Assembly: GCA_965231035.1 (NCBI GenBank)
Contig: OZ246409.1
Coordinates: forward strand, 257,222-321,221
Direction of reading: 5' to 3'
Origin: an uncultured Muribaculaceae bacterium
GTDB lineage: Bacteria > Pseudomonadota > Alphaproteobacteria > Rs-D84
DNA length: 64,000 nucleotides
Part shown: piece by piece, positions 1 to 64,000 of the stretch
Layout of the letters: each line of letters starts with the position of its first letter
How positions within the stretch are numbered: the stretch's first letter is position 1
Notes under the pieces: generated by a model
What the model was told of the DNA's origin: nothing
Databases searched by the model: none
Seen by the model: only the letters and a program-made list of their open reading frames with translations
Made by a program: the position numbers and the translations under genes

Positions 1-438
1 ATATGTGCTTGTTCCAACAACCATAGTTGTACAACTTCTGGTTTGTGTTCCTGATCCAACTTCATTACTACAAGATCTTGAAGACGTTTGTCCGGATGTA
101 CACTGGTTAGAGTAAGTAGTACAACTGCCGCTGTCAGCCCAATAAGTTCCATTTACAGTAGCATATTCCCAATATGAACATCCACCCATGGAGCTACCTG
201 CATAATCAGGGCAAAACTGATCAGTATAAGTACATGACGTACATACTTGTTTTTGTAACTGTGATGTTCCACAAGCAACATAACGTGTGTCGCCAGCAGT
301 ACATTGACCGGCTGAACAATTAGTATTTGTAGCAAATGCCTCTGATTCAAAACCAAAAAACTTTGCAAATGGAATTATTATGATTCCAAAAAGAATCGTA
401 AAAATCTTATTATAAAAAAGACCTATTTTTTTTGCCAA
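1..438 (-). CDS. Partial secreted cysteine-rich protein; the C-terminus lies beyond the window start. Probable TTG start at 436-438
   Basis: The minus-strand frame is open from about 438 to position 1. The N-terminus KKIGLFYNKIFTILFGIIIIPFAKFF looks like a signal peptide, followed by a Cys-rich region CSAGQCTAGDTRYVACGTSQ...CTSCTYTDQFCPDY. The track does not list it because it has no ATG and runs off the window edge. A GAGAG-type RBS sits upstream of the TTG. Confidence 0.4.
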   Translation of the reverse strand, partial: MAKKIGLFYNKIFTILFGIIIIPFAKFFGFESEAFATNTNCSAGQCTAGDTRYVACGTSQLQKQVCTSCTYTDQFCPDYAGSSMGGCSYWEYATVNGTYWADSGSCTTYSNQCTSGQTSSRSCSNEVGSGTQTRSCTTMVVGTSTY

Positions 439-455
439 TTTCTCTCTCTTGGGTT

Positions 456-725
456 CTAACTAGAATAACTGCAATTGCTGGTATAAGTATATGTACCATA
501 AGAGTCAGTCATAGTTGTTCCACTTGGAATATAACAGCTGGTTATTCCACCAGTATTATGGTCTATACTTGTACCAGGTGATACGCAAGCTGTACAAACG
601 CCGCCGCTCAAATAATACCCCGTCGCACAACTGGCAATAGTGCAAACATTCAATGTCGGAGTAGCATAAGCAACCCCAGAAATAACCGAAAATAAACCTG
701 TTAAAAATATATATTCTAATTTCAT
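456..725 (-). CDS. Small secreted cysteine-rich protein with a C-x-x-C-x-x-G-Y-Y repeat
   Basis: Track ORF 456..746; the likely start is the internal Met at MKLEYIFLTGLFSVISGVAYA, which is a signal peptide. The mature part is CTIASCATGYYLSGGVCTACVSPGT... Confidence 0.5.
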   Translation of the reverse strand: MKLEYIFLTGLFSVISGVAYATPTLNVCTIASCATGYYLSGGVCTACVSPGTSIDHNTGGITSCYIPSGTTMTDSYGTYTYTSNCSYSS

Positions 726-777
726 AGTACCTGTGAATTTTTGCATAATGAATAGTCCCTTGTCAAATAATAAAATA

Positions 778-1404
778 TTATTTCCATATGTTTAAAGACC
801 CGTTATTATCAGAATACTTCCAACCTAATTCACGAACGGCAGATATTAAATCAGAACGGCTTTTCATCGGGATATTTATAATGATTTCGTCACCAAGAAT
901 TTTTTTAACCTCTAAATTTATTTTTGCAGACTGAAAAGCATGATTTAATGCCATCCAATCTCTTAAGCCATCTGTAATACTAATAGTTACGATAGCCATA
1001 TCAACATTCGAAGTATCTTCTGAAACCAACCAATTTTGAACATCATTTTCATCTAAAAACTTCTTGGATGCTTCTAAGTCCAAAGTTACCTTAATGTTTG
1101 CAGAATATGTATTTGTGGATAAACGTTCACTGTCGATACTAGTTGAAGAAACCAGATTACCAATTGTGGAATCATCTGTATTTTTTATCAGTTCATTAAA
1201 TTTTTCGCTGTCAGAATACTTTGATAAAACATCTGTTGCTATTTGACGCCGAGCCTCGTTAAAGGCCATAATTTTAGCATTTGATGAAGTGTCACTGGTG
1301 ACATTAACAGCCGCAACACCTGTTAAATCAGGTGCAGAAAAAGCAGCAATGGTAAACATTGCAAAAGAACAAACAACTATAAAATTTTTAAAAAATTTTT
1401 TCAT
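778..1404 (-). CDS. Hypothetical exported protein (signal peptide)
   Basis: 208-aa ORF whose N-terminus MKKFFKNFIVVCSFAMFTIAAFSAP is a signal peptide. I recognise no motif. Confidence 0.5.
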   Translation of the reverse strand: MKKFFKNFIVVCSFAMFTIAAFSAPDLTGVAAVNVTSDTSSNAKIMAFNEARRQIATDVLSKYSDSEKFNELIKNTDDSTIGNLVSSTSIDSERLSTNTYSANIKVTLDLEASKKFLDENDVQNWLVSEDTSNVDMAIVTISITDGLRDWMALNHAFQSAKINLEVKKILGDEIIINIPMKSRSDLISAVRELGWKYSDNNGSLNIWK

Positions 1405-1496
1405 ATTGAAAAACCTCTACCGAACATGACCATAGCAATTATGTAAAAAAATTTCAAGCCAGTTTGTTTTCAAACCGGCTTGAAATGAAAAAACTT

Positions 1497-3029
1497 TTAA
1501 AATTTTGCACTTAATCCTACTCGGATTCCCATAGATTTATAAAATGAACTAACTTCATTATCTACGCTGCAAACCCAACCAGGACAGCTGGATTCTAAAT
1601 TTTTTATATTTATAGCTGTTTGATCACCAGTTCCGTCTGTTGCTAACATCTGAGTTTCTGTTTTACCATTGGTTTCCCAAGCAGACAAAATTGAATCATA
1701 TAACCCCAGATAATATTTGGAATTCAAATAGGTTTTTGCGTTTGCCCCGCTGACAGTATAATAATCATACGTCAATCCAAGAGACATATTTATAGAATTT
1801 GTAATCGCTGTTTCCCAATTTGCAGCCAAACCAAGGTGCATTGCTGAACCCATACTTGCTGAATCTTCTACACTTTTAGGATGTTGCCAGTCAAAACGAT
1901 ACGGTTGATCACCAGTTGAATCATAGGCAGGCAAGCCAATTTCAACACGACCATTGATTGTATTATTTTGATTAATATCATAATCTATATCCATAGCAGC
2001 ATAAGGTCCAGCCCAAGTAACTTCATAAGAATGGCTGGTTCCAGGCTGGCTATAATAATATGTTCCACCTGTATCAACCAGTTCCGCATCCGTCCCAATA
2101 TTCATATCACCACCTATGGTATCTCTCCATATAATCTGTTTTGAACCATCAGAATAATGTACAACAACAGCTGGATCACATTGAACTTCACCTGTGGATT
2201 GAACCCTGAAACATGCAGAAGTATCTACTGATAAGCCATAATTTTGTTTTGTTTCTAATTTATAACTAAGACTGCGATAACCCAAAGACGGGGTAAATTT
2301 TGCATTTCCCATTTTAAATGCATTTGGTAAACCAAACCCAGCGTTAAAGCCGAACATACTTCCACCACCGCTGGTTCCAATAGATAATGCATGACCAACC
2401 TGATTACCTATTACGGCACTTGTTCCTGTATTAATCCACTGAGTTATAAAATAACCACCGTTTGTAATATCATCGTCAACCATGGTTGTTTCACCAGATT
2501 GAGTTCCTATTTTAATACCAGCGTCAATTTTTACTGGTGTATTGCTTATGTAAAAATTATAACCGCCAGTTGCGTCAAAAACATTCCAAGCAATATTGTC
2601 ATAGTGCAAAATACTTCCAGAATTCTTCATATCAAATTTCCACATAGCATCTTCTCTGGAAACGCCTGCATTCAAATACAAACCCTGCTCTGGATTACCT
2701 GAACTTGAAGAAATAGAACTTTTTTGTTGTTGATATGAGTATTGTGGCTGAACCCTTTGTTGGTATTGTGGTTGCTGTTGATTCTGATATCTGGAATTGT
2801 AATAATTATTATAGTAATTATTATATCCTGTATTTTGATCAGTATCAGCTGTAGTATCTTCTTCTGAATCTTGGGTTGTATCAGATCCACCAGAATTATA
2901 ATTTGTATTGTATCTTTGCTGAGGTGATTGATAGCTGCCTGTATAATATGTACCTGCAGCATCAGCATTCAAAGGCACAAAAAACAACGAGCAAAGAGCA
3001 AATAACCAACAATTATTATTTTTTTTCAT
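1497..3029 (-). CDS. Outer-membrane beta-barrel protein with an N-terminal Q/N/Y-rich low-complexity region
   Basis: Signal peptide MKKNNNCWLFALCSLFFVPLNADA, then a YNNYYNNYYNSRYQNQQQPQYQQ low-complexity stretch. The alternating beta-strand pattern and the C-terminal ...GIRVGLSAKF ending in Phe are typical of outer-membrane proteins. Confidence 0.5.
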   Translation of the reverse strand: MKKNNNCWLFALCSLFFVPLNADAAGTYYTGSYQSPQQRYNTNYNSGGSDTTQDSEEDTTADTDQNTGYNNYYNNYYNSRYQNQQQPQYQQRVQPQYSYQQQKSSISSSSGNPEQGLYLNAGVSREDAMWKFDMKNSGSILHYDNIAWNVFDATGGYNFYISNTPVKIDAGIKIGTQSGETTMVDDDITNGGYFITQWINTGTSAVIGNQVGHALSIGTSGGGSMFGFNAGFGLPNAFKMGNAKFTPSLGYRSLSYKLETKQNYGLSVDTSACFRVQSTGEVQCDPAVVVHYSDGSKQIIWRDTIGGDMNIGTDAELVDTGGTYYYSQPGTSHSYEVTWAGPYAAMDIDYDINQNNTINGRVEIGLPAYDSTGDQPYRFDWQHPKSVEDSASMGSAMHLGLAANWETAITNSINMSLGLTYDYYTVSGANAKTYLNSKYYLGLYDSILSAWETNGKTETQMLATDGTGDQTAINIKNLESSCPGWVCSVDNEVSSFYKSMGIRVGLSAKF

Positions 3030-3114
3030 TTTTACATCCTACATTCCATCTGTTACATTTTATCATAAAACAGTTGAAAAAAAAAATGATTCTTGTATGA
3101 TTGCTTTCACATTT

Positions 3115-3199
3115 GGGACTATGGCGAAATTGGTAGACGCGCTACCTTGAGGTGGTAGTGGAGCAATCCTTAGGAGTTCAAATCTCCTTAGTCCCACCA
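3115..3199 (+). tRNA. tRNA-Leu, anticodon GAG, with a long variable arm and encoded CCA
   Basis: The acceptor stem GGGACTA pairs with TAGTCCC. The D arm is GCG..CGC and the anticodon stem CTACC/GGTAG has loop TTGAGGT, giving anticodon GAG. A long variable arm, the T arm AGGAGTTCAAATCTCCT, discriminator A and CCA follow. Confidence 0.85.
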
Positions 3200-3210
3200 A
3201 TATTTTTTCT

Positions 3211-3253
3211 TCTTGCCCACATTTTCATAATTTTGCTAACATTATTCTCAGGA
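3211..3253 (+). promoter_or_regulatory. Conserved 5' block shared with the paralog at 26070-26112. Putative promoter TTGCCC-N18-TAACAT lying just before the ATG
   Basis: cttgcccacattttcataattttgctaacattattctcaggaATG versus cttgccctgattttcatatttttgctaatattttacagagaATG; about 80 percent identical over 45 nt. Confidence 0.35.
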
Positions 3254-6200
3254 ATGAAGAAAATTACACTGCTTTTTGCTGTTTGCTTTGCGTTGCTTGG
3301 GATGCAGAAGGTTTTTGCTGATGACAGTACAGACGCTGCACGTGCTGCAACACGAGGAACAGCGACTGTGGTTGTTTCTTCACACCAAAAATCCGAAGAT
3401 TATAATAGTTCTACAGAAACAACTTCTTTGCCCTCGTCTGCTTCAAGGTCTGTTGTTGGTGGCGTTCAAAAAAGCGACTCTTCCCGTGATAGAGCTGTAA
3501 CAAATCGTGATAATTCTATTTCTGATAAATCCAGAACAAGTCAAACAAATCCTGTCACCGTCCCAAGAAGTGCAAGTGTTCAACAGCGAACAGCCAAAAT
3601 TTCTGAAAGATCCGCTGTCAGCCGTTCTGGAATAAATCAAACAAGTAATGTTACAGTTCGCAGTTCACTGGCTGCTCGCAGTGCGTTGAAAACACAATCC
3701 CGTGGAAATATTTCTGCACGTGCAGCGACAATGGATAATGCTCCAAAACAACCTTTACCAGATACAAAATCAACAAAAACAGATAATTCAAAATCATCTT
3801 CTGTTGGTTATAAAAAATGTCGCGAAGTTTATTACGGTTGTATGGATGAATTTTGTGCAAACAAAGACACCCAACTTAAAAGATGCGCTTGTTCATCCAG
3901 AATTCACGACTTTGACTCTGTTAAAAAGAATATGTCCAATGTCGAAGATAAAATTTTAGATTTCAATCAGCGATTAGTCAGTGTGAATCTTGATAAAGAA
4001 GATGCGGCTGCAATATCCAAAGAAACCGAAGGTGAAAAAGCTTATCAACAAACTGATAAATCAGATTCAAAAAGTATTTTGGACGAAATTTCAAAAAAAT
4101 TAAAATCCAGCACAACAGATACAGATTATAACAAAAACCTTTCTGCAATATCGCTTTCGTTGGACACAGATTCGGCATTCGACAGCATAGATTCATCTTT
4201 GGGCGCATCCACAACATCCAAAGAAGGAACAGATCTTTACGATGCCGCGATTCCAGTTTGTCGCGAAATGGCGGCCGAGGTTTGTGATTCAGATGGTGCA
4301 GCAATCGCAGAAAGTGGTTACCAGATGGCAATCGAACAAGATTGTAATACTGTTGCCAAGGCTTATGAAACCCTGCAAGACCAAGCACTGACCAAGGTTC
4401 GTGAAGGAAGCGCATTACTGGATATGTCCAGATTGGATGTTCATCAAAAAGAAAATGCTGATGACATTCTTACCTGCAAAAAGAAAATGCTGACAATGAT
4501 TACAGACAGTTCTGTATGCGGTAAAAATTTAATCGAGTGTCTGGATATTTCTGGAAGATATATTGATCCTTCTACTGGCGAGGCGTTCTTGACTGAAAAT
4601 TTAATTAATATGGAAAAACTTATCACCAGACCATCAGGCAACCAGAAATGGGTCGAAGTTTCAGGAAATTCACAATTCATAACTTACTTGAATTCTAAAA
4701 AGAAATATTTGGAATCATCTATGGAAAGCTGTAAGGACATTGCTGACACTGTTTGGGATGATTTCGTCGAAGATGCGCTGGCACAAATAAAATTGGCCCA
4801 AGAAAAAAAGTTAGAAGACATGCGTCAAAGCTGTACTTCGCTTACTACACAGTGTTTAGCCGATACATCAAAATCAATTTCTGATTTTGACGCGCGCGCG
4901 CTTTCTACTTTTGGTGTAACCGCAGACAAAACAGTTAATGAAATGTGTGCTGGAATAAAAACCGCCTGCACTGCTTTACTGGAATCAACTGGTGGCGATT
5001 CGGATTGGGTCGGCGGTATGAGTGAAATTCAAACAGATAAAACATACGACACACTTATTCAGACATGCCGCGAAGTTGGCAAGGCTTGCATTATCCAAAC
5101 CTGCAAATCTGTTTCAGGAAACTTTGGATTGTGCGAAAGCGTTGATAAATCAGTTAACAGAAAATCCATTATTAATCGTGCTGCTTGTTGGTCTGACGTA
5201 ATTAAATGCGTGGCTAATGCTGGCACCAGTTCTATTGACTCGATAATGAAAAAGTTTTCCAAGACCCCCAGTTCCAGTGGCGGAAACTTTTACACAGAAA
5301 ATTATGGTGTGCAACCAACAGTAAGTAATTCTACAAGTGGCGCTGGATGTGATCCTACTTCATCAACAACCCCTCAAAATTGTATTTATGATATTTGCAC
5401 CGAGTGTGGTCAGTCTGGTCAGCCAGATTGTGCGACTTGCAGATTGGCTGAAAAAATATGGGGCAACTGCGAGTTTATACCAACAAAAACATTAGATATT
5501 GTTCCACAAAACAAAATCAAGGCGACAATTTCCAGCACCGAAACATTGCTGTCTTGGTTTGATACGAACACTGGAACAACCGATTCTGCAGAAAGCTGTC
5601 GTGATACATCATGCGGTGCCGGATTCAGGGCATTTACAACAGATGGGGTAACAACATGTTCAAAGGCTTCTGACTTTTCGTCTGACAATTTACTTTGCCC
5701 AACAAAGCAATTCTTGGTATCCCAACCTGCTTGGAAGAACTGTTGTTCTACAGAAGAATATGATGATTTTGGAAATTGTTGTCAAGATACACCAATTACA
5801 GTTTCAGGGATATCAATCTGCAGAGAAACTTCCGATATCAATGTTTTCCCTGTTGCCTCGTTTACACTCAGCAGTGACAGTAGTGTTTACAAGGCCGGGA
5901 CAAATATCATGGTTTGTGTTGGTGGGACAATAGATGTTACAACCCCCGAAACTGCTTGGCCATCAGGAAGGAATGTTAAATGTAATGGTGGACATTTTGT
6001 TATTATCAATACCACTTATGGAACATATGTCAGCCCTTATTTCAACCTTGACGATATTGGTAATCCAACAACGACGACGAATCAACATCCAACCTACCCA
6101 AGCAATTATTATTCTTTGGATTATGATGCAGCTACAAACACAAGTATAAATTGCATATATAACTTCGAAAGTAATACTTGGAATTCCTCTACAGGAAGTG

Positions 6201-6262
6201 GTGTATGTGATAAAATAACCGGGTACCCGACTAACAACAATAATCTATTTATTAAGTATTGA
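3254..6262 (+). CDS. Large secreted cysteine-rich protein, family member 1 (CMDxFC / CGxDFxNC family)
   Basis: Track ORF 3152..6262 begins with GTG inside the tRNA, so the real start is MKKITLLFAVCFALLGMQKVFA at 3254, a signal peptide. An S/T/R-rich region is followed by CREVYYGCMDEFCANKDTQLKRCACSSR, and VCGKNLIECLDISGRYIDPSTGEAF matches paralog 26113. The C-terminal third is Cys-rich. Confidence 0.7.
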   Translation: MKKITLLFAVCFALLGMQKVFADDSTDAARAATRGTATVVVSSHQKSEDYNSSTETTSLPSSASRSVVGGVQKSDSSRDRAVTNRDNSISDKSRTSQTNPVTVPRSASVQQRTAKISERSAVSRSGINQTSNVTVRSSLAARSALKTQSRGNISARAATMDNAPKQPLPDTKSTKTDNSKSSSVGYKKCREVYYGCMDEFCANKDTQLKRCACSSRIHDFDSVKKNMSNVEDKILDFNQRLVSVNLDKEDAAAISKETEGEKAYQQTDKSDSKSILDEISKKLKSSTTDTDYNKNLSAISLSLDTDSAFDSIDSSLGASTTSKEGTDLYDAAIPVCREMAAEVCDSDGAAIAESGYQMAIEQDCNTVAKAYETLQDQALTKVREGSALLDMSRLDVHQKENADDILTCKKKMLTMITDSSVCGKNLIECLDISGRYIDPSTGEAFLTENLINMEKLITRPSGNQKWVEVSGNSQFITYLNSKKKYLESSMESCKDIADTVWDDFVEDALAQIKLAQEKKLEDMRQSCTSLTTQCLADTSKSISDFDARALSTFGVTADKTVNEMCAGIKTACTALLESTGGDSDWVGGMSEIQTDKTYDTLIQTCREVGKACIIQTCKSVSGNFGLCESVDKSVNRKSIINRAACWSDVIKCVANAGTSSIDSIMKKFSKTPSSSGGNFYTENYGVQPTVSNSTSGAGCDPTSSTTPQNCIYDICTECGQSGQPDCATCRLAEKIWGNCEFIPTKTLDIVPQNKIKATISSTETLLSWFDTNTGTTDSAESCRDTSCGAGFRAFTTDGVTTCSKASDFSSDNLLCPTKQFLVSQPAWKNCCSTEEYDDFGNCCQDTPITVSGISICRETSDINVFPVASFTLSSDSSVYKAGTNIMVCVGGTIDVTTPETAWPSGRNVKCNGGHFVIINTTYGTYVSPYFNLDDIGNPTTTTNQHPTYPSNYYSLDYDAATNTSINCIYNFESNTWNSSTGSGVCDKITGYPTNNNNLFIKY

Positions 6263-6408
6263 TACCAAGCTGTTGCTTGTGGAAATAAAAACAGAATCGG
6301 TGGGGGAAAACCGGCGATAAAAAGAATCCGTATTTCGAATCTGTTACCAGAATTATTAGCTATATTCAATCAGTTATAAACAATTTAATAATATTCTTGA
6401 CTTGTTCC

Positions 6409-6436
6409 TTGACAAATATGATGTTCGGACTATAAT
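6409..6436 (+). promoter_or_regulatory. Sigma-70-type promoter TTGACA-N16-TATAAT
   Basis: Consensus -35 and -10 hexamers are seen directly. AAGGAG lies 7 nt upstream of the ATG at 6478. Confidence 0.45.
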
Positions 6437-6477
6437 GTATATACAGAAACATAAAAACACACAAAAAGGAGTGTAGA

Positions 6478-6900
6478 ATGTTTAAAAAGACTTTGGCTTA
6501 TAATATAAAGAAAGCCTACATAATGATAGGGTTGGCTTTTGGTCTGGTACCAACTTTCACAGCTTGTGAAAAGAATGATGACCAACCACAGCATTATAAT
6601 ACAACTTATAATTTTGTCAGAAATGTTTTGCCAGACACTGTATCAATGGCAAAAGATGGTAAAAACGAATTAGTTGACACTGTATTTTATAAATTTGACG
6701 GAACATCTTTGGGTATGCCTTCAAGAGTGTTGTTAAGATATATTGGTCCAGCATCAAGAGCAGCATCCACCAAATTTAATGGTGGTAAATCTGTAATAAA
6801 TGGTTGCGCGATTGACACCAAAGCGGACAGTACAACCATTACCAGTATGAATTATAAATTTATAAATTCTTGGGTTGGCGGTTGGTCTATGGGTAGATAA
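6478..6900 (+). CDS. Hypothetical lipoprotein
   Basis: Signal peptide with lipobox LVPTFTAC; strong RBS. No recognisable domain. Confidence 0.5.
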   Translation: MFKKTLAYNIKKAYIMIGLAFGLVPTFTACEKNDDQPQHYNTTYNFVRNVLPDTVSMAKDGKNELVDTVFYKFDGTSLGMPSRVLLRYIGPASRAASTKFNGGKSVINGCAIDTKADSTTITSMNYKFINSWVGGWSMGR

Positions 6901-6987
6901 TTATTAAAAACACTAAAAAATTAAATCTGATGCTTGCATCAGATTTTTTTGTTGCTTAAAATAACAAAACTTCTTAAAATTCAAATT

Positions 6988-7956
6988 ATGATTAAAAAGA
7001 TTTTTTTGATTTTTGTTTTATTATTATCTGGTTCGAACGCCTTGGCAGCCGATGAGTGCTCTATATCAAATGCCACAAGTGGTTGTCTTACTGGCAAATA
7101 TTGTCTATATGATTCAACAGGAAACAGTTGTATGCCATGCCCTACTGCATATCCAAATTCATTAGTAAGTAATAATAATGAACAAACTGATTGTTATGCT
7201 TGTGCGACCAGAACCATTGCAAATGGAACTTGGGCGCCCGTCAGTCCTATATATTATCCAACAACACCAACAACATGTACCTATAACTCTGAGAATATTG
7301 CATGTACTTATATGAATTATCCTGTTCCGGATTCAACCGAGACATATGGATACAGATGTGCATTTATGATAATATTAGACGATTCCACCGGTTCCGGTGG
7401 CAGTGGAACAATATATGAAGTTTCTGGTGTAAAATATTTGAGCTCATCCGGAAATCAAATTGAAAATGTCGCAAAACCAATAAAAAGCAACAGCGTTTTT
7501 ACTGGGTATTATTCAAGTGGGAGTTCAATTGCCCAGATACCTGACAGTGGCATTTTACCAGGCAATACATATTTTGCTACCTCGACAACGCTTTTTGCAC
7601 ATTTTTCAACTTGTTCTGGGACTGGCGAACAAGGAACAATTACAAGTTCTGTCAGTGATAACACCTGTTATTATTTTATAACATGTAATGCAGGATACGA
7701 AAATACAACGAATTATAACCTTGCCACCAAAACAACGAACAGCTCTTTGTCTTGCACGCCTTGTTCTGCGGGATACTATTGCCCCGGGGGTGAACATCAA
7801 GCATGTCCTAAGGGTACAACCAGCAGTGGGGGTACAACCGCTACATCAACTGCCGCCTGCCACATGCAGGGTGGGGAAAATGGAACAAGATTTTGTGATT
7901 CTAATGGATGTTTCTATTTGCCAGATACCGCAACAATAACATCTAACTTACTATAA
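6988..7956 (+). CDS. Secreted cysteine-rich protein with ephrin-receptor-like/furin-like C-x-P-C-x-x-G-Y-Y repeats
   Basis: The internal start MIKKIFLIFVLLLSGSNALAA is a signal peptide. Motifs are CTPCSAGYYCPGGEHQACPKGT, CNAGYENTTNYNLA and SCMPCPTAYPNS. It resembles the protein at 456-725. Confidence 0.55.
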   Translation: MIKKIFLIFVLLLSGSNALAADECSISNATSGCLTGKYCLYDSTGNSCMPCPTAYPNSLVSNNNEQTDCYACATRTIANGTWAPVSPIYYPTTPTTCTYNSENIACTYMNYPVPDSTETYGYRCAFMIILDDSTGSGGSGTIYEVSGVKYLSSSGNQIENVAKPIKSNSVFTGYYSSGSSIAQIPDSGILPGNTYFATSTTLFAHFSTCSGTGEQGTITSSVSDNTCYYFITCNAGYENTTNYNLATKTTNSSLSCTPCSAGYYCPGGEHQACPKGTTSSGGTTATSTAACHMQGGENGTRFCDSNGCFYLPDTATITSNLL

Positions 7957-7994
7957 TCAACAAACCGTAATCATTATTCAATACAAATCTATCC

Positions 7995-9288
7995 TGTCCA
8001 ATATATTGGACACTTTTCGAGTGATATATTAAAGCTATGTCAAAATATATGTACATTATTCCATTGTCCAATATATTGGACAGGTTTATTTTTATTCTTA
8101 GAATTTATAATCAAATTCATAATCAGATTTATAATCTGATCTATAATCAAGACATATTCATATTATGCAGTTGTCCAATATATTGGACAAGTTTTTAAAT
8201 AACACATCAAGATTATAAAAAAGCAAACGGAAATAAAATATGAAATGTCCAATATATTGGACACTTTTTGATTGATTCGTTGATACTGTAAAAAACACAA
8301 AAACAAAAGGTGTATTGTCCAATATATTGGACAAGTTTTTAAATAACACATCAAGATTATAAAAAAGCAAACGGAAATAAAATATGAAATGTCCAATATA
8401 TTGGACACTTTTCGAGTGATATACTAAAGCTATATAAAATTATGTGCTTAAAAAACAAAAATAAAAGCCTTGATTGTCCAATATATTGGATAGGTTTGCT
8501 TAAATATATACGAATAAAAAGCAAAAATGAAAACCTTGATGTCCAATATATTAGACACTTTTATAGTGACACACTGAAGCTGTATCAAAACATATGTACA
8601 TTATTCCTTTGTCCAATATATTGGACACTTTTTGAGTGATATACTAAAGCTATATAAAATTATGTGCTTAAAAAACAAAAATAAAAGCCTTGATTGTCCA
8701 ATATATTGGATAGGTTTGCTTAAATATATACGAATAAAAAGCAAAAATGAAAACCTTGATGTCCAATATATTAGACACTTTTATAGTGACACACTGAAGC
8801 TGTATCAAAACATATGTACATTATTCCTTTGTCCAATATATTGGATAATCAAATTATTACCTATTTTCTACCTTAAATTTTATGTCAAAAAGATTTAGCA
8901 ACCGCAAAATTGTTATAAAACTTGGATTACCCGACGGCGACAAAATATTATAAAAACTGCTGCGCGAGATTCCCAAAATTTCAGGAATACTTTGTCTACG
9001 ATGGTGCGTTTTTGCTATTTCCATCAGTATATATTTTATTTTTTCTATATCTAAATTATCCAAAGCGATAGATAACTCAGATATCAAATATTGGTCAATT
9101 TCTTTATTATCAATAAAAAATTCACGGTTTATTTTTGGCTTTGATAAAAGTGAAAATCGCATAATTATTCTCCATAAAATATACGCGTATTATACAGTTG
9201 TCCAATATATTGGACAAGGTTATTTTTATTTTCAAAACCTATAAAATAAGGAATATACTTATTATAAACCTGTCCAATATATTGGACA
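7995..9288. repeat. Array of 14 copies of the 18-bp perfect palindrome TGTCCAATATATTGGACA (four copies are variants GGATA or TTAGACA) embedded in nested tandem duplications of about 144 bp and 220 bp
   Basis: Copies start at about 7995, 8065, 8172, 8246, 8316, 8390, 8475, 8540, 8610, 8695, 8760, 8830, 9199 and 9271. The 100-bp blocks 8171-8270 and 8315-8414 are identical, as are the 240-bp blocks 8390-8629 and 8610-8849. The region is AT-rich and has no credible ORFs apart from 8857-9162. Confidence 0.85.
8857..9162 (-). CDS. HigA-family HTH protein (putative addiction-module antidote, COG3636-like). It is orphaned, with no toxin gene adjacent
   Basis: The C-terminus GISRSSFYNILSPSGNPSFITILRLLNLFDIKFKV matches the conserved GMSRESLYRALSGEGNPTFSTVLKVLKALGLKL end of HigA/antidote proteins. 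A GGAG RBS is present, and the TATAAT -10 at about 9190-9195 lies 3 nt from the palindrome copy at 9199-9216. Confidence 0.7.
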   Translation of the reverse strand: MRFSLLSKPKINREFFIDNKEIDQYLISELSIALDNLDIEKIKYILMEIAKTHHRRQSIPEILGISRSSFYNILSPSGNPSFITILRLLNLFDIKFKVENR

Positions 9289-9404
9289 GGTTTATATTAT
9301 GCTTTTACACAGGCACGGACACAGATTATATAGATATAATACATATGTATGAATATTTTTGTCACCATGTGGTTAATTCCCCAGGATGACAATAAGAAAA
9401 AATT

Positions 9405-9929
9405 CTAAAAAGTTACATTTATAGTTTTTATAACTTTGTTTATTTCTTTCATTTCAGAAGATGCAAACTTTCCCAGAACCCAATCGGCTGGATCCATTTG
9501 TAATTCAACATCACGTGGATGACCAATTCCGATTCTGATTCTGTGATATTCGTTTCCAACAAATTTATCAATTGATTTTATACCGTTGTGCCCTGCACTG
9601 CCGCCGCCTGTTTTTTCACGAATCGAACCAACTGGTAAATCCATGTCGTCGTGTATCACAACCAAATTTTCAATTGGTATTTTGTAAAACTGCATCAATG
9701 ATTGAACAGGCACACCGCTGTTATTCATAAAAGTCTGAGGCTTGGCAAAAATAACTTTACGACCATTGACATCAACACTGGTTGTCAAAGCATCTTTTTC
9801 TTTTTTCCACGTAACATTTTCACCCGCCAAAAAATCCACAGCAACAAATCCAACATTATGTCTTGTCGCAGAATACTTGTCACCAGGATTTCCCAGACCA
9901 ACTATTAAAAGAGGTTTATTTTCTTGCAC
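9405..9929 (-). CDS. pth: Peptidyl-tRNA hydrolase
   Basis: LLIVGLGNPGDKYSATRHNVGF and HNGIKS motifs are present. The probable GTG start precedes QENKPLLIVGL; the track ORF extends upstream to 10034 through a non-conserved leader. Confidence 0.8.
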   Translation of the reverse strand: MQENKPLLIVGLGNPGDKYSATRHNVGFVAVDFLAGENVTWKKEKDALTTSVDVNGRKVIFAKPQTFMNNSGVPVQSLMQFYKIPIENLVVIHDDMDLPVGSIREKTGGGSAGHNGIKSIDKFVGNEYHRIRIGIGHPRDVELQMDPADWVLGKFASSEMKEINKVIKTINVTF

Positions 9930-9976
9930 ATTTAACTCTTTATATTCTATTATATTATTACACAAAGGAGAAAAAT

Positions 9977-10516
9977 ATGAAATTAAAAACAACCGGTCTT
10001 TTGACATTGGTTTCTGTAATGGGTTTTGCCGCAAATGCTAATGCTGGCATGTTGGTAGATTTATATGCTGGCGGTACATTTGGATCTGGCGGAATGACCG
10101 TGTTTAATGATAAAGATAAAATCAGCGACACCAGCACCAGCTATGGTGCAGTTTTTGGTATTGATATTCCTGTTGTTCGTGTCGAGGCTGAATATAATTA
10201 TTTGAATGGCAAAGATGTAAATATGAGCTTGGGCATGTTGAATGCTTATTTGAAAATGCCTGCAACAGTTATTAAACCTTATCTGGGTGTTGGTGTTGGT
10301 ACTGCTTTTGGTGGAAAATATGCAGATACAATTGATATTGATACAACAGCCGCTTATCAAGGTATGTTGGGTATAACTTTTGACTTGCCACAATTGCCTG
10401 TAAAGTTTGATGTCGAAGGTCGTGCGGTTTATGTTCCAGACATTATTGAAGTTATGACAATAAAACCAGATATGTTGAATTACGATCTGCGCTTGAAAGT
10501 TCGTTATGTATTTTAA
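9977..10516 (+). CDS. Small outer-membrane beta-barrel protein (OmpA-like/Omp25-type barrel)
   Basis: AAAGGAG RBS; signal peptide MKLKTTGLLTLVSVMGFAANANA; about 150 aa of alternating hydrophobic residues ending in RYVF. Confidence 0.6.
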   Translation: MKLKTTGLLTLVSVMGFAANANAGMLVDLYAGGTFGSGGMTVFNDKDKISDTSTSYGAVFGIDIPVVRVEAEYNYLNGKDVNMSLGMLNAYLKMPATVIKPYLGVGVGTAFGGKYADTIDIDTTAAYQGMLGITFDLPQLPVKFDVEGRAVYVPDIIEVMTIKPDMLNYDLRLKVRYVF

Positions 10517-10569
10517 ATAAACTTATCAGGGCAGTAAAACTGCCCTGTTTTGACTTATAACTATTAACT

Positions 10570-13299
10570 ATGCTGACACTGATTGACGGAAACTCTTTAC
10601 TGTTTCGTGCTTACTACGGAGTGCATTCACGCCTGACACGGGGTGATGGAACGCCTACGGGTGCTGTCTATGGTTTTTACAGCATGCTGTTACCTATTCT
10701 GGCGGCTGCATCGCCTGATGATTTCTTTGTATGTGTTTTTGATGCTGCACGCAAAAATTTCAGAAATGATATTTATCCAGAATACAAAGCAAACCGAATC
10801 GACCCACCCGCTGATCTAGTTGCCCAAATGGAATTGGCGCGCGAAGCTGCTCGTTCTATGGGTATGCCTGTGCTTTCAATTGCTGACGTCGAGGCTGACG
10901 ATGTTATCGCAACGTTATCAAATATTTTTTGCACCCATGACGGCGGAACCAGAATTATTACCAGTGACAAAGATTTAATGCAGCTGGTATCACCTTGTAT
11001 ATTTTTATTCGATGGAATGAAAGAACTTGATATCCGTGAACCACAAGTTTTTGAAAAATTTGGGGTTACCCCAGACAAAGTTATCGAAGTCCAAAGTTTA
11101 ATTGGCGATTCGTCAGATAATGTCCCAGGCGTTCCAGGAATTGGACCAAAGAAAGCAGCCGAACTGATAAATAAATTCGGAACACTGGAAAGGTTGTATG
11201 AAAATATCAAGCAGGTTGAAAATGACCGAATCAGAAATCTGCTGATTGAACACGAAAATAAGGCACGCGTTTCAAAACAACTTGTTACTTTGAAAACTGA
11301 TGTTGATTTGAATGGTATGAAATTATCGCACTTCAGGTTTGATAAAAAAAGCGCAATGGAATTTGTAAAGGATAAAATAGAAAGCAATTCTTTGGCTGCA
11401 CGAATCGAAAAAATGTTTCCAGCTGATATGGAACTTTCTTTGTCTGCGGCAGAAGAAAAACTGGAGATAAAAACCAAAGCACCCGTACGGGATGCAAAAT
11501 TCAAAACTATTCTGAATGAAAAAGATCTGGTCGAATTTTTATCAACAATAAAAGATGTTTTGGCTATTGATACTGAAACAACCGGTCTGGATCAAATGCA
11601 GGATAAAATTGTTGGTATATCTTTGGCATCCAGCTCTGAATACGGTGTTTACATTCCGATTCGACACAAAAACAGACAGACTGATTTATTCGGTGACAAA
11701 GAAATTATTGCTCCAACACAACTTTCTATTGATTCCGTAAAAAAGAAACTGTGGCCATTCTTGGTAAATCAAAAAATTATAAAAATTGGGCATAATCTGA
11801 AATACGATTTGCACATTTTGGCAAACGAAGGATGGGATACAGCTGCTATTGAACCGATTGATGACACAATGCTGATGTCTTATGTTTTGCATGGCACTTT
11901 GCATACACACGGATTGGACGAGCTAGCACGTGTTTATTTGGATCATGAAAATATTTCTTTTGATTCACTTTTTGCACCAAAGGATAAAGAAAAACATTTT
12001 GATACTGTCAGTATTGATAACGCCGCACCATATTCGGCCGAAGATTCTTATATTTGCTTTGCGTTGTATGAATTATTCCGCGAAAAATTAAACAAGAATG
12101 AAAAGTTGAAAAAGTTATATGAAAACTGCGACCTGCCCTTGCTACCTATTTTACTAAAAGTTGAACGCAATGGTGTTATGGTTGATAAAAATAAACTGAA
12201 CCATCTTTCTAAAATCTTTCATATACAACTGACAACTTTGGAAAAAGATATTTGGGGTATGACTGGACACGAGTTTAATATCGCCAGCCCAAAGCAATTG
12301 GCGACTGTTTTATTCGATGAATTAAAATTATCAGCAAATAAAAAACGTTCCACCGATGCGGATGCATTGACCGAATTGATGGAACATCATCCAATTGTTG
12401 AAAAGATATTAAATTGGCGGTCTATTGCGAAGTTGGCAGGAACTTACGCGGACGCTTTGCCGCGCCAAATTGGAAATGACGGTCGCATTCATACAACATA
12501 TTTACAAACCAGTACAAATACTGGACGACTTTCCAGTCGCGATCCAAACCTGCAAAACATTCCAATTAAAACCGAACTGGGTGAAGAAATTCGCAAATGT
12601 TTTGTTGCACCAGAAAATCGTGTTTTAATTTCCGCAGATTATTCTCAGATTCAATTAAGATTACTGGCAGATGTTGCAGATGTAAAAATGTTCAAAGAAA
12701 CTTTCCAAAAAAATCTGGATATTCATGAACAGACTGCACGTAAAATTTTCGGAATTGCTGCCGATTCACCCGTACCTAAGGATTTACGTCGTGCTGCCAA
12801 AACTGTAAACTTTTCAATTATATATGGAATATCATCTTTTGGATTGGCGGCACAGTTAAATGTATCCCGGTCCGAGGCACAAAATATTATAAATTCTTAT
12901 ATGGCTGGGTTGCCTGAAATTAAAAACTATATGGAAAAAATAAAGGCTTTTGTGACCGACCATTCATGTGTTTATACCCCATGGGGTCGCAGAATAGAAT
13001 TACCAGATATAAAAAATCCACGCCTGCGTGCTTATGCACTGCGTGCTGCGATTAATGCGCCAATTCAGGGTTTTGAAGCTGACCTGATGCGATTTGCAAT
13101 GGTAAAAATCGATAAGAAGCTTGAAAACAATCCGCATATAAAAATGATTATGCAGGTACACGATGAAATGGTATTCGAATGTGACCGTGATATGGCCGAA
13201 GAGTTTGCAAAACAAATAAAATCTGAAATGGAATCTGTTGCAAAACTTTCTGTACCACTGTTGGCTGAATACAACATTGATACATCTTGGGGAAAATAA
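10570..13299 (+). CDS. polA: DNA polymerase I
   Basis: 909 aa. It contains the 5'-3' exonuclease, the 3'-5' exonuclease (DTETTGL) and the polymerase motifs RRAAKTVNFSIIYG and QVHDE. Confidence 0.9.
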   Translation: MLTLIDGNSLLFRAYYGVHSRLTRGDGTPTGAVYGFYSMLLPILAAASPDDFFVCVFDAARKNFRNDIYPEYKANRIDPPADLVAQMELAREAARSMGMPVLSIADVEADDVIATLSNIFCTHDGGTRIITSDKDLMQLVSPCIFLFDGMKELDIREPQVFEKFGVTPDKVIEVQSLIGDSSDNVPGVPGIGPKKAAELINKFGTLERLYENIKQVENDRIRNLLIEHENKARVSKQLVTLKTDVDLNGMKLSHFRFDKKSAMEFVKDKIESNSLAARIEKMFPADMELSLSAAEEKLEIKTKAPVRDAKFKTILNEKDLVEFLSTIKDVLAIDTETTGLDQMQDKIVGISLASSSEYGVYIPIRHKNRQTDLFGDKEIIAPTQLSIDSVKKKLWPFLVNQKIIKIGHNLKYDLHILANEGWDTAAIEPIDDTMLMSYVLHGTLHTHGLDELARVYLDHENISFDSLFAPKDKEKHFDTVSIDNAAPYSAEDSYICFALYELFREKLNKNEKLKKLYENCDLPLLPILLKVERNGVMVDKNKLNHLSKIFHIQLTTLEKDIWGMTGHEFNIASPKQLATVLFDELKLSANKKRSTDADALTELMEHHPIVEKILNWRSIAKLAGTYADALPRQIGNDGRIHTTYLQTSTNTGRLSSRDPNLQNIPIKTELGEEIRKCFVAPENRVLISADYSQIQLRLLADVADVKMFKETFQKNLDIHEQTARKIFGIAADSPVPKDLRRAAKTVNFSIIYGISSFGLAAQLNVSRSEAQNIINSYMAGLPEIKNYMEKIKAFVTDHSCVYTPWGRRIELPDIKNPRLRAYALRAAINAPIQGFEADLMRFAMVKIDKKLENNPHIKMIMQVHDEMVFECDRDMAEEFAKQIKSEMESVAKLSVPLLAEYNIDTSWGK

Positions 13300-13315
13300 G
13301 ATTAAATTTGATATT

Positions 13316-13345
13316 AAAAAATCCGCCAAATGGCGGATTTTTTAT
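13316..13345. terminator. Intrinsic terminator (A-tract, ATCCGCC...GGCGGAT stem, T-tract); bidirectional
   Basis: aaaaaATCCGCCaaatGGCGGATtttttt sits between convergent polA and the dsbA-like gene. Confidence 0.55.
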
Positions 13346-13364
13346 TTATTCAAATCGCAATGAA

Positions 13365-14189
13365 TTATTTGTTCAAAGCATCATTGATTTGTTCAAATGG
13401 GATTGCACCTGGGAAAGCACGATCGCCAATGATCAAGTATGGTGTTCCATTGATTTGGAAACGTTGTGCCAATTCGCGAACTTGACCCAATTCACGTGCA
13501 ACAACTGGACCATTCATGTCAGCTTCCAGCTTTTTAACATCCAAACCAACATCTTTTGCCATTTTCATAACGTTTGCATGAACTTTTTCACCAATTTTTG
13601 ATTGATCTTTCAAATCAGCTTGTGAATAGAATTCTTTGCTCATCATCATTGCATCAAGTGCGGCAGCTTTGTCATCACCCTGCATTTTTGCAGCAATAGA
13701 TGCGCGTGCAGCTGCATCAGACAATGGTCCATGGATCGAGAAGTTCTTTAAAACGATGCGAACATCTTTGCGAGAATCCAATACACGTTTCAGCTCTGCA
13801 TGAACACGGCGGCAATATGGGCATGAATAATCGCTGAACAAGAAGATTGTCTTGTCTGCGTTAACATTTCCCAAAACTGGAGCATCAGCCATCATTTTGT
13901 CCATATTATCACGAACATAGCTGCGAACCATTTTGGAACTTTCCATATTTTTCTGTTCCTGCATACCTGTTGCCATTTCTTGCAAGATAGCTGGGTTTAC
14001 AGATGTCAGATAGTATGGAGTCCACAGACGGCATACAGAACCAGCAATTAATATAATCGCCAGAATTTTTGTTGAGTTTTTAACAAGATCCATTCTGGAA
14101 TCCTGAGCTTTGCTATTTTGTTTGATCAGTTTGCCACCGAACAAATAAAGAGCTATACCCAAAACCAGAACCAGTATTGTCCAAGTCAT
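13365..14189 (-). CDS. DsbA-family thiol:disulfide oxidoreductase with an N-terminal membrane anchor
   Basis: CPYC active-site motif in SDYSCPYCRRVHAELKRV; thioredoxin-fold context; N-terminal TM helix. Confidence 0.7.
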   Translation of the reverse strand: MTWTILVLVLGIALYLFGGKLIKQNSKAQDSRMDLVKNSTKILAIILIAGSVCRLWTPYYLTSVNPAILQEMATGMQEQKNMESSKMVRSYVRDNMDKMMADAPVLGNVNADKTIFLFSDYSCPYCRRVHAELKRVLDSRKDVRIVLKNFSIHGPLSDAAARASIAAKMQGDDKAAALDAMMMSKEFYSQADLKDQSKIGEKVHANVMKMAKDVGLDVKKLEADMNGPVVARELGQVRELAQRFQINGTPYLIIGDRAFPGAIPFEQINDALNK

Positions 14190-14276
14190 AGTTTTTCTCC
14201 TTTTAAGTTGAACGAAAGGAATCCTAGCAAATTTTCACGAAATCGCAAGAGAAAATATTTTATATATTTTTGTCAA

Positions 14277-14939
14277 CTATATCTTTAAGGTATTTCTGGA
14301 CGTAGGCAGAATTCCGCAGTGGTGTTCATAAATTTTCAAAAGAAATTTTTTCATAACTTCCAGATCCAAAGGCAGTCTAAAAAGTTTATCTAAATATGGT
14401 TTTGCACATTCATCACACACTGCACGACCCGTGCGGGGGGACAAATAATTCAAATTTTCTGTTTTATGGCAATTTGAACATTTGGTTAAATCCAAAGCAT
14501 ATCCCAATTCTTGCAATAAATTCACTTCCCAAGACAAATAAATATTTTTTATTTCATCTTTACCTTCTGTCATTGAAAGTTTTTTTAACATTTCATCTGT
14601 GTGAATAAACAAATCAGAATATGTTTCGCGCTCTGGCAACAAAGTTGCTATTAATGAAAAAGCAGAATTCATACAGCTTAATTTAATTGGATTCATCATT
14701 AAAATCGCACCCAGATTTTTTTCTGATTCCCAATGAAAAACTCCCAGCTGGGAATCCACACGCGCATTCCAAGATGAATTTCCAATTTGCCCAACCAGTG
14801 CCCTATTCTTTTTTGCAACTTGGGCTCCACGAATCATTCCACACAGCAAACCAAAATCACGTGTAAAAATCCGCGCAACACTATCGCGTTCCCCAAATGG
14901 TCGAAGTTCAATTAAAATTCCAACAGATTCCATTTTCAT
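14277..14939 (-). CDS. recO: DNA repair protein RecO
   Basis: The N-terminal OB-fold region is ELRPFGERDSVARIFTRDFGLL and the C-terminal zinc finger is CSNCHK...CDEC. Confidence 0.65.
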   Translation of the reverse strand: MKMESVGILIELRPFGERDSVARIFTRDFGLLCGMIRGAQVAKKNRALVGQIGNSSWNARVDSQLGVFHWESEKNLGAILMMNPIKLSCMNSAFSLIATLLPERETYSDLFIHTDEMLKKLSMTEGKDEIKNIYLSWEVNLLQELGYALDLTKCSNCHKTENLNYLSPRTGRAVCDECAKPYLDKLFRLPLDLEVMKKFLLKIYEHHCGILPTSRNTLKI

Positions 14940-14971
14940 GGTTTGATTATAAAATTAAAAATATATAAAAA

Positions 14972-15004
14972 GAATAAAAAAATCCGCCATTCGGCGGATA
15001 ATTT
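14972..15004 (-). terminator. Intrinsic terminator downstream of rplI
   Basis: ATCCGCCattcGGCGGAT stem with a flanking A/T tract. Confidence 0.5.
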
Positions 15005-15670
15005 TTATTCTGCAACTTCAGCTTTTTTTGCCCTTGGCTTTCTGGCTGGTTTTTCAGATTTTTCTTCTTCTGATTTTTCAGCCTTGGCAGCCTTGGCAGT
15101 TTTTGCCGGCTTTTCAGATTTTTCTACAACTTCTTCTGTTGTTGATTTTTCTTCTTCGACTTCTTCAACTTTTTTGGTTCCAAAAGTCAAAACTTTACCA
15201 GCAACCAAAGCATCAATTTCATCTTGGGTCTGTGCGACATAAACTTTGACAGGAACAATTACATCTGCATGTAATGCTACTTTGGTATCAAAGCTGCCAA
15301 CTGTTTTGATTGGTGTGCCCAACATAACTTGTGCTGAATCAACGCGTACACCTGCAACACCTGCCAACATACGTGCAATATCGCGACTGGATACAGAACC
15401 ATACAATTGACCTGTATCACCTGCCTGACGAATCATATGCAATTTTGCATTCTTGACTGCATCAACATAACCTTCAGCAGTTTTCTTGGCTGCTTCTTGT
15501 CTGGCGTGCAATTCTGCTTTCTTGGATTCAAATATTGCAATGTTTGCTGCAGACCAGCGCATAGCTTTGGCATTTGGCAACAAATAGTTTCTGGCAAATC
15601 CTGTTTTAACTTCGACTGTATCGCCGATGTTTCCAAGTTTGTTTATTTTTTCTGTTAAAATTATTTTCAT
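15005..15670 (-). CDS. rplI: 50S ribosomal protein L9 with a C-terminal extension of about 70 aa that is rich in E, K and A
   Basis: MKIILTEKINKLGNIGDTVEVKTGFARNYLLP. The tail is KSEKPAKTAKAAKAEKSEEEKSEKPARKPRAKK. Confidence 0.85.
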   Translation of the reverse strand: MKIILTEKINKLGNIGDTVEVKTGFARNYLLPNAKAMRWSAANIAIFESKKAELHARQEAAKKTAEGYVDAVKNAKLHMIRQAGDTGQLYGSVSSRDIARMLAGVAGVRVDSAQVMLGTPIKTVGSFDTKVALHADVIVPVKVYVAQTQDEIDALVAGKVLTFGTKKVEEVEEEKSTTEEVVEKSEKPAKTAKAAKAEKSEEEKSEKPARKPRAKKAEVAE

Positions 15671-15834
15671 TTTATCTGTCCTTTTTTATAAGTTAGGGAT
15701 AATCCCAAATATTTAGTTTTTAAATTTATTAGAAATTAAATTATGTGAGATGATTGTAAGCGTCTCATCAGACCCGACGTGTACAAGTGCTACACGAGGG
15801 TCTGTGAACGCAACAAGCGTCCACAGAATTTAAT

Positions 15835-16062
15835 TTAACCCAGGTTGTTTCTTACGAATGGTACTAATCCCAAATGACGTGCACGTTTAATAGCCTGAGC
15901 CAATAAACGTTGATCTTTCTGAGAGGCACCACTGATACGAGATGGAACGATTTTACCACGTTCTGTAATATAGTGTCCCAACATCTTGGTATCTTTATAA
16001 TCAATAACCTTGCCCTTTAAAGGGTTTGATTTTTTACGATAAATTGCTGCACGAACTGCCAT
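15835..16062 (-). CDS. rpsR: 30S ribosomal protein S18
   Basis: [30 protein letters not shown]. Confidence 0.85.
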
Positions 16063-16400
16063 TATTCTACCTCTTCGCTATTTTTCTTCATCATAATAGA
16101 TGGACCTTTTGCCAATTCTTCAACACGAACGTTCAAGAAACGGATAACGTCTTCGTCGATTCTGGAACGGCGTTCCAATTCTGCAATTTGTGCACCTGGC
16201 AATTCTATATTCAACAAAACATAGTGAGCCTTGCGATTTTTGCGGATGATATAGGCCAAGTTCTTCAACCCCCAGAATTCTGTGGATTTAACAGAACCAC
16301 CCAGTTCTTTAACGATACTTTCGAATTTTGTCGCTTTTTCTTTAACCTGCGACTCAGTCAGGTCCTGGCGGAATACCAAGACACTTTCATAATAAGCCAT
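16062..16400 (-). CDS. rpsF: 30S ribosomal protein S6
   Basis: [14 protein letters not shown]...[11 protein letters not shown]. Confidence 0.85.
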
Positions 16401-16568
16401 TTTATTTCCTTTGGTTTAGTCAGCCGATGTTAATATAACACCAGCAGGAACACCCTTATTCTAGACAAATATTTGATAAAATCAAGCAAATAATCCCTAT
16501 TGACTTATCGATTGTATTTTTACTATCATTTACAAAAGGCAGAGAGACTTAAAAAACGAGAGATTTTA

Positions 16569-17360
16569 ATGAGTAACCAGTTTCACAGATATCTTAACCG
16601 TATGGCATTGTTTGCAGCCTTGGTCACAGTTGGTGCTATTTTGTTTTATGATCAATTTTTGAAAATAGCCGTCACAAACGTTTGGCTGAACGGTATAATT
16701 ATTGGTACAACTATTTTTGGAATTGGGCTTTGTTTTACTGATATTTTCAAATTGTTGCCAGAATACAGATGGATGAAAAAATACTTTGGTGAAAACAAAA
16801 ATGCGGATTTACCACCAAGATTGCTACGCCCGGTTGCCATGATTTTGCAACGCAGCGAACAGACCAAGGGTCCAATTTCTACCAATACCATCAGCAGCTT
16901 TTTGGATATAATTATCGGCCGTTTCGAAGATCAACGTGAATCCGTCAGATATATAACCAATACTTTGATATTTTTGGGATTGTTGGGAACATTCTGGGGA
17001 TTAATTCATACAGTTGGCGGGTTTGCAGCATTGGTTGGGAATTTGAATTTTGGTGATGAAAATATTATGAATACTTTGCAATCTGGAATTGCCAAACCGC
17101 TTGCTGGAATGGGAACAGCATTTACATGTTCTTTGTTCGGATTGGCAGGCAGCTTGGTTGTTGGATTTTTGGGATTACAAGTACAATTGGCCCAAAATTC
17201 AATATTTCGTGATTTGGAAGAAAACTTGTCTTCGCGTGCCAGAATGTTTGAATTGGATGAGGTAAAGGCTTTTGATGCTCTTCCCCAGATTAACTTGGCA
17301 ACACGCGAATTATCACTAGCAGTTCAAAAACTGGAAAAATCAGTTTCAAAACTGACATAA
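16569..17360 (+). CDS. MotA/TolQ/ExbB-family proton-channel protein
   Basis: TM helices and the family signature TNTLIFLGLLGTFWGLIHTV. The start is taken at MSNQFHRYL, downstream of the track start. Confidence 0.6.
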   Translation: MSNQFHRYLNRMALFAALVTVGAILFYDQFLKIAVTNVWLNGIIIGTTIFGIGLCFTDIFKLLPEYRWMKKYFGENKNADLPPRLLRPVAMILQRSEQTKGPISTNTISSFLDIIIGRFEDQRESVRYITNTLIFLGLLGTFWGLIHTVGGFAALVGNLNFGDENIMNTLQSGIAKPLAGMGTAFTCSLFGLAGSLVVGFLGLQVQLAQNSIFRDLEENLSSRARMFELDEVKAFDALPQINLATRELSLAVQKLEKSVSKLT

Positions 17361-17386
17361 AAATATACGAGAGAGAGGAATAAAAA

Positions 17387-18604
17387 ATGCTGCATTTTCG
17401 TTTTCGTGAAAAAACTAATACTTGGCCCGGGTTCGTGGATTTATTTTCCAACCTGGTTATTATTCTTATTTTCTTGCTGATTGTTTTTGTATTCTTGTGG
17501 ACAACCACCAGTGTTTTTAACAAAAGTAGTGGATTGAAAACTGTTTCTGAATTAAGAAAAACAAACGAAGAACAAAGTCAGTCTTTGGCACAAATGTCAG
17601 CCGATGAACAAGAAGCCAAACGTCTGTTGGTTATGGCACGCAGTGAACTGGAAACTTTACAACAAAGCAAAACTGAATTAGAAGATAAGACAAACGATCT
17701 TCAGTCCAAGGCTTCTGATTTGCAAGAAAAAGCTGCTGACCTTGAAAGTGAAAAAGCAGATTTGCAGGATAAAATTAATCAACTGAACTCTGAAATACAA
17801 AAAAGAGATACCGGCACACAAGAACTGGTTACGGCTTATGAAAGCAAGGTTTCAGATATGCAAGATTCTGAAAACAAATTGCAAGATATGATTAATCAAT
17901 TAAATACTCAACTGAACCAGGCAACTGTGGATAAACAAAAAACAGCCGAGCTGGAACAGCAACGTCGTGCACTGCAATCCGATTTAGAAGCTCAACGTAT
18001 GGCATTATCTGATCAATTGTCAAAACTGCAGGCATCGTTGGACGCAGCCGAAGCAAAGTCACAAACCCAAGAAGTTCAATATACTGAATTGTCGAATCGT
18101 TTAAACAAAGCATTGGCTGACAAGGTTGCAGAACTAAGCAAGGTTGGACAATACCAATCAGATTTTTATAAGGCTATCAAGTTGGCACTGGGCGACAGAA
18201 CAACAATTAAACAAGAAGGTGACCGCTTTATAATTTCCAGTGATATTTTATTTTCCAGCGGCGAATATAATCTGTCACCAGAAGGTAAAAATCAATTGCG
18301 TCTGATTGCAAACGTAATCAAAGATATGGAAAATAAAATTCCAACAGATGTAAATTGGATTGTTCGTGTTGATGGTCACACAGATAAAACACCTGTAAAT
18401 CCTGGAAATCATGCCTTTAAGAATAACACCCAACTTTCATTATTACGCGCAATTGCAGTTTCTGGTGAATTGGAAAAAGCAGGCGTTTCAAAACGCAGAT
18501 TGGTTCCCAGTGGATTTGGCGAAATGTATCCAGTTGAATTGGGCACAGATGCAACCAGCCTGCAAAAGAATCGCAGAATCGAACTGCGTTTAACCAACAG
18601 ATAA
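17387..18604 (+). CDS. MotB/OmpA-like protein: N-terminal TM plug, about 200 aa of coiled coil, C-terminal OmpA peptidoglycan-binding domain
   Basis: The MotB-type TM is WPGFVDLFSNLVIILIFLL. A heptad-rich Q/E/L segment follows. The OmpA-like domain is FSSGEYNLSPEGK...VRVDGHTDKTPV...NRRIELRL. Confidence 0.6.
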   Translation: MLHFRFREKTNTWPGFVDLFSNLVIILIFLLIVFVFLWTTTSVFNKSSGLKTVSELRKTNEEQSQSLAQMSADEQEAKRLLVMARSELETLQQSKTELEDKTNDLQSKASDLQEKAADLESEKADLQDKINQLNSEIQKRDTGTQELVTAYESKVSDMQDSENKLQDMINQLNTQLNQATVDKQKTAELEQQRRALQSDLEAQRMALSDQLSKLQASLDAAEAKSQTQEVQYTELSNRLNKALADKVAELSKVGQYQSDFYKAIKLALGDRTTIKQEGDRFIISSDILFSSGEYNLSPEGKNQLRLIANVIKDMENKIPTDVNWIVRVDGHTDKTPVNPGNHAFKNNTQLSLLRAIAVSGELEKAGVSKRRLVPSGFGEMYPVELGTDATSLQKNRRIELRLTNR

Positions 18605-18631
18605 AAAATCCGGCAACGCCGGATTTTTTTA
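18604..18631 (+). terminator. Intrinsic terminator
   Basis: aaaaaATCCGGCaacGCCGGATttttttt. Confidence 0.55.
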
Positions 18632-18711
18632 TTGAAATATAAAATTTAAAGTTTAACAATTTATCTGTACGAGAATGCAGGAGATACTTTTTTAAATAAA
18701 AGGATAATACC

Positions 18712-19587
18712 GTGAAACAATATTTAGACCACATTGAACATATTCTCGAAAATGGCGTTGTTAAAAAAGATCGCACAGGAACAGGAACCAAAGATTGTTT
18801 TGGTTACCAAAATAGATATGATTTATCAAAAGGTTTTCCCCTTTTGACAACAAAAAAACTTCATTTAAAATCAATAATTTTTGAACTTCTGTGGTTTATA
18901 CGTGGCGATACAAATATAAAATATCTAAATGATAATGGTGTAACCATATGGAACGAATGGGCAAATGAAAATGGTGAATTAGGACCTGTTTATGGTCGTC
19001 AATGGCGCTCTTGGCCGGCACCTGATGGTCGCAAAATTGACCAACTTGGAAATGTCATAAAATCAATTAAAGGTAACCCTGATTCACGTAGACATATAAT
19101 AAGTGCTTGGAACGTTGGTGAAATTGATTATATGGCTTTACCACCATGTCATCTTTTGTTTCAGTTTGATGTAACAAACGGAAAACTTAGTTGTCAATTA
19201 TATCAACGTAGCGCAGATGTATTTTTGGGAGTTCCATTTAATATAGCTTCATATGCTTTATTCACACAAATGATGGCTCAAGTATGTGGTTTACAACCAG
19301 GTGAATTTATACATAGTTTCGGCAGTAATCACCTGTATTTAAATCATATTGAACAATCAAAAATACAAGTTCAAAGAAAGCCTTACCCTTTGCCAATAGT
19401 CAAGTTGAATCCAAATATAAAAAATATTGAAGATTTTAAATTTGAAGACTTTAAATTAACTTATTCAGAAGAAACTATTGAGATATTTAAAAGAGATTAT
19501 TCTGATGATCCGAATTGGAAAAAATATCTTGAAACAAAAAATAGCTATGTATGTCATCCCCATATAAAAGCTAAAGTATCTAAGTAA
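18712..19587 (+). CDS. thyA: Thymidylate synthase (ThyA type)
   Basis: [16 protein letters not shown]; the catalytic segment [12 protein letters not shown]; [17 protein letters not shown]. Confidence 0.85.
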
Positions 19588-19589
19588 TA

Positions 19590-19616
19590 TAAATCCGGCA
19601 CCGCCGGATTTTTTGT
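19590..19616. terminator. Bidirectional intrinsic terminator between convergent thyA and the helicase gene
   Basis: aaATCCGGCaccGCCGGATttttt. Confidence 0.5.
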
Positions 19617-20815
19617 TATTTTTTCTTAAATGAACGACGACGATTTCGTGGTCTTTTATTTCTGTTTCCATTATTTTTTTTGTTACCAGATTCTTTTTTT
19701 AAGCCCATTTTCACATCTTCTGGTAATCCTGATGGAATCTTTAATAATTTGCAAATATCAATCCATTTTGAATAATCATTCTTGGTCAGTAAATTAATTG
19801 CAACACCAGATGCTCCGGCTCGTGCGGTACGACCTATTCTGTGAATATAATCTTCGGGAGCCTGGGGCAAATCATAATTTATAACAGTTCCAATGTGTGA
19901 AATATCTAAACCACGTGCTGCAATGTCTGTTGCAACCATAATATTACATTTTTTACTGCGAAATTCGGCTGTCATTCTGACACGCTTATTCTGATTCATA
20001 TCACCATGTAATGCACATACTGAAAATTTTGCCATATGCAATTTTTTCATCAAACGTTCAGTTCCGTATTTAGTCTTGACAAAAATCAAAACAGATTCTG
20101 GCTGTTTATCCAACAATTCTGTTAAAACCGAATATTTTAACTCATCCGTTGTATGAATTAATTCTTGAGTTAAATTATCTGTTGCAACATTTTGTTCACC
20201 AGCTGATATTCGAACAGGATCTTTTAAATACTTACCAGCCAATTCCATAATATTTTTTGGAAAAGTTGCCGACAACATTAATGTTTGGTGCGGTATTGGT
20301 AATTCAGCAATTATTGTTTCCAGCTGTTTACCAAATCCCATATCCAACATACGATCCGTTTCATCAATTATTAGCATACCGGTTCGACCCAGTCTTAACT
20401 TTCGTTGACGTAAATGATCATTTATACGACCTGGTGTTCCGACAATCAAACGTGCACCCATTTTTAACTGACGCAATTGTTTATCCATTGAATCACCACC
20501 AATCAGCAATGCTGTTGGAATTTTGATTAACTTTCCCATAATTTTTGTTGATTCAACCAAAACCTGGCTGGCTAACTCACGCGTTGGTAATAAAATTAAA
20601 ACAATATCGGTATCGTTCTTTAAAAGATGTGCAATTGCTGGAATTGCAAAAGCAGCTGTTTTTCCAGTACCAGTTTGTGCATTACCCAAGACATCTTTAC
20701 CCTCTAATGCCACTGGTATAACTTGTTCTTGGATTGGTGTTGGATTAATATATTTTGATTCGGCCAGAACAGACAAAATCTTTTTGGGAATTCCCAAATT
20801 ATCAAAAGTTTTCAT
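19616..20815 (-). CDS. DEAD-box ATP-dependent RNA helicase (RhlE-like) with a basic C-terminal tail
   Basis: Q motif, AQTGTGKT, PTRELA, DEAD-like DETD, SAT, HRIGRTAR; the tail is NKRPRNRRRSFKKK. Confidence 0.85.
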   Translation of the reverse strand: MKTFDNLGIPKKILSVLAESKYINPTPIQEQVIPVALEGKDVLGNAQTGTGKTAAFAIPAIAHLLKNDTDIVLILLPTRELASQVLVESTKIMGKLIKIPTALLIGGDSMDKQLRQLKMGARLIVGTPGRINDHLRQRKLRLGRTGMLIIDETDRMLDMGFGKQLETIIAELPIPHQTLMLSATFPKNIMELAGKYLKDPVRISAGEQNVATDNLTQELIHTTDELKYSVLTELLDKQPESVLIFVKTKYGTERLMKKLHMAKFSVCALHGDMNQNKRVRMTAEFRSKKCNIMVATDIAARGLDISHIGTVINYDLPQAPEDYIHRIGRTARAGASGVAINLLTKNDYSKWIDICKLLKIPSGLPEDVKMGLKKESGNKKNNGNRNKRPRNRRRSFKKK

Positions 20816-20962
20816 TATTTTTCTTATGGTTGATTTACGGGGTATCTTTGAAACCCAAAAAACAAATTTATGTAAAATGAATAAAGAATTTCAAGGCAAG
20901 TGTATATTTAAAAACCTAAAAATCAAGTTTTTAATTATTATGCCATGATAATCAATTTCATT

Positions 20963-23464
20963 TTACATAACGATATCTTCACATTTTGCTTCGGATGTTT
21001 CAGTCTTACAGCTGGTGTTTCTATTGTTATGGAACCAGCTTTTGCTGCCTGTTGTTTTGCAACTTTCTGTGATTGTTGTTGTGCAAATATGACAATTTCT
21101 GGTTTCACGACTGAATATTGCACTGACCTGTTTTGTCATTCCACCGCCACTTAATTTTGCACCACCCAAATATCCACCATTGCTGAATGTCACACCACCA
21201 GCATGCATTACACCAGCCCCGCCTTTCATCAAATCTTCGGTTGTTAAACCAGATCCGACTTCGTAACTGATTGCATATGGTGGAGTCAAAGGAGTGCTGG
21301 CATTAACATCACCCAAACCACCTGCCCCACCGTTTTCTGCAATCTTTTGACACATGTATTGTGCCAAATCTGCAGAAGCATTTTTGGTTGCAGATGATAT
21401 TTCTTTATTCAATTTTGTATTATAATTATCTTGAGCTTTACGCAATGCAGCAACAGCAATTTGCATTTTAACCTGGTTCAGCAATTTTGGAAAACGTGCT
21501 GTGGTGACAGAACCGTCCTTACCATTTATCTGTGACAAATCACGTCCACTGACACAATATTGAATCTTAGGATCTTGTTCTATCATTTCAATCGTGCGAT
21601 TAATAGTGCCAGAAATATTATTCAGTTCTTCTTCAACAGAAGACATTATTCCAGCAGCGTTTGGAATACTTGTATTATTTGATTTAACTTTTACCAAATA
21701 ATCTTGGATACCAATTTGTCCAGGTTCTAACTTTGTTCCATCATCCAAAGTTTTACCACTGGAATCACCCATTTGTATACTGCCAAATGAAATCATTCCT
21801 GTTACACGATATACATCACCATCTTTTTGAGAACGAATTGAACCCGTTCCAATTGTGTCATCGGCTGCGAATTTATTACAATCTGTGGTGCTGCCACAAA
21901 CCTCGGTCATTTTTTCATCAACCAGATTCTCGCAATTTTCCAATTCAGCATTATCAATATTCAAATACAATCCCATCAACATTGAATCCAAATCATCCAT
22001 TGAAAATGCTGGATTATTTGCTTTGCAAACAACCAATTTATCCAATGGGCAAATATCTTTTATGTAATTGTAATCCATACCGATACAATTGCTGAAATCT
22101 TTGCCGCATCTTTCATCGGATGTAAAGCAATCTTTGACTTCTTGGGTACAAGCATCTACACGCATAGCAGCCAACTTGTCAGTTACATATCCCCATATCA
22201 TTGGTTCCATTCTTTCACAAGTATCAATTTGAACCTTGCAGAAACTGCGTGCCATATCTGGTCTGGACAAGCAAGAATCCATTGTTGCTGTCCCTTTACC
22301 AACTATATCGTCTTTACATGCTTTTTGAATACAGCTGGAAATATCAGTTAAACAAGATTGACGCATTTTTGATTCTGCATTTTGCTCGGCAAGTTTTATT
22401 GTTGGTGCGGCTTCACGTAAAAAATCGGGCCAAACATTGTCACGCACAACAACACATTGATCCAAAACTTTTTCACAAATATTGCGTTTTGCTTCCAAAA
22501 TTTCCATCGTAGAATCAGTTATGTCAAATTTAGATATAACATCTACTTTGGTACCAGCAGTACTGACGGCCTTGTTATTCTGCATATTTTCCGAAGCAAT
22601 CGTAGAAACGCAATTTGCCCAATCTTTGCCACATGCGTCATCAGATTGCATACATTTTTTAAATTCAACCATACATGTTCCACGATCATACTTGTTTGCG
22701 GAATCAAAACTGCTTTTTAACGCCGCACGAACATCAGATTGTGCACTGGTCAAAATTTTGTCTGCATCAGCCTTTTTTGATGCAACATCATTTGCAAATG
22801 CATTACAGTCAGAAACAATTTGTCTTGAATACATTTGTTGCAAGAACACAACATCTTTTGTACAAGAATCCGGCATCTTGGAAAGACAAAGATCATTCGC
22901 ACCGGTATAAAGAGAGTTTCCAGTTTTATTGGCCAAATTATCAACTTCTTCTTCGAAAACATCTTGATCATCAGTTGAAGAATTAGATTCAAAAATAGCC
23001 ATCAAATCTTTTTTCTTCTTTTCCTTGGTCTGTTCTGTTGATAATTCATCTACTGATATAACATTACCTTTTTCATCATATTCACGGGCACCATTAAAGA
23101 TAATATCAGCCTGTGCCCCAGCCTTGATTTTTTCAACTTGAACTGTTTTCAAATTATCTGCATTTTCCAATTGCTTTTTTATATCAGCCAATTGTTTTTC
23201 ATATTTTGCATTTTCATCACTGCACGAACAAGTTCCACCATTAGTATTATCAACATTACAAAACTGATCCATACATCCGTAATAAGTATCGTAACATTCT
23301 TGTGAATATAAACCAGTCGCCGCAACCTTAGCACGAACACTTGTTCCGCTTTGTATGACAGATTGCCCTTTGCTGGAACGTGTTGCCACAGCAGATTCAG
23401 CTGTAAAATGCACCAAGCAAAACACAGATGTCAACAATCCAAAGCTTATAATTTTACGCATCAT
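20963..23464 (-). CDS. Large secreted cysteine-rich protein, family member 2; cotranscribed downstream of member 3
   Basis: Signal peptide; CYDTYYGCMDQFCNVDNTNGGTCSCSDE; CGKDWANC and CGKDFSNCIGMDYNYIKDICPLDKLVVC modules; Gly-rich C-terminus ending CEDIVM. It is closely similar to 53572-56349. Confidence 0.7.
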   Translation of the reverse strand: MMRKIISFGLLTSVFCLVHFTAESAVATRSSKGQSVIQSGTSVRAKVAATGLYSQECYDTYYGCMDQFCNVDNTNGGTCSCSDENAKYEKQLADIKKQLENADNLKTVQVEKIKAGAQADIIFNGAREYDEKGNVISVDELSTEQTKEKKKKDLMAIFESNSSTDDQDVFEEEVDNLANKTGNSLYTGANDLCLSKMPDSCTKDVVFLQQMYSRQIVSDCNAFANDVASKKADADKILTSAQSDVRAALKSSFDSANKYDRGTCMVEFKKCMQSDDACGKDWANCVSTIASENMQNNKAVSTAGTKVDVISKFDITDSTMEILEAKRNICEKVLDQCVVVRDNVWPDFLREAAPTIKLAEQNAESKMRQSCLTDISSCIQKACKDDIVGKGTATMDSCLSRPDMARSFCKVQIDTCERMEPMIWGYVTDKLAAMRVDACTQEVKDCFTSDERCGKDFSNCIGMDYNYIKDICPLDKLVVCKANNPAFSMDDLDSMLMGLYLNIDNAELENCENLVDEKMTEVCGSTTDCNKFAADDTIGTGSIRSQKDGDVYRVTGMISFGSIQMGDSSGKTLDDGTKLEPGQIGIQDYLVKVKSNNTSIPNAAGIMSSVEEELNNISGTINRTIEMIEQDPKIQYCVSGRDLSQINGKDGSVTTARFPKLLNQVKMQIAVAALRKAQDNYNTKLNKEISSATKNASADLAQYMCQKIAENGGAGGLGDVNASTPLTPPYAISYEVGSGLTTEDLMKGGAGVMHAGGVTFSNGGYLGGAKLSGGGMTKQVSAIFSRETRNCHICTTTITESCKTTGSKSWFHNNRNTSCKTETSEAKCEDIVM

Positions 23465-23487
23465 AATCTCTCTCCACCAAAGTGTTA

Positions 23488-25629
23488 TTACATATTAACG
23501 TCTTCACAAGAATCAACTTCTTGGCAAAATTCTTGAGTACCGCCAGATGCACGACCGCCAAAGAATCCACCAATCGCACCGACTGCACCACCAATTGCTG
23601 TTCCCCACCCAGGCATAACCATTGTACCAGCCGCAGCACCAGCTGCCAATCCACCCCCAGCAGCCTTTAATCCAGATGTATTTTTACTTTCGCCACCTTT
23701 TTCACAAACTTGTTGTGTGCGACATACATGACAATTTCTTAAAGACGGTTCAAAAGATACACTTTTTATATAACTGTAATTTTTCTTTTTTTCGTCTGGC
23801 GTTTCTACCTTATAAGTCGAGGTACAATTTTTTTCTGCTTCTTCTAGGCTTTGAGCACGAGATAATTCTGCAATTTTTGATTCCAATTGTTTCACAGCTC
23901 TGTTTTCTGCACCAATTTCAGCAATTAACTTTGCGGTACTGAACACAGTATCACCCATTGATTTACGACCAGTTGGCTTTTTACCGTCTTTGCAAGCAGT
24001 AACATTTTTATCATTTTCAAAATCAGTAAAGAAATTTTTAACTGCTGCATCCGCATTATCTATAACTTGCTGACGCAAGGCAACCATACCTTCTTCGGTA
24101 TCTGGAACAGCATTCAATGCTGTTATTCTTGCATCATTTGGCAAACAGGACATATCTGTTCCACAAACCTTACCAAGTTTTTCTGCAAAATAATTTGTAC
24201 AACTTTGCAACATTTGATAATCCATCTGCAACATAGCCGCCTGGAGAATTATATTAAATTGTGTTTCTTTCTTACATGATGGGAACATAGACTGTGGACA
24301 CAGCGCAGAAATTTCCGAAGATTTTTTACCTAAACATTCAGGAGCATCATAATTTTTACCACATCTATCCTGTAAACATTTATCTATATCGTTTTCACAA
24401 AATTGAGTTTGTAAAAATCCAAGCTTATCACTGACAGAATTTTTTATACCCGGAATTATATCATTACATTCATCAATTATTGGACATACGCCCGCAGCAA
24501 CATTAATATCTGTCAAACAGGCAGAATCAGTGCCTGTTGAACAACCATCTTCCAGACAAGCCTGAATTTTTGCAAAACAAGTTGCACGGCGATTTTTATC
24601 CGCATATTTTGCAGCATCCTCTAAAACAGTCTTTGATTCAGCAGTCCAGTCTTGTATAACATAATCTTTGACCGCTGTGCATTGGTCCAAAACATTTTCA
24701 CAAGCATTAGCACGACGAGCCAATAATTCTTCGTCCAGACAATTTTCAAAATCAGACCCGCATCCGCCCTTGTCTGATATACAAGATTTATAAGCCAGCA
24801 AACATTCGCCACGATTATATTTGTTTGTTGTATCCAACATTTCCAATCTTGCCTTGCGGACAGCAGCCTCGGCAGTTGTTTTATTCGCACTGGCATCACG
24901 TTTTTGATCTGTCAGATAATTATTAAAATTTTTACAATCTTGAACAATTACACGCGAATAAAGCGTTTCTTCCATCCCAGCAGAATCACCGCAAGCCGCT
25001 AATTTTGAAGCACAATTATCAGTTGCAATTGCATATAAATTGTTACCAATATCATAATCTGAATTCAAAGCATCAGTGTCATCACTTGTTGTGCCAGAAC
25101 TAATCCAATCCGCAAGACTTAAACCAGAAGCACGTGATGAACTTTTAGCCTTGTCACTTTCACCAAATACTAATTTTGCCTTGGCACCAAGTTTTTCGCG
25201 TTCAACACCTTCGGTATACATTTTTTCCGCGTCATTTTGTATTTTTTGAATTTCTTGTATTATCGGTTTTGCCTGATTTATATTGTCAGAACAAGCACAA
25301 CGGCTGCCTTCGGATTCATCTAATAAACAAAATTCATCCATACATTGACGATAATTATCTCGACAACTGTTTGCAGAAGAAGATGTTGTTGTCACACTTG
25401 TTTTTGTGTCTGATGATTTGCTGACAGTTGTTGTTACAGGTTCTGTAACAGTCGTTTGTGTATCTGAATCTGTAGTATTTTCAACAGATGTCGAAGCCCT
25501 GGTCATAACCTGAGATCGGGCCGCCGCCTGGGAAATACGATTAACCCCAACCCTTGCATCACTTCTATCTGCAGCAAAAACAACACTTGGCAGAAAACAA
25601 ACTGCGGTTAAAAATATTTTTAATTTCAT
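23488..25629 (-). CDS. Large secreted cysteine-rich protein, family member 3
   Basis: Start taken at MKLKIFLTAVCFLPSVVFA (signal peptide); S/T-rich region; CRDNYRQCMDEFCLLDESEGSRCACSDN; CGSDFENC; Gly/Ala-rich hydrophobic C-terminus ending CEDVNM. Confidence 0.7.
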   Translation of the reverse strand: MKLKIFLTAVCFLPSVVFAADRSDARVGVNRISQAAARSQVMTRASTSVENTTDSDTQTTVTEPVTTTVSKSSDTKTSVTTTSSSANSCRDNYRQCMDEFCLLDESEGSRCACSDNINQAKPIIQEIQKIQNDAEKMYTEGVEREKLGAKAKLVFGESDKAKSSSRASGLSLADWISSGTTSDDTDALNSDYDIGNNLYAIATDNCASKLAACGDSAGMEETLYSRVIVQDCKNFNNYLTDQKRDASANKTTAEAAVRKARLEMLDTTNKYNRGECLLAYKSCISDKGGCGSDFENCLDEELLARRANACENVLDQCTAVKDYVIQDWTAESKTVLEDAAKYADKNRRATCFAKIQACLEDGCSTGTDSACLTDINVAAGVCPIIDECNDIIPGIKNSVSDKLGFLQTQFCENDIDKCLQDRCGKNYDAPECLGKKSSEISALCPQSMFPSCKKETQFNIILQAAMLQMDYQMLQSCTNYFAEKLGKVCGTDMSCLPNDARITALNAVPDTEEGMVALRQQVIDNADAAVKNFFTDFENDKNVTACKDGKKPTGRKSMGDTVFSTAKLIAEIGAENRAVKQLESKIAELSRAQSLEEAEKNCTSTYKVETPDEKKKNYSYIKSVSFEPSLRNCHVCRTQQVCEKGGESKNTSGLKAAGGGLAAGAAAGTMVMPGWGTAIGGAVGAIGGFFGGRASGGTQEFCQEVDSCEDVNM

Positions 25630-25774
25630 CAGACACCACCCTACATAGTCGTTGTATGTAATTTTATCAAATGCTGGCTTCCCACGCAAGCAGATAAACG
25701 TATAAAAATACCTTGCTTTTTCAATTCATAGCTAATATCATCAAACTAGTATTTTGTTTACAAAAAGGTTATTT

Positions 25775-26023
25775 ATGGCAAAAGATGATGTAATTGTATT
25801 AAATGGTACAGTTGAAGATAAATTGCCGAACACGATGTTCCGCATAAAATTAGAAAATGGACACGATGTTCTGGCAACTGTTTGTGGAAAAATGCGTAAA
25901 GCACGCATTTGGGTTAACGTTGGTGAAAAGGTCCGTGTTGAAATGACCCCTTATGACTTAGACAAGGGTCGTATTACATTTGTAGAAAGAACTGCAAAAC
26001 CTGCCCCAACTGCACAACAATAA
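25775..26023 (+). CDS. infA: Translation initiation factor IF-1
   Basis: [42 protein letters not shown]. The start is in the track frame at the internal Met. Confidence 0.85.
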
Positions 26024-26025
26024 AT

Positions 26026-26053
26026 TTATCCCGCGAACCGCGGGATTTTTTTG
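26026..26053 (+). terminator. Intrinsic terminator
   Basis: ATCCCGCGaacCGCGGGATttttttt. Confidence 0.5.
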
Positions 26054-26069
26054 AAATTACAAATTATTT

Positions 26070-26112
26070 TCCTTGCCCTGATTTTCATATTTTTGCTAAT
26101 ATTTTACAGAGA
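26070..26112 (+). promoter_or_regulatory. Conserved 5' block, paralogous to 3211-3253. Putative promoter TTGCCC-N18-TAATAT
   Basis: see 3211-3253. Confidence 0.35.
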
Positions 26113-28851
26113 ATGAAAAAGATTTGGTCTTTTGCTTTATGTTGCATTATCAGCATCAGTTTTGCTGACGCTTCGCAACGCACAGAAACTTCTATAAATC
26201 GTGAACCAGTTTCAACTTCACAACGTACCGCAACTGTTCAAAAAGAATCTGCAAAAGTTAATTCCAGAACTGGTTCTGTACGTGAGGTTTCGGTCAGAAA
26301 CAGTTCTAATACATTGTCACGATCAGCTGTTACAACCCCCAGAAAAAACACTACAATTTCTGCAAGGTCGGCAACAACCACAACAAAAGCAAGAACAACT
26401 GTTACCAGAAACGTCCCGGTTACAAAAAACAATCTGATATCCCGAACAACCACAACAACATCAGATTCAAAAACCTTTGGCAGTGGATATAACGCTTGCA
26501 GGGACTCTTATTTCACCTGTATGGATCAATTTTGTGCAAAACAAGATGAAACATATCAACGCTGTGCTTGTTCATCCAGATTGGAAGAAATAAAAAGCAA
26601 AGAACGCGCACTTTCACAAACCAAGCAGCAATTACAAGATTTCAAGGATTTAAATATTGATTCAATATCCAAGACCAGGAACGAGGTCAAGGCTATGGTG
26701 AATGCCAGTGCTGGTGAATCCGCAACTGATAAATCAACTGATACTTCCAGCAGTTCGGAAAAATTATCAGGTATCAGTTCTGTATTAAGCAAGACAAAAT
26801 CCGAATCTTTATCCACCCAAGGTAAATTAGATATTGCCGGTAATATAAATGCTATTTGGTCAACCACAGATTTGACTGCTGGTGCAGATATAATGAATTT
26901 AACCGGGGAAAAACTTTACAATGCTGTTCACGCCCAATGCGTTTCTTTTGCATCTGATTCTTGTGATTCTAAATCAACATTAAATATGGTTGTTACTGCC
27001 TATGGAATGTATATTGAAAATGATTGCACAACACTTTCTAATTCTTTGGCAAAACAAACTACTAACGCATCCGGAAGTATACGTGAAACAGAACAAGCAA
27101 TGAACCAAGCCAGATTAGAAAATTATGATTCACATAATTCTACATCTATTAATGACTGTATATCAAACGTTCGCAAAGATATAACTGCTGACTCTGCTTG
27201 TGGTAAAGATTATATTCACTGTTTGGACATAACTGGAAAATATCTTAACAGCGATACAGGAGAGCCTATATACAGCTCGGACTTTTATCAGTTAGAATTA
27301 CAAACATCTTTATCAGGGGATATTTTAACAAACCAGACAAATAGGTTGCTTGTAAATGAGTTAAATAAAAAGAAAGAGTTCGTAACAAACGATTTATCCA
27401 AGTGTAGCGATTTGTCATCTGATGTGTGGGATGAATTTATGCGTCAAGCAATTACCGAAATATATCAAGGCCAGCAAGAAAGAATCCGAGAAGTTAAAAA
27501 CGAATGTATTGATGTTGTTAACGATTGCTATGACACACAAAGCAAATCTTTGAAAGATTTTAGTAATGTAAAAGAACAGCTTTTGTTGGGATCAAGATTA
27601 GAATTATCTGAAGAAATGTGCAAAGAAAAACTTAATGCATGCAGCAATCTTTACGGTGGTGGTGAACCAGGACTAGAAGAACTTGTTACAACCATGCATA
27701 ATATTACAGATCAGAAAATTGCTAAAGATTGCAAAACAACACTGGAAGATTATGCAAAAAGTATTTGTGCTGTACCATCCAGCGACATTGTCCATGGATA
27801 CCCTTTTGCATGTCGCACATACGCACCAGGCGAACAAAAGTATGCCTCTATTTCGTCGTGTAATCTTGTATTTTCGACCGGAACTTTGAATGTTATTGAT
27901 ACCGGGTATACTGCTGGTGTTGATAATGGAACTGGAACTGTTAATTTCATTTGCAGAGATAACACAATTTATACAAATTGCAGTTATGGATATTACATGG
28001 CTTATTTAACCAATGGTTTTTACATTTATGACGGAACTCCAAAACCTGGTAATAAATGTCTAAAATGTCCTACACTTGCATCTAATGGAACATCAGCGGT
28101 TAGTTACAATTGTAATGGTGGAACAGAAGCTCCTGCACAGATAACAAATGAAAATACAAGTAATGTTACATGTGGTGATGATTATGTAGGAAGTTTGTAT
28201 CAAAAAATTGTTAGATATGCATTACAGACCTGCACCAGACCTTCGGATTCTACAGAAGTTTTACCTTATGCAATTTTAGCCGATGTGAATGTTGTTATGG
28301 ATTCAATAAAATCAGCAATGGGCACGCAGTTGTCCGATGAATGTGAACGTCTTGGTGGTATTTGGGTTAATACTCCAGGAAATAATGTATCTTCTGATAA
28401 AATATTAACATCATTTTATACCGAGACCAGTTCTAATAAAAAATGGGGGTATTGTTCTGTTACACCAGCCATAGTATGCCCAAAATTTTCCACTTCGGAT
28501 TCCAGTTGTGTATCTACTGATTCATCGGGTGTATCTGGTGGTTGTGCAATAGCAAAATGCAGATGTGTTTCCGGAACATATTCAAATGGGTCTGGAGGAT
28601 GTACGCCGGGTACATACAGTTGCCAAGGAGCCTGTGGTACCCAAAGAACGACATTTACTGCAAGTTCACAAACACCTGTTACAACAGCATGGACGGGCGG
28701 TGATAATTATAAGATACGTAGAAAATATAGTGTATTATGTTCCAATTGGATAACTGTAAGTGGGGGTACTTGCACTTCTGCTAATTTCACAGCTTATTAC
28801 ACTTCGTGTTTAAACGATAATAATTTCACTACGCTAGTAACTTGCGATTAG
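26113..28851 (+). CDS. Large secreted cysteine-rich protein, family member 4
   Basis: Signal peptide; S/T/R-rich region; CRDSYFTCMDQFCAKQDETYQRCACSSR; ACGKDYIHCLDITGKYLNSDTGEPIY; Cys-rich C-terminal third. Confidence 0.7.
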   Translation: MKKIWSFALCCIISISFADASQRTETSINREPVSTSQRTATVQKESAKVNSRTGSVREVSVRNSSNTLSRSAVTTPRKNTTISARSATTTTKARTTVTRNVPVTKNNLISRTTTTTSDSKTFGSGYNACRDSYFTCMDQFCAKQDETYQRCACSSRLEEIKSKERALSQTKQQLQDFKDLNIDSISKTRNEVKAMVNASAGESATDKSTDTSSSSEKLSGISSVLSKTKSESLSTQGKLDIAGNINAIWSTTDLTAGADIMNLTGEKLYNAVHAQCVSFASDSCDSKSTLNMVVTAYGMYIENDCTTLSNSLAKQTTNASGSIRETEQAMNQARLENYDSHNSTSINDCISNVRKDITADSACGKDYIHCLDITGKYLNSDTGEPIYSSDFYQLELQTSLSGDILTNQTNRLLVNELNKKKEFVTNDLSKCSDLSSDVWDEFMRQAITEIYQGQQERIREVKNECIDVVNDCYDTQSKSLKDFSNVKEQLLLGSRLELSEEMCKEKLNACSNLYGGGEPGLEELVTTMHNITDQKIAKDCKTTLEDYAKSICAVPSSDIVHGYPFACRTYAPGEQKYASISSCNLVFSTGTLNVIDTGYTAGVDNGTGTVNFICRDNTIYTNCSYGYYMAYLTNGFYIYDGTPKPGNKCLKCPTLASNGTSAVSYNCNGGTEAPAQITNENTSNVTCGDDYVGSLYQKIVRYALQTCTRPSDSTEVLPYAILADVNVVMDSIKSAMGTQLSDECERLGGIWVNTPGNNVSSDKILTSFYTETSSNKKWGYCSVTPAIVCPKFSTSDSSCVSTDSSGVSGGCAIAKCRCVSGTYSNGSGGCTPGTYSCQGACGTQRTTFTASSQTPVTTAWTGGDNYKIRRKYSVLCSNWITVSGGTCTSANFTAYYTSCLNDNNFTTLVTCD

Positions 28852-28890
28852 TACAAAAATTTGATAGAATACAAAAAACAGGTATAAATC

Positions 28891-29622
28891 ATGAAAAAAT
28901 TATTTTATGCACCTTTATTTTCGCTAATTTTTTCTGCACACGCGGGTGCTTTATCTGCCCCAAGTGCAACCCCTTGGTGGCTGCAACCAACTATTTGTAA
29001 ACCTAATACTACAAATTGTTATTCAAATATGGGCGCCGGGTATGATTCTGGTATGTGGGATGCAACAAGCAATTGCTGGGGATTGAAAAAAATTTGTGCC
29101 GAAGCTACAACTTCTACATCAGATGAAGATTATGTCGAAATGGGACGTGTTACAATTGCAAATGGTACAGGTATAAATTCTGACTTTGATACTACTGTTT
29201 TAAATGGTGATTGTTTTGGTGCAAGAAAAACAACTGCCAGCGGAACACTTGCTTCGGTTAGTGGAAGTTATGTTAATGTTTGGTGTAATGGGATTTTGGA
29301 CAACCCAGGGGATACCGTTTCAAATGGTGAAATTCAAATTGGAACCCAACCAACATGCAAAGATTTGGCGGCAAATGGTTGGGTTGCTGTTTTGAATCAA
29401 CGCTGTTATGGGAAATATTATGATCCTGAAAAATACTATATTGAGTGTGAAGGAACAAATCTGTTACCAAAAAGGATTATTGTTCTGAATGGATCACAAA
29501 AGTTTACTGGAACTGGTTCTGCACCAAGTGCAAATTATCCTGTTGATGCAAATGCGGCGGATACTTTATTTGATAAAATGTTTAATGTTTCAAATAATAA
29601 AAAATCAGACCATTTTAAGTAA
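28891..29622 (+). CDS. Hypothetical secreted protein that contains cysteines
   Basis: Signal peptide MKKLFYAPLFSLIFSAHAGA; paired cysteines throughout; no recognised domain. Confidence 0.45.
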   Translation: MKKLFYAPLFSLIFSAHAGALSAPSATPWWLQPTICKPNTTNCYSNMGAGYDSGMWDATSNCWGLKKICAEATTSTSDEDYVEMGRVTIANGTGINSDFDTTVLNGDCFGARKTTASGTLASVSGSYVNVWCNGILDNPGDTVSNGEIQIGTQPTCKDLAANGWVAVLNQRCYGKYYDPEKYYIECEGTNLLPKRIIVLNGSQKFTGTGSAPSANYPVDANAADTLFDKMFNVSNNKKSDHFK

Positions 29623-29629
29623 TACAAAT

Positions 29630-29661
29630 AAAAAACCGGAATTCTGATTCCGGTTTTTTTC
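29630..29661. terminator. Bidirectional intrinsic terminator
   Basis: aaaaAACCGGAATtctgATTCCGGTTttttttt sits between convergent genes. Confidence 0.5.
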
Positions 29662-29670
29662 TTTCAATTT

Positions 29671-30942
29671 CTATGCAGCCTTTTTGGAACCTTCCAGTAT
29701 TTCAACTGGCGGCTTTTTATCCTGAACCACTTCAGCATCAATTACAATCTCTTTCAAATCTTCTTTGTCTGGTGCATCAAACATAGGTTTTAACAATATT
29801 TTTTCCAAAATACTACGTAATCCACGCGCACCAGTTTTGCGAACCGATGCAACTTTGGCGATTTCAGATAACCCATCTTCGGTTATATTAAGCTTTACAC
29901 CATCCATTTCCAGCATTGCTGTAAACTGTTTTACTATTGCATTTTTTGGCTCGGTTAATATTCTGACCAAAGATTTTTCATCCAGATTATCCAGAACTGT
30001 TATCACAGGCAAACGACCGACCAATTCTGGGATAATTCCAAATTTTACCAAATCTTCTGGTTGAACTTGGAATAAATTATTTTTTTCGTCACGATCTTTC
30101 TTGGATTGAACGTTTGCACCAAAACCAATCGCAGCACGGTCAGCAGTACGATGACCAATTATTTTATTTAATCCATCAAATGCACCACCACAAATAAATA
30201 ATATTTTGCTGGTATCAACTTGGACTGTTGTTTCACCAGGGTGTTTGCGTCCTCCGCCACTGGCGGGAACATTAGCAACTGTCCCTTCGACCAATTTCAA
30301 CAGCGCCTGCTGAACACCTTCTCCAGAAACATCACGTGTCAAAGAAGGATTTTCGGATTTTCTGGAAATTTTATCAATTTCATCAATATAAATTATCCCC
30401 TTCTGTGCACGATCAACATCAAAATTTGCATTTTGTAATAAACGAGTCAGAACACTTTCAACGTCATCACCAACGTATCCAGCCTCGGTAAGTGTTGTTG
30501 CATCTGCAATCGCAAAAGGAACATCTAAAATTTTTGCCAAAGTTTGTGCGAAAAGCGTCTTACCAGTTCCAGTTGGTCCAATCATTAATATGTTTGATTT
30601 TTGAATTTCAACATTAGAAGTCACGCCTGCACTATGACGTTTATAGTGATTATAAACAGCCACGGACAAAGTACGTTTTGCTTCATCTTGGCCAATTACA
30701 TAATCATTAAGATATTTATAAATCTTTGAAGGAGTCGGCAGTTTTGATGCGTCTTTATTGATTTCTGTACGCATATCATCTGCCATAATATCGTTACAAA
30801 GATTTATACATTCATCACAAATGCAAACATTTTTGCCGGAAACCAGCTTTTTTACTTCATACACGGCCTTGCCGCAAAAGCTGCAAACCTGTTGCGGGTC
30901 GTGTTGGTGTGTTTCTTGTGATTTTACTTTATCTTCGCTCAT
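29671..30942 (-). CDS. clpX: ATP-dependent Clp protease ATP-binding subunit ClpX
   Basis: N-terminal C4 zinc finger CSFCGK...CICDEC; Walker A GPTGTGKT; IYIDEIDKI. Confidence 0.9.
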
Positions 30943-30977
30943 CTTGATCCCTCTTAACTTTTTTATACAGTCAGAGT

Positions 30978-31559
30978 TTATTTTTTAACTAAAATTTCAT
31001 CAACCAGTCCAAAGCTTTTTGCTTCTTCAGCAGTCATCCAGTTATCGCGTTCCATGGCATCAAAAACTTCTTTCTCTTTGCGACCTGTGAATTCAGCCAT
31101 TTGTTTAGTTAATTTTTTCTTATTCTTTTGAAATTGATTTATTTGAATTTCCATGTCAGTAACCTGACCCTGAGCCCCAGCGTGTGGCTGATGAATCATT
31201 ACCTGAGTATTCGGTAAAAGAAATCTTTTACCTCTTTCACCTGCTCCTAAAATAACGGAACCGGCAGAAGCAACTAGACCTACACCAATTGTAGAAACTG
31301 GTGACTTGATGTATTGCATAGTATCCATAATCGCCCAGCATGCGGACAAATCCCCACCAGGACTGTTTATATACAAAGAAATATCAGCATTTGGATTTTC
31401 TGACTCTAAAAACAATAATTGTGCAACAATTGTATTTGCCATACGTGTTTCAAATTCACCCTGAAGCATAATAATTCTGTCGCGCAGCAAACGTGAATAA
31501 ATATCAAAACTGCGTTCACCACGTGGAGATTCTTCTATAACCATTGGAATTAAAGACAT
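30978..31559 (-). CDS. clpP: ATP-dependent Clp protease proteolytic subunit ClpP
   Basis: [12 protein letters not shown]...LYINSPGG...[16 protein letters not shown]. The catalytic Ser/His context is present. Confidence 0.9.
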
Positions 31560-31710
31560 TTTTTCGTCCTTTTTAATTTATTATAAACTATACCATACAA
31601 AAATCCGATTCGCGAATTTATCATATACATAGGCAGTTTCGAACAAAATTCAAGGGGATGAACTTATATTTGTGGCGGATTTTCAAAGAAAATGTTGTTA
31701 ATGTATACAA

Positions 31711-31742
31711 TTAATTGACAAAGCTTATATTTGTATTACTAT
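31711..31742 (+). promoter_or_regulatory. Copy A of the conserved 30-bp promoter/operator motif TTAATTGACAA-N-TTAyATrTTTGTATTAmT (-35 TTGACA, 16-nt spacer, -10 TACTAT)
   Basis: Near-identical copies are at 40581-40612 and 40979-41010. Confidence 0.5.
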
Positions 31743-31792
31743 TTTGTACATAAACACTGTTTTAATAAACAGGTAATTTAAAAGATAAATCT

Positions 31793-32110
31793 TTGACGAA
31801 CTCTAATAAAACCTTTTCAAAAAATAATCTGATAACGTCTGTAGAATTACATGATAAAGACATCGGTTTTCAAATATATTGCGATAGTTGTGTGAAGAAC
31901 AAAAATTGCCCAAGAAAAACTATACCTGACTGCAATTTTATTGATTCTTTGGAAATAATTATCGATAAGCAAGATATTGTCGAAAAACCACATATTGAAG
32001 AAAATAATTCTGGTAAGCATATTTTTATACAAACCAAAAATGGCGTAATTGAAAAACAAGAAGAACAAATTAAAAAATTGATTAATTTTTATAAGATAAA
32101 GACAAAATAA
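31793..32110 (+). CDS. Small hypothetical protein (TTG start; the only long ORF downstream of motif copy A)
   Basis: 105-aa ORF with a weak RBS; CDSC...NCPRK...PDC cysteines. Confidence 0.3.
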   Translation: MTNSNKTFSKNNLITSVELHDKDIGFQIYCDSCVKNKNCPRKTIPDCNFIDSLEIIIDKQDIVEKPHIEENNSGKHIFIQTKNGVIEKQEEQIKKLINFYKIKTK

Positions 32111-32133
32111 AAAACCGCCAAATGGCGGTTTTA
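32108..32133. terminator. Bidirectional intrinsic terminator
   Basis: aaaaAACCGCCaaatGGCGGTTtt. Confidence 0.45.
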
Positions 32134-33297
32134 AATTTCCAATGCTTTTATACCCGGTAATTCCAGACCTTCGATAAATTCCAAGAATGCACCACCACCA
32201 GTTGAAACATAAGTAATATCATCTTTGACACCAATTTGTTCCAGCGCAGTTACAGTGTCACCACCGCCGACAATACTTTCCAATTTTCCACTACGCGTTT
32301 GTTCTGCAATTTTTTGTGCAATTTCAAAGGTTGAATAACCCCAAACTTTACCCCACTCTGCCATACCAAGTGTTCCATTCCAAACAACAGTTTTTACACT
32401 TTCTATTACTTCTATATTTCTTTTTGTGGTTTGAATTCCAGAATCCATAATAACATCGCTGGCAACCATTTCAGAAAATGTTTTATTTATCCGAACAGCA
32501 CTTTGTGAAAATTCTTTTCCAACTCCTTTGTCCAATGGGATATAAAGTTCGCAATCGTTTTGTTTTGCGAATTCAGTTAAATCTGATGCTGCTTTTAGTA
32601 TTTCAGGCTCGCACTTAAAATCACCAGTATTAGCACCAGTTGCAGCAATAAAGGTTGTACCAATCATTCCATCTACAATAACTTTGTCTGACAATTTAAT
32701 CAATGATTTCAAAACACCTATTTTTGTAGAAAGCTTGCTGCCCCCGACAATAGATAATAATGGACGCTTTGGGTTTTGCATTAACTTATTCAGATTTGCA
32801 ATTTCAGACAAAAGCAAGTCGCCCGCATAAGACGGTAAAAATTTTGTAACACCAACTGTGCTGGCATGTGCACGGTGGCTGACTGCAAATGCATCATTTA
32901 TAAATAAATCAAAACCATCCGCCAACCTTTTTGCAAATTCTGGATTGTTTTCTTCTTCGTCCGCATAAAAACGAACATTTTCTAACAAAACAACTTCACC
33001 GTCTTTCATATCCCCCATAAAATCCTTATCTAAACAATCTGGAATTAATTTAATCTTCATATATTCAGCAACTGGTGCCAAAGTATATTTCATATCACGC
33101 GTACCCTTTGGGCGACCAAGGTGTGCACAGATTACAATTTTCGCACCCGCTGACTGCAATTTACGAATTGTTGGCATGCTTTGTTCAATTCTGAAACCGT
33201 CTGTGATTTTTCCGTCAATTATTTGAACATTGAAATCATCGCGCAGCAAAACAAATTTACCTTTTAATTCAAGATTTTCAAAAGTTTTTAATTTCAT
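32131..33297 (-). CDS. pgk: Phosphoglycerate kinase
   Basis: RDDFNVQI...ICAHLGRPKG...; C-terminal GGGDTV and STGGGAFLE. Confidence 0.9.
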   Translation of the reverse strand: MKLKTFENLELKGKFVLLRDDFNVQIIDGKITDGFRIEQSMPTIRKLQSAGAKIVICAHLGRPKGTRDMKYTLAPVAEYMKIKLIPDCLDKDFMGDMKDGEVVLLENVRFYADEEENNPEFAKRLADGFDLFINDAFAVSHRAHASTVGVTKFLPSYAGDLLLSEIANLNKLMQNPKRPLLSIVGGSKLSTKIGVLKSLIKLSDKVIVDGMIGTTFIAATGANTGDFKCEPEILKAASDLTEFAKQNDCELYIPLDKGVGKEFSQSAVRINKTFSEMVASDVIMDSGIQTTKRNIEVIESVKTVVWNGTLGMAEWGKVWGYSTFEIAQKIAEQTRSGKLESIVGGGDTVTALEQIGVKDDITYVSTGGGAFLEFIEGLELPGIKALEI

Positions 33298-33914
33298 AAT
33301 AAATCCTTTACCGGTTTGAAAGTTTTTCTGTAATGCTGATTTATACCATATTTCTTGATTGCTTGCAAATGTGCTGCTGTTGGATAACCTGCATTTTTAT
33401 TCCATCCGTATTGCGGGAATTCAACTGCCAATTCGCACATAATTTTATCGCGTGTTTCCTTTGCAATAATTGATGCCGCAGCAATTGATATTGATTTTGA
33501 ATCACCTTTTATAATTGCGCGTCCGATTAAATCTTTTGGTGTTCTGTTTCCATCAAACAGACAAAATTCAGGTTTTTTGGACAAAGATTCGACTGCACGT
33601 TTCATAGCCAACATAGAGGCCCATAAAATATTCAATTCATCGATTTCATTTGGTGAACAAGATCCAACCGCCCAAATTGTATTTTTTATAATCCAATCAT
33701 ATGCGGCTGCACGCAATTTATGATTCATCTGTTTTGAATCAGTTATTAAAACTGGTATTTCTATATTTTTTTTTGGAAAAATAACTGCAGCTGCAACTAC
33801 AGGCCCACAAAGAGGACCACGCCCAGCTTCGTCACATCCGGCAACAAAATCAAAACCACTTTCTTGTTCAAAACAAAAATCAGGAAAACTTTTCATACCG
33901 CGCATTTTACACAA
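33294..33914 (-). CDS. rnhB: Ribonuclease HII
   Basis: [34 protein letters not shown]. The start may be a few codons downstream of the track start. Confidence 0.8.
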
Positions 33915-33993
33915 ATAATATAATAAAATAAAATCATTTAATATTTGACATTAATAATATTTTGTCTAAAATATTTTTAAAGGAAAAGAAAAT

Positions 33994-34329
33994 ATGCCAG
34001 ATAAAAGAAACTGCATTACAAAAATTTTGCTGACAAAAAAAGATAATAAACCTATTAAAGGTACTGGTGGTATAACCATTTCTAAAAACGAACATTATTG
34101 CTTTAAATCTAAAGAATTAGATTCTTGCCCCGTTTTGACTGGTGCTAAAAATATAAAAGTATGCAGTTGCGAAGAAGAATTTTGTATTGCTGTTCCAGAA
34201 GGCTGTGATATTAATAAAACACTCGCTGGCTTATATTCAGAAAAATTAATTAATCCCGAAGTTTTTTTTGCAAAATCAATGATTGAAAGAATGATACGTT
34301 TAGGCAGAAAAAGAAATAAACATAAATAA
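33994..34329 (+). CDS. Small hypothetical Cys-containing basic protein
   Basis: Preceded by TTGACA-N16-TAAAAT and an AAAGGAAAAG RBS. CFKSKELDSCP...CSCEEEFC. Confidence 0.35.
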   Translation: MPDKRNCITKILLTKKDNKPIKGTGGITISKNEHYCFKSKELDSCPVLTGAKNIKVCSCEEEFCIAVPEGCDINKTLAGLYSEKLINPEVFFAKSMIERMIRLGRKRNKHK

Positions 34330-34343
34330 TAATATTATTATTT

Positions 34344-36065
34344 TTATATTGCCATTCTGTCAGCAATCTGTTTTTGAACATACTCATCTTGGCTACTGTA
34401 CAGTGGCCATTTACCCTCGGCCAGGTCTTCCATGGATGTCAAAGGTTGATCCAGTCTTGCACGATATAACCACAGGTTTGACATAACACGTTTAATGTAA
34501 CAACGTGTTTCATACGCAGGGAAACTTTCAATATATAACAACGGATCTGACGTATCAAAATTTCTTTGGAATCTTATCATCATCCCCATACCAGCATTAT
34601 AAGCAATCAACATTTTTATTATATTGTTCTTGATACTGGGGTGTGCTAATAAATCAACAATATGCTGTTGCCCCAAGAACATATTATGTTCCGGATTTGA
34701 CATATCCAATTGTGACATTTTAATTTTATTTTGACGCGCAACCAATCTGGCTGTACCAGGCATCAGTTGCATTAACCCCTTGGCACCTGCTGTTGATTTT
34801 GCACCAGTTTTAAAGCCGCTTTCTTGTCTGGTAATTGCAAATAACAAAGCACGATCAATTGACCATCCACCCATTGGTTCCCAGTCCGGTAACGGATATT
34901 GCGCGGAATAAATAATATCTTGGTCAATTTCCAAAATTCCACGATCTTTGATAACATCAGCAACCTGCATCGAAGTGCGAGGCAACGCGTACGCGGTTGA
35001 AACAGAATTTACAGCATGCAAAGTTTTATCTGATGCTTTTGCAGTTATTAATAATTTCATATATTGTTCTGCTCTGTCATTTTGCCCAATTTGTATCAAG
35101 GCCAAAGCTTCTTTACCATAATTACTGTTTTTTAATTCTTCAATATCTTCGTCCGTAGAATCTTGTTCAAAGAATTCATAGCTTGGCAAATCACCCATCA
35201 TTGTTGCTGACAAAGCACCATAAAAAGACATTGGATGTTCAGCTGCAATTTTCCAATATGTTTTTGCACTACTTCTGTCATCGTTTGCTTCTGCAGCACG
35301 ACCAGCCCAGAATGCAGCCTCGGTCTTTCGGGCATTATTTATCTGACTCAATTTTAAAATTTCGCTGAAATATTTTTCGCTTTCTGCGTATTTTTCTTCT
35401 TTGAAATATAACAATCCCATAGTCCACAAACCATATTCTGATTTTTCATCAGATGCAACAAAGCCCCATTTTTTTGCCAATTCAAATTCACCGTTTGTAT
35501 AATAAACAAATGATAAACGACCAGCTAGACGTCCATAGTCGGATTCCGTCAATCTGCGTTTGAATAAATTATCTTCCAGTATATTTTTGGCATTCTTTGT
35601 GCTGCCACTGCGGATTGACCTTTTGAATCTGGTAATTCTGGTCGCAGTATCACCATGATATTTTTTCTGGGTCCAGTTTTCTGACATTGCTGTTTCATTA
35701 GATTTACCTTCTATCATCTTTGGTAATCTGGGCGGACGCACAGCAGTTTTCTTTATGTGTGCCAAATTATACATACGATCGGAGCCTGGCATATTATAGT
35801 ATTTATACATCCAGTCAGAAATTTCTTTGCCACGTGTATGATATGTTTTTGAAGTATATCTTTGATACAAAACTTCGTTCATCAGCAAAGGATCGGTTAT
35901 TTTCTTTTCCAATTTCATTGCTGCGTCGATTTTCTCCCGTGATTGCAAATCAAAGATTTCTTTGTAAGTTTGGGCATCTTCTGGTGTTAATATCATCGGC
36001 AAATCAGCCGCAAATACTGCAACAGGTAAAACGAGCATAAATATAACTGTTAAAAATTTTTTCAT
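34344..36065 (-). CDS. Soluble lytic murein transglycosylase (Slt family)
   Basis: Signal peptide. The superhelical N-terminal domain is followed by the SLT catalytic motifs ITRQESGF and GAKGLMQLMPGTA and the AYNAG motif. Confidence 0.75.
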   Translation of the reverse strand: MKKFLTVIFMLVLPVAVFAADLPMILTPEDAQTYKEIFDLQSREKIDAAMKLEKKITDPLLMNEVLYQRYTSKTYHTRGKEISDWMYKYYNMPGSDRMYNLAHIKKTAVRPPRLPKMIEGKSNETAMSENWTQKKYHGDTATRITRFKRSIRSGSTKNAKNILEDNLFKRRLTESDYGRLAGRLSFVYYTNGEFELAKKWGFVASDEKSEYGLWTMGLLYFKEEKYAESEKYFSEILKLSQINNARKTEAAFWAGRAAEANDDRSSAKTYWKIAAEHPMSFYGALSATMMGDLPSYEFFEQDSTDEDIEELKNSNYGKEALALIQIGQNDRAEQYMKLLITAKASDKTLHAVNSVSTAYALPRTSMQVADVIKDRGILEIDQDIIYSAQYPLPDWEPMGGWSIDRALLFAITRQESGFKTGAKSTAGAKGLMQLMPGTARLVARQNKIKMSQLDMSNPEHNMFLGQQHIVDLLAHPSIKNNIIKMLIAYNAGMGMMIRFQRNFDTSDPLLYIESFPAYETRCYIKRVMSNLWLYRARLDQPLTSMEDLAEGKWPLYSSQDEYVQKQIADRMAI

Positions 36066-36067
36066 AT

Positions 36068-36568
36068 CTAAAATAATGATGTTTTAGGCAGGTTACAGGC
36101 CTCGGCGCCTTCTTCTGCCTCGGGAATTTGACTGATAATTTTCTTAAAGTCCGAAATCTTGGAAAATTTTCTGTAAACCGATACAAATCGCACAAAAGCA
36201 ATTTGATCCAGGTTCAATAATGAATCAGAAACCATTTTTCCAACCATTTCACTTGTAACAGAATCATCAGCGTTTTCAGTTTCCAGTCGGCGGTGAATCG
36301 AAGTAACAACTTTTTCGATTTGTTCATCACTGACATCGCGGTTACGGCAAGCAATTTTAATACTGCGTTTTAATTTTTCACGATCAAATGGTTCCAGCTT
36401 GCCACTGTTTTTATGAACCAACAAATCACGCATTTGTACGCGTTCAACAGTCGTGAATTTCGCACCACATTGTTCACAAACACGGCGGCGGCGAATAATC
36501 GCGTCTTCTATATCAGGACGGGAATCCTTTACCTGACTTTCAGTAGAGTTACAGTACGGGCATCTCAT
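36068..36568 (-). CDS. nrdR: Transcriptional repressor NrdR
   Basis: MRCPYCNSTESQVKDSR...CEQCGAKFTTVE zinc ribbon plus an ATP-cone. Confidence 0.85.
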   Translation of the reverse strand: MRCPYCNSTESQVKDSRPDIEDAIIRRRRVCEQCGAKFTTVERVQMRDLLVHKNSGKLEPFDREKLKRSIKIACRNRDVSDEQIEKVVTSIHRRLETENADDSVTSEMVGKMVSDSLLNLDQIAFVRFVSVYRKFSKISDFKKIISQIPEAEEGAEACNLPKTSLF

Positions 36569-36754
36569 AACCACCATAAATTAGCAATCTTGAAGCAAAG
36601 AGTAAAGCATAAAGTTTAAAAAATAGTGGTTAAAAAATACGTATTTTTATAAAAATCAAGCTATTTATTTTGCAGATGAACAGCCGCTGGAGCTTTTTTA
36701 GGGGTCAAAAATATGGTAAAATAAGAGATATGACCAGGGTATTCAAAAGAGAGA

Positions 36755-37855
36755 ATGAAAAAATATCTGAACAAGATTTTTGTTGGCGACTGTATTGAAC
36801 AAATGCGCGGACTGCCTGACAGCAGCGTAGATGCCGTTTTTGCCGACTCTCCTTATAACTTACAACTGGGCGAAAAAACACTTTACAGACCCGAAGATCA
36901 AACCGCCGCACGTGCAGTTCGTGATTCTTGGGATTATTTTGAGTCAAATGCTGAATATGATAAATTTACACGTGAATGGATGACCGAGTGTAAACGCGTA
37001 TTAAAGCCAGATGGTGCAATGTGGGTTATTGGCAGTTATCATAATATTTTCAGGGTTGGCAGCATTTTGCAAGATTTGGGATTCTGGATTTTGAACGATA
37101 TTGTTTGGGTTAAAAATAATCCTATGCCCAACTTTCGCGGGACTCGTTTCACAAACGCCCATGAAACTTTGATTTGGGCAACCCCGCACAAGACTGGAAA
37201 ATATACTTTTAATTATGAAACCATGAAAAAACTGAATGGTGGTAAACAGATGCGTTCTGATTGGGATATAAATATTTGCTTGGGCGAAGAACGTGTCAAA
37301 GATGAAACCGGTAAAAGCCTGCACAACACCCAAAAACCCGAAGATTTATTAAAACGCGTAATTTTGTCTTCCACAAAACCTGGGGATATTATTTTGGATC
37401 CATTTATGGGCAGTGGAACAACCGCAGCAGTTGCCAAAGAATTGGGTAGAAACTTTATTGGATTTGAACGCGAAGAATCTTATGTCACAGCTGCGCGTGA
37501 ACGCGTTGATGCAGTTAAACCAATTGATTTGTCTGAAATAGAAGTATCCGCCCCAAAGCGTGATGAAATCCGTGTAGCCTTTAATGAATTAATTGAAGGT
37601 GGATTGCTGTATGTCGGTCAAACACTGGTCAGTCCACGTGGTGAACGTGTAATGATAACACGTGACGGACAATTGACACACAGTCTGTATGGCAAAGCAT
37701 CAATTCACGTTATGGCAGCCAAAATACAGCGCAGTGCCAGCTTTAACGGATGGGATTATTGGAGTGCGATTAAAAAAGACGGAACACTTGTCGCGATTGA
37801 CGAACTTCGTAAATATATCCGCAACATAAAACGCGACATCAAAAAAGTTGCATAA
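36755..37855 (+). CDS. ccrM: CcrM-type N6-adenine DNA methyltransferase (GANTC)
   Basis: IFVGDCIEQMRGLPDSSVDAVFADSPYNLQL (DPPY motif); FNGT-like GSGTTAAVAKELGRNFIGFE; C-terminal extension typical of the CcrM clade. Confidence 0.85.
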   Translation: MKKYLNKIFVGDCIEQMRGLPDSSVDAVFADSPYNLQLGEKTLYRPEDQTAARAVRDSWDYFESNAEYDKFTREWMTECKRVLKPDGAMWVIGSYHNIFRVGSILQDLGFWILNDIVWVKNNPMPNFRGTRFTNAHETLIWATPHKTGKYTFNYETMKKLNGGKQMRSDWDINICLGEERVKDETGKSLHNTQKPEDLLKRVILSSTKPGDIILDPFMGSGTTAAVAKELGRNFIGFEREESYVTAARERVDAVKPIDLSEIEVSAPKRDEIRVAFNELIEGGLLYVGQTLVSPRGERVMITRDGQLTHSLYGKASIHVMAAKIQRSASFNGWDYWSAIKKDGTLVAIDELRKYIRNIKRDIKKVA

Positions 37856-37882
37856 AAAAGCGGGTTAAAACCCGCTTTTTTA
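37854..37882. terminator. Bidirectional intrinsic terminator
   Basis: aaaaAGCGGGttaaaaCCCGCTttttt. Confidence 0.5.
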
Positions 37883-39307
37883 TTGTTGCTGTTGCTTGTT
37901 ACCAAAATATTTGTCGAATGCTTTTTGGTTCAGCTTTACTGGATATTCACGTATCAAGAATGAATTATAATCAGACATAACTGAACGTGATTTCATACCT
38001 TGCAGTTCTTTCTTTAATGCTGCAAATTTTGCGTTATCCATCTTTGGCGCAATTGATTTTCCAACATGCAGAACCCAGAAAGAATTTTTACCTGGGACTA
38101 TTAAATTTTTGCCTTCACCATTTGAAAATGCTGAAACTAATAATTCTACTGGCGCACCATTTGCACGGGAAACAGTTACAGATTTTTTGCCTGCCAAAGA
38201 TTTATCCTTGTTAAGATTTATCAACAATTGATTTGCGTGCAGATAAGCCTGCTTTTTTTGTTCTTCGGTTTTCCAACCAGCAATCAAATTGCTTTTTACA
38301 GAATCAAAATTAGCAGCGGCTTCTTTGTTAATTTTTTCAACACGGATAATTGCAAAACCCTGTTTTGTTTCCATAATTTCACTTTCCAGACCCTGCTCCA
38401 TTGCAAAGATTTTTGCAACAACTTGGTCGGTCAGCAATTGATCAACAGGTCTTTTGTTTTTCTGGAATGCTGGCAGCAAAATATATTTTGCATTAACTTT
38501 TTTGGCGGCAACCGACATAGAATCACCAGAAATTATTGAATCTTCCATTTTTTGTGCACGTGTGTAACCTGCATCATAGCTGTCCGGTTTATCCATCTGT
38601 GCAGAAACCAAAACATAAGATACCACACGTGATTCTGGAATCATTTTTGGGTTTTGTTTATAGAATTCACGCAACTGTGAATCTGTTGGATTTGCAACCT
38701 TGAAATCACCAAAGTTCACAGCTGTGTAATCAATCTGTCTTTGACCGTATCTGGTGTTGTAAACAGCCTTGACCTCGAAATCAGGAACTTTGACTGGAAC
38801 AGACATAGAACCTAAAACCATTCCTCGCAAAATTTGGCTGCGCAGATATTCTGCAAATTGTTCTTCGGAAAATCCTGAATTATTCAGAATTCTGTCAAAC
38901 TTCATAGGTGAAAAAGTACCACGATCCTGGAATTCTGGAAAGTTGCGAATTTCACGTGCAATACGTCTGTCTGTTACTATAAATTTTAAATCATTGGCAC
39001 GATTTTGAATCAAAGCACTGTTTGTCAAATCGCCCATAACTTTATTTAAAAAAGCACTTGATGCCGCAGGATCGGTATAAATTTGTTTCTGCTGAGGTTT
39101 GGACAATCTTTCCAGTTCCCTAGTTTTTTCATTACTGAATTGTCCCGGGGTTATTTTAATATCACCAACCCTTAACAAAGCGCTTTCGCGGTTCGCATTA
39201 TTCAAAACCCATTCAGCCACGCCCCAACCAACGAATGAAAACATTAATATTCCAATCAGAACTTTGGCGATTGGCTTGTTCGACATGTCACGTAAATATT
39301 CTAGCAT
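37880..39307 (-). CDS. PpiD-like periplasmic chaperone (SurA-N domain, membrane-anchored)
   Basis: N-terminal MLEYLRDMSNKPIAKVLIGILMFSFVGWGVAEWV is typical of PpiD. Confidence 0.6.
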   Translation of the reverse strand: MLEYLRDMSNKPIAKVLIGILMFSFVGWGVAEWVLNNANRESALLRVGDIKITPGQFSNEKTRELERLSKPQQKQIYTDPAASSAFLNKVMGDLTNSALIQNRANDLKFIVTDRRIAREIRNFPEFQDRGTFSPMKFDRILNNSGFSEEQFAEYLRSQILRGMVLGSMSVPVKVPDFEVKAVYNTRYGQRQIDYTAVNFGDFKVANPTDSQLREFYKQNPKMIPESRVVSYVLVSAQMDKPDSYDAGYTRAQKMEDSIISGDSMSVAAKKVNAKYILLPAFQKNKRPVDQLLTDQVVAKIFAMEQGLESEIMETKQGFAIIRVEKINKEAAANFDSVKSNLIAGWKTEEQKKQAYLHANQLLINLNKDKSLAGKKSVTVSRANGAPVELLVSAFSNGEGKNLIVPGKNSFWVLHVGKSIAPKMDNAKFAALKKELQGMKSRSVMSDYNSFLIREYPVKLNQKAFDKYFGNKQQQQ

Positions 39308-39355
39308 TTATAATCCTTTTGGAGTATCCTAGCAAAACACAAAGGAGAAAATCAA

Positions 39356-40033
39356 TTGAAAATAATCGCAGGAAATTGGAAAATGAATGGATCCTCAGCA
39401 GAACTGGAAACTATGATTTCCAGGTTGGAATCCGTTAAGACAAATAACCAAGTTATACTTTGCGTTCCTTTTACAATGTTGAATCATAAATCAAAAAAAA
39501 TTGCTATTGGTGCCCAAGATGTCAGTCAACACGAACGTGGGGCATATACTGGCGAAGTATCTGCACAAATGATTGCCGAAATCGGCACAAAATACGTAAT
39601 AGTCGGTCACAGTGAACGCCGCCAATATCATAATGAAACAAGTGAACAGGTTCGCCAAAAAGCCGATAGGGTTATTGAAGCCGGAATGATTCCAATTGTT
39701 TGTGTTGGGGAAACTTTGGAACAAAAAAATACTGGAAAAACCTTTGAAATTATTGAAAAACAAATCCAAGAATCAACCAAGGATTTGGGAAAATATATTA
39801 TCGCATACGAACCCGTTTGGGCAATTGGTACTGGATTAACGCCAACAACAGAAGAAATCACAACAGTTCATACACATATTAGAAAACTGACAGGTGCCAG
39901 CCTGCTCTATGGTGGATCTGTAAAAGCCAGCAATGCAGTTGAAATTATGTTGATACCAAACGTGGATGGTGTTTTAGTTGGTGGTGCATCCTTGAAACCG
40001 GACGATTTTATACCTATAATAGAAAGCGTATAA
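39356..40033 (+). CDS. tpiA: Triosephosphate isomerase
   Basis: IAGNWKMNG, VGHSERR, catalytic E in AYEPVWAIGTG, GGASLK. Confidence 0.85.
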   Translation: MKIIAGNWKMNGSSAELETMISRLESVKTNNQVILCVPFTMLNHKSKKIAIGAQDVSQHERGAYTGEVSAQMIAEIGTKYVIVGHSERRQYHNETSEQVRQKADRVIEAGMIPIVCVGETLEQKNTGKTFEIIEKQIQESTKDLGKYIIAYEPVWAIGTGLTPTTEEITTVHTHIRKLTGASLLYGGSVKASNAVEIMLIPNVDGVLVGGASLKPDDFIPIIESV

Positions 40034-40053
40034 AAATAAAATTGGTGTAAATT

Positions 40054-40572
40054 ATGGAAGAAAAAGAAATACTAGAAAACCAAACGAACGAAGAAAACGT
40101 TCAAACAGAATCGGAAAAAAATTCCGAAGTTGAATCCTTGCTTACCCAGATTGCTGGACTGAATGATAAATATCTTCGTCTGGCCGCAGAGCTGGAAAAT
40201 ACCCGCCGTCGTGCTGCGCTGGATGCTGAATCGACTGCCCGCAATCGTGCCTTGGCAATAATGCAAAGCTTTTTACCAGTTATGGATGCGGTTGACGCCG
40301 CTGTATCGCACGAGCCAAATGATGCCGGAATTATTTCTATTTCTAAAACACTGGTATCAGCATTGGCAAAAATCGGAATTACAAAAATTGAAACTGTTGG
40401 GCAAGTGCTGAATCCGCAATTTCATAATGTTTTACAGGTTGTTGAAAAACAATTATCTGATTGCCCATGTTCTGCCAAGCCAATTCCAAATGAAATTGTT
40501 GGAGAATTGCAGTCCGGGTATATGTTCGGTGATACTGTTTTACGTCCAGCATCGGTTGTTGTGCAAAAATAA
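40054..40572 (+). CDS. grpE: Nucleotide exchange factor GrpE
   Basis: LNDKYLRLAAELENTRRRA and the C-terminal beta-domain. Confidence 0.8.
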   Translation: MEEKEILENQTNEENVQTESEKNSEVESLLTQIAGLNDKYLRLAAELENTRRRAALDAESTARNRALAIMQSFLPVMDAVDAAVSHEPNDAGIISISKTLVSALAKIGITKIETVGQVLNPQFHNVLQVVEKQLSDCPCSAKPIPNEIVGELQSGYMFGDTVLRPASVVVQK

Positions 40573-40580
40573 TCATTTTA

Positions 40581-40612
40581 TTAATTGACAAGTTACATAT
40601 TTGTATTAATGT
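40581..40612 (+). promoter_or_regulatory. Copy B of the conserved 30-bp promoter/operator motif (-10 TAATGT)
   Basis: ttaattgacaagttacatatttgtattaatgt. Confidence 0.5.
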
Positions 40613-40613
40613 T

Positions 40614-40973
40614 GTGCTTGTAAAAACGAGCAAAGATTTGCCATACGAAAAAAATGAAATTATTGAAAAAATAGATGAAAACGGTGTAATAACATACAAC
40701 ATATACGATTGTAATTTACTGAAGAAAACCGTTTCTAAAATAAAAAATCCAAAAGAAGCCGAAAAAAAGTTTTTTGGGATCCAATATAATTATTCTATTG
40801 ATAATACGCCAAAAATTATAGAAATGACCTTTGAAGTCGCCGAAAGGAATTGGTTTTATTATCAATTGGAAAACCATGTAAAAAATGAAATAGTAAAGAA
40901 AAATAATAAAAATTCCTCAAAAAACACCGTTAAAAACTATTTTGCGAGCATACTACAAAAAATAAGAAATTGA
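40614..40973 (+). CDS. Small hypothetical protein. The true start is uncertain: the GTG at 40614 abuts the -10 box, and a downstream TTG/ATG is likely
   Basis: 119-aa track ORF; no recognised motifs. Confidence 0.3.
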   Translation: MLVKTSKDLPYEKNEIIEKIDENGVITYNIYDCNLLKKTVSKIKNPKEAEKKFFGIQYNYSIDNTPKIIEMTFEVAERNWFYYQLENHVKNEIVKKNNKNSSKNTVKNYFASILQKIRN

Positions 40974-40978
40974 AATTA

Positions 40979-41010
40979 TTAATTGACAAATTATATGTTT
41001 GTATTAATAT
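40979..41010 (+). promoter_or_regulatory. Copy C of the conserved 30-bp promoter/operator motif (-10 TAATAT)
   Basis: ttaattgacaaattatatgtttgtattaatat. Confidence 0.5.
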
Positions 41011-41031
41011 ACAATGCATAAGGTTTTTAAA

Positions 41032-41373
41032 ATGACAGAATTAAAAAAAGAAAATTATCAAAAAGACGGATTGTATAAATTGCTTGAAAAAAATTCCGAA
41101 ACTTTTGAGTTGTATAATTATGATTTCCTTGCAATGGTTATTAAAAGAAATTCTAACGGATCTTTCCACGGAATACAGAACAGCAGAACATGTGGATTAA
41201 TTCCAATGTTACCCAAAGATGCTGAAAAGCGTTGGTATGAATGTGAAAAAGAACTTCAAAATACAAAAAATAATGTTAAAATTATCAACATTTCAAAAAA
41301 AGAGACTGTTGGTAGATTTCAGAATATTTTAAATTCTGTTTTAAATCTTCTAAAACCATGTAATGCAAAATAA
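41032..41373 (+). CDS. Small hypothetical protein (start at the second ATG, preceded by an AAGG RBS)
   Basis: MTELKKENYQKDG...; no recognised motifs. Confidence 0.35.
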   Translation: MTELKKENYQKDGLYKLLEKNSETFELYNYDFLAMVIKRNSNGSFHGIQNSRTCGLIPMLPKDAEKRWYECEKELQNTKNNVKIINISKKETVGRFQNILNSVLNLLKPCNAK

Positions 41374-41408
41374 AAAATCTCGACAATGCCGAGATTTTTT
41401 ATTTTTTT
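41374..41408. terminator. Bidirectional intrinsic terminator
   Basis: aaaaaATCTCGacaatgcCGAGATtttttatttttt. Confidence 0.5.
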
Positions 41409-44400
41409 ATATTCCCAACTTATGTGTCAGTTTTAACATAAATATGGATTCATTTCCAAATTCACTGATATTGTTTGGATTGATGCGATAAATCATCCCC
41501 AGCGCACCATCTGTAAATGCCCCCAGCTTTACACGATAGCTTCCTGTGAATCTTAATTCTCGCTTTTCTGGTGACAGACCCAAATCAGAAATATGGGTAT
41601 CCCTTACAACCAGATCATATGTTCCATCTGAATTTTCAACAACATCATAATCTGCATAAGCATATTTCATATCACCCGAAGTAATTGCCAAAGGCATTGC
41701 GGCCGAGAATGAAAAATTATTTACATCTGCCCCAACTGAGAATGAATTTGATTTAATATCCGACAATCCCAATATGAAATCACCATTTGGATTTGCACGT
41801 GTTTGTGCAAAAGTCGAACGAACTGAAAAATCAATATCCTTGGTCGGGCTGTATCTTGCAACAGTATCAACATATGTTGTATCACCCTGACCCAGTCCTA
41901 ACAATCCGCCCGTTTGTGCACCCAATACTGTATTTGTTTCATGTGCAGTTCCGATTGCTGATGTAATTGCAAACTTTCCATTACCCCATGTAACGTTTGT
42001 TTCACCACCCTGGATTAATCCCAGGTTTGCTGGCTGGTACTGACTGGTAACAGTTGGGTCATTTTGCAAAATAGATTCATCTGTAATATTTCCCGAAAAC
42101 GTACGTGCACCAAAAGACCAATTTCCTGATTTGTACTCGGCACCAGTTGAAACTATATTCGAAGCCAAAGATAAAACAGGATTCGCAGTACCGTCAAATC
42201 TGGAAACACCATCAGTAAAGTGACGCTGATAACCGGCGCTGAAATTAAAGTTACCGACACCATATCCAAATTGTAAATTATCCAAACCACCCATATTATC
42301 AACATAAGCTTTTTCGGATACAGCCATTTGGAATGTTACATTACCCGATTTGAATTGTTTTGGATTTTCTTTGGTTGTTTGGAAACTTCCCAATACATCA
42401 CCCATATAAAGCCCACGAACATCAGATGTACCCAGCGCAAATTCATTTTCCCAAACACGTGGCAATGACAACGTTCCATCAGAACTTGTCAGAACATCAT
42501 AAAATGGTGCACTTATTGATGCGGCACGTGGATTAAACACTGCAGATGATCTGAACAAAGTATTTGTTGCCGCACGCCAATAACCATTTCCACTTGTTGA
42601 TACTATTGAATCCCCATCATAGTAATAAACATTAGCTGTTGGTTTTGTTGCACGTTCAATATTAACCAATCCGTAACCAAACACTTCTTTGAAAACTTTC
42701 AAATAGTCTTCGCCACCTGAGTCAACACGATACTGGTATTCTGTTGGCAATTGATACATAGCCTGCAAATAAGTTTTCAATGCCGAAACTGTCATAGCAG
42801 TCCCGGTTGTAGTTGTTGCCAAATAAGGACCATCAGCAGTCAAAGCCAACAAAGCAAACAATTGTTTGTTATTCAAATAATCAAATGCGGATTTCACAGC
42901 ACCAACCGCCCCAGCCATACTGGATACAGCCAATTCGTCTGTCAATCCTGCCGCAGAAAAACACCATGGATCAATTCCATTTGCACCACTGCCCGCAATC
43001 CCACAAGCGCGTGATTTATAGTTTTTATCATCTAATGGATCAATTGTTCCCTGGGTATCGGTCCAAGTTGATAACGCAATCTTGCCAGAAGGAACATAAC
43101 CAGAAACGCTTGTTTGACCATTTGTGCCGGTACCATTCAATCCAACTGCAACAACCGACATAAATAAATGTTCCAAATTACTGAAAACCAATGGTGCAGA
43201 ATTTTCAAATGTCGCCGTTAATGTTTGTCCTGAATATGAGCTGTCTGTTTCTGCTGCACCAGTCGAGAATATTACCAATGGTGCCCAATCGCGAAGCCCG
43301 TAGTTGTAAAAGAAATCAAAAAAGAGGCTAGCATCTGCACTTGGTAATACTGAGGTTCCATCATTCTCATAATACAAATCAACATAATCAAAAAACTTAT
43401 CCTTATAGTTAGTCGGGGTAGGAGTAACAGATAAAATATCACCAACTGTTTTTGCATCACGATCATGCAGTGGTGAAATCACAGAAGCATTTGCAATAAT
43501 ATCCACTTTTGAACGACCTGTGCTTTCTTCTGGGTCAACTAATCCCGTTAAACCAATGGCATTCAACAATGCCTTGTAATTCTTATAATCTATATTTCCC
43601 AGTTCTTTTGTCAAAGCCAAATCATTATCAGATTCAATCGTATAGGCCTTATCAACAGTACCATCGTCATCGCTGTCAATGTATAATAAACCATCCAGAC
43701 CCTTGTATCCTTTATAAGTATGTGTTCCGTCAGTTGCAGTAAATCCCAACCCAGATGAATCTTTTGCCACTGTCAAAGTATAAGAAAACAGTGTCAAAGT
43801 ATCACTGGATGACCAGCCACTGGTGCTGTTATCAGTATACACACCAGAAACTGTGCCTGCTGCGGCTTTCATACCTTTGCCACCACCAGTTCTGAAAATT
43901 GTCATCTGGCCATTTGGCATAAATCCAATATAGTCAGCAGATGAATAACCAGAATCCTTACCACCGACAACCTTGGCTAATAAATCGTCTATATCTCTTG
44001 AAAAAGAATTATTTATAACCGTTCCATATCCAGCCAAGTCGAACGAATTTAGTGCTGCTGAACTTGAATCTTCTTCGGTCGAATCGTCCAATATTGAATC
44101 AGACTCTGACCCACGATTTATTTTATTATTATAATATTTGCTGGACATCATATTATTACTTGCAGATATCACGGCATTATTATTTGTTTTGCTCCATAAT
44201 AATAATCTATCTTCAAGTGAAGTATCTTGTTTCGCATTTATACCATTCTTTGTTATTATCGCAACATTTGTTGGGCGACCACCCATAACAGAACCACCAG
44301 TCAAAGAACGACCTGAAAAACTTAGCGGTGCTTTTGATTCTGTGTTTCGCAATGTTCGCATACCCATATAACCACGTGCCAGCGCAGAATATCCATGCAT

Positions 44401-45144
44401 CATCAATAAATAATTTTGTTTATACACATGATTTGTCGTATCCGTACTGGTACCGGTCATCAATGCGAAATTATCTTTTAAAATACCTGCGGTTGATGGG
44501 CTGTAATAATTCAAATTGTTTGTGTAATTCGCGGTTTCCGATGTCGCATTAGGCATAGCGGGACTGTAAGGTAATTGAAAAGACGCAGTTCCACCACCAG
44601 GCGTAACATTTGTACAATCACATGTGCCATCTGCTTTACATATTCCAACACTGGTAATTGAACAACGACATTGTTCACCCGAAACACATTTTGTATTATC
44701 TGTGCTGGTGGTATTACTATTTCCAGCAGATACAACATCCGTTAACATAAACAGTCCGCCAACAACAACGGCGGCCCCTGCCGCCGCCAACGCTATGCTT
44801 TGGGCAGAAGACAGCCCGCTGAACAATCCACCAGATTCTTCTTTTGGTAATTTGTTTTTATATTTTTTAATCTGATAATCACACTTCGAAGCGTCTGCAC
44901 CGTACATTTGTAAAATCTGTGCGGCACGAATATCATTATTCATCAATGCTGTGCAAACAACCGACAAGCCAGTATTATCAACATAGTTTATATCCGCACC
45001 ATTATTAACCAGTGCTTGAACCTGCTGAACATCACCATTCTTTGCTGCGGCCAGCAACTGAGCTGCAACCTTGAAATTATCCACTGCAAAAGCGGAAAAT
45101 GGAACAAAAATCAAAGAAAACAACAATAATCTTATGTACTTCAT
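41407..45144 (-). CDS. Giant secreted/outer-membrane-associated protein with N-terminal ankyrin repeats and a C-terminal region of about 1000 aa that is beta-rich and rich in G, S, T, N and Y
   Basis: Signal peptide MKYIRLLLFSLIFVPFSAFA. Ankyrin repeats AAKNGDVQQVQALVNNGADINYVDNTGLSVVCTALMNNDIRAAQILQMYGADAS. A hydrophobic Gly/Ala segment is followed by a long passenger-like region and a C-terminal beta-strand-like pattern resembling an autotransporter. Confidence 0.55.
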   Translation of the reverse strand: MKYIRLLLFSLIFVPFSAFAVDNFKVAAQLLAAAKNGDVQQVQALVNNGADINYVDNTGLSVVCTALMNNDIRAAQILQMYGADASKCDYQIKKYKNKLPKEESGGLFSGLSSAQSIALAAAGAAVVVGGLFMLTDVVSAGNSNTTSTDNTKCVSGEQCRCSITSVGICKADGTCDCTNVTPGGGTASFQLPYSPAMPNATSETANYTNNLNYYSPSTAGILKDNFALMTGTSTDTTNHVYKQNYLLMMHGYSALARGYMGMRTLRNTESKAPLSFSGRSLTGGSVMGGRPTNVAIITKNGINAKQDTSLEDRLLLWSKTNNNAVISASNNMMSSKYYNNKINRGSESDSILDDSTEEDSSSAALNSFDLAGYGTVINNSFSRDIDDLLAKVVGGKDSGYSSADYIGFMPNGQMTIFRTGGGKGMKAAAGTVSGVYTDNSTSGWSSSDTLTLFSYTLTVAKDSSGLGFTATDGTHTYKGYKGLDGLLYIDSDDDGTVDKAYTIESDNDLALTKELGNIDYKNYKALLNAIGLTGLVDPEESTGRSKVDIIANASVISPLHDRDAKTVGDILSVTPTPTNYKDKFFDYVDLYYENDGTSVLPSADASLFFDFFYNYGLRDWAPLVIFSTGAAETDSSYSGQTLTATFENSAPLVFSNLEHLFMSVVAVGLNGTGTNGQTSVSGYVPSGKIALSTWTDTQGTIDPLDDKNYKSRACGIAGSGANGIDPWCFSAAGLTDELAVSSMAGAVGAVKSAFDYLNNKQLFALLALTADGPYLATTTTGTAMTVSALKTYLQAMYQLPTEYQYRVDSGGEDYLKVFKEVFGYGLVNIERATKPTANVYYYDGDSIVSTSGNGYWRAATNTLFRSSAVFNPRAASISAPFYDVLTSSDGTLSLPRVWENEFALGTSDVRGLYMGDVLGSFQTTKENPKQFKSGNVTFQMAVSEKAYVDNMGGLDNLQFGYGVGNFNFSAGYQRHFTDGVSRFDGTANPVLSLASNIVSTGAEYKSGNWSFGARTFSGNITDESILQNDPTVTSQYQPANLGLIQGGETNVTWGNGKFAITSAIGTAHETNTVLGAQTGGLLGLGQGDTTYVDTVARYSPTKDIDFSVRSTFAQTRANPNGDFILGLSDIKSNSFSVGADVNNFSFSAAMPLAITSGDMKYAYADYDVVENSDGTYDLVVRDTHISDLGLSPEKRELRFTGSYRVKLGAFTDGALGMIYRINPNNISEFGNESIFMLKLTHKLGI

Positions 45145-45209
45145 GAAAACTCTCTCTGCTAGAGAAAATTTTAACATAAAAATGTCAAATCTGTCCAGCG
45201 GAAAAAATG

Positions 45210-45482
45210 TTATCTTGTATTAAGTTTTTCAGATTGCAATTTTTTCAATATAATATCATCTGTGGTTTTATCCATATCAAAACCATCAAGCTTTTTTTCA
45301 AACTCTTGTTTTCCAAAATTTTTAATTTTATTTTTATCTTCCAACGACTTGTTAAGCAAATCTATTTTTGTTTTACTTAAATTTTCATCCAAGGCTTGCT
45401 TGACATTTAACAAAACAGATAATGCAAACAGAACCACAAAAGAATATTTACCAAAAGTTTTCAATTTCTTTTTATTATACAT
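45210..45482 (-). CDS. Small hypothetical exported protein
   Basis: 90 aa; hydrophobic N-terminus, K/E-rich. Confidence 0.3.
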   Translation of the reverse strand: MYNKKKLKTFGKYSFVVLFALSVLLNVKQALDENLSKTKIDLLNKSLEDKNKIKNFGKQEFEKKLDGFDMDKTTDDIILKKLQSEKLNTR

Positions 45483-45630
45483 AAGACTCTTCCTTTGATT
45501 ACTCTGCTATGTATAATAGACAAACACTATAACCGTCAAGCGTTTTTTCAATTTCAAGTCATTTTAAATATATTTTTGTTTTTCTCTTTTCTGGTGGGGT
45601 GTTTTTTGATACAATTAACAAACGAGAGAA

Positions 45631-46497
45631 ATGAATAAAAGTTTTGCCTTTTTCATATTTGCATTCAGCTTTGTATTTGCTGGTTTTTCTGCCGCAAGTG
45701 CTTCTTCGTGCTCGATTATGGATTTGAACAGATGTTTGGATTCAGCTTGCGGAATTAATATCAGCTTAAACCCCGGGGCACGTTGTCAGCTTTGTGGAAC
45801 TGCTCAGGCTGGTGCCGCTGATACAAAAGGATTCAAAAGTTTATCTGTTGGTGCATCAAACCGAAACACATTATCTGCATCAGATTTACAATCTGCGCCT
45901 TCTGACCCGGGATCCAGATACGCATGGGCCAGTGGCGAATGTTTAAAAAAGATTTCTGGTTGTACCGCAGATGATGTATCAAATAACTATGACAAATTAA
46001 TTGAACAATCTTGTCGTGCTGCGGGTGTTAACGCAGAAATGAATTCTTTGGTATCTGCTGCAAACAAACAAAAAAATGCAAACGTTTGTAATTCAGAAAT
46101 TCTTTTGTGTATGAATTCTGAAAAACATTGTGGCGCAGATTTTTCAAATTGCAAAACAGATGAAGATTTTAATAAACATTTTTCCGTCTGTGCATCAGAT
46201 ACAATTGGATGTGACAATTTTGTAAGTGATATGCGTACAAATATGATTTCACAGCGTGATTCTGCGACATTGGCTTATGATAATTCTGTATCCAGTATTG
46301 TTAAATCTTATCAAACAAAACGCGAAAGCGGATTGAAATCTGCAACAGATACTTGCACAAACAACAAGGGACGCGAAAGTTGCATAAAAACCGTTTGCCA
46401 GAATAATATGAAAAACAAGTGTGATAGTGATTCTGAAAAATCAATAGCGACATTGTTATGTAAATTTTACGACACAGCTTGCGGAAGGTTAAAATAA
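45631..46497 (+). CDS. Secreted cysteine-rich protein; small relative of the CGxDFxNC family. First gene of a four-gene operon
   Basis: Signal peptide; CSIMDLNRCLDSACG...; CMNSEKHCGADFSNC. Confidence 0.55.
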   Translation: MNKSFAFFIFAFSFVFAGFSAASASSCSIMDLNRCLDSACGINISLNPGARCQLCGTAQAGAADTKGFKSLSVGASNRNTLSASDLQSAPSDPGSRYAWASGECLKKISGCTADDVSNNYDKLIEQSCRAAGVNAEMNSLVSAANKQKNANVCNSEILLCMNSEKHCGADFSNCKTDEDFNKHFSVCASDTIGCDNFVSDMRTNMISQRDSATLAYDNSVSSIVKSYQTKRESGLKSATDTCTNNKGRESCIKTVCQNNMKNKCDSDSEKSIATLLCKFYDTACGRLK

Positions 46498-46500
46498 CAA

Positions 46501-48063
46501 ATGAAATTATACGGTTCAATTTTTACGACTTGTTTTTTGGCTACTGCCTTGGTGTTATCATATAACCCAGCAAACGCCGCGGTTGTTCAACGTGGATCTG
46601 TAACGGCGCGCGCTGCACCACGTGCAAATAATGCTATGCGTATTGCATCAACAACAACTACCAATGATACTGTTGAAGCAACAGATACAACAGTTGCGGA
46701 ACTCGAAACAACAGATACAGCAATTGCAGATGCAAATGTAATTGAAAACAAATCTTCTAAATTTGATTCTGTGTTGGGGGATGTTGGTTCAAATTCAATG
46801 GACGTTTCTGCAAAGTCACGCACACAAATGATAATGGATCAACGTGCTGCTTTGGATGCATCAGATACGCAATCCACCAGCAAAAAAGTTGTTACGACTG
46901 CGGGCAGCACTTGCGATACAAATTTGCGTAATTGTATGAAGCAAAAATGCAATAATGATTTTTCAAAATGTTCTGGGGACGGCGATACTGATTGGGGAAA
47001 CAAAATAAATTCTTGCCGTGCCACTTCAAATTGTTCCAGTGAAGAATTTAATTTATTCGCAGATGAAATCAAGGCAGACCGAGACTATAATTCAGAAATG
47101 GCAAATTATAATCAAACCATTGATTGCGGGAACAGATATAACAGCTGTATAATTTCGCAATGTGGTACAGATTTTTCAAAATGCCTTTCTAAATCTGTTG
47201 CAGATGCTGCGGTGTTGAATTGCACAAAAATCGCAACCGATTGTCAAAGTGCTGATAACGGTTTAACATCCAGGGCTCAAGAAGTTTTCGGTACACTTCG
47301 TAACAACGCCGTAACCCAGACAAAGAAAGATGAAGATCGCCTATATGAACTGCGCAATTTAATGACAGAACAGTGTAAAAGTTTCGGTGCTTCGTTTGAC
47401 GAACGCAGTTTGGATTGCGTATTCACAGTAAATCTGTTCGCAAATAATTCTAAAACACCAATGGCATCAAAAAAATTGTACGCCGGTGATACATTTGATT
47501 GTAACCAGGATTGGTTTGGTATTGATTTAACAACTTATAAAGAAAATGCTTATCGTTTAACACGTTCCCAGACGGCTGCATCATCCGCTATGTTGGGTGC
47601 AGGATTGGGTGTTGCCGCCGGTGCGATTTCATCGGGTGCAATCAGCCACGCAATTGATACACACAAGGCAGAAAAAGCATTAGACGCCGCAAAAGAAAAC
47701 TCGAATTCCTCAAGTAACAACGAATCAGGTTTATCATCAGTTGATGGAAGCAGCATGAATAAAACAAACACAGAAACTGAAACCTCTTCAAAAATTGATG
47801 TTGAAACAAACCGGGATCAGGTTTTAAAAGATAATGCTAAGATAACAGGAAATAACGCCGAAGCTATGGAAAATATGGATAAATCAAGACAAGATTATGA
47901 AACCGCCAAGAAAAACAATGATATGATTGGTATGGCAAATGCTGAAGCTAATATGCACGCAGAAGGAAGTAAAGTAAAAGAAATGGAACATATAGAGGTA
48001 TCTTCTACACCATCTGCACCAGAAAAAATAGATGCTTCAAAATTATTAGGTGGATCGAAATAA
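46501..48063 (+). CDS. Secreted cysteine-rich protein with a Gly-zipper hydrophobic segment; family relative
   Basis: CDTNLRNCMKQKCNNDFSKCSGDGD; CIISQCGTDFSKC; SAMLGAGLGVAAGAISSGAI. A 4-nt gap separates it from the upstream gene. Confidence 0.55.
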   Translation: MKLYGSIFTTCFLATALVLSYNPANAAVVQRGSVTARAAPRANNAMRIASTTTTNDTVEATDTTVAELETTDTAIADANVIENKSSKFDSVLGDVGSNSMDVSAKSRTQMIMDQRAALDASDTQSTSKKVVTTAGSTCDTNLRNCMKQKCNNDFSKCSGDGDTDWGNKINSCRATSNCSSEEFNLFADEIKADRDYNSEMANYNQTIDCGNRYNSCIISQCGTDFSKCLSKSVADAAVLNCTKIATDCQSADNGLTSRAQEVFGTLRNNAVTQTKKDEDRLYELRNLMTEQCKSFGASFDERSLDCVFTVNLFANNSKTPMASKKLYAGDTFDCNQDWFGIDLTTYKENAYRLTRSQTAASSAMLGAGLGVAAGAISSGAISHAIDTHKAEKALDAAKENSNSSSNNESGLSSVDGSSMNKTNTETETSSKIDVETNRDQVLKDNAKITGNNAEAMENMDKSRQDYETAKKNNDMIGMANAEANMHAEGSKVKEMEHIEVSSTPSAPEKIDASKLLGGSK

Positions 48064-48066
48064 AAA

Positions 48067-48663
48067 ATGAAAAAAGTATTAACAAGTATCTTTTCTATTC
48101 TTATATTAACGCCTGCAATCTCTACTGGTTTGTCAGACTACAAAAATTGTAAACTTAACATAGACTCAGAATATTCCAGAAAAGAACTTTCTTTAGAATC
48201 TCAACAGAAACTTGACACATGGATGAAAACGCCCCTAACAGAAGATAGAAAAGGTACATTTAATAGTATTTCATATTCTTGCCCAGCTGGGACACTTCCT
48301 AGCGACTGCTCCGGACAAGGAAAAGATATTTTAAAATCTCTATATGAAAAATATTTAAAACAAATGGAAATTGATGCTGCTGTGAAAGAAAAATGTACAA
48401 ACGACACTTCTATTCAGACAGATGTTAAAAAAACAGAAGTTGTGGAAAATTTAAAGAATACTGTTAAAGAGACCAATACTGAAAAAAATAGTAACTCAAA
48501 AGAAAGCTTCGGCAGCGGTATTAAGAATATGTTCAAATCCGACAAGAAAAAACTAGCAGAGGCAACTCAACAAGCAACAGATTCAGAAAAACAAGCATTA
48601 GAAGAATTTAACACATCTGTTCAAATTGCAAAATCTGAATTTGAAAGAAAACTTGGAATTTAA
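48067..48663 (+). CDS. Hypothetical exported protein
   Basis: Signal peptide MKKVLTSIFSILILTPAIST; K/E-rich. Confidence 0.4.
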   Translation: MKKVLTSIFSILILTPAISTGLSDYKNCKLNIDSEYSRKELSLESQQKLDTWMKTPLTEDRKGTFNSISYSCPAGTLPSDCSGQGKDILKSLYEKYLKQMEIDAAVKEKCTNDTSIQTDVKKTEVVENLKNTVKETNTEKNSNSKESFGSGIKNMFKSDKKKLAEATQQATDSEKQALEEFNTSVQIAKSEFERKLGI

Positions 48664-48675
48664 AGCGGCAATAAT

Positions 48676-50043
48676 ATGAAGAAACTACTTTTTGTATTTT
48701 TATTTTTACTTCCTGTTACTGCTTTTGCAGATGCTTTTGACGACGCTGTGGCAAAATATGAGTCTGATGTCAAAAATGCAACAAATATATTGAATAGTAA
48801 AATCACACAAAATACAAATCTTGTACAACTGTCCACAGATCAAGTAAACGATGATATGAAATCAACTGTCAGAACAGCTAAAAAGAAATTTAACAAACAG
48901 TTAAGTTCCCAAGAAAAAGAAGATGAACAAAAATATCAAGAAAAACAACAAGAAGTAAGTGAACAAACAGATGTTTCAAATTCCGCAAATTCATCAAATG
49001 TTACAAATCCTGATAAAATTGCCGAGCTTGAAGCCAATGCCAAGGCAATGAAAGATAAAGAAAACTCAACTGCAAATAAAATGCTGGGGGCGGCAGCCGT
49101 TGGCGCAACCGGAATTGGCGGCAGCCAATTGTTGCAAGGTCTGTCCGAAAAAAAATCAGACGATGCAGCCGAACGTGATATGAAAGCTTATCTGGCAACA
49201 TTTAAATGTGACTATGGTCAGGGACAAAATGTTAACGGTGGCGATAAATCAATCACCCTGCCCGGCGGAAATGTTTTAACATCTTATTACACAGAATATA
49301 AAACTCTGGCAGCTAATCTTAAAACTACGAAAACTGCTTTGGGATTAACACCTGGAATTGAATCTGAAACATTATTGGATAAATCAACCGCAGGGCTTTA
49401 TGACAATGAATCAACTGGCAAAAAATCTGGTGCTTTTGCCAGCGTATCTGATGCCTTGTCTGGGAATGCAGATGCTAAAGACGCTTGGAATGCCCAAAAA
49501 TCCGAAGCATCTAAAAAGGTCACAACTGGTATTGTTGCCGCCGGCGTTGGTATTGTTGGTGGCGCAGTTGGAAATATGTTGATAAATAAAGATTCCACCA
49601 AGGAAAGTTCAGATGTAAATTCTGATGATAAAAAAACAAATGATACAAGTTCTTCTGTGACTTCTTCTGATAAAAGCAATGAACAAAAAATATCTTCTGT
49701 TACAAATGATAATGTTTCTTTGGATAACACAGATAAAAAAACTAATACTTTTGAAGATTTAGACAAAAAATATAAAGACGCAGCAATCAAATTCAAAGAA
49801 GCAGACGAATTATATAATAAATTAGCTAATGAAAGTATGAAAAACGGTGGTGTTGTTACTGAAGAATTAGAAGATGCAAGAATTGCGCGCGACCAAGCAG
49901 AGAAAGACCTTGAAACTGCAAAAAGTGAAACTGTTACAGCCAATTCATCTATGAAAGAAATTCAAACTGGAAATAATACCTCTGATGATATCTCGAAACT
50001 ATCTAATAATTCTTCTACTTTGTCATTGCGAGGAATGAAATGA
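48676..50043 (+). CDS. Hypothetical exported protein with Gly-zipper segments; the last 9 codons and the stop are supplied by a repeat element
   Basis: Signal peptide; MLGAAAVGATGIGG and GIVAAGVGIVGGAVGNML. The C-terminus STLSLRGMK* is encoded by ttgtcattgcgaggaatgaaatga. Confidence 0.5.
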   Translation: MKKLLFVFLFLLPVTAFADAFDDAVAKYESDVKNATNILNSKITQNTNLVQLSTDQVNDDMKSTVRTAKKKFNKQLSSQEKEDEQKYQEKQQEVSEQTDVSNSANSSNVTNPDKIAELEANAKAMKDKENSTANKMLGAAAVGATGIGGSQLLQGLSEKKSDDAAERDMKAYLATFKCDYGQGQNVNGGDKSITLPGGNVLTSYYTEYKTLAANLKTTKTALGLTPGIESETLLDKSTAGLYDNESTGKKSGAFASVSDALSGNADAKDAWNAQKSEASKKVTTGIVAAGVGIVGGAVGNMLINKDSTKESSDVNSDDKKTNDTSSSVTSSDKSNEQKISSVTNDNVSLDNTDKKTNTFEDLDKKYKDAAIKFKEADELYNKLANESMKNGGVVTEELEDARIARDQAEKDLETAKSETVTANSSMKEIQTGNNTSDDISKLSNNSSTLSLRGMK

Positions 50044-50202
50044 TGTATTAACTGGATTGCCACGCTTCGCTCGCAATGACAAATTGTTGGGGTTAGTTAT
50101 AGTTCCAGTTTGTCATTGCGAGGAATAAAATGACGAAGCAATCCAGGTTGATAAAAGAAAAACATATTGACTGGATTGCCGTGCTTCGCTCGCAATGACA
50201 AA
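50019..50202. repeat. Cluster A of RPE-like hairpin repeats: two elements built from inverted units TTGTCATTGCGAGG...GACGAAGCAATCCAG and CTGGATTGCCrCGCTTCGCTCGCAATGACAA
   Basis: Units at about 50019-50033 plus 50052-50083, and 50109-50147 plus 50171-50202. Confidence 0.75.
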
Positions 50203-50208
50203 TCTAAA

Positions 50209-50237
50209 TTAAAAACCGCCCATTTGGGCGGTTTTTA
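50209..50237. terminator. Intrinsic terminator
   Basis: aaaaaCCGCCCAtttGGGCGGttttt. Confidence 0.45.
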
Positions 50238-50251
50238 ACTTTTATACCTTA

Positions 50252-52300
50252 TTATTGGCATGCGCCATAAGATACTGCAACTGGATGATTATCTACGCAA
50301 GTGCTGCCAGAAACAACACATGCTGTATTTACCAATTGTGTATTGGTTGAATTAACCGGTTTATAATTCAGCTGTGCTGCTGCGCACTGGTTCAAATCTT
50401 TCAGTGTTGCACAAGCATTCTTCCACGAAGTACAATCTGTCGCAGTTGCTGTTGGCATAATTGTATCTGGCAAACGCAGGTTCCATTTGACATAGAAGTC
50501 TTTTAACGAACCAATGCTATAAGATTTACCAAAGTCAACCTTTTGCAATCCGTCACCAACACGACAGTTAATGTTGTTCTTTTCAACAAAAGATGTGATT
50601 GCTGTTGCCAATCCACCTGCGGCGGCACCAGCACCGGCACCAATTGCAGTTGACGCCAACATGTTTGAATCCTCACCCTGCAATATTGTCAACTGATTCA
50701 TAACATTTCCCAGTTCTTTTACTTGTTTTCCAAATTCTTCACTATCAACGCAATTATTGTTATTCCCCGAACAATATGGTTTTATACCATTCTTTTTTGC
50801 AAGATTCAAGTTACTGAATGTCATGGCACATTTATCTGTCGATGTTATAACAGTATTATCATTAGAAAGTTTTTTTACCGTTATTTTAATACTTCTGGTT
50901 CCATCATCAGTCAGGTATTTTACCTTATCTTCTGTCAAACTATTATTCATTACTTCACGATCTTTATTATCCTTTGAAACTTTGTCAAGCATTGCTTTAC
51001 TAGTAGTTCCATCGAAAAGTATATCTTTTGCTGTTACATCTATATCTTCGGTATTAGTAATATTTATTGCTGAATTTGTTGTACCAGTTGTGCATGATTT
51101 CAATGCAACTTTTGCTGCTTGGTAATCACTGTAAAGTGTAACTATGGCTTCGCACTGATCGCCAATATATTCATTTACAATAATCTGGCTTTCAGAATCC
51201 AAGAATTGATTTAAAACAGCGACCTTGCCAGTTGCACGCAATTCCTTATCCAATTCTTTTACCTGATCTTTGTCTTTGCAGTTAAAGTTACGTTGACCAT
51301 GGCCGGCCAATGCACCGATACCTGCACCAACCAATGTACCACCACCAACACCAACGACTGATGTGGTCTTGGTCTTGGTCATCAAACCAAACCCAAACAT
51401 ATCTTTACCACAGTTAAAGCTGCTGCCTGCTGATTTCCAAACTTCGGCCGGTTGATCATTTCCAGCGGCACCAAATAACCAACTGTTTTTGATTTGTGAA
51501 TCTTTGTTGTACGCTGCAACACGAACCAAACATTCACCCTTGACCGCATCCCATCTGGCATAATGTCCACGTTGTGCATCAACAGTACCATTATTATTAA
51601 CCCTTACACCCTGAGGCATATCTTTGGTCAAAGATCCACCAGACTGACTGTTATAAGCACCAACAGTTTGGTTATATTCTTCTGTGACTTTTCCACCATT
51701 CGAAATCGCTGCAAAAGATGAACCATAAGTATTTTTATCCAACAACCAACATGTATTTTCTGCTTGGTTTGGTGTTAATCCTGTTTTGCGCAGAACAAAA
51801 GAATAATATTCAGGTTGAATCTTGCGAGAGTTATAGTCCCACCAAAAATCAGAAGAAGTAGCATAAACATTTTTGCAATTCTTACGAACGTCGCTGATAC
51901 ATTTATCCACCTGGGCATAACACAGACTCATTCCATTAAAGATAGAATTACGCAAATCTTCGTTGAACAAATCGTTTAACCCACCAGGAAGTGCACCGTT
52001 GTTAATACAAGAAGTAACATCGTTGATGCAATTTTCAACTGTATATTCAGAATTTGCAACACCACCATCTGGACACTTGGAAACTGTTGTTCCTGTATTC
52101 GTTGTAGTATTACCAGTCGCATTGCCAGGAAGAATTGACATTGTTGGCATACGTTGCTGACCTGCTGTATAGGCTGCCCCACGAACCGGTGCAACATTAT
52201 AACCCGCACGCCCTGTATCCGCTGCACCTGCAGAACCTAGAACAAAAACTGTACTTGCAGACACAATGGAAAACCCGAATTTCTTTAATAAATTGTGCAT
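50252..52300 (-). CDS. Large exported protein with Cys pairs and two Gly/Ala-zipper segments
   Basis: Signal peptide MHNLLKKFGFSIVSASTVFVLGSAGA; VGVGGGTLVGAGIGALAGHG; AIGAGAGAAAGGLATAITS. Confidence 0.45.
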   Translation of the reverse strand: MHNLLKKFGFSIVSASTVFVLGSAGAADTGRAGYNVAPVRGAAYTAGQQRMPTMSILPGNATGNTTTNTGTTVSKCPDGGVANSEYTVENCINDVTSCINNGALPGGLNDLFNEDLRNSIFNGMSLCYAQVDKCISDVRKNCKNVYATSSDFWWDYNSRKIQPEYYSFVLRKTGLTPNQAENTCWLLDKNTYGSSFAAISNGGKVTEEYNQTVGAYNSQSGGSLTKDMPQGVRVNNNGTVDAQRGHYARWDAVKGECLVRVAAYNKDSQIKNSWLFGAAGNDQPAEVWKSAGSSFNCGKDMFGFGLMTKTKTTSVVGVGGGTLVGAGIGALAGHGQRNFNCKDKDQVKELDKELRATGKVAVLNQFLDSESQIIVNEYIGDQCEAIVTLYSDYQAAKVALKSCTTGTTNSAINITNTEDIDVTAKDILFDGTTSKAMLDKVSKDNKDREVMNNSLTEDKVKYLTDDGTRSIKITVKKLSNDNTVITSTDKCAMTFSNLNLAKKNGIKPYCSGNNNNCVDSEEFGKQVKELGNVMNQLTILQGEDSNMLASTAIGAGAGAAAGGLATAITSFVEKNNINCRVGDGLQKVDFGKSYSIGSLKDFYVKWNLRLPDTIMPTATATDCTSWKNACATLKDLNQCAAAQLNYKPVNSTNTQLVNTACVVSGSTCVDNHPVAVSYGACQ

Positions 52301-52421
52301 TATTTCTCCCTTTAATTGTTTTAATTATAGCACCAAATACACTATAAAAAAAGTATTTTCTGTATAAAAAACAAATTAATATTCTGCGGTTTTAATATTT
52401 TTTACGTTTTAGTAGTAATAT

Positions 52422-52450
52422 TTGACAAATAAACAAAATTCGTCTATTAT
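52422..52450 (+). promoter_or_regulatory. Sigma-70-type promoter TTGACA-N17-TATTAT with the ATG only about 7 nt downstream; possibly leaderless
   Basis: The start of the track ORF coincides with the TTGACA box. Confidence 0.35.
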
Positions 52451-52457
52451 TAAATTG

Positions 52458-53384
52458 ATGAAAAAGCTGTCTGAGTTTTTAAAGACAAATGTGCTGGCAG
52501 TAAAGTGGACCTTTTGGTATTTTGCTGCGTTTTATGCTGTCCTGTCCTTTTTATTTGGATTTAATATATTTTCTGCAAATGATTGGATTATGATTACTCA
52601 TTCCAGATTGCGCGGACTACCTGGTTTTACTTTTGGAATTATTATGTTTTCAGCAATTCCTTTGTACATTGCGACTACTGCAACAATTATAAAAACGAAA
52701 AAACCTTTATTTAATTTCTTTACTGCAAAAAAAGAAGAACCTAAAAAAATAGCCGAAGAAAAAAAAGAAGTTTTCAAAGAAATTATTATTCAATTTCCAG
52801 AAAGAATGCCGACTGAATTACGTGGTGCGTTTATTCGTGCAAGACAACAAGCTGGTGTCAGACCAGAATCTGCCTTTGATATGAAAGACATAAAATCACA
52901 ACCAAAAGTGGCAATCGAAGAAAAAAAAGAAGAAACACCAGAATTTGGTTTACCATTGCCTGATAATTTTGATTTTACATCTGAAAACGAATCGCCTGCC
53001 GAATTACAGTTCAGTTCAACACCTGTGTTCAAAGAAATTAATTTTGGAGATTTTAATACAAAGAAAGATAGCAAATCACCATTGATTGAACATCTTGAAA
53101 GCAAAGGATATGAAATTGCTTTTGATGGTAATGTTGTAATCGCAAATAATTTTGCAATTGCGGTTCACGACGATTCGGATTTTTGGATTGCTGATAAAGA
53201 CAATTGGTTTGCAGCAGGCAAACAAAAAGAATCCCCCATATCCGAAGTTTTAATGGTATCTGAAAAACACGGTGTAAATGCGATGATTTATTTGGCGGAA
53301 AAAAATATTATGGATTTGGACAAACGAATTGCAGAATGGGAATTCAAAGGAGTCAAGGTTATTAAAAACCTGACTGAAATTTAA
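52458..53384 (+). CDS. Hypothetical membrane protein (3 N-terminal TM helices plus a cytoplasmic or periplasmic domain)
   Basis: MKKLSEFLKTNVLAVKWTFWYFAAFYAVLSFLFGF...; K/E-rich linker; C-terminal globular part. Confidence 0.4.
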   Translation: MKKLSEFLKTNVLAVKWTFWYFAAFYAVLSFLFGFNIFSANDWIMITHSRLRGLPGFTFGIIMFSAIPLYIATTATIIKTKKPLFNFFTAKKEEPKKIAEEKKEVFKEIIIQFPERMPTELRGAFIRARQQAGVRPESAFDMKDIKSQPKVAIEEKKEETPEFGLPLPDNFDFTSENESPAELQFSSTPVFKEINFGDFNTKKDSKSPLIEHLESKGYEIAFDGNVVIANNFAIAVHDDSDFWIADKDNWFAAGKQKESPISEVLMVSEKHGVNAMIYLAEKNIMDLDKRIAEWEFKGVKVIKNLTEI

Positions 53385-53398
53385 TTAGCTAATAAAAC

Positions 53399-53538
53399 TT
53401 GTCATTGCGAGGAGTGCAACGACGAAGCAATCCAGTGGATAAAAATGCAAAAGCATACTTACTGGATTGCCACGCTTCACTCGCAATGACAATCTGGTCT
53501 TATTTACTGGATTGCCGCGCTTCGCTCGCAATGACAAA
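53399..53538. repeat. Cluster B of RPE-like hairpin repeats (one full element plus one solo unit)
   Basis: 53399-53436 and 53462-53492 form a hairpin; a solo unit lies at 53507-53538. The units are the same as in cluster A. Confidence 0.75.
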
Positions 53539-53542
53539 GAAA

Positions 53543-53571
53543 TAAAAAATCCGCCAAGGCGGATTTTTTAT
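53543..53571. terminator. Bidirectional intrinsic terminator
   Basis: aaaaaATCCGCCaaGGCGGATtttttt. Confidence 0.5.
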
Positions 53572-56349
53572 TTACATCTGTACACCATTTGTAACTGTTG
53601 TTGGATCTTTGAATTTAGTACAAAAAACACCTTCAAATTTTTTCGTCACTCTTTTTCTTCCACCACCTATATGCAATATACCACCTCCACCTTTGCATCC
53701 ACCACCACCAAAAAAACTTAACCCACCATAACTACAAGTATTAGATTTTGAATAAACATCTTTAAATGTATCACACATAGTCGTAACTGTAGTTATATTG
53801 CAAGTATTAGATGAAGATGAATATACAGAAGTTAAAGAAACCTTTCCAATCATATTACCCTTAGTATCCGTTTGAGTCCATTCAGAATGACCACTGGATG
53901 CTACAGAAATTATATCCGACATCTTTGCACCACTTATAATATATTTCATTGAGTAAATATCATTACCAGACACACCTTTACTTGATGTATCATCAAACAA
54001 ATCAGCATAAGATGTAGCTTCATATGCTGTGCAATTCCCGTCAGAATCATAAGTTTTACAAGATTTAGGTTCTGATGCCATAGCTGCACACATTGCTGTT
54101 TTTAAATCATCATTTTGATTTTCTAATGCTTCTGATACCATTTTATCATACTTTTTATTATAGTTTTTATTTGCTTTTTCCAAGCCAGAATTCATTATAG
54201 CCAATATAGAAGAATCTAATAAATTTGGATATCTTGCCGTAGATGTTGTTGATACTGCATTTGTTCCATCACCACGAATTTGTGTCATATCACGACCCTC
54301 AATACACATCTTTATTTTTGCATCCTGAGACAAGACAGCTATCTTTTGATTCATCTTATTTGCCGTGGATTGTAAAGATGAAACAACGCGTGAGGTCAAA
54401 GAATCTGAAGATAATAAATGATTTTTGTAATCATTTATATCAATCTCGTACTTACCAAATTTTACATCTGTATCACTACTTTTTGTCCTTTCAATTTTCA
54501 CATTTCCATAAGAAACTAATCCTTCAATTACATAATCTCCATTATTATCCTTGTAACTGGATAAACTTTCTGTACCAATAGAATCATCATCATCGAATGC
54601 TGTGCAATTATCAGTATCACCACATATTTCTATCATTTTTTCAGACACAATTTTTTGACATTTATCCAGCAGCGAATTATCTATATTAAGGTAAATTCCT
54701 TGTACTATATTATCTATATCATTAATATTATTTAAAACGCCATCTTTTTGACATCCTACCAGTTTATCAATTGGACATAGTTTCTTTATATCACTCAAAT
54801 CTAAACCTATACAATTATGAAAATCTTCGCCGCAAGTATTTTCATTAGTGAAACATTCTTTAACTTCGGTTGTACAAGAATCAACACGCATTGCTGATAA
54901 TTTTGCATAGACATAATCCAGAATCAAAGGTTCTGCTGAAACACAAGGATCGATTTGCACTTTGCATAAAGAACGAACTGTTTCTGGACGTGATAAACAC
55001 ATATCATATGAACCATCCGGATCATTTGGATCAATTGTATCTTTACATGCTTTTTGGAAACATGAGGATATATTAGAAATACAATTTGTCCGTAAATTAG
55101 ATTCAGCCAATAGTTCAGCTGTTTTTAAAGTTGGTGCAACATCACGCAAAAATGAATTCCAAACCTGGTCTTTTACTGCAACACAAGAATTTGTTATATT
55201 TTCACACATTGGTTTTTTTGATTCCAGCGCATCCATAGTGGATGCAGCAACTGAAATTTTTGTATTTGATCCGGTTATATCAACCATCTTCATAGAAGAC
55301 TTAGAACTGCTGGACATCTTGGCATTTTCAGCCGCAGCAATTCCAACACAGCCTGTAAAATCACTTTTGCAACCTGCTGTATCAGTCATGCATTTTTCAA
55401 AAGCCAAAGTACACTGACCTAGGTCATATTTATTTGCTGTACGTAATGAATCCAAAGCGGCATCACGCAGAGCCTTTTGTGCAGTTGCTAATTTCTGTGT
55501 GCTGGAATTTTTTTGCTTAGTTAAATCATTTTCATACGCCGCACAATCAGATTTTATATTCTGAGAATAACCAAGTTGTATCATTGCCAAATCTTCTGAA
55601 CATTCTGGAATTTGTGCTGAACACAATTCAGCAACAGAACTATACAAGTCATTACCTGTTTTACCTTCAACAGGGCTTACCTCTCTTTGTGCAAATATAT
55701 CTTGATCCATTGTATCAGAATCCGTCTGATTCCACTGACTTAAATCCAACGTTTTTTTCTGGGTTACATTACTAGTTGTTAAACTATTTGCTGTATTGTT
55801 TGCAGATGCGATTACTTTATCTGCATCAGAACCCATTTCAATTTTTTCAACACCCTCGGTTGCCATTTTATAACTTTGAGCATCCAAAGCCTGAATCTGA
55901 ACCTGAACCTTATCCAGCTCAGCCTTGCGATCACTGCATAAACAACGACCGCCACTGGTGTTTTCAATCATACAAAAAGAATCCATACATCCATAATATT
56001 TTTGCTTACAAGCTTCATCCACTATTATATTCTTGTTCACACCAGAAATTGCAGTACCTGAATTTATAACTTTTTGCATAGTCCCAGCACGTGCAGAAAC
56101 AACTGGCGCGGACATTGGAGTTGCCGCAGATCTGGCAGATATTGTTCGAACGTTTGAAGATGTTGCACTGGGCATTACAGCTGAACGTGCAGAAGTTGGT
56201 CTGACAGCAGCACGTGCCGACACGGGTGTTTGTGCAGTGCTTTCAGATGGTTGTGATACAGATTGACCACGCCTTTGCACAGGAACTTCAGCATTTGCAC
56301 ACACAACAAAGGTTGCCATAAAAATAGAAAAAATTGCAATTTTTCTCAT
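53572..56349 (-). CDS. Large secreted cysteine-rich protein, family member 5 (close paralog of 20963-23464)
   Basis: Signal peptide MRKIAIFSIFMATFVVCANA; SARSAVMPSATSSNVRTISARSAATP; CKQKYYGCMDSFCMIENTSGGRCLCSDR; CGEDFHNCIGLDLSDIKKLCPIDKLVGC; Gly-rich C-terminus. Confidence 0.7.
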   Translation of the reverse strand: MRKIAIFSIFMATFVVCANAEVPVQRRGQSVSQPSESTAQTPVSARAAVRPTSARSAVMPSATSSNVRTISARSAATPMSAPVVSARAGTMQKVINSGTAISGVNKNIIVDEACKQKYYGCMDSFCMIENTSGGRCLCSDRKAELDKVQVQIQALDAQSYKMATEGVEKIEMGSDADKVIASANNTANSLTTSNVTQKKTLDLSQWNQTDSDTMDQDIFAQREVSPVEGKTGNDLYSSVAELCSAQIPECSEDLAMIQLGYSQNIKSDCAAYENDLTKQKNSSTQKLATAQKALRDAALDSLRTANKYDLGQCTLAFEKCMTDTAGCKSDFTGCVGIAAAENAKMSSSSKSSMKMVDITGSNTKISVAASTMDALESKKPMCENITNSCVAVKDQVWNSFLRDVAPTLKTAELLAESNLRTNCISNISSCFQKACKDTIDPNDPDGSYDMCLSRPETVRSLCKVQIDPCVSAEPLILDYVYAKLSAMRVDSCTTEVKECFTNENTCGEDFHNCIGLDLSDIKKLCPIDKLVGCQKDGVLNNINDIDNIVQGIYLNIDNSLLDKCQKIVSEKMIEICGDTDNCTAFDDDDSIGTESLSSYKDNNGDYVIEGLVSYGNVKIERTKSSDTDVKFGKYEIDINDYKNHLLSSDSLTSRVVSSLQSTANKMNQKIAVLSQDAKIKMCIEGRDMTQIRGDGTNAVSTTSTARYPNLLDSSILAIMNSGLEKANKNYNKKYDKMVSEALENQNDDLKTAMCAAMASEPKSCKTYDSDGNCTAYEATSYADLFDDTSSKGVSGNDIYSMKYIISGAKMSDIISVASSGHSEWTQTDTKGNMIGKVSLTSVYSSSSNTCNITTVTTMCDTFKDVYSKSNTCSYGGLSFFGGGGCKGGGGILHIGGGRKRVTKKFEGVFCTKFKDPTTVTNGVQM

Positions 56350-56433
56350 AACAAAATCTCCAATGCTTGATTTATTTTATCAGAAAAATCAGATTTATGA
56401 AAGACTTTTAATAAAAATCTATTATTTAAACCC

Positions 56434-56470
56434 TAAAAAAATCCGCACGAATGCGGATTTTTTATTTTTT
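56434..56470. terminator. Bidirectional intrinsic terminator
   Basis: aaaaaaATCCGCAcgaaTGCGGATtttttatttttt. Confidence 0.5.
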
Positions 56471-56481
56471 AGATTTTTTGA

Positions 56482-57024
56482 TTATTTTCCTGTCGAACGA
56501 CGTTTAACAGAAACTTCTTTCTTTGCTGATGTTGACTTAGAAACACCTGTATCTTTTGCAACTTTTGTTGCAACTGGTGCTTTTGGTGCTTTCTTTTCAG
56601 CAACTGGTGCAGAAGTTTTCTTTTCTTCTGTTTTCGCAGGTGCTACTTTTTTCGCATTTTCGTCACGATCAACCAATTCAATTATTGCCATCGGTGCAGC
56701 GTCACCATAGCGGAAACCTGCTTTCAATACACGTGTATAACCACCTGGACGTTTTGCATAACGTGGTCCCAAAACAGTGAACAATTTTTTAACTGTTGAT
56801 TCACCACTGTTACCAAGTTCAGATGCCAACAAACGACGATTTGCGACAGAATCAACTTTGGCGCGTGTGATTAATTTTTCCACAACCGAGCGAAGATCTT
56901 TTGCTTTTGGCAAAGTTGTTTTAATTTGTTCTTTTTCAATCAAGTTTTTTGCCAAGCCTAAAAACAAAGCTTTGCGTGCGCTGTTATCGCGGTTAAATTT
57001 GCGTTTTGCTATTTGATGTCTCAT
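56482..57024 (-). CDS. rplQ: 50S ribosomal protein L17 with a K/A/P-rich C-terminal extension
   Basis: [21 protein letters not shown]...; tail [14 protein letters not shown]. Confidence 0.85.
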
Positions 57025-57241
57025 TTATTCGCTCCTTTTGTTGCAGCCTGCTGTTACACAGGATCAAGACATTTTCATAACCTGAAAATATTTCAGAATT
57101 ATGAAGTTTTTCCAAGTTTCAAAAAACAACTTGGTAAGAAATTAAATTAAAATAATGCAGATGCGAAGCATTTGTCAAAGGGAGTGTATTGGACATACAT
57201 GACCGAAAACAAATGCCAGCAGATGCGTTATTTTATTTAAT

Positions 57242-58270
57242 TTATTTGTATGGGTCTTCGTATTTCTTGGACAACTCAGAAATATTTTCTGGTGGCCAAC
57301 CTGGTACTGTTATACCCAATCCCAAACCCATTGCTTCTAACTGAGCTTTGATTTCGTTCAAAGATTTGCGACCAAAGTTTGGTGTTTTCAGCATATCTGC
57401 TTCGGTCTTTTGAACCAATTCGCCCAACCAGTTAATTTTATCATTCTTCAAGCAATTGTTTGCACGAACAGACAATTCTAATTCGTCTACATGCTTTAAC
57501 AATTTTGGATCAAATGGTAATGCGTCTTTTGCTTTTTCTTCTTCTTTGACTGCGCTGATTTGTGCAGGATCTTCAAAGTTAATAAATACGACCAATTGAT
57601 CTGTCAAAATACGTGAGGCATATGCAATTGCATCTTCTGGAGAAACACTGCCGTTTGTTTTAACAGTCATTTCCAATTTATCAAAGTCTGTTGACTGACC
57701 AACGCGTGTTTCAGAAACTTGGAAAGCAACATTCAAAATCGGGGAAAAGATAGAATCAACAGGGATAACACCTAATGGCAAATCTTCGGCATGTGCGTTT
57801 GCAGCAACATACCCACGACCTGTACCTAATGTGATTTCCATATCCAAAGATGCACCTTTGTCCAGGTTGCAAATTTCAACATCTTTGTTCATGACTTCAA
57901 TGCCACCACTTGTTTCAATCATACCTGCTGTAACAACTGCTGGACCTTTTACTTTTAATAAAGCTTTGTGTTGACCTTCGGTCAGTGCTTTAAAATAAAC
58001 ACCTTTTAAATTTAATATAATGTCTGTTACATCTTCGCGTATGCCAGACAAGCTGGAAAATTCGTGTTGAACACCATCAATTTTAATATACAACGGTGCG
58101 CATCCCTGTAAAGAAGACAGCAGAACGCGACGCAATGCGGTGCCCAAAGTCAGACCAAATCCCTTTTCCAATGGATCTGCGATTAATGTTGCAATATTTG
58201 GATTATTTTCATCGATTTTGATATTCAGCTTTTTTGGCTTAATCAAAGTCATCCAGTTTTTTTCGATCAT
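57242..58270 (-). CDS. rpoA: DNA-directed RNA polymerase alpha subunit
   Basis: The N-terminal domain and the C-terminal domain ELSVRANNCLKNDKINWLGELV are both present. Confidence 0.9.
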   Translation of the reverse strand: MIEKNWMTLIKPKKLNIKIDENNPNIATLIADPLEKGFGLTLGTALRRVLLSSLQGCAPLYIKIDGVQHEFSSLSGIREDVTDIILNLKGVYFKALTEGQHKALLKVKGPAVVTAGMIETSGGIEVMNKDVEICNLDKGASLDMEITLGTGRGYVAANAHAEDLPLGVIPVDSIFSPILNVAFQVSETRVGQSTDFDKLEMTVKTNGSVSPEDAIAYASRILTDQLVVFINFEDPAQISAVKEEEKAKDALPFDPKLLKHVDELELSVRANNCLKNDKINWLGELVQKTEADMLKTPNFGRKSLNEIKAQLEAMGLGLGITVPGWPPENISELSKKYEDPYK

Positions 58271-58407
58271 TTTGATTCCTTGTGGTTTAGTTTATTATTT
58301 TCACCTTAAAGGCCCGGGGATTTTAACCTGTGTTTGCCAAATTGTCAAGAAAAACCTTGCTTTTTAGTAATTTTATGTAAAGATTCGTCTGAAACAGGAG
58401 GTGTAAT

Positions 58408-58980
58408 ATGAAACAACTATCTGATTCTTACTTTAAAACTGTACAAGATTTTGTACTAAAAAATCTTCAAAACCGTAATGTTATCGTTAGTTTTGGAAAA
58501 TCACACACTGATTTTGGGTATTCTGACAAAAACTTCTTTAAATTGGAAGCATTGAAAACTTTGTTTGATAAGGCCAATTATCATATTTCTAATTTGGGCG
58601 CAAAAAAACTTGACGGTACCCAAAAAGATGTTTTTTATGATTTACAAGAATTCACATCTTTCCCTTTTGAGGATTCGGAATCTAATAAGAAACTTTTTGA
58701 TGTGCTCAAAGAATCAAATAACGGTTTTGTTCACTCGACTTATATTGAAAAGATTTTTATAAAATTTCCTGTTTTTGATTCTGGCAAAGTAAGACAGGTA
58801 CAAATTTCTGCTTTTCCAGAAGTAAGTGATTTTATAAAAGATCTCAGCTTTGAGCTATTAGCTTCAAAAATTAAAAAAATGAAATTATTAGATGCAGTTA
58901 TTACTTCAAATAATCCAAAAAGAATTCCCCGCAGAAAAACTGCAACGTTAAGTAGTGAAACACCTCAAAATCAAAGATAA
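58408..58980 (+). CDS. Hypothetical protein (islet gene 1)
   Basis: 190-aa ORF with a GGAGG RBS; no recognised motifs; very AT-rich. Confidence 0.4.
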   Translation: MKQLSDSYFKTVQDFVLKNLQNRNVIVSFGKSHTDFGYSDKNFFKLEALKTLFDKANYHISNLGAKKLDGTQKDVFYDLQEFTSFPFEDSESNKKLFDVLKESNNGFVHSTYIEKIFIKFPVFDSGKVRQVQISAFPEVSDFIKDLSFELLASKIKKMKLLDAVITSNNPKRIPRRKTATLSSETPQNQR

Positions 58981-59006
58981 AAAACCGCCAACTGGCGGTT
59001 TTTTAT
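58981..59006. terminator. Bidirectional intrinsic terminator
   Basis: aaAACCGCCaactGGCGGTTtttt. Confidence 0.5.
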
Positions 59007-59011
59007 AATAT

Positions 59012-59881
59012 TTATAAAAACCATTCTAATTTTTTCACAAGTTTTTTAACTTCTTTTTCTTTGATATCTCCCAAAGATGTTGAAACAATTGCCCAACAAA
59101 CACAGTTTACCCTATCTACCAAAGAGGTTTTTATTACGATTTCAATATCAACATGTATCCCAGATTTCAATTCATAAGCGTGTAAGATTTCTTTCAGAAA
59201 ATCCTTGTATTTTGGGTTATAAAGACTTTGAAAATCATACGCTCTATTACCAAAATTAGCATCTGCCCAGTCAAAAACACCTGTTAGGTGTAAATCTTTA
59301 TTTATTAAACTATTTCCACCACTGAAATCACGATGTAATAGGACAATATCATCAGAATTAAAAATATCTGCATTTTCATATTTATTGTATATATTACTTA
59401 TTTCTTTATCTGATAAAAACGGCTGTAAATTTTTATTTACATAATCAAAAGATTCCAATTTAAATTTTCTTATTTTTAATAAGCCTGGAAATTCTTTTTC
59501 TATTTTATTTTTATCTATTTTGTGAACAGAATTAAAAAAACTTGCACAATCATTTATAAAATTTTTTTGCAAATCATATGGTTTATTATTTATACCTTCA
59601 ACGTCCCAACCATTACCAAGTAACATTTTATGAGTTGTATATGGATATTCAACATTATCTACTATTATAATTTTTGGAATTTGAACTTCAATATCATTAC
59701 GAACAAAATCTGTTATTTTTTGTTCTTTTTTATAATCATCCATATTCTTTTTAGGAAATCTTAATATATTATCATCGACAATAAATGCTATTGAATCCCA
59801 GCCTTCTCCAACAAAGTTTATTTTTGAACTTGAAAACTTATCTTTTAAAAAATCTTCTAAAATATCTTTATTTATTACCAT
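59012..59881 (-). CDS. Phosphotransferase-family kinase (APH/ChoK-like; aminoglycoside or macrolide phosphotransferase-like)
   Basis: Gly-rich loop plus Lys: FVGEGWDSIAFIV...ILRFPK. Brenner motif HRDFSGGN (HxDxxxxN). Metal-binding DWADA. Confidence 0.6.
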   Translation of the reverse strand: MVINKDILEDFLKDKFSSSKINFVGEGWDSIAFIVDDNILRFPKKNMDDYKKEQKITDFVRNDIEVQIPKIIIVDNVEYPYTTHKMLLGNGWDVEGINNKPYDLQKNFINDCASFFNSVHKIDKNKIEKEFPGLLKIRKFKLESFDYVNKNLQPFLSDKEISNIYNKYENADIFNSDDIVLLHRDFSGGNSLINKDLHLTGVFDWADANFGNRAYDFQSLYNPKYKDFLKEILHAYELKSGIHVDIEIVIKTSLVDRVNCVCWAIVSTSLGDIKEKEVKKLVKKLEWFL

Positions 59882-59913
59882 TAATTGACCTTTTTACAAT
59901 CAAGATTATATCA

Positions 59914-59947
59914 TAAAAAACCCGCCAATTGGCGGGTTTTTATTTTA
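59914..59947. terminator. Intrinsic terminator
   Basis: aaaaAACCCGCCaattGGCGGGTTtttatttt. Confidence 0.5.
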
Positions 59948-60331
59948 TTAAACGCGGCGGACTTTCTTTGGTCTGCAACCATTATGTGGAATACGTGTTG
60001 TATCTGTGATGCTTTGAACAATCAAACCAGCATTTGACAAACCACGAACAGCAGATTCACGACCCTGACCAATACCACGCATCAGAACATCAACTGTTTT
60101 CATTCCCATTTCAGCAACTTTCTTACCAATGCTGTCTGCAACAACAGTAGCTGCATATGGTGTTGATTTCTTGGCGCCCTTGAAATTATTTGCGCCAGCG
60201 GTTGCCCAAGTCAATACACTGCCTGCTTGGTCTGTGATTGTAATTCTGGTGTTGTTATTAGTTGCAACTACATGGGCAATACCATGAGATACTTTTTTAA
60301 TAACTTTCTTTTTTGTTTTTGCAATTGCCAT
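59948..60331 (-). CDS. rpsK: 30S ribosomal protein S11
   Basis: GIAHVVATNNNTRITITDQAG... Confidence 0.9.
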   Translation of the reverse strand: MAIAKTKKKVIKKVSHGIAHVVATNNNTRITITDQAGSVLTWATAGANNFKGAKKSTPYAATVVADSIGKKVAEMGMKTVDVLMRGIGQGRESAVRGLSNAGLIVQSITDTTRIPHNGCRPKKVRRV

Positions 60332-60355
60332 TATTTATACCCTATTTTTTATTTT

Positions 60356-60733
60356 TTATTTACCCTTGCTTGCACTGCCAGAAACGACAACACGTTTACC
60401 TTTTCTGGTACGTGCGTTTGTCTGTGTACGTTGACCACGAACTGGCAAACGGTTACGATGACGAATACCACGATAAGTTTTAAGATCTTGTAAACGTTTT
60501 ATGTTCATTTGAACTTCACGGCGAACATCACCTTCTACTTTGAAATTTTCTTCAATGTAATTAGAAATGTTCACAACTTCTGTGTCGGTCAAATCTTTTG
60601 CGCGCAAACTGTCTTTGATTTTCAAAGCCTTGCAAATTTGGGCCGATTTTTTTGGTCCAATGCCATAGATATATCTTAACGCAATTTCAACGCGTTTTTC
60701 TGATGGAATGTTCACACCTGCTATACGTGCCAT
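60356..60733 (-). CDS. rpsM: 30S ribosomal protein S13
   Basis: [26 protein letters not shown]. Confidence 0.9.
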
Positions 60734-60826
60734 ATTATATTTTCCTTTTTATTTTTTACCACTATCGTTTTGCTGCATTATTTTATATCAAATACAACAA
60801 AAGTCAAACTTGTTTTTACCTTTTTA

Positions 60827-62143
60827 TTAACCCAAGACGCGGAAACGCCCCTTCTTTTTCTTGATAACATTGCTGTATTGCTTTGCAACAAGATATGACT
60901 GAACCTGGTTCATAGTATCCAATACAACGCCCGCAACGATCAAAACACTTGTTCCACCAATCATCAGTGGCATACCGAGACGAGTGTTTAATATTATAGG
61001 CAAAACACAAACGACTATCAGATATAAAACACCGATTACCGTCGTTCTGGAAACAACACCATCCAAATGATGAGTTGTTTGTTCGCCTGGACGAACCCCC
61101 GGAATATAACCACCTGCATTTTTAAGATTGTTACTTGTTTCTTCAGAGTTGAAAACAACCGCTGTTTGGAAAAATGCAAAGAAAGCAATTAACAAAGTAA
61201 ATACCCCAAGATATGTCCAAGTTCCATAAGTTAAAAATCCAATAATATTCTGAACTATTAAATTTTCACTTTGTGCAAAACGTTGAATAAATGCTGGCAA
61301 CATCATAATACTGGATGCAAAAACAGGTCCCATAACGCCAGACATATTTATCTTTATAGGAAGATAAGAGGCATTAGTATTTGCAACACCATTCGCCATA
61401 ACTTGACGTGGATATAAAATTTGGATACGACGTTGTGCCTGTTCAACGAATGCTATCAATGCGACTATACCGACAATAAAAACAATTATTAAACCAATCA
61501 TCGCAGGTGACATCTGACCAACGGAACCAAAAGACAACATCTTTGCAATACCGTTCGGAATTTGTGCAACTATTCCAGCAAAGATTAATAACGAAGAACC
61601 CTGTCCGATTCCGCGTGATGTTATTTGTTCTGCTAACCACATAACGAAAACTGTTCCGCCAACTAACGCAATAACCGCTGAAAGTTCAAATATGAATCCT
61701 GGATTAACAACAGCGTAAACACCATTTACTGGTGCCATTGATTCCAAACCACGAACAATCGCCCAACCTTGGATAACTGCCAATAAAACTGCCAAATATC
61801 TGGTATATTGGTTGATTCTTATACGACCTGCTTCGCCTTCTTTGCGTAATTCACTCATTGATTTACTGGTTGCAGATAATAATTGAATAACAATAGAAGC
61901 AGATATATATGGAAAAATGTTCAAAGCTAAAATAGACATACGTGACAATGAACCACCGCTGAACATATCAAACATTCCCATCATTCCGTTATCACTGTTG
62001 AACAAATGTAAAACCGCGGAAGCATTTACACCAGGCAATGGGATAAAAGAACCAATACGATAAACAATTAACGCACCAAGTGTAAACAAGATGCGCTTTT
62101 GCAAATCTGATAAATTCTTAAAAAAGTCTTTTATAAACTTCAT
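60827..62143 (-). CDS. secY: Preprotein translocase subunit SecY
   Basis: 10-TM profile; LGALIVYRIGSFIPLPGVN; GIGQGSSLLIFAGIV. Confidence 0.9.
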   Translation of the reverse strand: MKFIKDFFKNLSDLQKRILFTLGALIVYRIGSFIPLPGVNASAVLHLFNSDNGMMGMFDMFSGGSLSRMSILALNIFPYISASIVIQLLSATSKSMSELRKEGEAGRIRINQYTRYLAVLLAVIQGWAIVRGLESMAPVNGVYAVVNPGFIFELSAVIALVGGTVFVMWLAEQITSRGIGQGSSLLIFAGIVAQIPNGIAKMLSFGSVGQMSPAMIGLIIVFIVGIVALIAFVEQAQRRIQILYPRQVMANGVANTNASYLPIKINMSGVMGPVFASSIMMLPAFIQRFAQSENLIVQNIIGFLTYGTWTYLGVFTLLIAFFAFFQTAVVFNSEETSNNLKNAGGYIPGVRPGEQTTHHLDGVVSRTTVIGVLYLIVVCVLPIILNTRLGMPLMIGGTSVLIVAGVVLDTMNQVQSYLVAKQYSNVIKKKKGRFRVLG

Positions 62144-62174
62144 TACGGTTTAATCTCTCTCGAATACCAGTATG

Positions 62175-62633
62175 TTATTTATTTTTTATTGAACCACCAG
62201 CTTTAGAAATAGCTTCTTCGGCTGATTTGGACCATTTTTCAGCAACAATGTTTACGGCTGTTTTGATTTCACCCTTGCCTAAAACTTTCAAACCAGAAAG
62301 TCTGCGGTTGATAATTTTTGCATCAATCAAAGAATCTAAAGTGATAACTTTTTTCGCATCAATTTTTCCAGCTTTGACAAATTTTTCAATATCGCCCAAG
62401 TTGATTGTTACATAAGTTTTTGCGAATGGATTTTTAAATCCGAATTTTGGAAAACGACGCAAAATTGGCATCTGACCACCTTGGAATGTTGCCTGTTTAC
62501 GTGAACCGGCACGTGCTTTTTGACCTTTGGTTCCACGACCAGCAGTTTTGCCATATCCAGAACCCAAACCACGTCCAACGCGTTTGATACTTTTACGTGC
62601 GCCAAAATTATCCATCAATGCATTCAGTTTCAT
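62175..62633 (-). CDS. rplO: 50S ribosomal protein L15
   Basis: MKLNALMDNFGARKSIKRVGRGLGSGYGKTAGRG. Confidence 0.9.
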   Translation of the reverse strand: MKLNALMDNFGARKSIKRVGRGLGSGYGKTAGRGTKGQKARAGSRKQATFQGGQMPILRRFPKFGFKNPFAKTYVTINLGDIEKFVKAGKIDAKKVITLDSLIDAKIINRRLSGLKVLGKGEIKTAVNIVAEKWSKSAEEAISKAGGSIKNK

Positions 62634-62649
62634 TTTATTTATTCCTTAG

Positions 62650-62826
62650 TTTATTTTACAATCGTTACCATATGAGAAACTTTGGCAATCATACCACGAA
62701 CAGATGGTGTATCACCCAATTCTTTGGTTTTACCAATACTTCCCAAACCCAAAGCCTTCAAGATTTTTACCTGAGAATCTGGTTGTCCGATAATACTTTT
62801 AACTTGTTTTACAATTATTTTAGACA
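62650..62826 (-). CDS. rpmD: 50S ribosomal protein L30. It is shorter than 60 aa and so absent from the ORF track; coordinates are good to about 1 nt
   Basis: The minus strand translates to MSKIIVKQVKSIIGQPDSQVKILKALGLGSIGKTKELGDTPSVRGMIAKVSHMVTIVK. Confidence 0.7.
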
Positions 62827-62858
62827 TGTTCGTTACCTTTTAAATCTTTAAACCAGCA

Positions 62859-63413
62859 TTATTGATCTTGTGTTTCATCTGTATGCTTTTTACCATCACG
62901 GCCAGCAATAATTTCTGCAACTGTTTTTCCACGACGAGCAGCAACAGATTTAGGAGAATTCATTCTAGCAAAAGCATCAAACGCTGCACGGATCATATTA
63001 TTTGGATTGTTACTGCCTTGGGATTTAACAACAACATCTTGGACACCCAAGCATTCAAATACTGCACGTAATGCACCACCAGCGATAATACCAGTTCCAG
63101 GAACTGCACTGCGGATAACAACTTTGCTGGCACCGTATTTAGCAGCCGAGTCATGATGCAAAGTGCGACCTTCTTTCAAAGGAACACGAATCATTTTAGC
63201 CTTGGCAGCCTTGGTTGCTTTTTGAACAGCAGATTGGACTTCCAATGCTTTTCCTTTGCCGAAACCAACGCGACCCGCTTTGTCACCTACAACAACCAAA
63301 GCGCTGAAAGACATATTGCGTCCACCCTTAACGGTTTTGGAAACGCGATTGATAGAAACTAGTTTATCTACCAAGTTGTCTGTTTGTAATTTTTTATCAT
63401 CAAAACGTGCCAT
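62859..63413 (-). CDS. rpsE: 30S ribosomal protein S5
   Basis: [22 protein letters not shown]... Confidence 0.9.
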
Positions 63414-63458
63414 TACTTATGCTCCTTCATTGCAAAGACTTTGCTTTGCATTAAATTT

Positions 63459-63815
63459 TTAAATATTTACCCCACCTGCGCGTATAGCTTCGCACAAGGA
63501 CTTGATACGACCATGATAGCGATAACCACCACGATCAAAATAACAATTCTTTTCAATCTTTGCCTTCTTTGCACGTTCAGCAAAAGATTTTCCAACTAAT
63601 TCTGCACCAGCAACATTCCAACCTTTGCCTTTGAAAGCTTTTTCTTTGGAAGATGCAGCACAAACTGTATGACCTTTGACATCGTCAATGGCCTGAATTT
63701 CAATGTGACGACCAGAACGGAAAACCGACAAGCGGATTTTTCCAGGGTTTTTTCTTTTCAACGCACCACGATTAGATAGCTTGCGTCTCTCATCAGTAGA
63801 TAAATGTTTTAACAT
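63459..63815 (-). CDS. rplR: 50S ribosomal protein L18
   Basis: [18 protein letters not shown]... Confidence 0.85.
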
Positions 63816-63858
63816 TTTTTTTCCTTTTTTGCATCCCCGTAACAGCGGGAATTATTTT

Positions 63859-64000
63859 TTATCTTTGTTTGTTTCCATTTATATAGTCAGCATAGTTATT
63901 TCTTTTTTTTGTTGCTGCTTCACCTATTTTTTTGGCTGCATAACCCCCTGCAACTATCAAAGCAAAAAGAAACGCTCCAAATCCAACTATCTCTGCTGTA
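63859..64000 (-). CDS. Partial CDS (C-terminal 46 codons) of a small membrane protein upstream of rplR; it is not L6
   Basis: Open minus frame ...TAEIVGFGAFLFALIVAGGYAAKKIGEAATKKRNNYADYINGNKQR*. Confidence 0.25.
   Translation of the reverse strand, partial: TAEIVGFGAFLFALIVAGGYAAKKIGEAATKKRNNYADYINGNKQR

Follow-up and report, generated by a model that had tools for sequence, protein, structure and literature searches.

Members 3 and 2 of a five-member protein family, encoded side by side in the 64,000-nucleotide stretch of DNA analysed here (the window), diverged long ago. There is about an even chance that they are non-interchangeable subunits which contribute to an envelope or surface structure, in a lineage-specific family whose proteins are exported, rich in disulfides, elongated and alpha-helical. 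Within this proposal, the assembly of different members with each other, their anchoring in a membrane and their structural role in the envelope or at the surface are speculative. Searches of Pfam, NCBIfam, PDB sequences and Foldseek gave no match to a known domain or fold and, as the family has no homolog of known function, its structural role is argued only from conservation, composition and context. BLASTP and a family HMM, applied to all window ORFs, delineate exactly five homologous members, with relationships far beyond chance (E of 1e-165 for members 2 and 5, and of 1e-55 for members 2 and 3).

The genes of members 3 and 2 run head-to-tail on the minus strand, the strand of all their features given below. 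Member 3 (23488..25629), the first of the pair as defined by its ORF and translation, has 713 aa and 37 Cys; member 2 (20963..23464), the second, is a complete ORF of 833 aa, also with 37 Cys. The start of member 3 is placed at the ATG at 25629, in agreement with ortholog lengths (708–758 aa, mostly 708–733); the mechanical ORF extends to a TTG at 25689. The gap between the two genes is exactly 23 nt (23465..23487), as the sequence-only reading had stated, and contains the Shine-Dalgarno sequence GGTGGAGAGAG (23468–23478) with a GGAG ribosome-binding site, so that the order across the junction is TAA stop, GGTGGAGAGAG and ATGATG. No terminator-like hairpin was found in this 23-nt spacer. The tandem is kept in 81/81 related loci, where the spacer has a median of ~25 nt and, in 79 of the 81, is short (≤69 nt) and purine-rich. 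From the short spacer with its ribosome-binding site, the missing terminator and the conserved tandem, we infer that members 3 and 2 are co-transcribed. The earlier description of ‘one operon’ stands for the arrangement and probably for the transcript. Two observations speak against a shared transcript: within member 3 there is a promoter-like site (23649–23621) from which member 2 might be transcribed separately, and in some Enterousia species a GC hairpin lies in the spacer.

Member 3 begins with a hydrophobic N-terminal segment, judged by inspection to be a signal peptide (25573..25629) with its boundary between MKLKIFLTAVCFLPSVVFA and AD. It is followed by a Ser/Thr/Arg-rich, low-confidence and probably disordered linker (aa 20–85, 25375..25572; pLDDT <50 at aa 13–84). 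Across 81 species the sole variable part of the protein is a low-conservation segment at aa 36–92, mostly within this linker. AF2 modelling and Cys spacing define an all-alpha, cysteine-rich core with heptad-spaced Cys (aa 86–605, 23815..25374), predicted with pLDDT mostly at 70–92 and dips to the 40s at aa 150–190 and to the 50s at aa 540–560. Further on, the RNCHVC motif (aa 631–636, 23722..23739) falls in a beta strand of the AF2 model and precedes a Gly/Ala-rich hydrophobic segment (aa 644–699, 23533..23700), glycine-zipper-like, conserved in sequence among orthologs and modelled by AF2 as a low-confidence two-helix hairpin. Its similarity to the Gly-rich portion of tape-measure PHROGs from phages reaches an E of 2.8e-5; Pfam glycine-zipper models gave no match to it, the best unrelated match having an E of 0.42. 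It is a possible membrane anchor. The protein ends in CEDVNM (23491..23508), with the terminal Met present in 119 of 120 orthologs.

In member 2, the AF2 model (mean pLDDT 76) predicts a cysteine-rich core of long helices (aa 55–710, 21335..23302). Two copies of a Cx6Cx6CGxDx3C motif, at aa 264–287 (22604..22675) and aa 439–462 (22079..22150), are recognized by their Cys spacing and by hhalign, which aligns one with the other at a probability of 94.6%; beyond this one 24-residue motif no internal repeats were detected. Sequence, ortholog conservation and AF2 modelling delimit a C-terminal Gly-rich/beta-sheet module (aa 733–833, 20966..21268), with RNCHIC inside it (21083–21100) and CEDIVM at its end (20966–20983), the terminal Met being found in 120/120 orthologs. 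A C-terminal signature RNCH(I/V)C...Gly-rich...CED(I/V)xM had been proposed for both proteins. Its two end motifs are indeed common to members 2 and 3, but a Gly-rich stretch separates them only in member 3; the Gly-rich element of member 2 is upstream of RNCHIC.

A small C-terminal beta module ending in CED[IV]xM is a feature of members 2 and 3, and hydrophobic, signal-like N-terminal segments occur in all five members. In members 1, 3, 4 and 5 the signal peptide leads into a basic disordered region, and most of this basic tail is missing from member 2. Four of the five proteins have an even number of Cys in their mature form, and a Cys spacing of 7 (Cx6C, the heptad) accounts for 40 of 194 gaps, against 6.9±2.5 expected. 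These features suggest that the family members are exported and form disulfides, and AF2 models (pLDDT 70–76, with a low pTM of 0.42–0.48) point to a mostly helical architecture. No outer-membrane targeting signal, lipobox or sorting domain was recognized with NCBIfam. A gene for a DsbA-like periplasmic thiol oxidase (13365..14189, minus strand; Pfam DSBA 3.5e-20) is conserved in the neighbourhood and is also present in related loci L001, L002 and L004.

The sequence-only reading had taken member 2 for a near-duplicate of member 5, born of a fairly recent duplication dispersed about 30 kb apart. The 97-aa strings quoted in its favour are real (member 2 aa 446–542, 21839..22129; member 5 aa 499–595), but even in this stretch, the best region, only 48/97 residues are identical, and overall the two proteins share 38.6% aa identity over 793 aligned codons (50.7% nt), with 17 nt as the longest exact DNA word in common. 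The suggested Ka/Ks comparison of the two genes was run and meets saturated synonymous sites (pS 0.72), as is general between the paralogs. Member-2 orthologs share ≥64% identity among themselves and ≤44% with those of member 5, without any nearest-neighbour mixing; divergence among orthologs is about twice as fast for member 5 as for member 2. Members 2 and 5 are old, fixed paralogs that separated before the sampled species radiated.

Among uncultured gut Alphaproteobacteria (order Rs-D84, Ca. Enterousia and relatives), at least 80 species carry 1:1 orthologs of each paralog, and these always occupy the same place on the chromosome. Identity to member 2 is 60–81% among its orthologs in ≥80 species; orthologs of member 3 from other species reach 64–75%, a 98% match being a same-species strain. 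Among 1.84 billion proteins, 985 representatives were retrieved at E≤1e-3. At least 581 genomic stretches were found in species-representative genomes, and the best 80 come from gut Alphaproteobacteria/Enterousia MAGs and represent orthologs of member 2. The family is confined to a group of tiny-genome gut bacteria and probably belongs to the core genome of the reduced-genome Rs-D84. In this lineage, genomes are <1 Mb, a partner-dependent lifestyle has been proposed and many hypothetical membrane proteins are encoded; lipid, amino-acid and nucleotide synthesis as well as standard transporters are lacking, and peptidoglycan genes are reported to be kept (PMC12306168).

Members 2 and 3 are under purifying selection of the same order as neighbouring housekeeping genes. 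Their dN/dS values against the same-species strain are 0.047 and 0.045, respectively, and the medians over 13 close species pairs each are 0.052 and 0.046; neighbouring genes give 0.027 (DEAD helicase) and 0.025 (MotB/OmpA-like gene). Across 81–85 species, 36 of the 37 Cys are ≥97% conserved, 18–22% of columns are invariant and no hypervariable segments occur outside the signal peptides and N-terminal linkers. The cysteines are indeed invariant while other residues vary, as had been noticed, but this is expected of any disulfide-rich fold. Such strong conservation is equally compatible with an enzymatic, transport or binding role.

In the preferred scheme, one bicistronic mRNA for members 3 and 2 would arise from the divergent promoter region between infA and member 3, and Sec would export both proteins to the periplasm, where the product of the neighbouring DsbA gene would oxidize them. 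Heptad-spaced cysteines would then staple neighbouring helices, and members 3 and 2, probably together and with other paralogs, would assemble into a stable envelope or cell-surface structure. The C-terminal beta module, RNCH[IV]C ... CED[IV]xM-COOH, may serve assembly or anchoring, and the glycine-zipper-like hairpin inserted in that of member 3 may sit in a membrane.

Four other explanations were weighed. The view that these are diversifying surface antigens, in a family that grows by recent duplication, counts members 2 and 5 as a young pair and evolves under pressure from immunity or phages, can draw on proteins that look exported and cysteine-rich, on the faster divergence of member 5 and on member 4, where the C-terminal third is strain-variable, with a 122-aa length difference and an omega of 0.21. 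It is scarcely credible for the family, and is refuted for members 2 and 3 by an omega of ~0.05, saturated dS, cleanly separated ortholog groups and the conserved synteny of members 2, 3, 4 and 5; the lack of hypervariable segments outside signal peptides and linkers also speaks against it, as does the family HMM, which detected neither partial nor silent copies when run on the window ORFs of ≥80 aa. Unlikely, though less so, is a role as surface adhesins or partner-contact proteins, in which the helical cores are stalks and the Arg/Ser/Thr-rich N-tails or variable C-termini bind a polymer on the host or partner-cell surface. This would serve the proposed obligate dependence on other cells rather than envelope integrity, and agrees with the basic N-terminal regions of four members, the variable C-terminus of member 4 and the analogy with the chlamydial adhesin OmcB, which binds heparin/glycosaminoglycans (PMC2229832). 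Against it, member 2 is without most of the basic tail, adhesin domains and secretion signals were looked for and none detected, and constraint like that of housekeeping genes over the whole length of members 2 and 3 is unusual for ligand-facing adhesins.

A non-structural periplasmic or membrane-associated machinery, e.g. for uptake or transfer of lipids or metabolites, would suit a lineage deprived of these syntheses and of standard transporters, and the 1:1 conservation of each paralog is what machine parts would be expected to show. It might work with the MotA/ExbB-like and MotB/OmpA-like pair conserved beside member 2. This motor pair is on the opposite strand, its adjacency may be a coincidence in a compact genome, and no homology or fold match to transport or motor-coupled systems was found; the idea is rather improbable. 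Secreted effectors or toxins directed at host or competitor cells are very improbable. In their favour are the signal peptides, the absence of recognized domains, the association of the lineage with hosts and an ankyrin-repeat protein encoded at another place in the window. Against them, purifying selection is very strong, synteny is fixed and orthology is 1:1 across ≥80 species, and there is neither toxin or immunity architecture nor a mobile-element context. Phage and defence libraries gave only the match to the Gly-rich segment.

A parallel to the preferred scheme is offered by OmcB and OmcA of the chlamydial outer membrane complex, which are likewise cysteine-rich and exported and belong to a Gram-negative with a reduced genome and dependence on a host. 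Chlamydia needs a DsbA/DsbB system to cross-link its envelope proteins by disulfides (PMC6752827), and a DsbA gene is near the present locus. A Protochlamydia-type porin homolog (Pom) adjoins member 1, and several family members carry basic N-terminal tails, to be compared with the heparin/glycosaminoglycan binding of OmcB. However, there is no sequence relationship (no Pfam/NCBIfam match), the fold predicted here is long-helix and not beta-rich, the five paralogs are large (700–1000 aa), peptidoglycan genes are reportedly kept and cross-linking is putative. The Helicobacter Hcp proteins (Sel1-like repeat) are also a secreted, alpha-helical paralogous family, and the regular Cx6C spacing in predicted helices may reflect the same stapling principle. 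Yet the present proteins are much larger, have a C-terminal beta module and show a single repeated 24-residue motif without Sel1/TPR match; Foldseek against solved structures, which should include Hcp entries, gave no match. With glycine-zipper membrane hairpins (outer-membrane lipoproteins of the Rickettsia 17-kDa antigen/SlyB-Pcp type, Gly-rich segments of phage tape-measure proteins), member 3 aa 644–699 shares Gly/Ala richness and GxxxG-type spacing, but it is an insertion in the beta module of a 713-aa protein without lipobox, not a small lipoprotein. Anaplasma Msp2/P44 and Giardia VSPs are multi-copy exported families too, the latter also cysteine-rich, but members 2 and 3 bear no signature of variation (omega ~0.05) and stand at fixed loci without cassettes, and between strains only the member 4 C-terminus varies. 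In CHCH (twin Cx9C) helix-loop-helix domains, Cys recur at a fixed helical periodicity on a pair of short helices with a loop between them. Member 2 may resemble this in its Cx6C-x6-Cx6C motif (aa 264–285 and 439–460), but spacing (x6, not x9), compartment and organisms differ, there is no homology and disulfide pairing is putative.

A 145-nt intergenic region separates member 3 from the divergently oriented infA gene (IF-1; 25775..26023, plus strand), which is conserved in related loci and is followed by a terminator hairpin (26028–26046) and, downstream, by member 4 (26113..28851, plus strand; 912 aa). This layout, with infA, member 4 and p243 read in one direction and members 3 and 2 in the other, is kept in ~65 of 81 loci; further loci end at contig edges. 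Member 5 (53572..56349, minus strand; 925 aa), the closest paralog of member 2, lies 132 nt downstream of rplQ with its own promoter-like site and terminators. It follows rpoA-rplQ in the window and in relative L087, and stands beside the same ribosomal-protein cluster in L086. Member 1 (3254..6262, plus strand) has 1002 aa from an MKKI start; its mechanical ORF start, at 3152, overlaps tRNA-Leu.

Exactly five full-length members of the exported cysteine-rich protein family were recovered among window ORFs of ≥80 aa, by all-versus-all BLASTP of the window ORFs and by a family HMM run against every ORF of that size. Members 3 and 2 form a pair on the reverse strand; member 1 (3254-6262) and member 4 (26113-28851) lie on the forward strand and member 5 (53572-56349) on the reverse strand, all three found by both BLASTP and the HMM. 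The paralogs fall into two subgroups, {2,5,3} and {1,4}, with BLASTP E-values of 1e-165 between members 2 and 5, 1e-55 between members 2 and 3, and 1e-9 to 1e-23 across subgroups. Together the five genes cover ~13.7 kb; the largest contig of the genome is 849 kb long. No silent or partial cassettes were detected by the HMM among ORFs of at least 80 aa in the 64 kb plus flanks.

Member 2 (20963-23464, reverse strand) is a complete ORF of 833 aa, and member 3 (23488-25629, same strand) a complete ORF of 713 aa counted from an ATG. The mechanical ORF of member 3 reaches a TTG at 25689, but the ATG is favoured because orthologs are mostly 708-733 aa long. The separation of 23 bp noticed in the sequence-only reading is confirmed: after the TAA stop of member 3 (23488-23490) come 23 nt containing GGTGGAGAGAG, directly before the ATGATG at which member 2 starts, with a GGAG ribosome-binding site 7-10 nt upstream of the member 2 ATG. 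Inspection of the 23-nt spacer revealed no terminator-like hairpin. In strand, spacer length, ribosome-binding site and lack of a terminator, the two genes have the form of a bicistronic operon. A promoter-like hexamer pair, a possible internal promoter, is present within member 3 at 23649-23621; such sites are no commoner than in shuffled sequence.

The tandem is conserved across related genomes. Member 2 was found in 84 related loci, 81 of which have upstream DNA sufficient for judgement, and in all 81 member 3 is located immediately upstream on the same strand. The median spacer is ~25 nt (≤69 nt in 79 of the 81), and the ATG of member 2 is usually preceded by a purine-rich element of the GGAGAGAG type. 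In two termite-gut MAGs (loci L008, at 2825-3227, and L017) an insert of ~400 nt with a small ORF separates the genes, which are still co-oriented; the small ORF resembles the four-helix-bundle ‘rRNA intervening-sequence’ proteins. Several Enterousia spacers (L002, L012, L013, L025, L026, L028 and L029) are 42-63 nt long and contain a GC-rich hairpin without a T-run, which could be an attenuator or an mRNA-stabilizing element setting the ratio of both proteins. The wider layout, with infA, member 4 and the gene of a 243-aa protein running in that order in the direction opposite to member 3 and member 2, recurs in ~65/81 loci, a count on the low side since more loci would qualify where contigs are not truncated. 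Collectively, the conserved tandem and the short spacers strongly support co-expression of members 3 and 2, and their co-transcription as a single message is likely, judging from gene arrangement.

The relationship between members 2 and 5 is far more distant than first thought. The sequence-only reading took them for near-duplicates, products of a fairly recent duplication dispersed over ~30 kb. The peptide strings on which this was based map to residues 446-542 of member 2 and 499-595 of member 5; this is the best-conserved region of the two proteins, and even there only 48/97 positions are identical. Overall identity is low: a global alignment gives 38.6% aa identity over 793 codons and 50.7% nt identity, the proportion of synonymous differences is saturated (pS 0.72) and the longest exact DNA word in common is 17 nt. 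The Ka/Ks comparison of the two genes, suggested as a check, is uninformative because dS is saturated, and ortholog comparisons were used instead.

In database searches every paralog has orthologs of its own in other species, with identities of 60-81% for member 2, 64-75% for member 3 and 43-67% for member 5. In a 124-sequence alignment, identity is 64% or more among member 2 orthologs and does not exceed 44% between these and the member 5 orthologs, and the nearest neighbour of every sequence lies within its own ortholog group. Synteny of members 2, 3 and 4 holds across 81 loci, with no missing copy at an orthologous position. Member 5 is located 132 nt downstream of rpoA-rplQ, from which a bidirectional terminator hairpin separates it, and has its own terminator; in both relatives checked its place is at one end of the ribosomal-protein/SecY cluster, and in L087 it immediately follows rpoA-rplQ. 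Saturated divergence, separate ortholog groups and fixed positions indicate that the duplications predate the radiation of the sampled lineage. On these sequence comparisons, the 30-kb separation of members 2 and 5 is an old, fixed arrangement, and the members are almost certainly ancient, constrained paralogs.

This age and constraint bear on a rival explanation, in which substitutions between invariant cysteines marked a family of diversifying surface antigens. Against the same-species strain L005 (dS 0.1-0.25), dN/dS is 0.047 for member 2 and 0.045 for member 3, compared with 0.027 for a DEAD helicase gene, 0.025 for a MotB/OmpA-like gene and 0.21 for member 4. Medians over 13 close species pairs each (dS 0.03-0.8) are 0.052 for member 2 (maximum 0.14) and 0.046 for member 3 (maximum 0.08), so that both are as constrained as housekeeping genes. 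Cysteines are at least 97% conserved at 36/37 positions in member 2 (85 species) and likewise at 36/37 in member 3 (81 species), and 22 and 18% of alignment columns, respectively, are invariant. Poor conservation is limited to the signal peptide, the N-terminus and an acidic linker in member 2, and to a Ser/Thr-rich N-terminal linker in member 3. Ten and fourteen amino acid differences, mostly conservative, distinguish members 2 and 3 from the sister strain.

The low dN/dS, the conserved columns and the conservative strain differences, with no hypervariable segments beyond signal peptides and linkers, lead to rejection of the diversifying-antigen reading for members 2 and 3, for which it is essentially excluded. 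The family architecture, moreover, is the same in ~65/81 loci, with no copy-number change seen there. What favours variability is confined to member 4. Conservation extends over its first ~610 residues, whereas residues 613-790 are strongly divergent between the window strain and L005, and the window copy carries an extra 122-aa cysteine-rich tail missing in L005, making residues 613-912 a variable C-terminal third. Alone in the family, member 4 behaves like a variable, perhaps exposed, module, its whole-gene dN/dS of 0.21 standing against 0.05 for members 2 and 3. The underlying observation is real; its interpretation as a recent, diversifying near-duplicate is wrong and, as the young-duplicate and antigen readings fail, is not to be carried forward in that form.

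By inspection and hydropathy, the N-terminus of all five members is a signal-like segment, first basic, then hydrophobic, with an AxA-type site at its end; in all except member 2, 60-170 Ser/Thr/Arg-rich residues come next. In all paralogs, and in those orthologs that were inspected, a cysteine lies within the hydrophobic core of the signal peptide (25597-25599 in member 3). Lipoprotein anchoring was considered for this residue and dismissed by inspection, its spacing and flanks misfitting a lipobox and an AxA-type site following it. A motif SAR[AS][AG] occurs in the Arg/Ser/Thr-rich N-terminal regions of member 5 (four copies, residues 44-89), member 1 (three to four copies) and member 4, and also in ORF 46501-48063 (residue 35); the motif is perhaps an element for binding or sorting that these proteins have in common, perhaps mere low-complexity sequence.

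Cysteine accounts for 4.2-5.2% of residues in the five members. Past the presumed cleavage site its count is even in four of the five (36, 36, 38 and 42), with 36 in both member 2 and member 3. Gaps of exactly seven residues separate cysteines in 40/194 cases, against 6.9 ± 2.5 expected at random. A 24-residue ladder, Cx6Cx6CGxDx3C, occurs twice in member 2 (residues 264-287 and 439-462; hhalign probability 94.6%) and is the only repeated motif found in the search for internal repeats. The AlphaFold2 model of member 2 (124-sequence alignment; mean pLDDT 76, pTM 0.48) predicts long helices over residues 55-710, with a beta sheet near the C-terminus (733-832). That of member 3 (83-sequence alignment; pLDDT 70.5, pTM 0.42) has helices over residues 86-605 and a three-stranded sheet (618-627, 632-642 and 702-712) bearing RNCHVC and a terminal CEDVNM strand, into which a low-confidence Gly/Ala-rich two-helix hairpin (644-699) is inserted. 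This hairpin is conserved among orthologs and matches only Gly-rich segments of phage tape-measure families (PHROGs, E 2.8e-5).

The C-terminal signature proposed for members 2 and 3 holds in part: both contain RNCH[IV]C and end in CED[IV]xM, but the Gly-rich stretch lies between them in member 3 only and is upstream of RNCHIC in member 2. A more general ending, [IV]-x-M-COOH, is encoded at 20966-20983 (member 2), 23491-23508 (member 3) and 53575-53592 (member 5), with CED[IV]xM as the variant of members 2 and 3. The C-terminal Met is present in 120/120 member 2, 119/120 member 3 and 106/120 member 5 orthologs (345/360 overall). The ending corresponds to no sorting signal in NCBIfam or Pfam, whose models of PEP-CTERM, GlyGly-CTERM, the T9SS CTD, LPXTG and autotransporter barrels found no matches in the members, and CED[IV]xM-COOH is not known as a described signal.

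Searches for known relatives of the family returned little. For the five members, Pfam and NCBIfam matches at E ≤ 1 did not rise above noise, and Pfam had no match at E ≤ 0.01 for 51 divergent family representatives. Sequence searches of the PDB with profiles of 5, 124 and 51 sequences yielded only matches in the signal-peptide region (E ≥ 2), and Foldseek found no match in the PDB. A phage or defence origin was likewise discarded, as PHROGs and PADLOC matched only the Gly-rich segment of member 3. The family is uncharacterized and lineage-specific, without annotation, domain or fold match, and no description of it was found in the literature on Enterousia, Rs-D84, cysteine-rich surface proteins or CX6C.

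The closest analogies, functional rather than evolutionary, are the cysteine-rich envelope proteins of Chlamydia and the Hcp proteins of Helicobacter. In Chlamydia, envelope cross-linking of cysteine-rich proteins depends on DsbA/DsbB (PMC6752827), and in Helicobacter Hcp/Sel1-like proteins disulfides bridge helix pairs (PMC1941758). Membership in either group finds no support: no Pfam or NCBIfam match to Chlam_OMP6/DUF11-type domains links the members to OmcB/OmcA, and there is no Sel1/TPR match, only the single 24-residue repeat and no Foldseek match in the PDB to link them to Hcp. Intermolecular disulfide cross-linking in the envelope, as for OmcB/OmcA, may apply to the members, given the cysteine content, the conserved cysteines and a DsbA-like gene that lies ~7 kb from the pair and is also nearby in the three relatives checked (L001, L002 and L004). 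Likeness of member 3 to glycine-zipper outer-membrane proteins is restricted to composition and the tape-measure PHROG match, with no Pfam Gly-zipper or Rick_17kDa_Anti model matched at E ≤ 1.

Export and disulfide bonding of the members are probable from these sequence features. In the mechanism taken as most likely, members 3 and 2 would be non-redundant subunits co-expressed from one operon, exported and then oxidized by DsbA; heptad-spaced disulfides would staple them, and they would be built with the other paralogs into an envelope or surface assembly, the C-terminal beta module, with the Gly-rich hairpin in member 3, serving for assembly or anchoring. That the members form such a structural assembly is tentative, at somewhat below even odds. 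Three rival roles compete with it. A conserved adhesin or contact function has an analogue in chlamydial OmcB, which is also a heparin/glycosaminoglycan-binding adhesin (PMC2229832). Secreted effectors are another rival.

The third rival is a periplasmic machine, possibly linked to a neighbouring MotA/MotB-like pair on the forward strand. This comprises a MotA/ExbB-like protein of 263 aa (16569-17360; PADLOC ZorA1 E 9e-14, confined to the channel domain; a sub-cutoff match to Pfam MotA_ExbB, E 0.002) and a MotB/OmpA-like protein of 405 aa (17387-18604; ZorB3 E 1.7e-20, Pfam OmpA E 6e-15) with a coiled-coil-like linker of ~190 aa. The pair is called in all five loci with gene annotations, and an OmpA-like gene lies within 6 kb of member 2 in ~30/81 loci. 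The pair is no full Zorya system: the long ZorA tail is missing and ZorC/D were not seen. The lineage is reported to lack flagella.

The preferred envelope or surface assembly can be taken further, to a version that is rather unlikely as a whole: that the five paralogs are subunits of an undescribed disulfide-stapled helical apparatus of new fold, a core, lineage-defining organelle of Rs-D84, with CED[IV]xM-COOH as a new assembly or sorting signal. If true, this apparatus might form a coat of protein or serve cell contact/nutrient acquisition, and would underpin the partner-dependent life of Rs-D84 with genomes under 1 Mb.

Members of the order Rs-D84 lack most biosynthesis and standard transporters, have genomes under 1 Mb and are proposed to be obligate symbionts or parasites drawing metabolites from other cells (PMC12306168). 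Among constrained, unannotated families one may well expect the envelope or contact structures by which bacteria with reduced genomes exploit other cells, and the present one deserves moderate attention as a possible structure of that type in an uncultured lineage of this kind. The conserved cysteine ladder and C-terminal motif are practical targets for raising antibodies, for fractionation and for structural studies.

An 849-kb contig in a MAG with the label Alphaproteobacteria bacterium encodes the exact window proteins; among the relatives are Candidatus Enterousia and MAGs from gut and termite gut, and all of these belong to the order Rs-D84. Searching 1.84 billion representative proteins with a profile gave 985 family members at E ≤ 1e-3, and scanning genomes that represent species gave at least 581 coding stretches. 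The family is retained 1:1 in every sampled species of this uncultured gut lineage. Clear member 2 orthologs with Rs-D84 gene order also occur under the labels Muribaculaceae (L043 and L085) and Bacteroides fragilis (L064); most likely these are mis-binned contigs in public MAGs under Bacteroidota names.

Several other genes of the window encode signal-bearing proteins. Five cysteine-rich ORFs with signal peptides (6934-7956, 28891-29622, 45631-46497, 46501-48063 and 50252-52300; 9-22 Cys, no Pfam domain) were considered as family members and set aside, the HMM giving none at E ≤ 10; ORF 45631-46497 yet gives a weak BLASTP match to the family. Most related loci, by a wide margin, have the 243-aa ORF 28891-29622 after member 4, and ORF 50252-52300, with a weak glycine-zipper match, is conserved beside member 5. 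A same-strand cluster of four genes (45631-50043, forward strand; 288, 520, 198 and 455 aa) has signal-like N-termini throughout and no Pfam match. An ORF of 1256 aa on the reverse strand (41407-45177) has ankyrin repeats at its N-terminus (Pfam Ank_4, E 2.9e-6) and no other recognizable domain; such an N-terminal ankyrin-repeat architecture is typical for effectors of host-associated bacteria. Finally, a signal-peptide protein of 510 aa (1497-3029, reverse strand), divergent from member 1 across tRNA-Leu (3115-3199), matches the Pfam family Pom (Protochlamydia outer membrane protein; E 2.9e-10), a chlamydia-type porin family unusual in an alphaproteobacterium.

Follow-up and report, generated by a model that had tools for sequence, protein, structure and literature searches.

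A conserved locus of cysteine-rich exported proteins with glycine-zipper segments, probably part of the cell envelope, in the gut alphaproteobacterial order Rs-D84

SlyB, YfgH, OsmB and YiaD of Escherichia coli are outer-membrane 2TM glycine-zipper lipoproteins, of which YiaD combines the zipper with an OmpA_C domain (bioRxiv 10.64898/2025.12.22.696046). The locus described here lies in a 64-kb window (the whole stretch of DNA that was analysed) from a member of Rs-D84, an order of gut Alphaproteobacteria that comprises Ca. Enterousia and its relatives and has genomes of less than 1 Mb. Five of its genes, g1–g5, encode exported proteins, and most orthologs of g4 resemble YiaD in joining a zipper to an OmpA domain. 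Unlike every characterised outer-membrane glycine-zipper protein, each of which to our knowledge has a lipobox, no protein of the cluster carries one: this counts against an outer-membrane reading. Rs-D84 genomes (<1 Mb) are rich in genes for hypothetical membrane proteins with a possible role in cell-cell interaction, and an obligate symbiotic or parasitic life without pili and flagella has been predicted for the lineage (PMC12306168); these bacteria are probably partner-dependent.

The ORFs of g1–g5 lie exactly where the initial annotation had placed them, and JGI gene calls made independently for the identical contig concur; every Cys and Gly/Ala motif that it quoted was found at its position. 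On the forward strand g1 (45631-46497), g2 (46501-48063), g3 (48067-48663) and g4 (48676-50043) are separated by spacers of 3, 3 and 12 nt, with SD-like purine runs upstream of g2 and g3, and no terminator-like site was found between 45631 and 50043. A bidirectional intrinsic terminator hairpin (50209-50238, no strand assigned; 13-pair stem AAAAACCGCCCATTTGGGCGGTTTTT, T-runs on both sides) separates g4 from the convergent g5 (50252-52300, reverse strand). Together g1-g2-(g3)-g4 are one operon. The proposal of a four-gene operon thus holds as regards the single, tightly spaced unit, but its conserved core comprises only three genes. The product of g3 (198 aa, exported, 4 Cys) is found in the closest relatives only, and about 48 of 59 loci have no ORF of at least 80 aa in the g2-g4 interval, which in most loci measures -25 to +55 bp. 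Its homology to the first ~180 aa of long g4 orthologs (phmmer: L014 g4, E=1.9e-6; L047 g4, 1.5e-5) makes g3 a fission fragment of g4. Signal peptides, claimed beforehand for the operon proteins, are recognisable in all five products, where a basic n-region leads into a hydrophobic core and then an AxA-like site; the putative cleavage sites are ...SAASA|SS (g1), ...PANA|AV (g2), ...AISTG|LS (g3), ...TAFA|DA (g4) and ...SAGA|AD (g5).

Relatives of g1 occur in 271 GTDB species, and the cluster is conserved in every relative examined. At 69/69 loci g2 directly follows g1, g4 is found at 50/52, and a gene for an ankyrin-repeat (Ank) protein is present at all 36 loci with full flanks; a large-family member (see below) lies within 10 kb in 28/36 loci and g5 is adjacent in 22/36, while the block formed by g5, g6 and the large paralog G is adjacent in about 60% of species. 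In one subclade the g1-g2-g4 unit is inverted as a block. The genes therefore do form one neighbourhood, as had been suggested, and g1-g2-g4 is its conserved core across the order. Gene order tends to be stable in reduced genomes, so being neighbours is by itself a weak sign of a functional link.

The Ank protein (41407-45177, reverse strand; 1256 aa, exported) is divergently transcribed and always adjoins the g1 operon. Its signal peptide is followed by ankyrin repeats (aa 36-100; Pfam Ank_4, E=2.9e-6, with PDB matches to ankyrin repeats only) and a nearly invariant hydrophobic Gly/Ala segment (aa 128-146); the last about 1100 aa match no family, and mean column identity is 64%. A membrane protein of about 308-320 aa, g6 (52422-53384, forward strand), has no Pfam or NCBIfam match and forms a divergent pair with g5 in many species (19/36 loci). 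The window also holds a DsbA-like oxidoreductase gene (13365-14189) and an SLT gene (34344-36065).

At least five large Cys-rich paralogs are encoded in the window: A (3254-6262, forward), C (20963-23464, reverse), D (23488-25689, reverse, with a C-terminal Gly/Ala zipper at aa 674-712), E (26113-28851, forward) and G (53572-56349, reverse; 925 aa), which flanks the cluster. The likely start of A is the methionine of MKKITLL at about 3254 rather than the listed 3152, since the latter overlaps tRNA-Leu. In other species C, D and E stand directly beside the g1 cluster. Searches from G connect it with C (BLASTP, 3e-166), D (BLASTP, 1e-55; hhalign, 100%) and E (hhalign, 99.6%).

The g1 product (288 aa) is all-helical in its AF2 model (pLDDT 82), for which Foldseek found no match in the PDB, and each of its 20 Cys is invariant among 73 sequences. 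Their spacing gives a fingerprint nearly identical to that of the first 20 Cys of D (109-408); 17 of the 20 are colinear with G, and likewise with D, whereas column-shuffled controls reach 10-12 at most. The g2 product (520 aa) consists, in order, of a signal peptide, a VVQRG...RMPT-type motif (aa 26-52), two tandem 6-Cys units (C138-C178 and C209-C248; 46912-47244, forward strand) with spacings [7,5,7,15,6] and [7,5,7,13,7], a YAGxTFxCxxxWFGID motif and a Gly/Ala zipper (aa 327-386), behind which the tail (aa 400-520) is not conserved. The two units correspond to g1 153-284 and to G 313-469, and the Cys correspondences between g1, g2 and G are fully transitive (g2 vs g1 by hhalign: 69%, P=4.5e-5). 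The motifs originally quoted, CMNSEKHCGADFSNC (g1 160-174) and CIISQCGTDFSKC (g2 216-228), fall within this material. A strict module, C-x5-7-C-x2-7-C-x2-[DN][FYW]-x2-C, which was defined after the sequences had been seen, has eight occurrences in the window: one each in g1 and D and two each in g2, C and G. In composition-preserving shuffles the mean count per protein does not exceed 0.0005. Similarity of g1 to the large family falls below significance in HMM-to-sequence searches, and profile-profile comparison of the g1 and g2 modules with that family gives P of about 3e-5, with real scores of 44-48 against at most 25 in reversed and shuffled controls. By cysteine spacing g1 is a stand-alone copy of the large family's 20-Cys N-terminal domain, and both g1 and g2 are built from the same predicted helical 6-Cys unit as the N-terminal domains of the five large paralogs. 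The view that their modules are small versions of the large family's is thus borne out, by a link that exceeds chance and is stronger than first proposed. No such similarity is detectable by hhalign for g4 and g5, which had been grouped with the same family.

Zippers are found in g2, g4 and g5. The g2 pre-zipper motif YAGDTFDCNQDWFGIDL and zipper SAMLGAGLGVAAGAISSGAI occupy 47479-47658 (forward strand); the stretch first noticed, LGAGLGVAAGAISSGAI, is g2 365-381, and 29 sequences all keep G366, G368, G370, G374 and S378. Ahead of the zipper 43 of 46 orthologs have 15 Cys. In 17 of the 46 the tail behind it contains 8-20 Cys, nearly always an even number, and one such tail shares 74% identity with a g4 N-terminal arm across 50 aa (E=1e-21; a second case, E=2e-12). 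The g4 product (455 aa, exported) has variable coiled-coil or low-complexity arms around a conserved zipper-loop-zipper core (aa 125-305; 49048-49590, forward strand), for which the database holds 108 homologs, with only Alphaproteobacteria MAG names. Within this core zipper 1 (aa 135-156) is followed by a loop with an invariant C178 (ATFKC) and by zipper 2 (aa 283-304), which includes the quoted stretch GIVAAGVGIVGGAVGNML (g4 285-302). The loop is the most conserved part of g4 and has exactly one Cys in 40/40 orthologs; a highly conserved loop with a single Cys would also suit a cytoplasmic location, a point that counts against the explanation we favour below.

Among orthologs g4 ranges from 384 to 1866 aa, and CarboxypepD_reg, EGF-like, CPL1-like and Big_1 modules are found in its arms; Cys counts are even in these arms as in the g2 tails. 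A C-terminal OmpA domain (PF00691) is present in 29 of 31 orthologs and CarboxypepD_reg in 20 of 31. Neither was found in the g4 of the window, which by its domain content has lost the OmpA peptidoglycan-binding domain.

The g5 product (682 aa, exported) has an AF2 model with confident sub-domains (overall pLDDT 61.6) and no PDB match. Behind the signal peptide follow a TGRA...QRMPTM motif, a conserved helical Cys domain (9 Cys), an SFNC..FGFGL motif, zipper 1 (TSVVGVGGGTLVGAGIGALAGHG, aa 313-337; 51290-51364, reverse strand), a hypervariable middle domain with 6 Cys, zipper 2 (LASTAIGAGAGAAAGGLATAITSF, aa 545-570; 50591-50668, reverse strand) and a conserved C-terminal domain (7 Cys). Conserved Cys are present in all three domains. 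The quoted stretch LVGAGIGALAGHG is g5 323-335, and all of 91 sequences retain the zipper glycines. There are 746 homologs at E<=0.01; among the 120 matches listed, identity is about 50% or higher and mostly full-length. Identity to the window protein, region by region, is 0.72, 0.75, 0.18-0.33, 0.72 and 0.70, the low value belonging to the middle domain, which spans 160-229 aa and has 6 conserved Cys and no CxxC zinc-binding pattern.

The possibility that these Gly/Ala segments are cleaved signal-anchor artefacts is ruled out: they are internal, as they are in D and the Ank protein, and in orthologs of g2, g4 and g5 their glycines are invariant or at least 90% conserved. A shared glycine-zipper anchor, central to the initial annotation, does not emerge, since the zippers of different proteins have only the GxxxG pattern in common and do not otherwise align as homologous, and the Pfam Gly-zipper models match no g2 or g4 ortholog and g5 only weakly, below threshold (Gly-zipper_YMGG and Gly-zipper_Omp; 14.4 bits vs a cutoff of 28.9). 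The supposed resemblance to the Gly/Ala tails of the large paralogs applies to D alone, whose hydrophobic Gly/Ala zipper (674-712) is the only true one in the large proteins, and not to C and G, whose Gly-rich C-termini lack the zipper pattern. Two motifs are common to g2 and g5: RMPT past the signal peptide and TFxC...FG ahead of the zipper. RMP[TS] occurs in 26/46 g2 orthologs, 29/31 g5 orthologs and 0/443 background ORFs, RMPT outside g2 and g5 being confined to one D ortholog, and the pre-zipper/zipper segment of g2 resembles g5 291-326 (hhalign, P=6e-4). Overall, that interpretation is partly supported: in its Cys modules, internal conserved zippers and neighbourhood, but not in the kinship of g4 and g5 and the common anchor. 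On the proposed surface location, the data speak only for domains outside the cytoplasm and for a tether to peptidoglycan in most species.

The cluster proteins of the window have no match in Pfam, NCBIfam, PDB sequences or PDB folds. The products of g1–g5 appear to be previously undescribed exported proteins, combining disulfide-rich helical modules with conserved glycine-zipper helices, and are probably part of the cell envelope. The explanation that we favour, with a confidence somewhat better than even, is that the products of the locus make up a lineage-specific assembly of the Rs-D84 envelope, stabilised by disulfides, tethered to peptidoglycan and probably located at the outer membrane. 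Besides the missing lipobox and the g4 loop, points against it are the Pfam Gly-zipper scores below threshold, the marked hydrophobicity of some zippers (see below), the absence of OmpA from the window's own g4, the adjacency of g5 in only 22/36 loci and the non-significant HMM-to-sequence similarity of g1 to the large family. That the domains flanking the zippers are outside the cytoplasm and hold disulfides we infer from Cys parity, the modules common to g2 tails and g4 arms, the conserved Cys in all three g5 domains, the OmpA domain of g4 orthologs and the DsbA-like and SLT genes of the window; if all domains are so placed, the zippers would not be ordinary inner-membrane stop-transfer anchors.

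It is on this topology that the assembly must be weighed against an unlikely alternative: that these are inner-membrane-anchored periplasmic proteins whose Gly/Ala segments all serve as conventional Sec stop-transfer helices. Here g2 would be a type-I protein with a cytoplasmic tail, and g4 and g5 would form helical hairpins, the loops in the cytoplasm and the arms in the periplasm; g4 would be MotB-like, its OmpA domain reaching the peptidoglycan from the inner membrane. A transmembrane helix with a periplasmic OmpA_C domain is indeed a common inner-membrane architecture, as in MotB and PomB; the segments follow cleavable signal peptides, several reach Kyte-Doolittle values of 1.6-2.2 over 19 residues (g4 zipper 2, 1.87, and the Ank protein segment, 2.22, are hydrophobic enough for inner-membrane stop-transfer), and the well conserved, single-Cys g4 loop fits. 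A cytoplasmic side is, however, difficult to reconcile with the Cys-rich, nearly always even g2 tails, some holding disulfide-type modules seen right after the g4 signal peptide, or with the six conserved Cys of the g5 middle domain and their want of a zinc-binding pattern. Hypervariability between regions 70-75% identical is also atypical of a cytoplasmic domain, and g4 zipper 1 and g5 zipper 2 are weakly hydrophobic (<=1.3).

Quite unlikely, in our view, is a secreted or surface-displayed repertoire of adhesins and antigens with which these bacteria would attach to partner or host cells, and in which the large Cys-rich paralogs and variable arms bind ligand and the conserved parts are export or anchoring scaffolds. 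This overlaps with the envelope assembly, placing the emphasis on interaction over envelope structure. It would suit a predicted symbiont or parasite without pili and flagella (PMC12306168), the number of large paralogs in one window, the range of g4 lengths and arm modules, the hypervariable g5 middle domain and g2 tails, and the adjoining ankyrin-repeat protein. Against it, g1, the g2 core and the N- and C-terminal domains of g5 are about 50-70% identical order-wide with fixed lengths, much as in a structural core kept by purifying selection and unlike antigenic or ligand variation. The OmpA domain indicates the periplasm, and no adhesin family was matched. That there is no system, merely unrelated conserved hypothetical exported proteins kept adjacent because reduced genomes rearrange little, with convergent low-complexity CX6C and GxxxG patterns, is very unlikely: the failure of HMM-to-sequence searches to link g1 to the large family, the dissimilarity of g4 and g5 to that family, the zipper alignments limited to GxxxG and the incomplete adjacency of the g5-g6-G block would allow it, but the Cys spacing common to g1 and D, the transitive mapping across g1, g2 and G, profile-profile scores far exceeding their controls, tight operon spacing, restricted RMPT, module exchange between g2 tails and g4 arms, and block inversion of g1-g2-g4 speak against it.

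In the envelope assembly that we favour, the zipper helices would oligomerise, most likely within the outer membrane, as in the E. coli 2TM glycine-zipper lipoproteins. Together with the OmpA domain, the helical domains of g1, g2 and the large family, made rigid by disulfide staples, would tie the layer to peptidoglycan, a tether that g4 orthologs are predicted to provide in most species, and the lone unpaired Cys near the zipper in g2 (15 Cys) and in the g4 loop may form intermolecular disulfides. The hypervariable parts – the g5 middle domain, the g2 tails and the g4 arms – would then face the environment or a partner cell.

Four plus-strand open reading frames, g1 (45631-46497), g2 (46501-48063), g3 (48067-48663) and g4 (48676-50043), had been proposed to form an operon of exported proteins beside a fifth, opposite-strand ORF, g5 (50252-52300). 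The coordinates of all five are exact and independent JGI gene calls concur. Spacers within the operon are 3, 3 and 12 nt and no internal terminator-like site was predicted from the DNA, while a strong bidirectional hairpin (50209-50238) lies between the convergent g4 and g5. Co-transcription is thus predicted from a common strand, short spacers, a terminator at the end and an adjacency that is kept across species. All five proteins have N-termini typical of signal peptides, as claimed, and every motif quoted in the initial annotation is present in the sequence. One further candidate member – a 90-aa ORF called by JGI (45210-45482, minus strand) – was excluded: it gave no tblastn match in 80 related loci.

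Conservation was surveyed by scanning one genome per GTDB species and analysing 80 loci together with 10-kb flanks. Relatives of g1 occur in 271 GTDB species. Wherever there is enough flank, g2 directly follows g1 (69/69 loci); g4 was found at 50 of 52 loci and a 1256-aa ankyrin-repeat protein (41407-45177 in the window, minus strand) at 36 of 36. Among 36 loci, g5 is present in 22, g6 (a membrane protein, 52422-53384, plus strand) in 19 and at least one member of the window's large Cys-rich paralog family in 28. In approximately 48 of 59 loci g4 comes immediately after g2 (gap of -25 to +55 bp), which makes g1-g2-g4 the core operon. In one subclade this unit is inverted as a single block; independent re-clustering at the rearranged loci L021, L043 and L058 was rejected, since one g1-g2-g4 inversion explains the order. 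Conservation in the neighborhood is highest for the ankyrin-repeat protein (mean column identity 64%), which carries a near-invariant LAAAGAAVVVGGLF segment past its ankyrin repeats; neither a family nor a solved structure matches the other ~1100 residues.

The large proteins A, C, D (23488-25689, minus strand), E and G (53572-56349, minus strand) are mutual paralogs (BLASTP 1e-10 to 1e-166; hhalign 98.6-100%). Diminutive versions of their cysteine modules had been seen in g1 and g2, a claim that profile-profile scores, colinear cysteines and spacing fingerprints strongly support. A 22-residue Cys module has eight copies in the window, confined to g1, g2, C, D and G, where composition shuffles predict none. 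By hhalign, g1 matches G and C together at 74% (P=2.8e-5), g2 at 69% (P=4.5e-5) and all large members at 51% over 80 columns, comparisons of g1 with the large family ranging from 51-74% probability and P=3e-5 to 1.5e-4; reversed and column-shuffled controls score 25 or less, against 44-48 for the real comparisons. In BLASTP or HMM-to-sequence searches, the resemblance of g1 and g2 to the large family is marginal at most (BLASTP of g1 with C: E=0.001, in a database of 18 proteins), and hmmsearch with a g1 profile returned nothing significant from the window's large proteins.

The general Cys-spacing fingerprint of the large-family N-terminal domain is 7,5,10,2 / 7-8,19-21 / 7,7,7,x,7 / 7,5,8-16,11,6-7, with an opening that is alike in D, G, C, E and A. 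Protein D, read from C109, gives 7,5,10,2 / 7,19 / 7,7,7,13,7 / 7,5,8,11,6, and g1 conforms with 8,5,12,3 / 7,17 / 7,7,7,13,7 / 9,5,8,13,7; g2 carries two units only (7,5,7,15,6 / 7,5,7,13,7), and the fingerprint is absent from g3, g4 and g5. Seventeen of the 20 cysteines of g1 are colinear with those of G and of D (shuffled controls reach no more than 10-12), and the correspondences g1-g2, g2-G and g1-G are mutually consistent for ten cysteines. Module counts, profile-profile scores and fingerprints thus indicate a domain common to g1, g2 and the large family: judged by these comparisons, g1 corresponds to the 20-Cys N-terminal domain of the family as a free-standing copy, and two of the 6-Cys units of which that domain is built are found in g2. 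The relationship does not extend to g4 and g5, for which hhalign detected no similarity to the large family.

Two smaller exported Cys-rich proteins, B (6934-7956, plus strand; 20 Cys) and F (28891-29622, plus strand; 9 Cys), have Cys patterns unlike the 6-Cys unit; F orthologs accompany D-E beside the cluster in several species (L037, L061, L071, L078, L083). The mechanical ORF of A (3152-6262, plus strand) begins inside tRNA-Leu(GAG) (3115-3199), its true start probably being the MKKITLL methionine near 3254, and the ORF of D is also over-extended, by ~20 codons.

All 20 cysteines of g1 are invariant across 73 sequences. The first follows ASASS; g1 was considered as a lipoprotein and rejected, having no lipobox, and this cysteine is one of 20, an even total compatible with full pairing. 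An exhaustive search of 1.84 billion proteins with the g1 profile gave only 66 matches, all of 427 aa or less and none a large-family member: g1 is therefore a narrow, distinct orthologous family. Its AF2 model is all-alpha (pLDDT >90 over residues 150-288). Since Foldseek found no PDB match with E<1 for the modeled g1 and g5, both families are candidates for new folds. PDB sequence and profile searches with g1, g2, g5 and the ankyrin-repeat protein matched ankyrin repeats alone, and scanning every cluster protein and large paralog against Pfam and NCBIfam added only sub-threshold Gly-zipper matches. Ankyrin repeats aside, the cluster proteins are undescribed, with no Pfam, NCBIfam or PDB match.

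The Gly/Ala zippers (helix segments with GxxxG/AxxxG) lie inside the proteins: at aa 362-381 in g2, at aa ~135-156 and 283-304 in g4, and at aa 313-337 and 545-570 in g5. A comparable segment is found in the ankyrin-repeat protein (aa 128-146). Similar tails had been attributed to several large proteins, which holds for D (aa 674-712) but not for the others, where no comparable zipper is found. The zipper glycines are conserved in orthologs: G317, G319-321, G325, G329, G333, G335, G554, G558 and G562-563 of g5 are invariant in 91 sequences, as are G366, G368, G370 and G374 of g2 in 29; in g4, G146 and G292 are invariant, and G138, G143 and G148 are at least 90% conserved. Glycines kept to this degree suggest that the helices pack in a specific way and are not just a generic hydrophobic anchor. 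Pfam Gly-zipper models gave no match at their gathering thresholds: g5 reaches 14.4 bits against a cutoff of 28.9 (YMGG, PF13441) and 12.7 against 25 (Omp, PF13488), the window's g2 and g4 have no match, and none was found among 31 g4 orthologs (E<=0.01) or 29 g2 orthologs (E<=0.1).

Further motifs link g2 and g5. A motif ending in RMP[TS] stands just past the signal peptide in 26 of 46 g2 orthologs and 29 of 31 g5 orthologs, and is absent from the 443 other ORFs of those loci; both proteins also have an [ST]FxC...FG motif 15-30 residues ahead of the zipper (hhalign P=6e-4). At the N-terminal position equivalent to the RMP[TS] motif, the large paralogs carry Arg/Ser/Thr-rich 'SARSA'-like repeats.

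The g4 of the window is a reduced form of its family. An OmpA domain (PF00691) scores above the Pfam cutoff at the C-terminus of 29 of 31 orthologs (best E=8e-19), and in 20 of 31 the N-terminal arm includes a CarboxypepD_reg-like domain; the window protein has neither domain, nor a remnant of either. By sequence, then, OmpA membership is a property of the g4 gene family and not of the window copy. Both arms of that copy are devoid of cysteine, compared with OmpA plus 15-57 Cys in 29 of 31 orthologs (reduction was judged against loci L006, L014 and L060). The preceding gene, g3, is detectable only in the closest relatives and is homologous to the first ~180 residues of long g4 orthologs (E=1.9e-6 and 1.5e-5). 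The conserved g4 core begins at about residue 327 in orthologs and about 114 in the window, an offset that the 198 residues of g3 make up: gene fission therefore fits. A short repeat, GCTTCGCTCGCAATGACAA, is present in four copies (none expected) at 50052-50203 and 53467-53540, in both intergenic regions flanking the g5-g6 pair, and yields a spurious ORF (53467-53721, 'PRFTRND...PRFARND'). The copies 3' of g4 sit where orthologs encode the Cys-rich, OmpA-bearing C-terminal arm, and the element may mark deletion of that arm.

A serious rival to an outer-membrane association is an inner-membrane hairpin topology of the zipper segments, in favor of which some of these segments are hydrophobic and the conserved inter-zipper loop of g4 has a lone cysteine (exactly one in 40/40 orthologs). 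Several results, read from sequence, place the regions that flank the zippers, on either side, outside the cytoplasm. Ahead of the zipper, g2 orthologs have exactly 15 Cys in 43 of 46 cases; past it they have either none or 8-20, the number being even in nearly every Cys-bearing case (17 of 46 orthologs). Each arm of g4 orthologs likewise has, in most cases, an even number (0-32). Such gain and loss in pairs is the pattern expected of disulfide-bonded regions. Some post-zipper tails of g2 contain the same modules that follow the signal peptide of g4 (74% identity over 50 aa, E=1e-21; a second match, E=2e-12), g5 has conserved cysteines in all three of its domains (9, 6 and 7), and genes for a DsbA-like oxidoreductase and an SLT transglycosylase lie in the window. 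Together with the OmpA domain of the g4 family, these observations make it unlikely that the zippers are ordinary inner-membrane anchors with cytoplasmic tails. That the odd g2 cysteine pairs with the single g4 cysteine is speculative, as the zippers may separate the two.

Variation is unevenly spread over these proteins. Compared with the window protein, g5 orthologs have identities of 0.72 (N-domain), 0.75 (zipper 1), 0.72 (zipper 2) and 0.70 (C-domain), against 0.18-0.33 in the middle domain, which is 160-229 aa long; the g2 tail and the g4 arms are variable likewise. Some g2 tails contain EGF-like Cys modules (L019, L031, L047, L043, L060, L081), and those of L047, L060 and L081 end in an Arg/Ser-rich C-terminus, ...TRTVSSRGVSSR, resembling the Arg/Ser/Thr-rich N-terminal repeats of the large family. 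The DsbA-like protein (13365-14189, minus strand; Pfam DSBA E=3.5e-20) is membrane-anchored with a thioredoxin fold; it is retained in a lineage that has genomes <1 Mb and is reported to have no respiratory chains, and is consistent with a heavy load of exported Cys-rich proteins. Elsewhere in the window, a 286-aa membrane protein without Pfam match (16500-17360, plus strand) adjoins a 405-aa protein (17387-18604, plus strand) that has an OmpA domain (E=6e-15) and a single N-terminal hydrophobic segment, a pair that resembles MotA/MotB in a lineage reported to be without flagella.

The closest precedent is provided by SlyB, YfgH, OsmB and YiaD, among the outer-membrane 2TM glycine-zipper lipoproteins of E. 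coli; YiaD combines a zipper with a C-terminal OmpA domain (bioRxiv 10.64898/2025.12.22.696046). The cluster proteins are similarly exported and have hydrophobic GxxxG/AxxxG helices, paired in g4 and g5, and the g4 family, like YiaD, joins two zippers to a C-terminal OmpA domain that the window copy has lost; the conserved glycines suggest helix-helix oligomerization. Unlike the SlyB/YiaD type, they have no lipid anchor (no L-[AS]-[GA]-C at any signal-peptide end, as judged by reading the sequences), do not match the Pfam Gly-zipper models and are large, multi-domain proteins with Cys-rich modules, including the large Cys-rich arms of the g4 family; in place of a tight hairpin, the g4 and g5 helices are 130-210 aa apart (the g4 loop is ~130). 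The N-terminal two thirds of g4 (arms plus zipper-loop-zipper core) match no known OmpA-family architecture. The 6-Cys unit recalls the twin-CXnC hairpins of CHCH proteins in the mitochondrial intermembrane space: cysteines are about seven apart (CX6C) on predicted helices, an arrangement compatible with disulfide-stapled antiparallel helices. CHCH proteins, however, have CX3C or CX9C, the 6-Cys unit occurs in tandem arrays, and homology was not detected.

The chlamydial Cys-rich outer-membrane complex consists of OmcA/OmcB with the porins MOMP or Pom. A 510-aa exported protein of the window (1497-3029, minus strand), ending ...SAKF, matches Pfam Pom (Protochlamydia outer membrane protein) above cutoff (E=2.9e-10) and looks like a chlamydia-type porin in an alphaproteobacterium. 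Given this homolog and the way the lineage lives, that complex is a natural point of comparison: by analogy, both involve reduced-genome, host- or partner-dependent bacteria in which several Cys-rich envelope proteins are exported and presumably disulfide-bonded. Here, however, the Cys domains are modeled as all-alpha, and the Pfam/NCBIfam families of OmcA/OmcB are absent among the 18 proteins scanned; with no sequence family in common, the comparison is one of analogy only.

A JGI metagenome contig (3300009694, Ga0116170_10000073) is identical in sequence to the window, where housekeeping genes include NrdR, a CcrM-type methylase, PpiD/SurA_N, TPI, GrpE, L17 and RpoA. Nearly all named homologs of the studied proteins come from MAGs with the labels Alphaproteobacteria, Rickettsiales or Candidatus Enterousia; a single g5 match carries a Lachnospiraceae label. 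The source lineage is the order Rs-D84 (Ca. Enterousia), gut bacteria that are widespread, have genomes mostly <1 Mb, possess no pili, no flagella and no standard transporters, and presumably live at the expense of other cells; as to what holds their envelope together and contacts a partner, only 'hypothetical membrane-bound proteins' are mentioned (PMC12306168). The proteins of this locus are not described in any paper found on Enterousia and Rs-D84.

That the locus and the large family form one surface-protein system, as the initial annotation proposed, is supported in part: strongly as regards the Cys modules of g1 and g2 and the conserved gene neighborhood, but not as regards kinship of g4 and g5 with the large family or a surface location. 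The function of the cluster proteins we infer from their sequences: we favor a lineage-specific, disulfide-stabilized, peptidoglycan-tethered envelope assembly, probably associated with the outer membrane, with variable, exposed portions. A bolder version, in which zipper hairpins, 6-Cys rods, OmpA and the RMPT signal jointly make up an undescribed kind of envelope layer in Rs-D84, we regard as unlikely. Alpha-helical zipper hairpins without lipid anchors would then cross the outer membrane or be embedded in it, displaying the hypervariable g5 middle domain, g2 tails and g4 arms; OmpA and the conserved 6-Cys helical rods, stapled by disulfides, of g1, g2 and the large family would couple the layer to peptidoglycan, and the RMPT-type motif past the signal peptide would be a dedicated sorting or attachment signal. 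If true, these would be alpha-helical integral outer-membrane proteins of a new class, and a new fold family would take up ~3% of a <1 Mb genome (an estimate from summed gene lengths).

The locus gives the 'hypothetical membrane-bound proteins' of Rs-D84 a concrete anatomy – an operon, a Cys repeat unit, zippers and an OmpA tether – in which the Cys-rich repeat unit is common to the operon and an expanded paralog family and the hypervariable regions are clearly delimited. This anatomy leads to testable predictions concerning topology, disulfide partners, oligomerization and the RMPT motif, and, as far as sequence can indicate, points to the parts most likely to be surface-exposed and partner-facing.

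Follow-up and report, generated by a model that had tools for sequence, protein, structure and literature searches.

The gene considered here runs from 48676 to 50043 on the forward strand of the window, by which we mean the whole stretch of 64,000 nucleotides that was analysed. It encodes a 455-aa secreted protein that begins with a signal peptide (MKKLLFVFLFLLPVTAFA) and ends in ...SNNSSTLSLRGMK. Residues ~110-313 are conserved with homologs annotated as "OmpA family," and residues 314-455 make up a lineage-specific tail rich in Ser, Asn, Asp, and Lys. The product is identical to NCBI HNY24932.1, which derives from a metagenome-assembled genome (MAG) named Alphaproteobacteria bacterium, an uncultured organism that is not a Rickettsia; the MAGs most closely related to it go under the names Alphaproteobacteria, Rickettsiales, or Ca. 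Enterousia. Exact matches to the protein are encoded on 11 contigs from independent assemblies, and in the three contigs that were checked, every base agrees with window positions 48676-50260.

Facing this gene on the reverse strand is a gene for a 682-aa Cys-rich secreted protein (50252-52300), and the two convergent genes have in common an intrinsic terminator-like hairpin on the forward strand (50209-50238; 13 bp followed by a T-run). A positional ortholog without the repeat described below is available (contig L001), and its C-terminal 260 residues are wholly unlike the window protein. The OmpA domain of a more distant ortholog is absent from the window protein, with the breakpoint 400 nt upstream of the repeat, and this loss has no demonstrable link to the repeat. 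We rejected the idea of a frameshifted OmpA domain, as no remnant of the ortholog's Cys-rich/OmpA region occurs in any frame of the window.

Hairpin repeats in the window

At the end of the gene lies a 65-nt hairpin-ended remnant, here called S (50019-50083). Its arms, at 50019-50032 (TTTGTCATTGCGAG) and 50070-50083 (CTCGCAATGACAAA), are complementary at 14 of 14 positions and separated by 37 nt, just as the first-pass annotation had paired them. That annotation had missed three more copies (50109-50202, 53398-53493, and 53505-53538), all of them purely intergenic, which bring the family to four copies in two clusters. S comprises a truncated left half-unit on the forward strand (50019-50043; GTC-ATTGC-GAGGAATGAAATGA) and an intact half-unit on the reverse strand (50053-50080; GTCATTGCGAGCGAAGCGTGGCAATCCA). 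A 25-nt spacer (50084-50108), which carries a TAG at 50093-50095, leads from S to F1, a full ORF-less doublet of 94 nt (50109-50202) with inverted half-units at 50112-50145 (forward) and 50172-50199 (reverse). The second cluster opens 14 nt past the stop codon of the gene at 52422-53384 with F2, another full ORF-less doublet (96 nt, 53398-53493; half-units at 53401-53434, forward, and 53463-53490, reverse), and continues with a solo half-copy on the reverse strand (53505-53538; half-unit 53508-53535), directly downstream of which stands a terminator (53540-53573). The two clusters bracket the genes 50252-52300 and 52422-53384.

Every half-unit opens with GTCAT (ATGAC when read from the opposite strand), and six of them, two on the forward and four on the reverse strand, follow the form GTC-ATTGC...GCAAT-C-CA(G). 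Their occurrence in the window is not due to chance. The sequence TTGTCATTGCGAGG, with up to two mismatches, is found eight times against 0.55 expected, a count reached in none of 100 shuffles; oriented half-units with complementary stem positions number six against 0.66 expected, the maximum in 200 shuffles being four. A looser half-unit pattern without the stem requirement gave nine matches in the window versus 8.1 expected, which is not significant. Folded as 65-nt ssDNA, S reaches -14.9 kcal/mol (z = -4.8), with none of 200 shuffles as good, and the full doublets are more stable still (F1, -23.1 kcal/mol, z -6.1; F2, -26 kcal/mol, z -7.0).

The arms are no known RNA family in Rfam: the window returned only tRNA at gathering thresholds, and eight loci of related nuclease genes (see below) returned only noise at E ≤ 1. 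A literature search on the arm sequence turned up primer coincidences only. Group I introns, ribozymes, and IS200/IS605-type ends were considered and dropped, there being no conserved core beyond the two arms.

The sister allele and its nuclease gene

A second allele of the locus, from a closely related strain, is present in two independent assemblies, on contig L013 and, with no gap, on contig L099. It carries a complete unit of 401 nt (L099 1603-2003) consisting of an arm, a nuclease gene, and an inverted arm. The junctions, which we took straight from the sequence and checked against L099, where there is no gap, are common to this unit and to S (...TTCTAC followed by TTTGTCATTGCGAGGAATGAAATGA, and CTCGCAATGACAA followed by TTGTT), and S is collinear with the 401-nt unit at both of them. 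The window copy S is the sister insertion minus an internal segment that included the nuclease gene and, of the left half-unit, the 3' half. F1 is represented in the sister allele by a 15-nt remnant only (GCTCTCCATGACAAA), and the second cluster is absent, such that the nuclease gene, F1, and the second cluster have each been retained or lost according to allele. The window type occurs on 11 contigs versus two for the sister type, which in other respects shows more rearrangement, its upstream gene being chimeric. The allele locus is a recombination mosaic, in which a block of 688 identical nucleotides has ~12% divergence on either side.

The nuclease of the sister allele (L013 10732-11040; L099 1653-1961) is a 102-aa protein with a GIY-YIG domain (PF01541, E = 5e-10). 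Over 89 residues it shares 46% identity (E = 1e-27) with the product of a 94-aa ORF in N. gonorrhoeae that has canonical NTS hairpins on its flanks. A single-sequence search of the PDB with the 102-aa protein gave no match, and the window itself holds no ssn gene. The Ssn/SRM system pairs a site-specific nuclease, which cuts ssDNA only and does so a few nucleotides upstream of its motif, with that motif, a hairpin of 20-50 nt in ssDNA (Chenal et al., Nat Commun 2025, PMC11893778); its member SsnA is a 94-aa, single-domain protein flanked by NTS (PMC11893778). Because the N. gonorrhoeae ORF has this length, domain content, and flanking repeat, we take it to be the counterpart of SsnA. Our searches for follow-up literature to the Ssn paper found none, and those on GIY-YIG proteins with palindromic elements, MITEs, REP/REPIN/RAYT, or COG2827/UPF0213/YhbQ found nothing relevant.

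Considered as a whole, the repeat is probably a gutted unit of this known Ssn/SRM system, a clear instance of something already described rather than anything new. As in the published system, the arrangement resembles an IS: hairpin repeats flank, on either side, the single-domain GIY-YIG gene of ~94-102 aa to which they belong. The copies are oriented, multiple, intergenic, and clustered by genes for membrane or surface proteins, and they share the frame of GTC, a palindrome that starts with ATT and ends with AAT, then C and YRG. In the Neisseria motif, experiments showed the upstream GTC to matter for cutting and the C past the palindrome for binding (PMC11893778), and the class found here, GTC-ATTGC-(variable insert)-GCAAT-C-YRG, keeps these important positions. 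There are also differences. The core in our family is ATTGC...GCAAT with a variable insert of 10-50 nt, whereas the published one is ATTCCCGCG...CGCGGGAAT; ORF-less inverted doublets occur here, one of them a deletion derivative of a nuclease-bearing unit; and one copy here is translated.

The published SRM pattern, HGTCWYN(0-2)YYVSBRHN(0-5)WNVSBRGN(0-2)RNCYNB, has no match in the window, and it does match a canonical NTS used as control. Its authors built it by hand from 29 genomes as a search aid (PMC11893778), and because of this origin we see in it an aid to finding motifs rather than a definition. As ssDNA, single half-units give hairpins of -3.3 to -5.5 kcal/mol (z -0.2 to -1.3), compared with -8.9 kcal/mol (z -4.3) for the NTS, although the local ATTGC/GCAAT stem is predicted in the correct register. 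The motif strand of the half-unit, which reads GTCATTGCGAG...GCAATCCAG, is the predicted substrate of the L099 nuclease; as the single hairpins are weak, such recognition is putative.

The same arrangement recurs around metagenomic homologs of the nuclease. The exact 9-mer CATTGCGAG lies within 250 nt upstream of the homolog at 41 of 75 loci and CTCGCAATG within 250 nt downstream at 35 of 75, against an estimated chance rate of ~0.001 per 250-nt flank. In a sample of 71 loci, 61 have at least one oriented half-unit, and a bracket with the forward motif upstream and the reverse motif downstream is found at 32 loci versus eight where the order is reversed. Across motif classes, the bases at stem positions 4-5 change together (GC/GC 144, CC/GG 11, CT/AG 5) and are complementary in 160 of 175 cases. 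The GTC-ATTGC...GCAAT-C class, which the published pattern misses, dominates around the nuclease relatives of the 71-locus sample, and the canonical NTS itself is present at some homologs.

Two other kinds of element invite comparison. Like REP/REPIN-RAYT and IS200/IS605 systems, the family consists of short hairpin units arranged as inverted doublets or clusters in intergenic 3' regions, and as with REP/REPIN-RAYT, a single-copy gene for a hairpin-specific ssDNA enzyme is flanked by such units; here, however, the enzyme is a GIY-YIG nuclease and not a Y1 HUH transposase. We know of no strand-transfer chemistry for a GIY-YIG Ssn nuclease. With MITEs such as Correia/NEMIS and ERIC, the family shares miniature size, terminal inverted repeats, stable hairpins, and an origin as the internally deleted form of a parent with an ORF. 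On occasion, MITEs are also fused translationally to host ORFs (PMC10969869). They differ in that no target-site duplication is detectable here and the parent encodes a nuclease, not a transposase.

The position of the clusters admits another reading, that the host keeps the hairpins as RNA elements of the 3' end, as REP-like mRNA stabilisers or as termination aids to the convergent surface-protein genes, with the overlap of the stop codon as part of that role. Both clusters lie between convergent genes and directly upstream of intrinsic terminators, and the 3' region 50005-50250 is very stable as RNA (-89 kcal/mol, z -8.6). However, the hairpins themselves lack T-runs, and real terminators follow them; the strain differences in the second cluster and in F1 mark the clusters as dispensable, and the positions conserved in the repeats are those that the nuclease requires. 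Given also that the characterised Ssn member acts on DNA and not on RNA (PMC11893778) and that Rfam offers no match, we regard an RNA function as improbable.

How the reading frame ends

The first-pass annotation placed the end of the gene inside the first arm of the hairpin, and we confirmed this placement. The last seven sense codons and the stop, TTG TCA TTG CGA GGA ATG AAA TGA, occupy 50020-50043 within the 5' arm of S, and T50019, the first base of S, completes the ACT codon before them as its third base. As had also been claimed, the repeat gives the window allele its C-terminal residues and its stop, since LSLRGMK and the TGA are read from the arm. The TGA sits in the lineage-specific variable insert, outside the conserved core, and F2 is open in the same frame as the translated arm. 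Because the same 455-aa allele stands on 11 independent contigs, the read-in is not an assembly error. Arms are also translated in public gene calls (MSLRG...AIQ, and ...WIATTSSEVSQ and ...GLPRTSCSQ, each before a stop).

No repeat-free ortholog with the same C-terminus was found: the only other allele that has the tail of the host protein carries the element too, and its ORF ends 22 codons earlier, 43 nt upstream of the element. The two alleles differ by a 1-nt indel at 49969-49976 (CTG-GAAATAA in the window, CTGAAAAATAA in the sister), and the TAA at 49974-49976, which is out of frame in the window, is an in-frame stop in the sister. As a consequence, the seventeen codons at 49969-50019 (GNNTSDDISKLSNNSST) are translated in the window allele only. 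In 13 of 17 cases they specify Ser, Asn, Asp, or Thr, like the protein's own tail, a composition with P = 0.0005 among stop-free six-frame windows and seen in neither the 869 out-of-frame windows of the host gene nor 5537 shuffles. This composition suggests that the window's reading frame is the genuine one, and since these codons are typical of the tail, the ORF probably reached the insertion site. Substitution rates were abandoned as a coding test for the 45 nt before the element, the alleles being a recombination mosaic; elevated divergence between them starts upstream of the alternative stop.

The earlier sister stop nonetheless means that a secondary frameshift into a 3'-UTR insertion has to be weighed, in which case the ancestral ORF would have ended at the sister TAA, and the window allele would have lost one base and then come to read 14 former UTR codons into the repeat. 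The repeat would in that case have offered just the next stop on the way, with no native codons replaced. We consider this sequence of events a serious possibility, though short of probable. The same insertion behind a shorter ORF in two independent assemblies speaks for it, as do the intergenic position of the other three window copies, one of them closely following a stop codon, and the fact that in N. meningitidis only 2% of NTS are inside genes (PMC11893778). The composition of the seventeen codons, the greater frequency of the window allele, and the rearranged state of the sister allele, including its chimeric upstream gene, argue in the other direction.

When S is excised in silico, the window ORF stops three codons on (...SSTCWG), at the TAG at 50093-50095; excision of the element from the sister allele in L099, read by hand, gives a stop six codons on (...STCFDYCI). 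We modestly favour an ORF that once ran through the insertion site, with 3-6 native terminal codons having given way to seven repeat codons and the sister TAA having arisen as a derived +1 frameshift. No outgroup with the tail of the host protein was found to polarise the frame difference, and the locus is a recombination mosaic. The claim that the repeat had replaced the native 3' end of the gene thus holds in part, for probably 3-6 terminal codons were swapped, and at most a few. Because the sister strain truncates the tail, the seven-residue repeat-encoded end is evidently dispensable. The read-in, for which nothing points to a function, would be passive, a by-product.

Rickettsia palindromic elements and the proposed origin

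Rickettsia palindromic elements (RPEs), defined in Rickettsia, are 100-150 bp long, keep the frame on insertion, and add an internal peptide. The repeat had been annotated as RPE-like, and of this description, only the GTCAT/ATGAC signature stands. The two groups are alike as alphaproteobacterial palindromic repeats that may land in coding sequence, and ATGAC is reported as the signature of RPE-4, of RPE-6, of RPE-7, and of Wolbachia palindromic elements (PMC3767692). Among RPEs, the signature belongs to those three types only, and it is the one RPE trait found here, as frame-keeping insertion, length, and host genus do not correspond. The further claim of an in-frame insertion fails because the ORF ends inside the element and does not resume; past the TGA there are only the spacer, the second copy, and the terminator.

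That S is a genuine RPE, inserted in frame into coding sequence and adding a peptide segment, is in our judgment very unlikely. Besides its palindromic form and its GTCAT/ATGAC ends, the idea draws on an alphaproteobacterial host with relatives that some records label Rickettsiales, on open frames in some of the full copies, and on the inclusion of Rickettsia and Wolbachia among SRM-rich genomes (PMC11893778). In addition to the terminated ORF, it is opposed by the size of the copies (65-96 nt), by the intergenic location of three of the four, and by a cognate GIY-YIG gene that has no place in the RPE definition. Compared with NCBIfam and Pfam at E ≤ 10, six open-frame translations hit none of the RPE models that those libraries may still include, and the 102-nt element region had no blastn match among 72,556 plasmid records, which presumably include Rickettsia plasmids.

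For the Ssn/SRM unit that we prefer, the following origin can be proposed. The unit would be an IS-like module, a GIY-YIG gene of ~100 aa between two inverted SRM motifs. It is located at the extreme 3' end of the surface-protein gene, just upstream of the terminator. In the window strain, an internal deletion took out the nuclease gene together with half of the left motif, and the 65-nt hairpin is what remains; the host ORF runs into the 25 nt that remain of the left motif, through LSLRGMK to the TGA of the variable insert. Spread and turnover of the repeats would depend on the Ssn nuclease acting on ssDNA hairpins.

In the 2025 description, mobility of Ssn/SRM is hypothesised only, and the authors call the layout IS-like (PMC11893778). 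In our family, terminal inverted repeats are present, but no direct repeat flanks S where it joins the host sequence (TAC/TTTG...CAAA/TTG), and no clean empty site was found at the second cluster, where the sister flanks are too diverged. Because both are lacking, we infer mobility from presence and absence between alleles and from deletion derivatives. It is conceivable, if doubtful, that the arm-ssn-arm unit of the ATTGC class is an active IS-like mobile element that routinely decays to ORF-less doublets, and that it is one and the same as RPE-4, RPE-6, RPE-7, and the Wolbachia elements.

For the host gene itself the effect is small, namely a surface protein with seven repeat-encoded terminal residues. 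For Ssn/SRM the locus offers a natural before/after pair, 401 nt with the nuclease versus a 65-nt derivative, and its recombination-mosaic surface-protein setting mirrors that of Neisseria in an unrelated, uncultured alphaproteobacterium. It also suggests a concrete connection, open to testing, from Ssn-associated hairpins to the palindromic elements of the ATGAC type in the Rickettsiales. If that connection holds, the Ssn ssDNA nuclease would be the long-missing enzyme behind the spread of ATGAC-type RPEs, and the remodelling of protein termini, seen here in two alleles, would be a general by-product of such elements at hypervariable surface-protein loci.

The host gene and its repeat

The 455-aa ORF at 48676-50043 (+) has the C-terminus ...SNNSSTLSLRGMK, and its last codons, TTG TCA TTG CGA GGA ATG AAA TGA (50020-50043), lie within the 5' arm of a hairpin repeat, copy S (50019-50083, 65 nt). 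The bases and the overlap are as described in the first-pass annotation; the arms, 50019-50032 and 50070-50083, are complementary at 14 of 14 positions, and S folds as single-stranded DNA at -14.9 kcal/mol (z = -4.8). The NCBI entry with the identical product is HNY24932.1, annotated as hypothetical, and its source is a MAG under the name Alphaproteobacteria bacterium. Eleven contigs from independent assemblies encode this protein, and because the three that we checked are all identical to window 48676-50260, the read-in of the ORF into the repeat is real.

Four members of the repeat family occur in the window: S, the full copy F1 (50109-50202, 94 nt, 25 nt downstream of S), F2 (53398-53493, 96 nt), and a solo half-copy (53505-53538); only S contacts an ORF. 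Matches to the arm sequence are strongly over-represented (8 against 0.55 expected), as are half-units, or single arm motifs (6 against 0.66), which retain the frame GTC-ATTGC...GCAAT-C-CAG. Both repeat clusters lie between convergent genes, immediately 5' of intrinsic terminator-like hairpins (50209-50238 and 53540-53573), and between them lie the 682-aa and 320-aa genes, a layout like the "SRM-genes-SRM" one discussed for Neisseria. The right arm of S and the left arm of F1 form a 17-nt inverted repeat of their own (50070-50122, 94% complementary, 19 nt apart), so the tandem has two alternative folds; its RNA fold pairs S-left with F1-right and S-right with F1-left. The 15 nt 5' of S (50004-50018, TAATAATTCTTCTAC) and of F1 (50094-50108, TAGTTATAGTTCCAG) are identical at 9 of 15 positions, which could be the trace of a flank-including tandem duplication or chance in AT-rich DNA.

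Homologs of the host protein are numerous. They have residues ~110-313 in common and end in differing modules, in most cases an OmpA domain behind a Cys-rich linker; across the family the C-terminal module is OmpA, CarboxypepD_reg, trypsin, or none. The closest genome locus, in a Zodletone alphaproteobacterial MAG (L001), matches the window in synteny, gene by gene, and its 574-aa positional ortholog carries the Cys-rich linker and OmpA domain. Homology between the two proteins ends at 49614 (residue 313). Beyond it (L001 10930-11713 against window 49615-50018), the tail of the window protein, like that of a sister allele, is low-complexity and non-homologous, and the whole window, read in any frame, contains no remnant of the Cys-rich linker or OmpA domain. 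The 142-residue Ser/Asn/Asp/Lys-rich tail is therefore lineage-specific. The breakpoint lies 400 nt 5' of the repeat. Nothing links the OmpA loss to the repeat, which was not what removed the ortholog's C-terminal domain.

The host gene is one of six consecutive ORFs that encode secreted proteins, many of them Cys-rich and none matching a Pfam family (45631-53384; 288, 520, 198, 455, 682, and 320 aa); ahead of them lies the gene for an ankyrin-repeat protein of 1256 aa (41407-45177, - strand). Elsewhere in the window, a mechanically listed 1036-aa ORF (3152-6262, beginning with GTG) shares sequence with the tRNA-Leu(GAG) gene at 3115-3199; the actual ORF start is presumably farther downstream.

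A sister allele with a nuclease gene

A search with the host-protein tail alone returned one protein, P0121, at 99% identity. The contig that encodes it, L013, matches window 37911-53384 at 90-98% DNA identity, and a second, independent, ungapped assembly of this sister allele is available as L099. Both alleles have the left junction ...TTCTAC followed by TTTGTCATTGCGAGGAATGAAATGA; in the sister allele, this is followed by CGAAGCAATCCAG and, after 12 nt of spacer, by an ORF for 102 aa whose product has a GIY-YIG domain (PF01541, E = 5e-10); 9 nt of spacer separate the ORF from ACTGGATTGCCACGCCTGCGGCTCGCAATGACAA, after which the right flank common to both alleles resumes at TTGTT.... The complete unit spans 401 nt (L099 1603-2003). 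Because S is collinear with both of its ends but is missing what lies between them, the 3' half of the left arm included, S is a deletion derivative of a nuclease-bearing unit. The counterpart of F1 in the sister allele is only GCTCTCCATGACAAA, and the second repeat cluster is wholly absent there.

The alleles also differ upstream. The sister allele lacks window 47679-49035, which holds the 3' portion of the 520-aa gene, all of the 198-aa gene, and ~120 codons from the start of the host gene; in its place are 316 nt of coding sequence (L099 303-618) that is unrelated and coiled-coil-like. This replacement, a large structural polymorphism among tandemly arrayed secreted proteins, yields one chimeric ORF that is still open where the contig ends (519 residues called).

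The reading frame at the insertion site

A net difference of one base at 49969-49970 (CTG-GAAATAA in the window, CTGAAAAATAA in the sister) separates the two reading frames. The sister ORF meets the TAA in frame and stops 43 nt short of the element; in the window allele TAA is out of frame, and 22 further codons lead to TGA in the arm. The alleles are identical over 688 bases (49232-49919), with ~12% differences downstream, ~20% at 49036-49231, and 90-94% identity in neighboring genes, so that the block looks like a recent recombination tract ending ~100 nt 5' of the repeat. Since the alleles form a recombination mosaic whose ~12% divergence begins 5' of the TAA, substitution rates are uninformative on the ancestral frame. 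The composition of the 17 codons at 49969-50019 (GNNTSDDISKLSNNSST) does bear on it. Ser, Asn, Asp, or Thr make up 13 of 17, a value typical of the host-protein tail (reached by 8% of its in-frame stretches) and rare among stop-free stretches of the window when all six frames are taken (P = 0.0005); it was reached by 0 of 869 out-of-frame stretches of the host gene and 0 of 5537 shuffles of the same bases. On this composition we lean toward an ORF that originally reached the insertion site in the window's frame, with the sister stop a derived +1 frameshift.

When S is excised from the window, a stop follows three codons later (...SSTCWG); the equivalent excision in the sister allele, read by hand in L099, gives a stop six codons later. 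Any replacement was thus of only a few codons. The stop TGA sits in the lineage-specific insert of the arm, outside the conserved core, and F2 is open in the same frame as S, which makes termination in the repeat contingent. The proposal that the repeat supplies the protein end and had replaced the native 3' end of the gene therefore holds in its first part, and in its second for probably a few codons and not more.

Relation to Ssn/SRM and Rickettsia palindromic elements

The system to which the element belongs was already described in 2025, and the window repeat is a further member. The Neisseria meningitidis nuclease SsnA (CDD cd10448) has 94 aa and a single domain, GIY-YIG. It binds the hairpin repeat NTS (CGTCATTCCCGCGMAVGCGGGAATCYRG) only when this is single-stranded DNA, and its cut falls a few nucleotides 5' of the repeat; cutting requires GTC before the palindrome and binding requires C after it (Chenal et al., Nat Commun 2025, PMC11893778). 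Ssn-related motifs (SRM) lie near 71% of homologs, on both sides in 42%, and the authors likened NTS-ssnA-NTS to an insertion sequence and drew a parallel to REP/RAYT (PMC11893778). The L013 nuclease matched one site in N. gonorrhoeae chromosomes, a 94-aa ORF (46% identity, E = 1e-27) flanked by canonical NTS. Two 2.17-Mb N. gonorrhoeae records (NZ_CP119140.1 and NZ_CP119142.1) in the plasmid collection are evidently chromosomes, a database labeling error.

Hundreds of homologs of the sister-allele nuclease, ~95-100 aa long, were found. Among sampled metagenomic loci, which encode homologs of just 46-60% identity, the exact 9-mers CATTGCGAG and CTCGCAATG occur within 250 nt upstream and downstream of the gene in 41 and 35 of 75, respectively, and the order of parts does not vary: GTCATTGCGAG, insert, CGAAGCAATC, spacer, ORF, GATTGCTTCG, insert, CTCGCAATGAC. 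An orientation-aware pattern found at least one half-unit in 61 of 71 loci, bracketing the gene as + upstream and - downstream in 32 and the opposite way in 8; the loose half-unit pattern has a chance rate of ~0.02 per 300-nt flank and strand. Stem positions 4 and 5 co-vary (GC/GC 144, CC/GG 11, CT/AG 5), ORF-less doublets often adjoin full units, and some flanking sequences fit the canonical NTS consensus. The genes are tightly packed against the arms (L014-L093; P0126, P0131, P0137, P0151); in 7 of 42 loci, the stop codon overlaps or directly adjoins the downstream half-unit at its inner end. Public gene calls often run into the arms, giving spurious N- and C-terminal extensions, several of which are translated arms (MSLRGSKATAAIQ..., ...NWIATTSSEVSQ, and ...GLPRTSCSQ). 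In many half-units (full-unit arms of L036, L043, L066, L072, L082, and L093) the variable insert is itself a small hairpin, such as TAGGGGC-AAA-GCCCCTA or ACCAGT-AAAAACC-ACTGGT, so a full unit could fold as a multi-branched junction.

The window half-units differ from the published motif in two respects: they give no match to the published degenerate search pattern, which a control matches, and singly they fold more weakly (-3.3 to -5.5 kcal/mol) than NTS (-8.9), whereas inverted doublets reach -15 to -26 kcal/mol. We therefore file the window repeat as an Ssn/SRM member with a distinct core class, which the nuclease would recognize.

The first-pass annotation had read the repeat as an in-frame insertion of the Rickettsia palindromic element (RPE) type, a reading that did not hold. 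RPEs are 100-150-bp Rickettsia repeats found in ORFs without destruction of the frame (PMC10969869, PMC3767692), whereas the host ORF terminates inside the element, the window copies measure 65-96 nt, and the organism is not Rickettsia; translations of the window repeat gave no match to curated RPE domain models. In one respect the likeness to RPEs does have a footing in the literature, namely ATGAC, a reported signature of RPE-4/-6/-7 and Wolbachia palindromic elements that is depleted in RPE-1/-2/-3 (PMC3767692); Rickettsia and Wolbachia are listed among the SRM-richest genomes in a paper where RPEs go unmentioned (PMC11893778). ATGAC is the complement of the invariant GTCAT of the window repeat. 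Rickettsia repeats may also contain its very arm sequence, a lead only.

To the described system, this locus adds an allele pair that captures miniaturization and turnover of an Ssn unit, an ATTGC motif class missed by the published pattern, and a testable link to the ATGAC-type palindromic elements of Rickettsiales.
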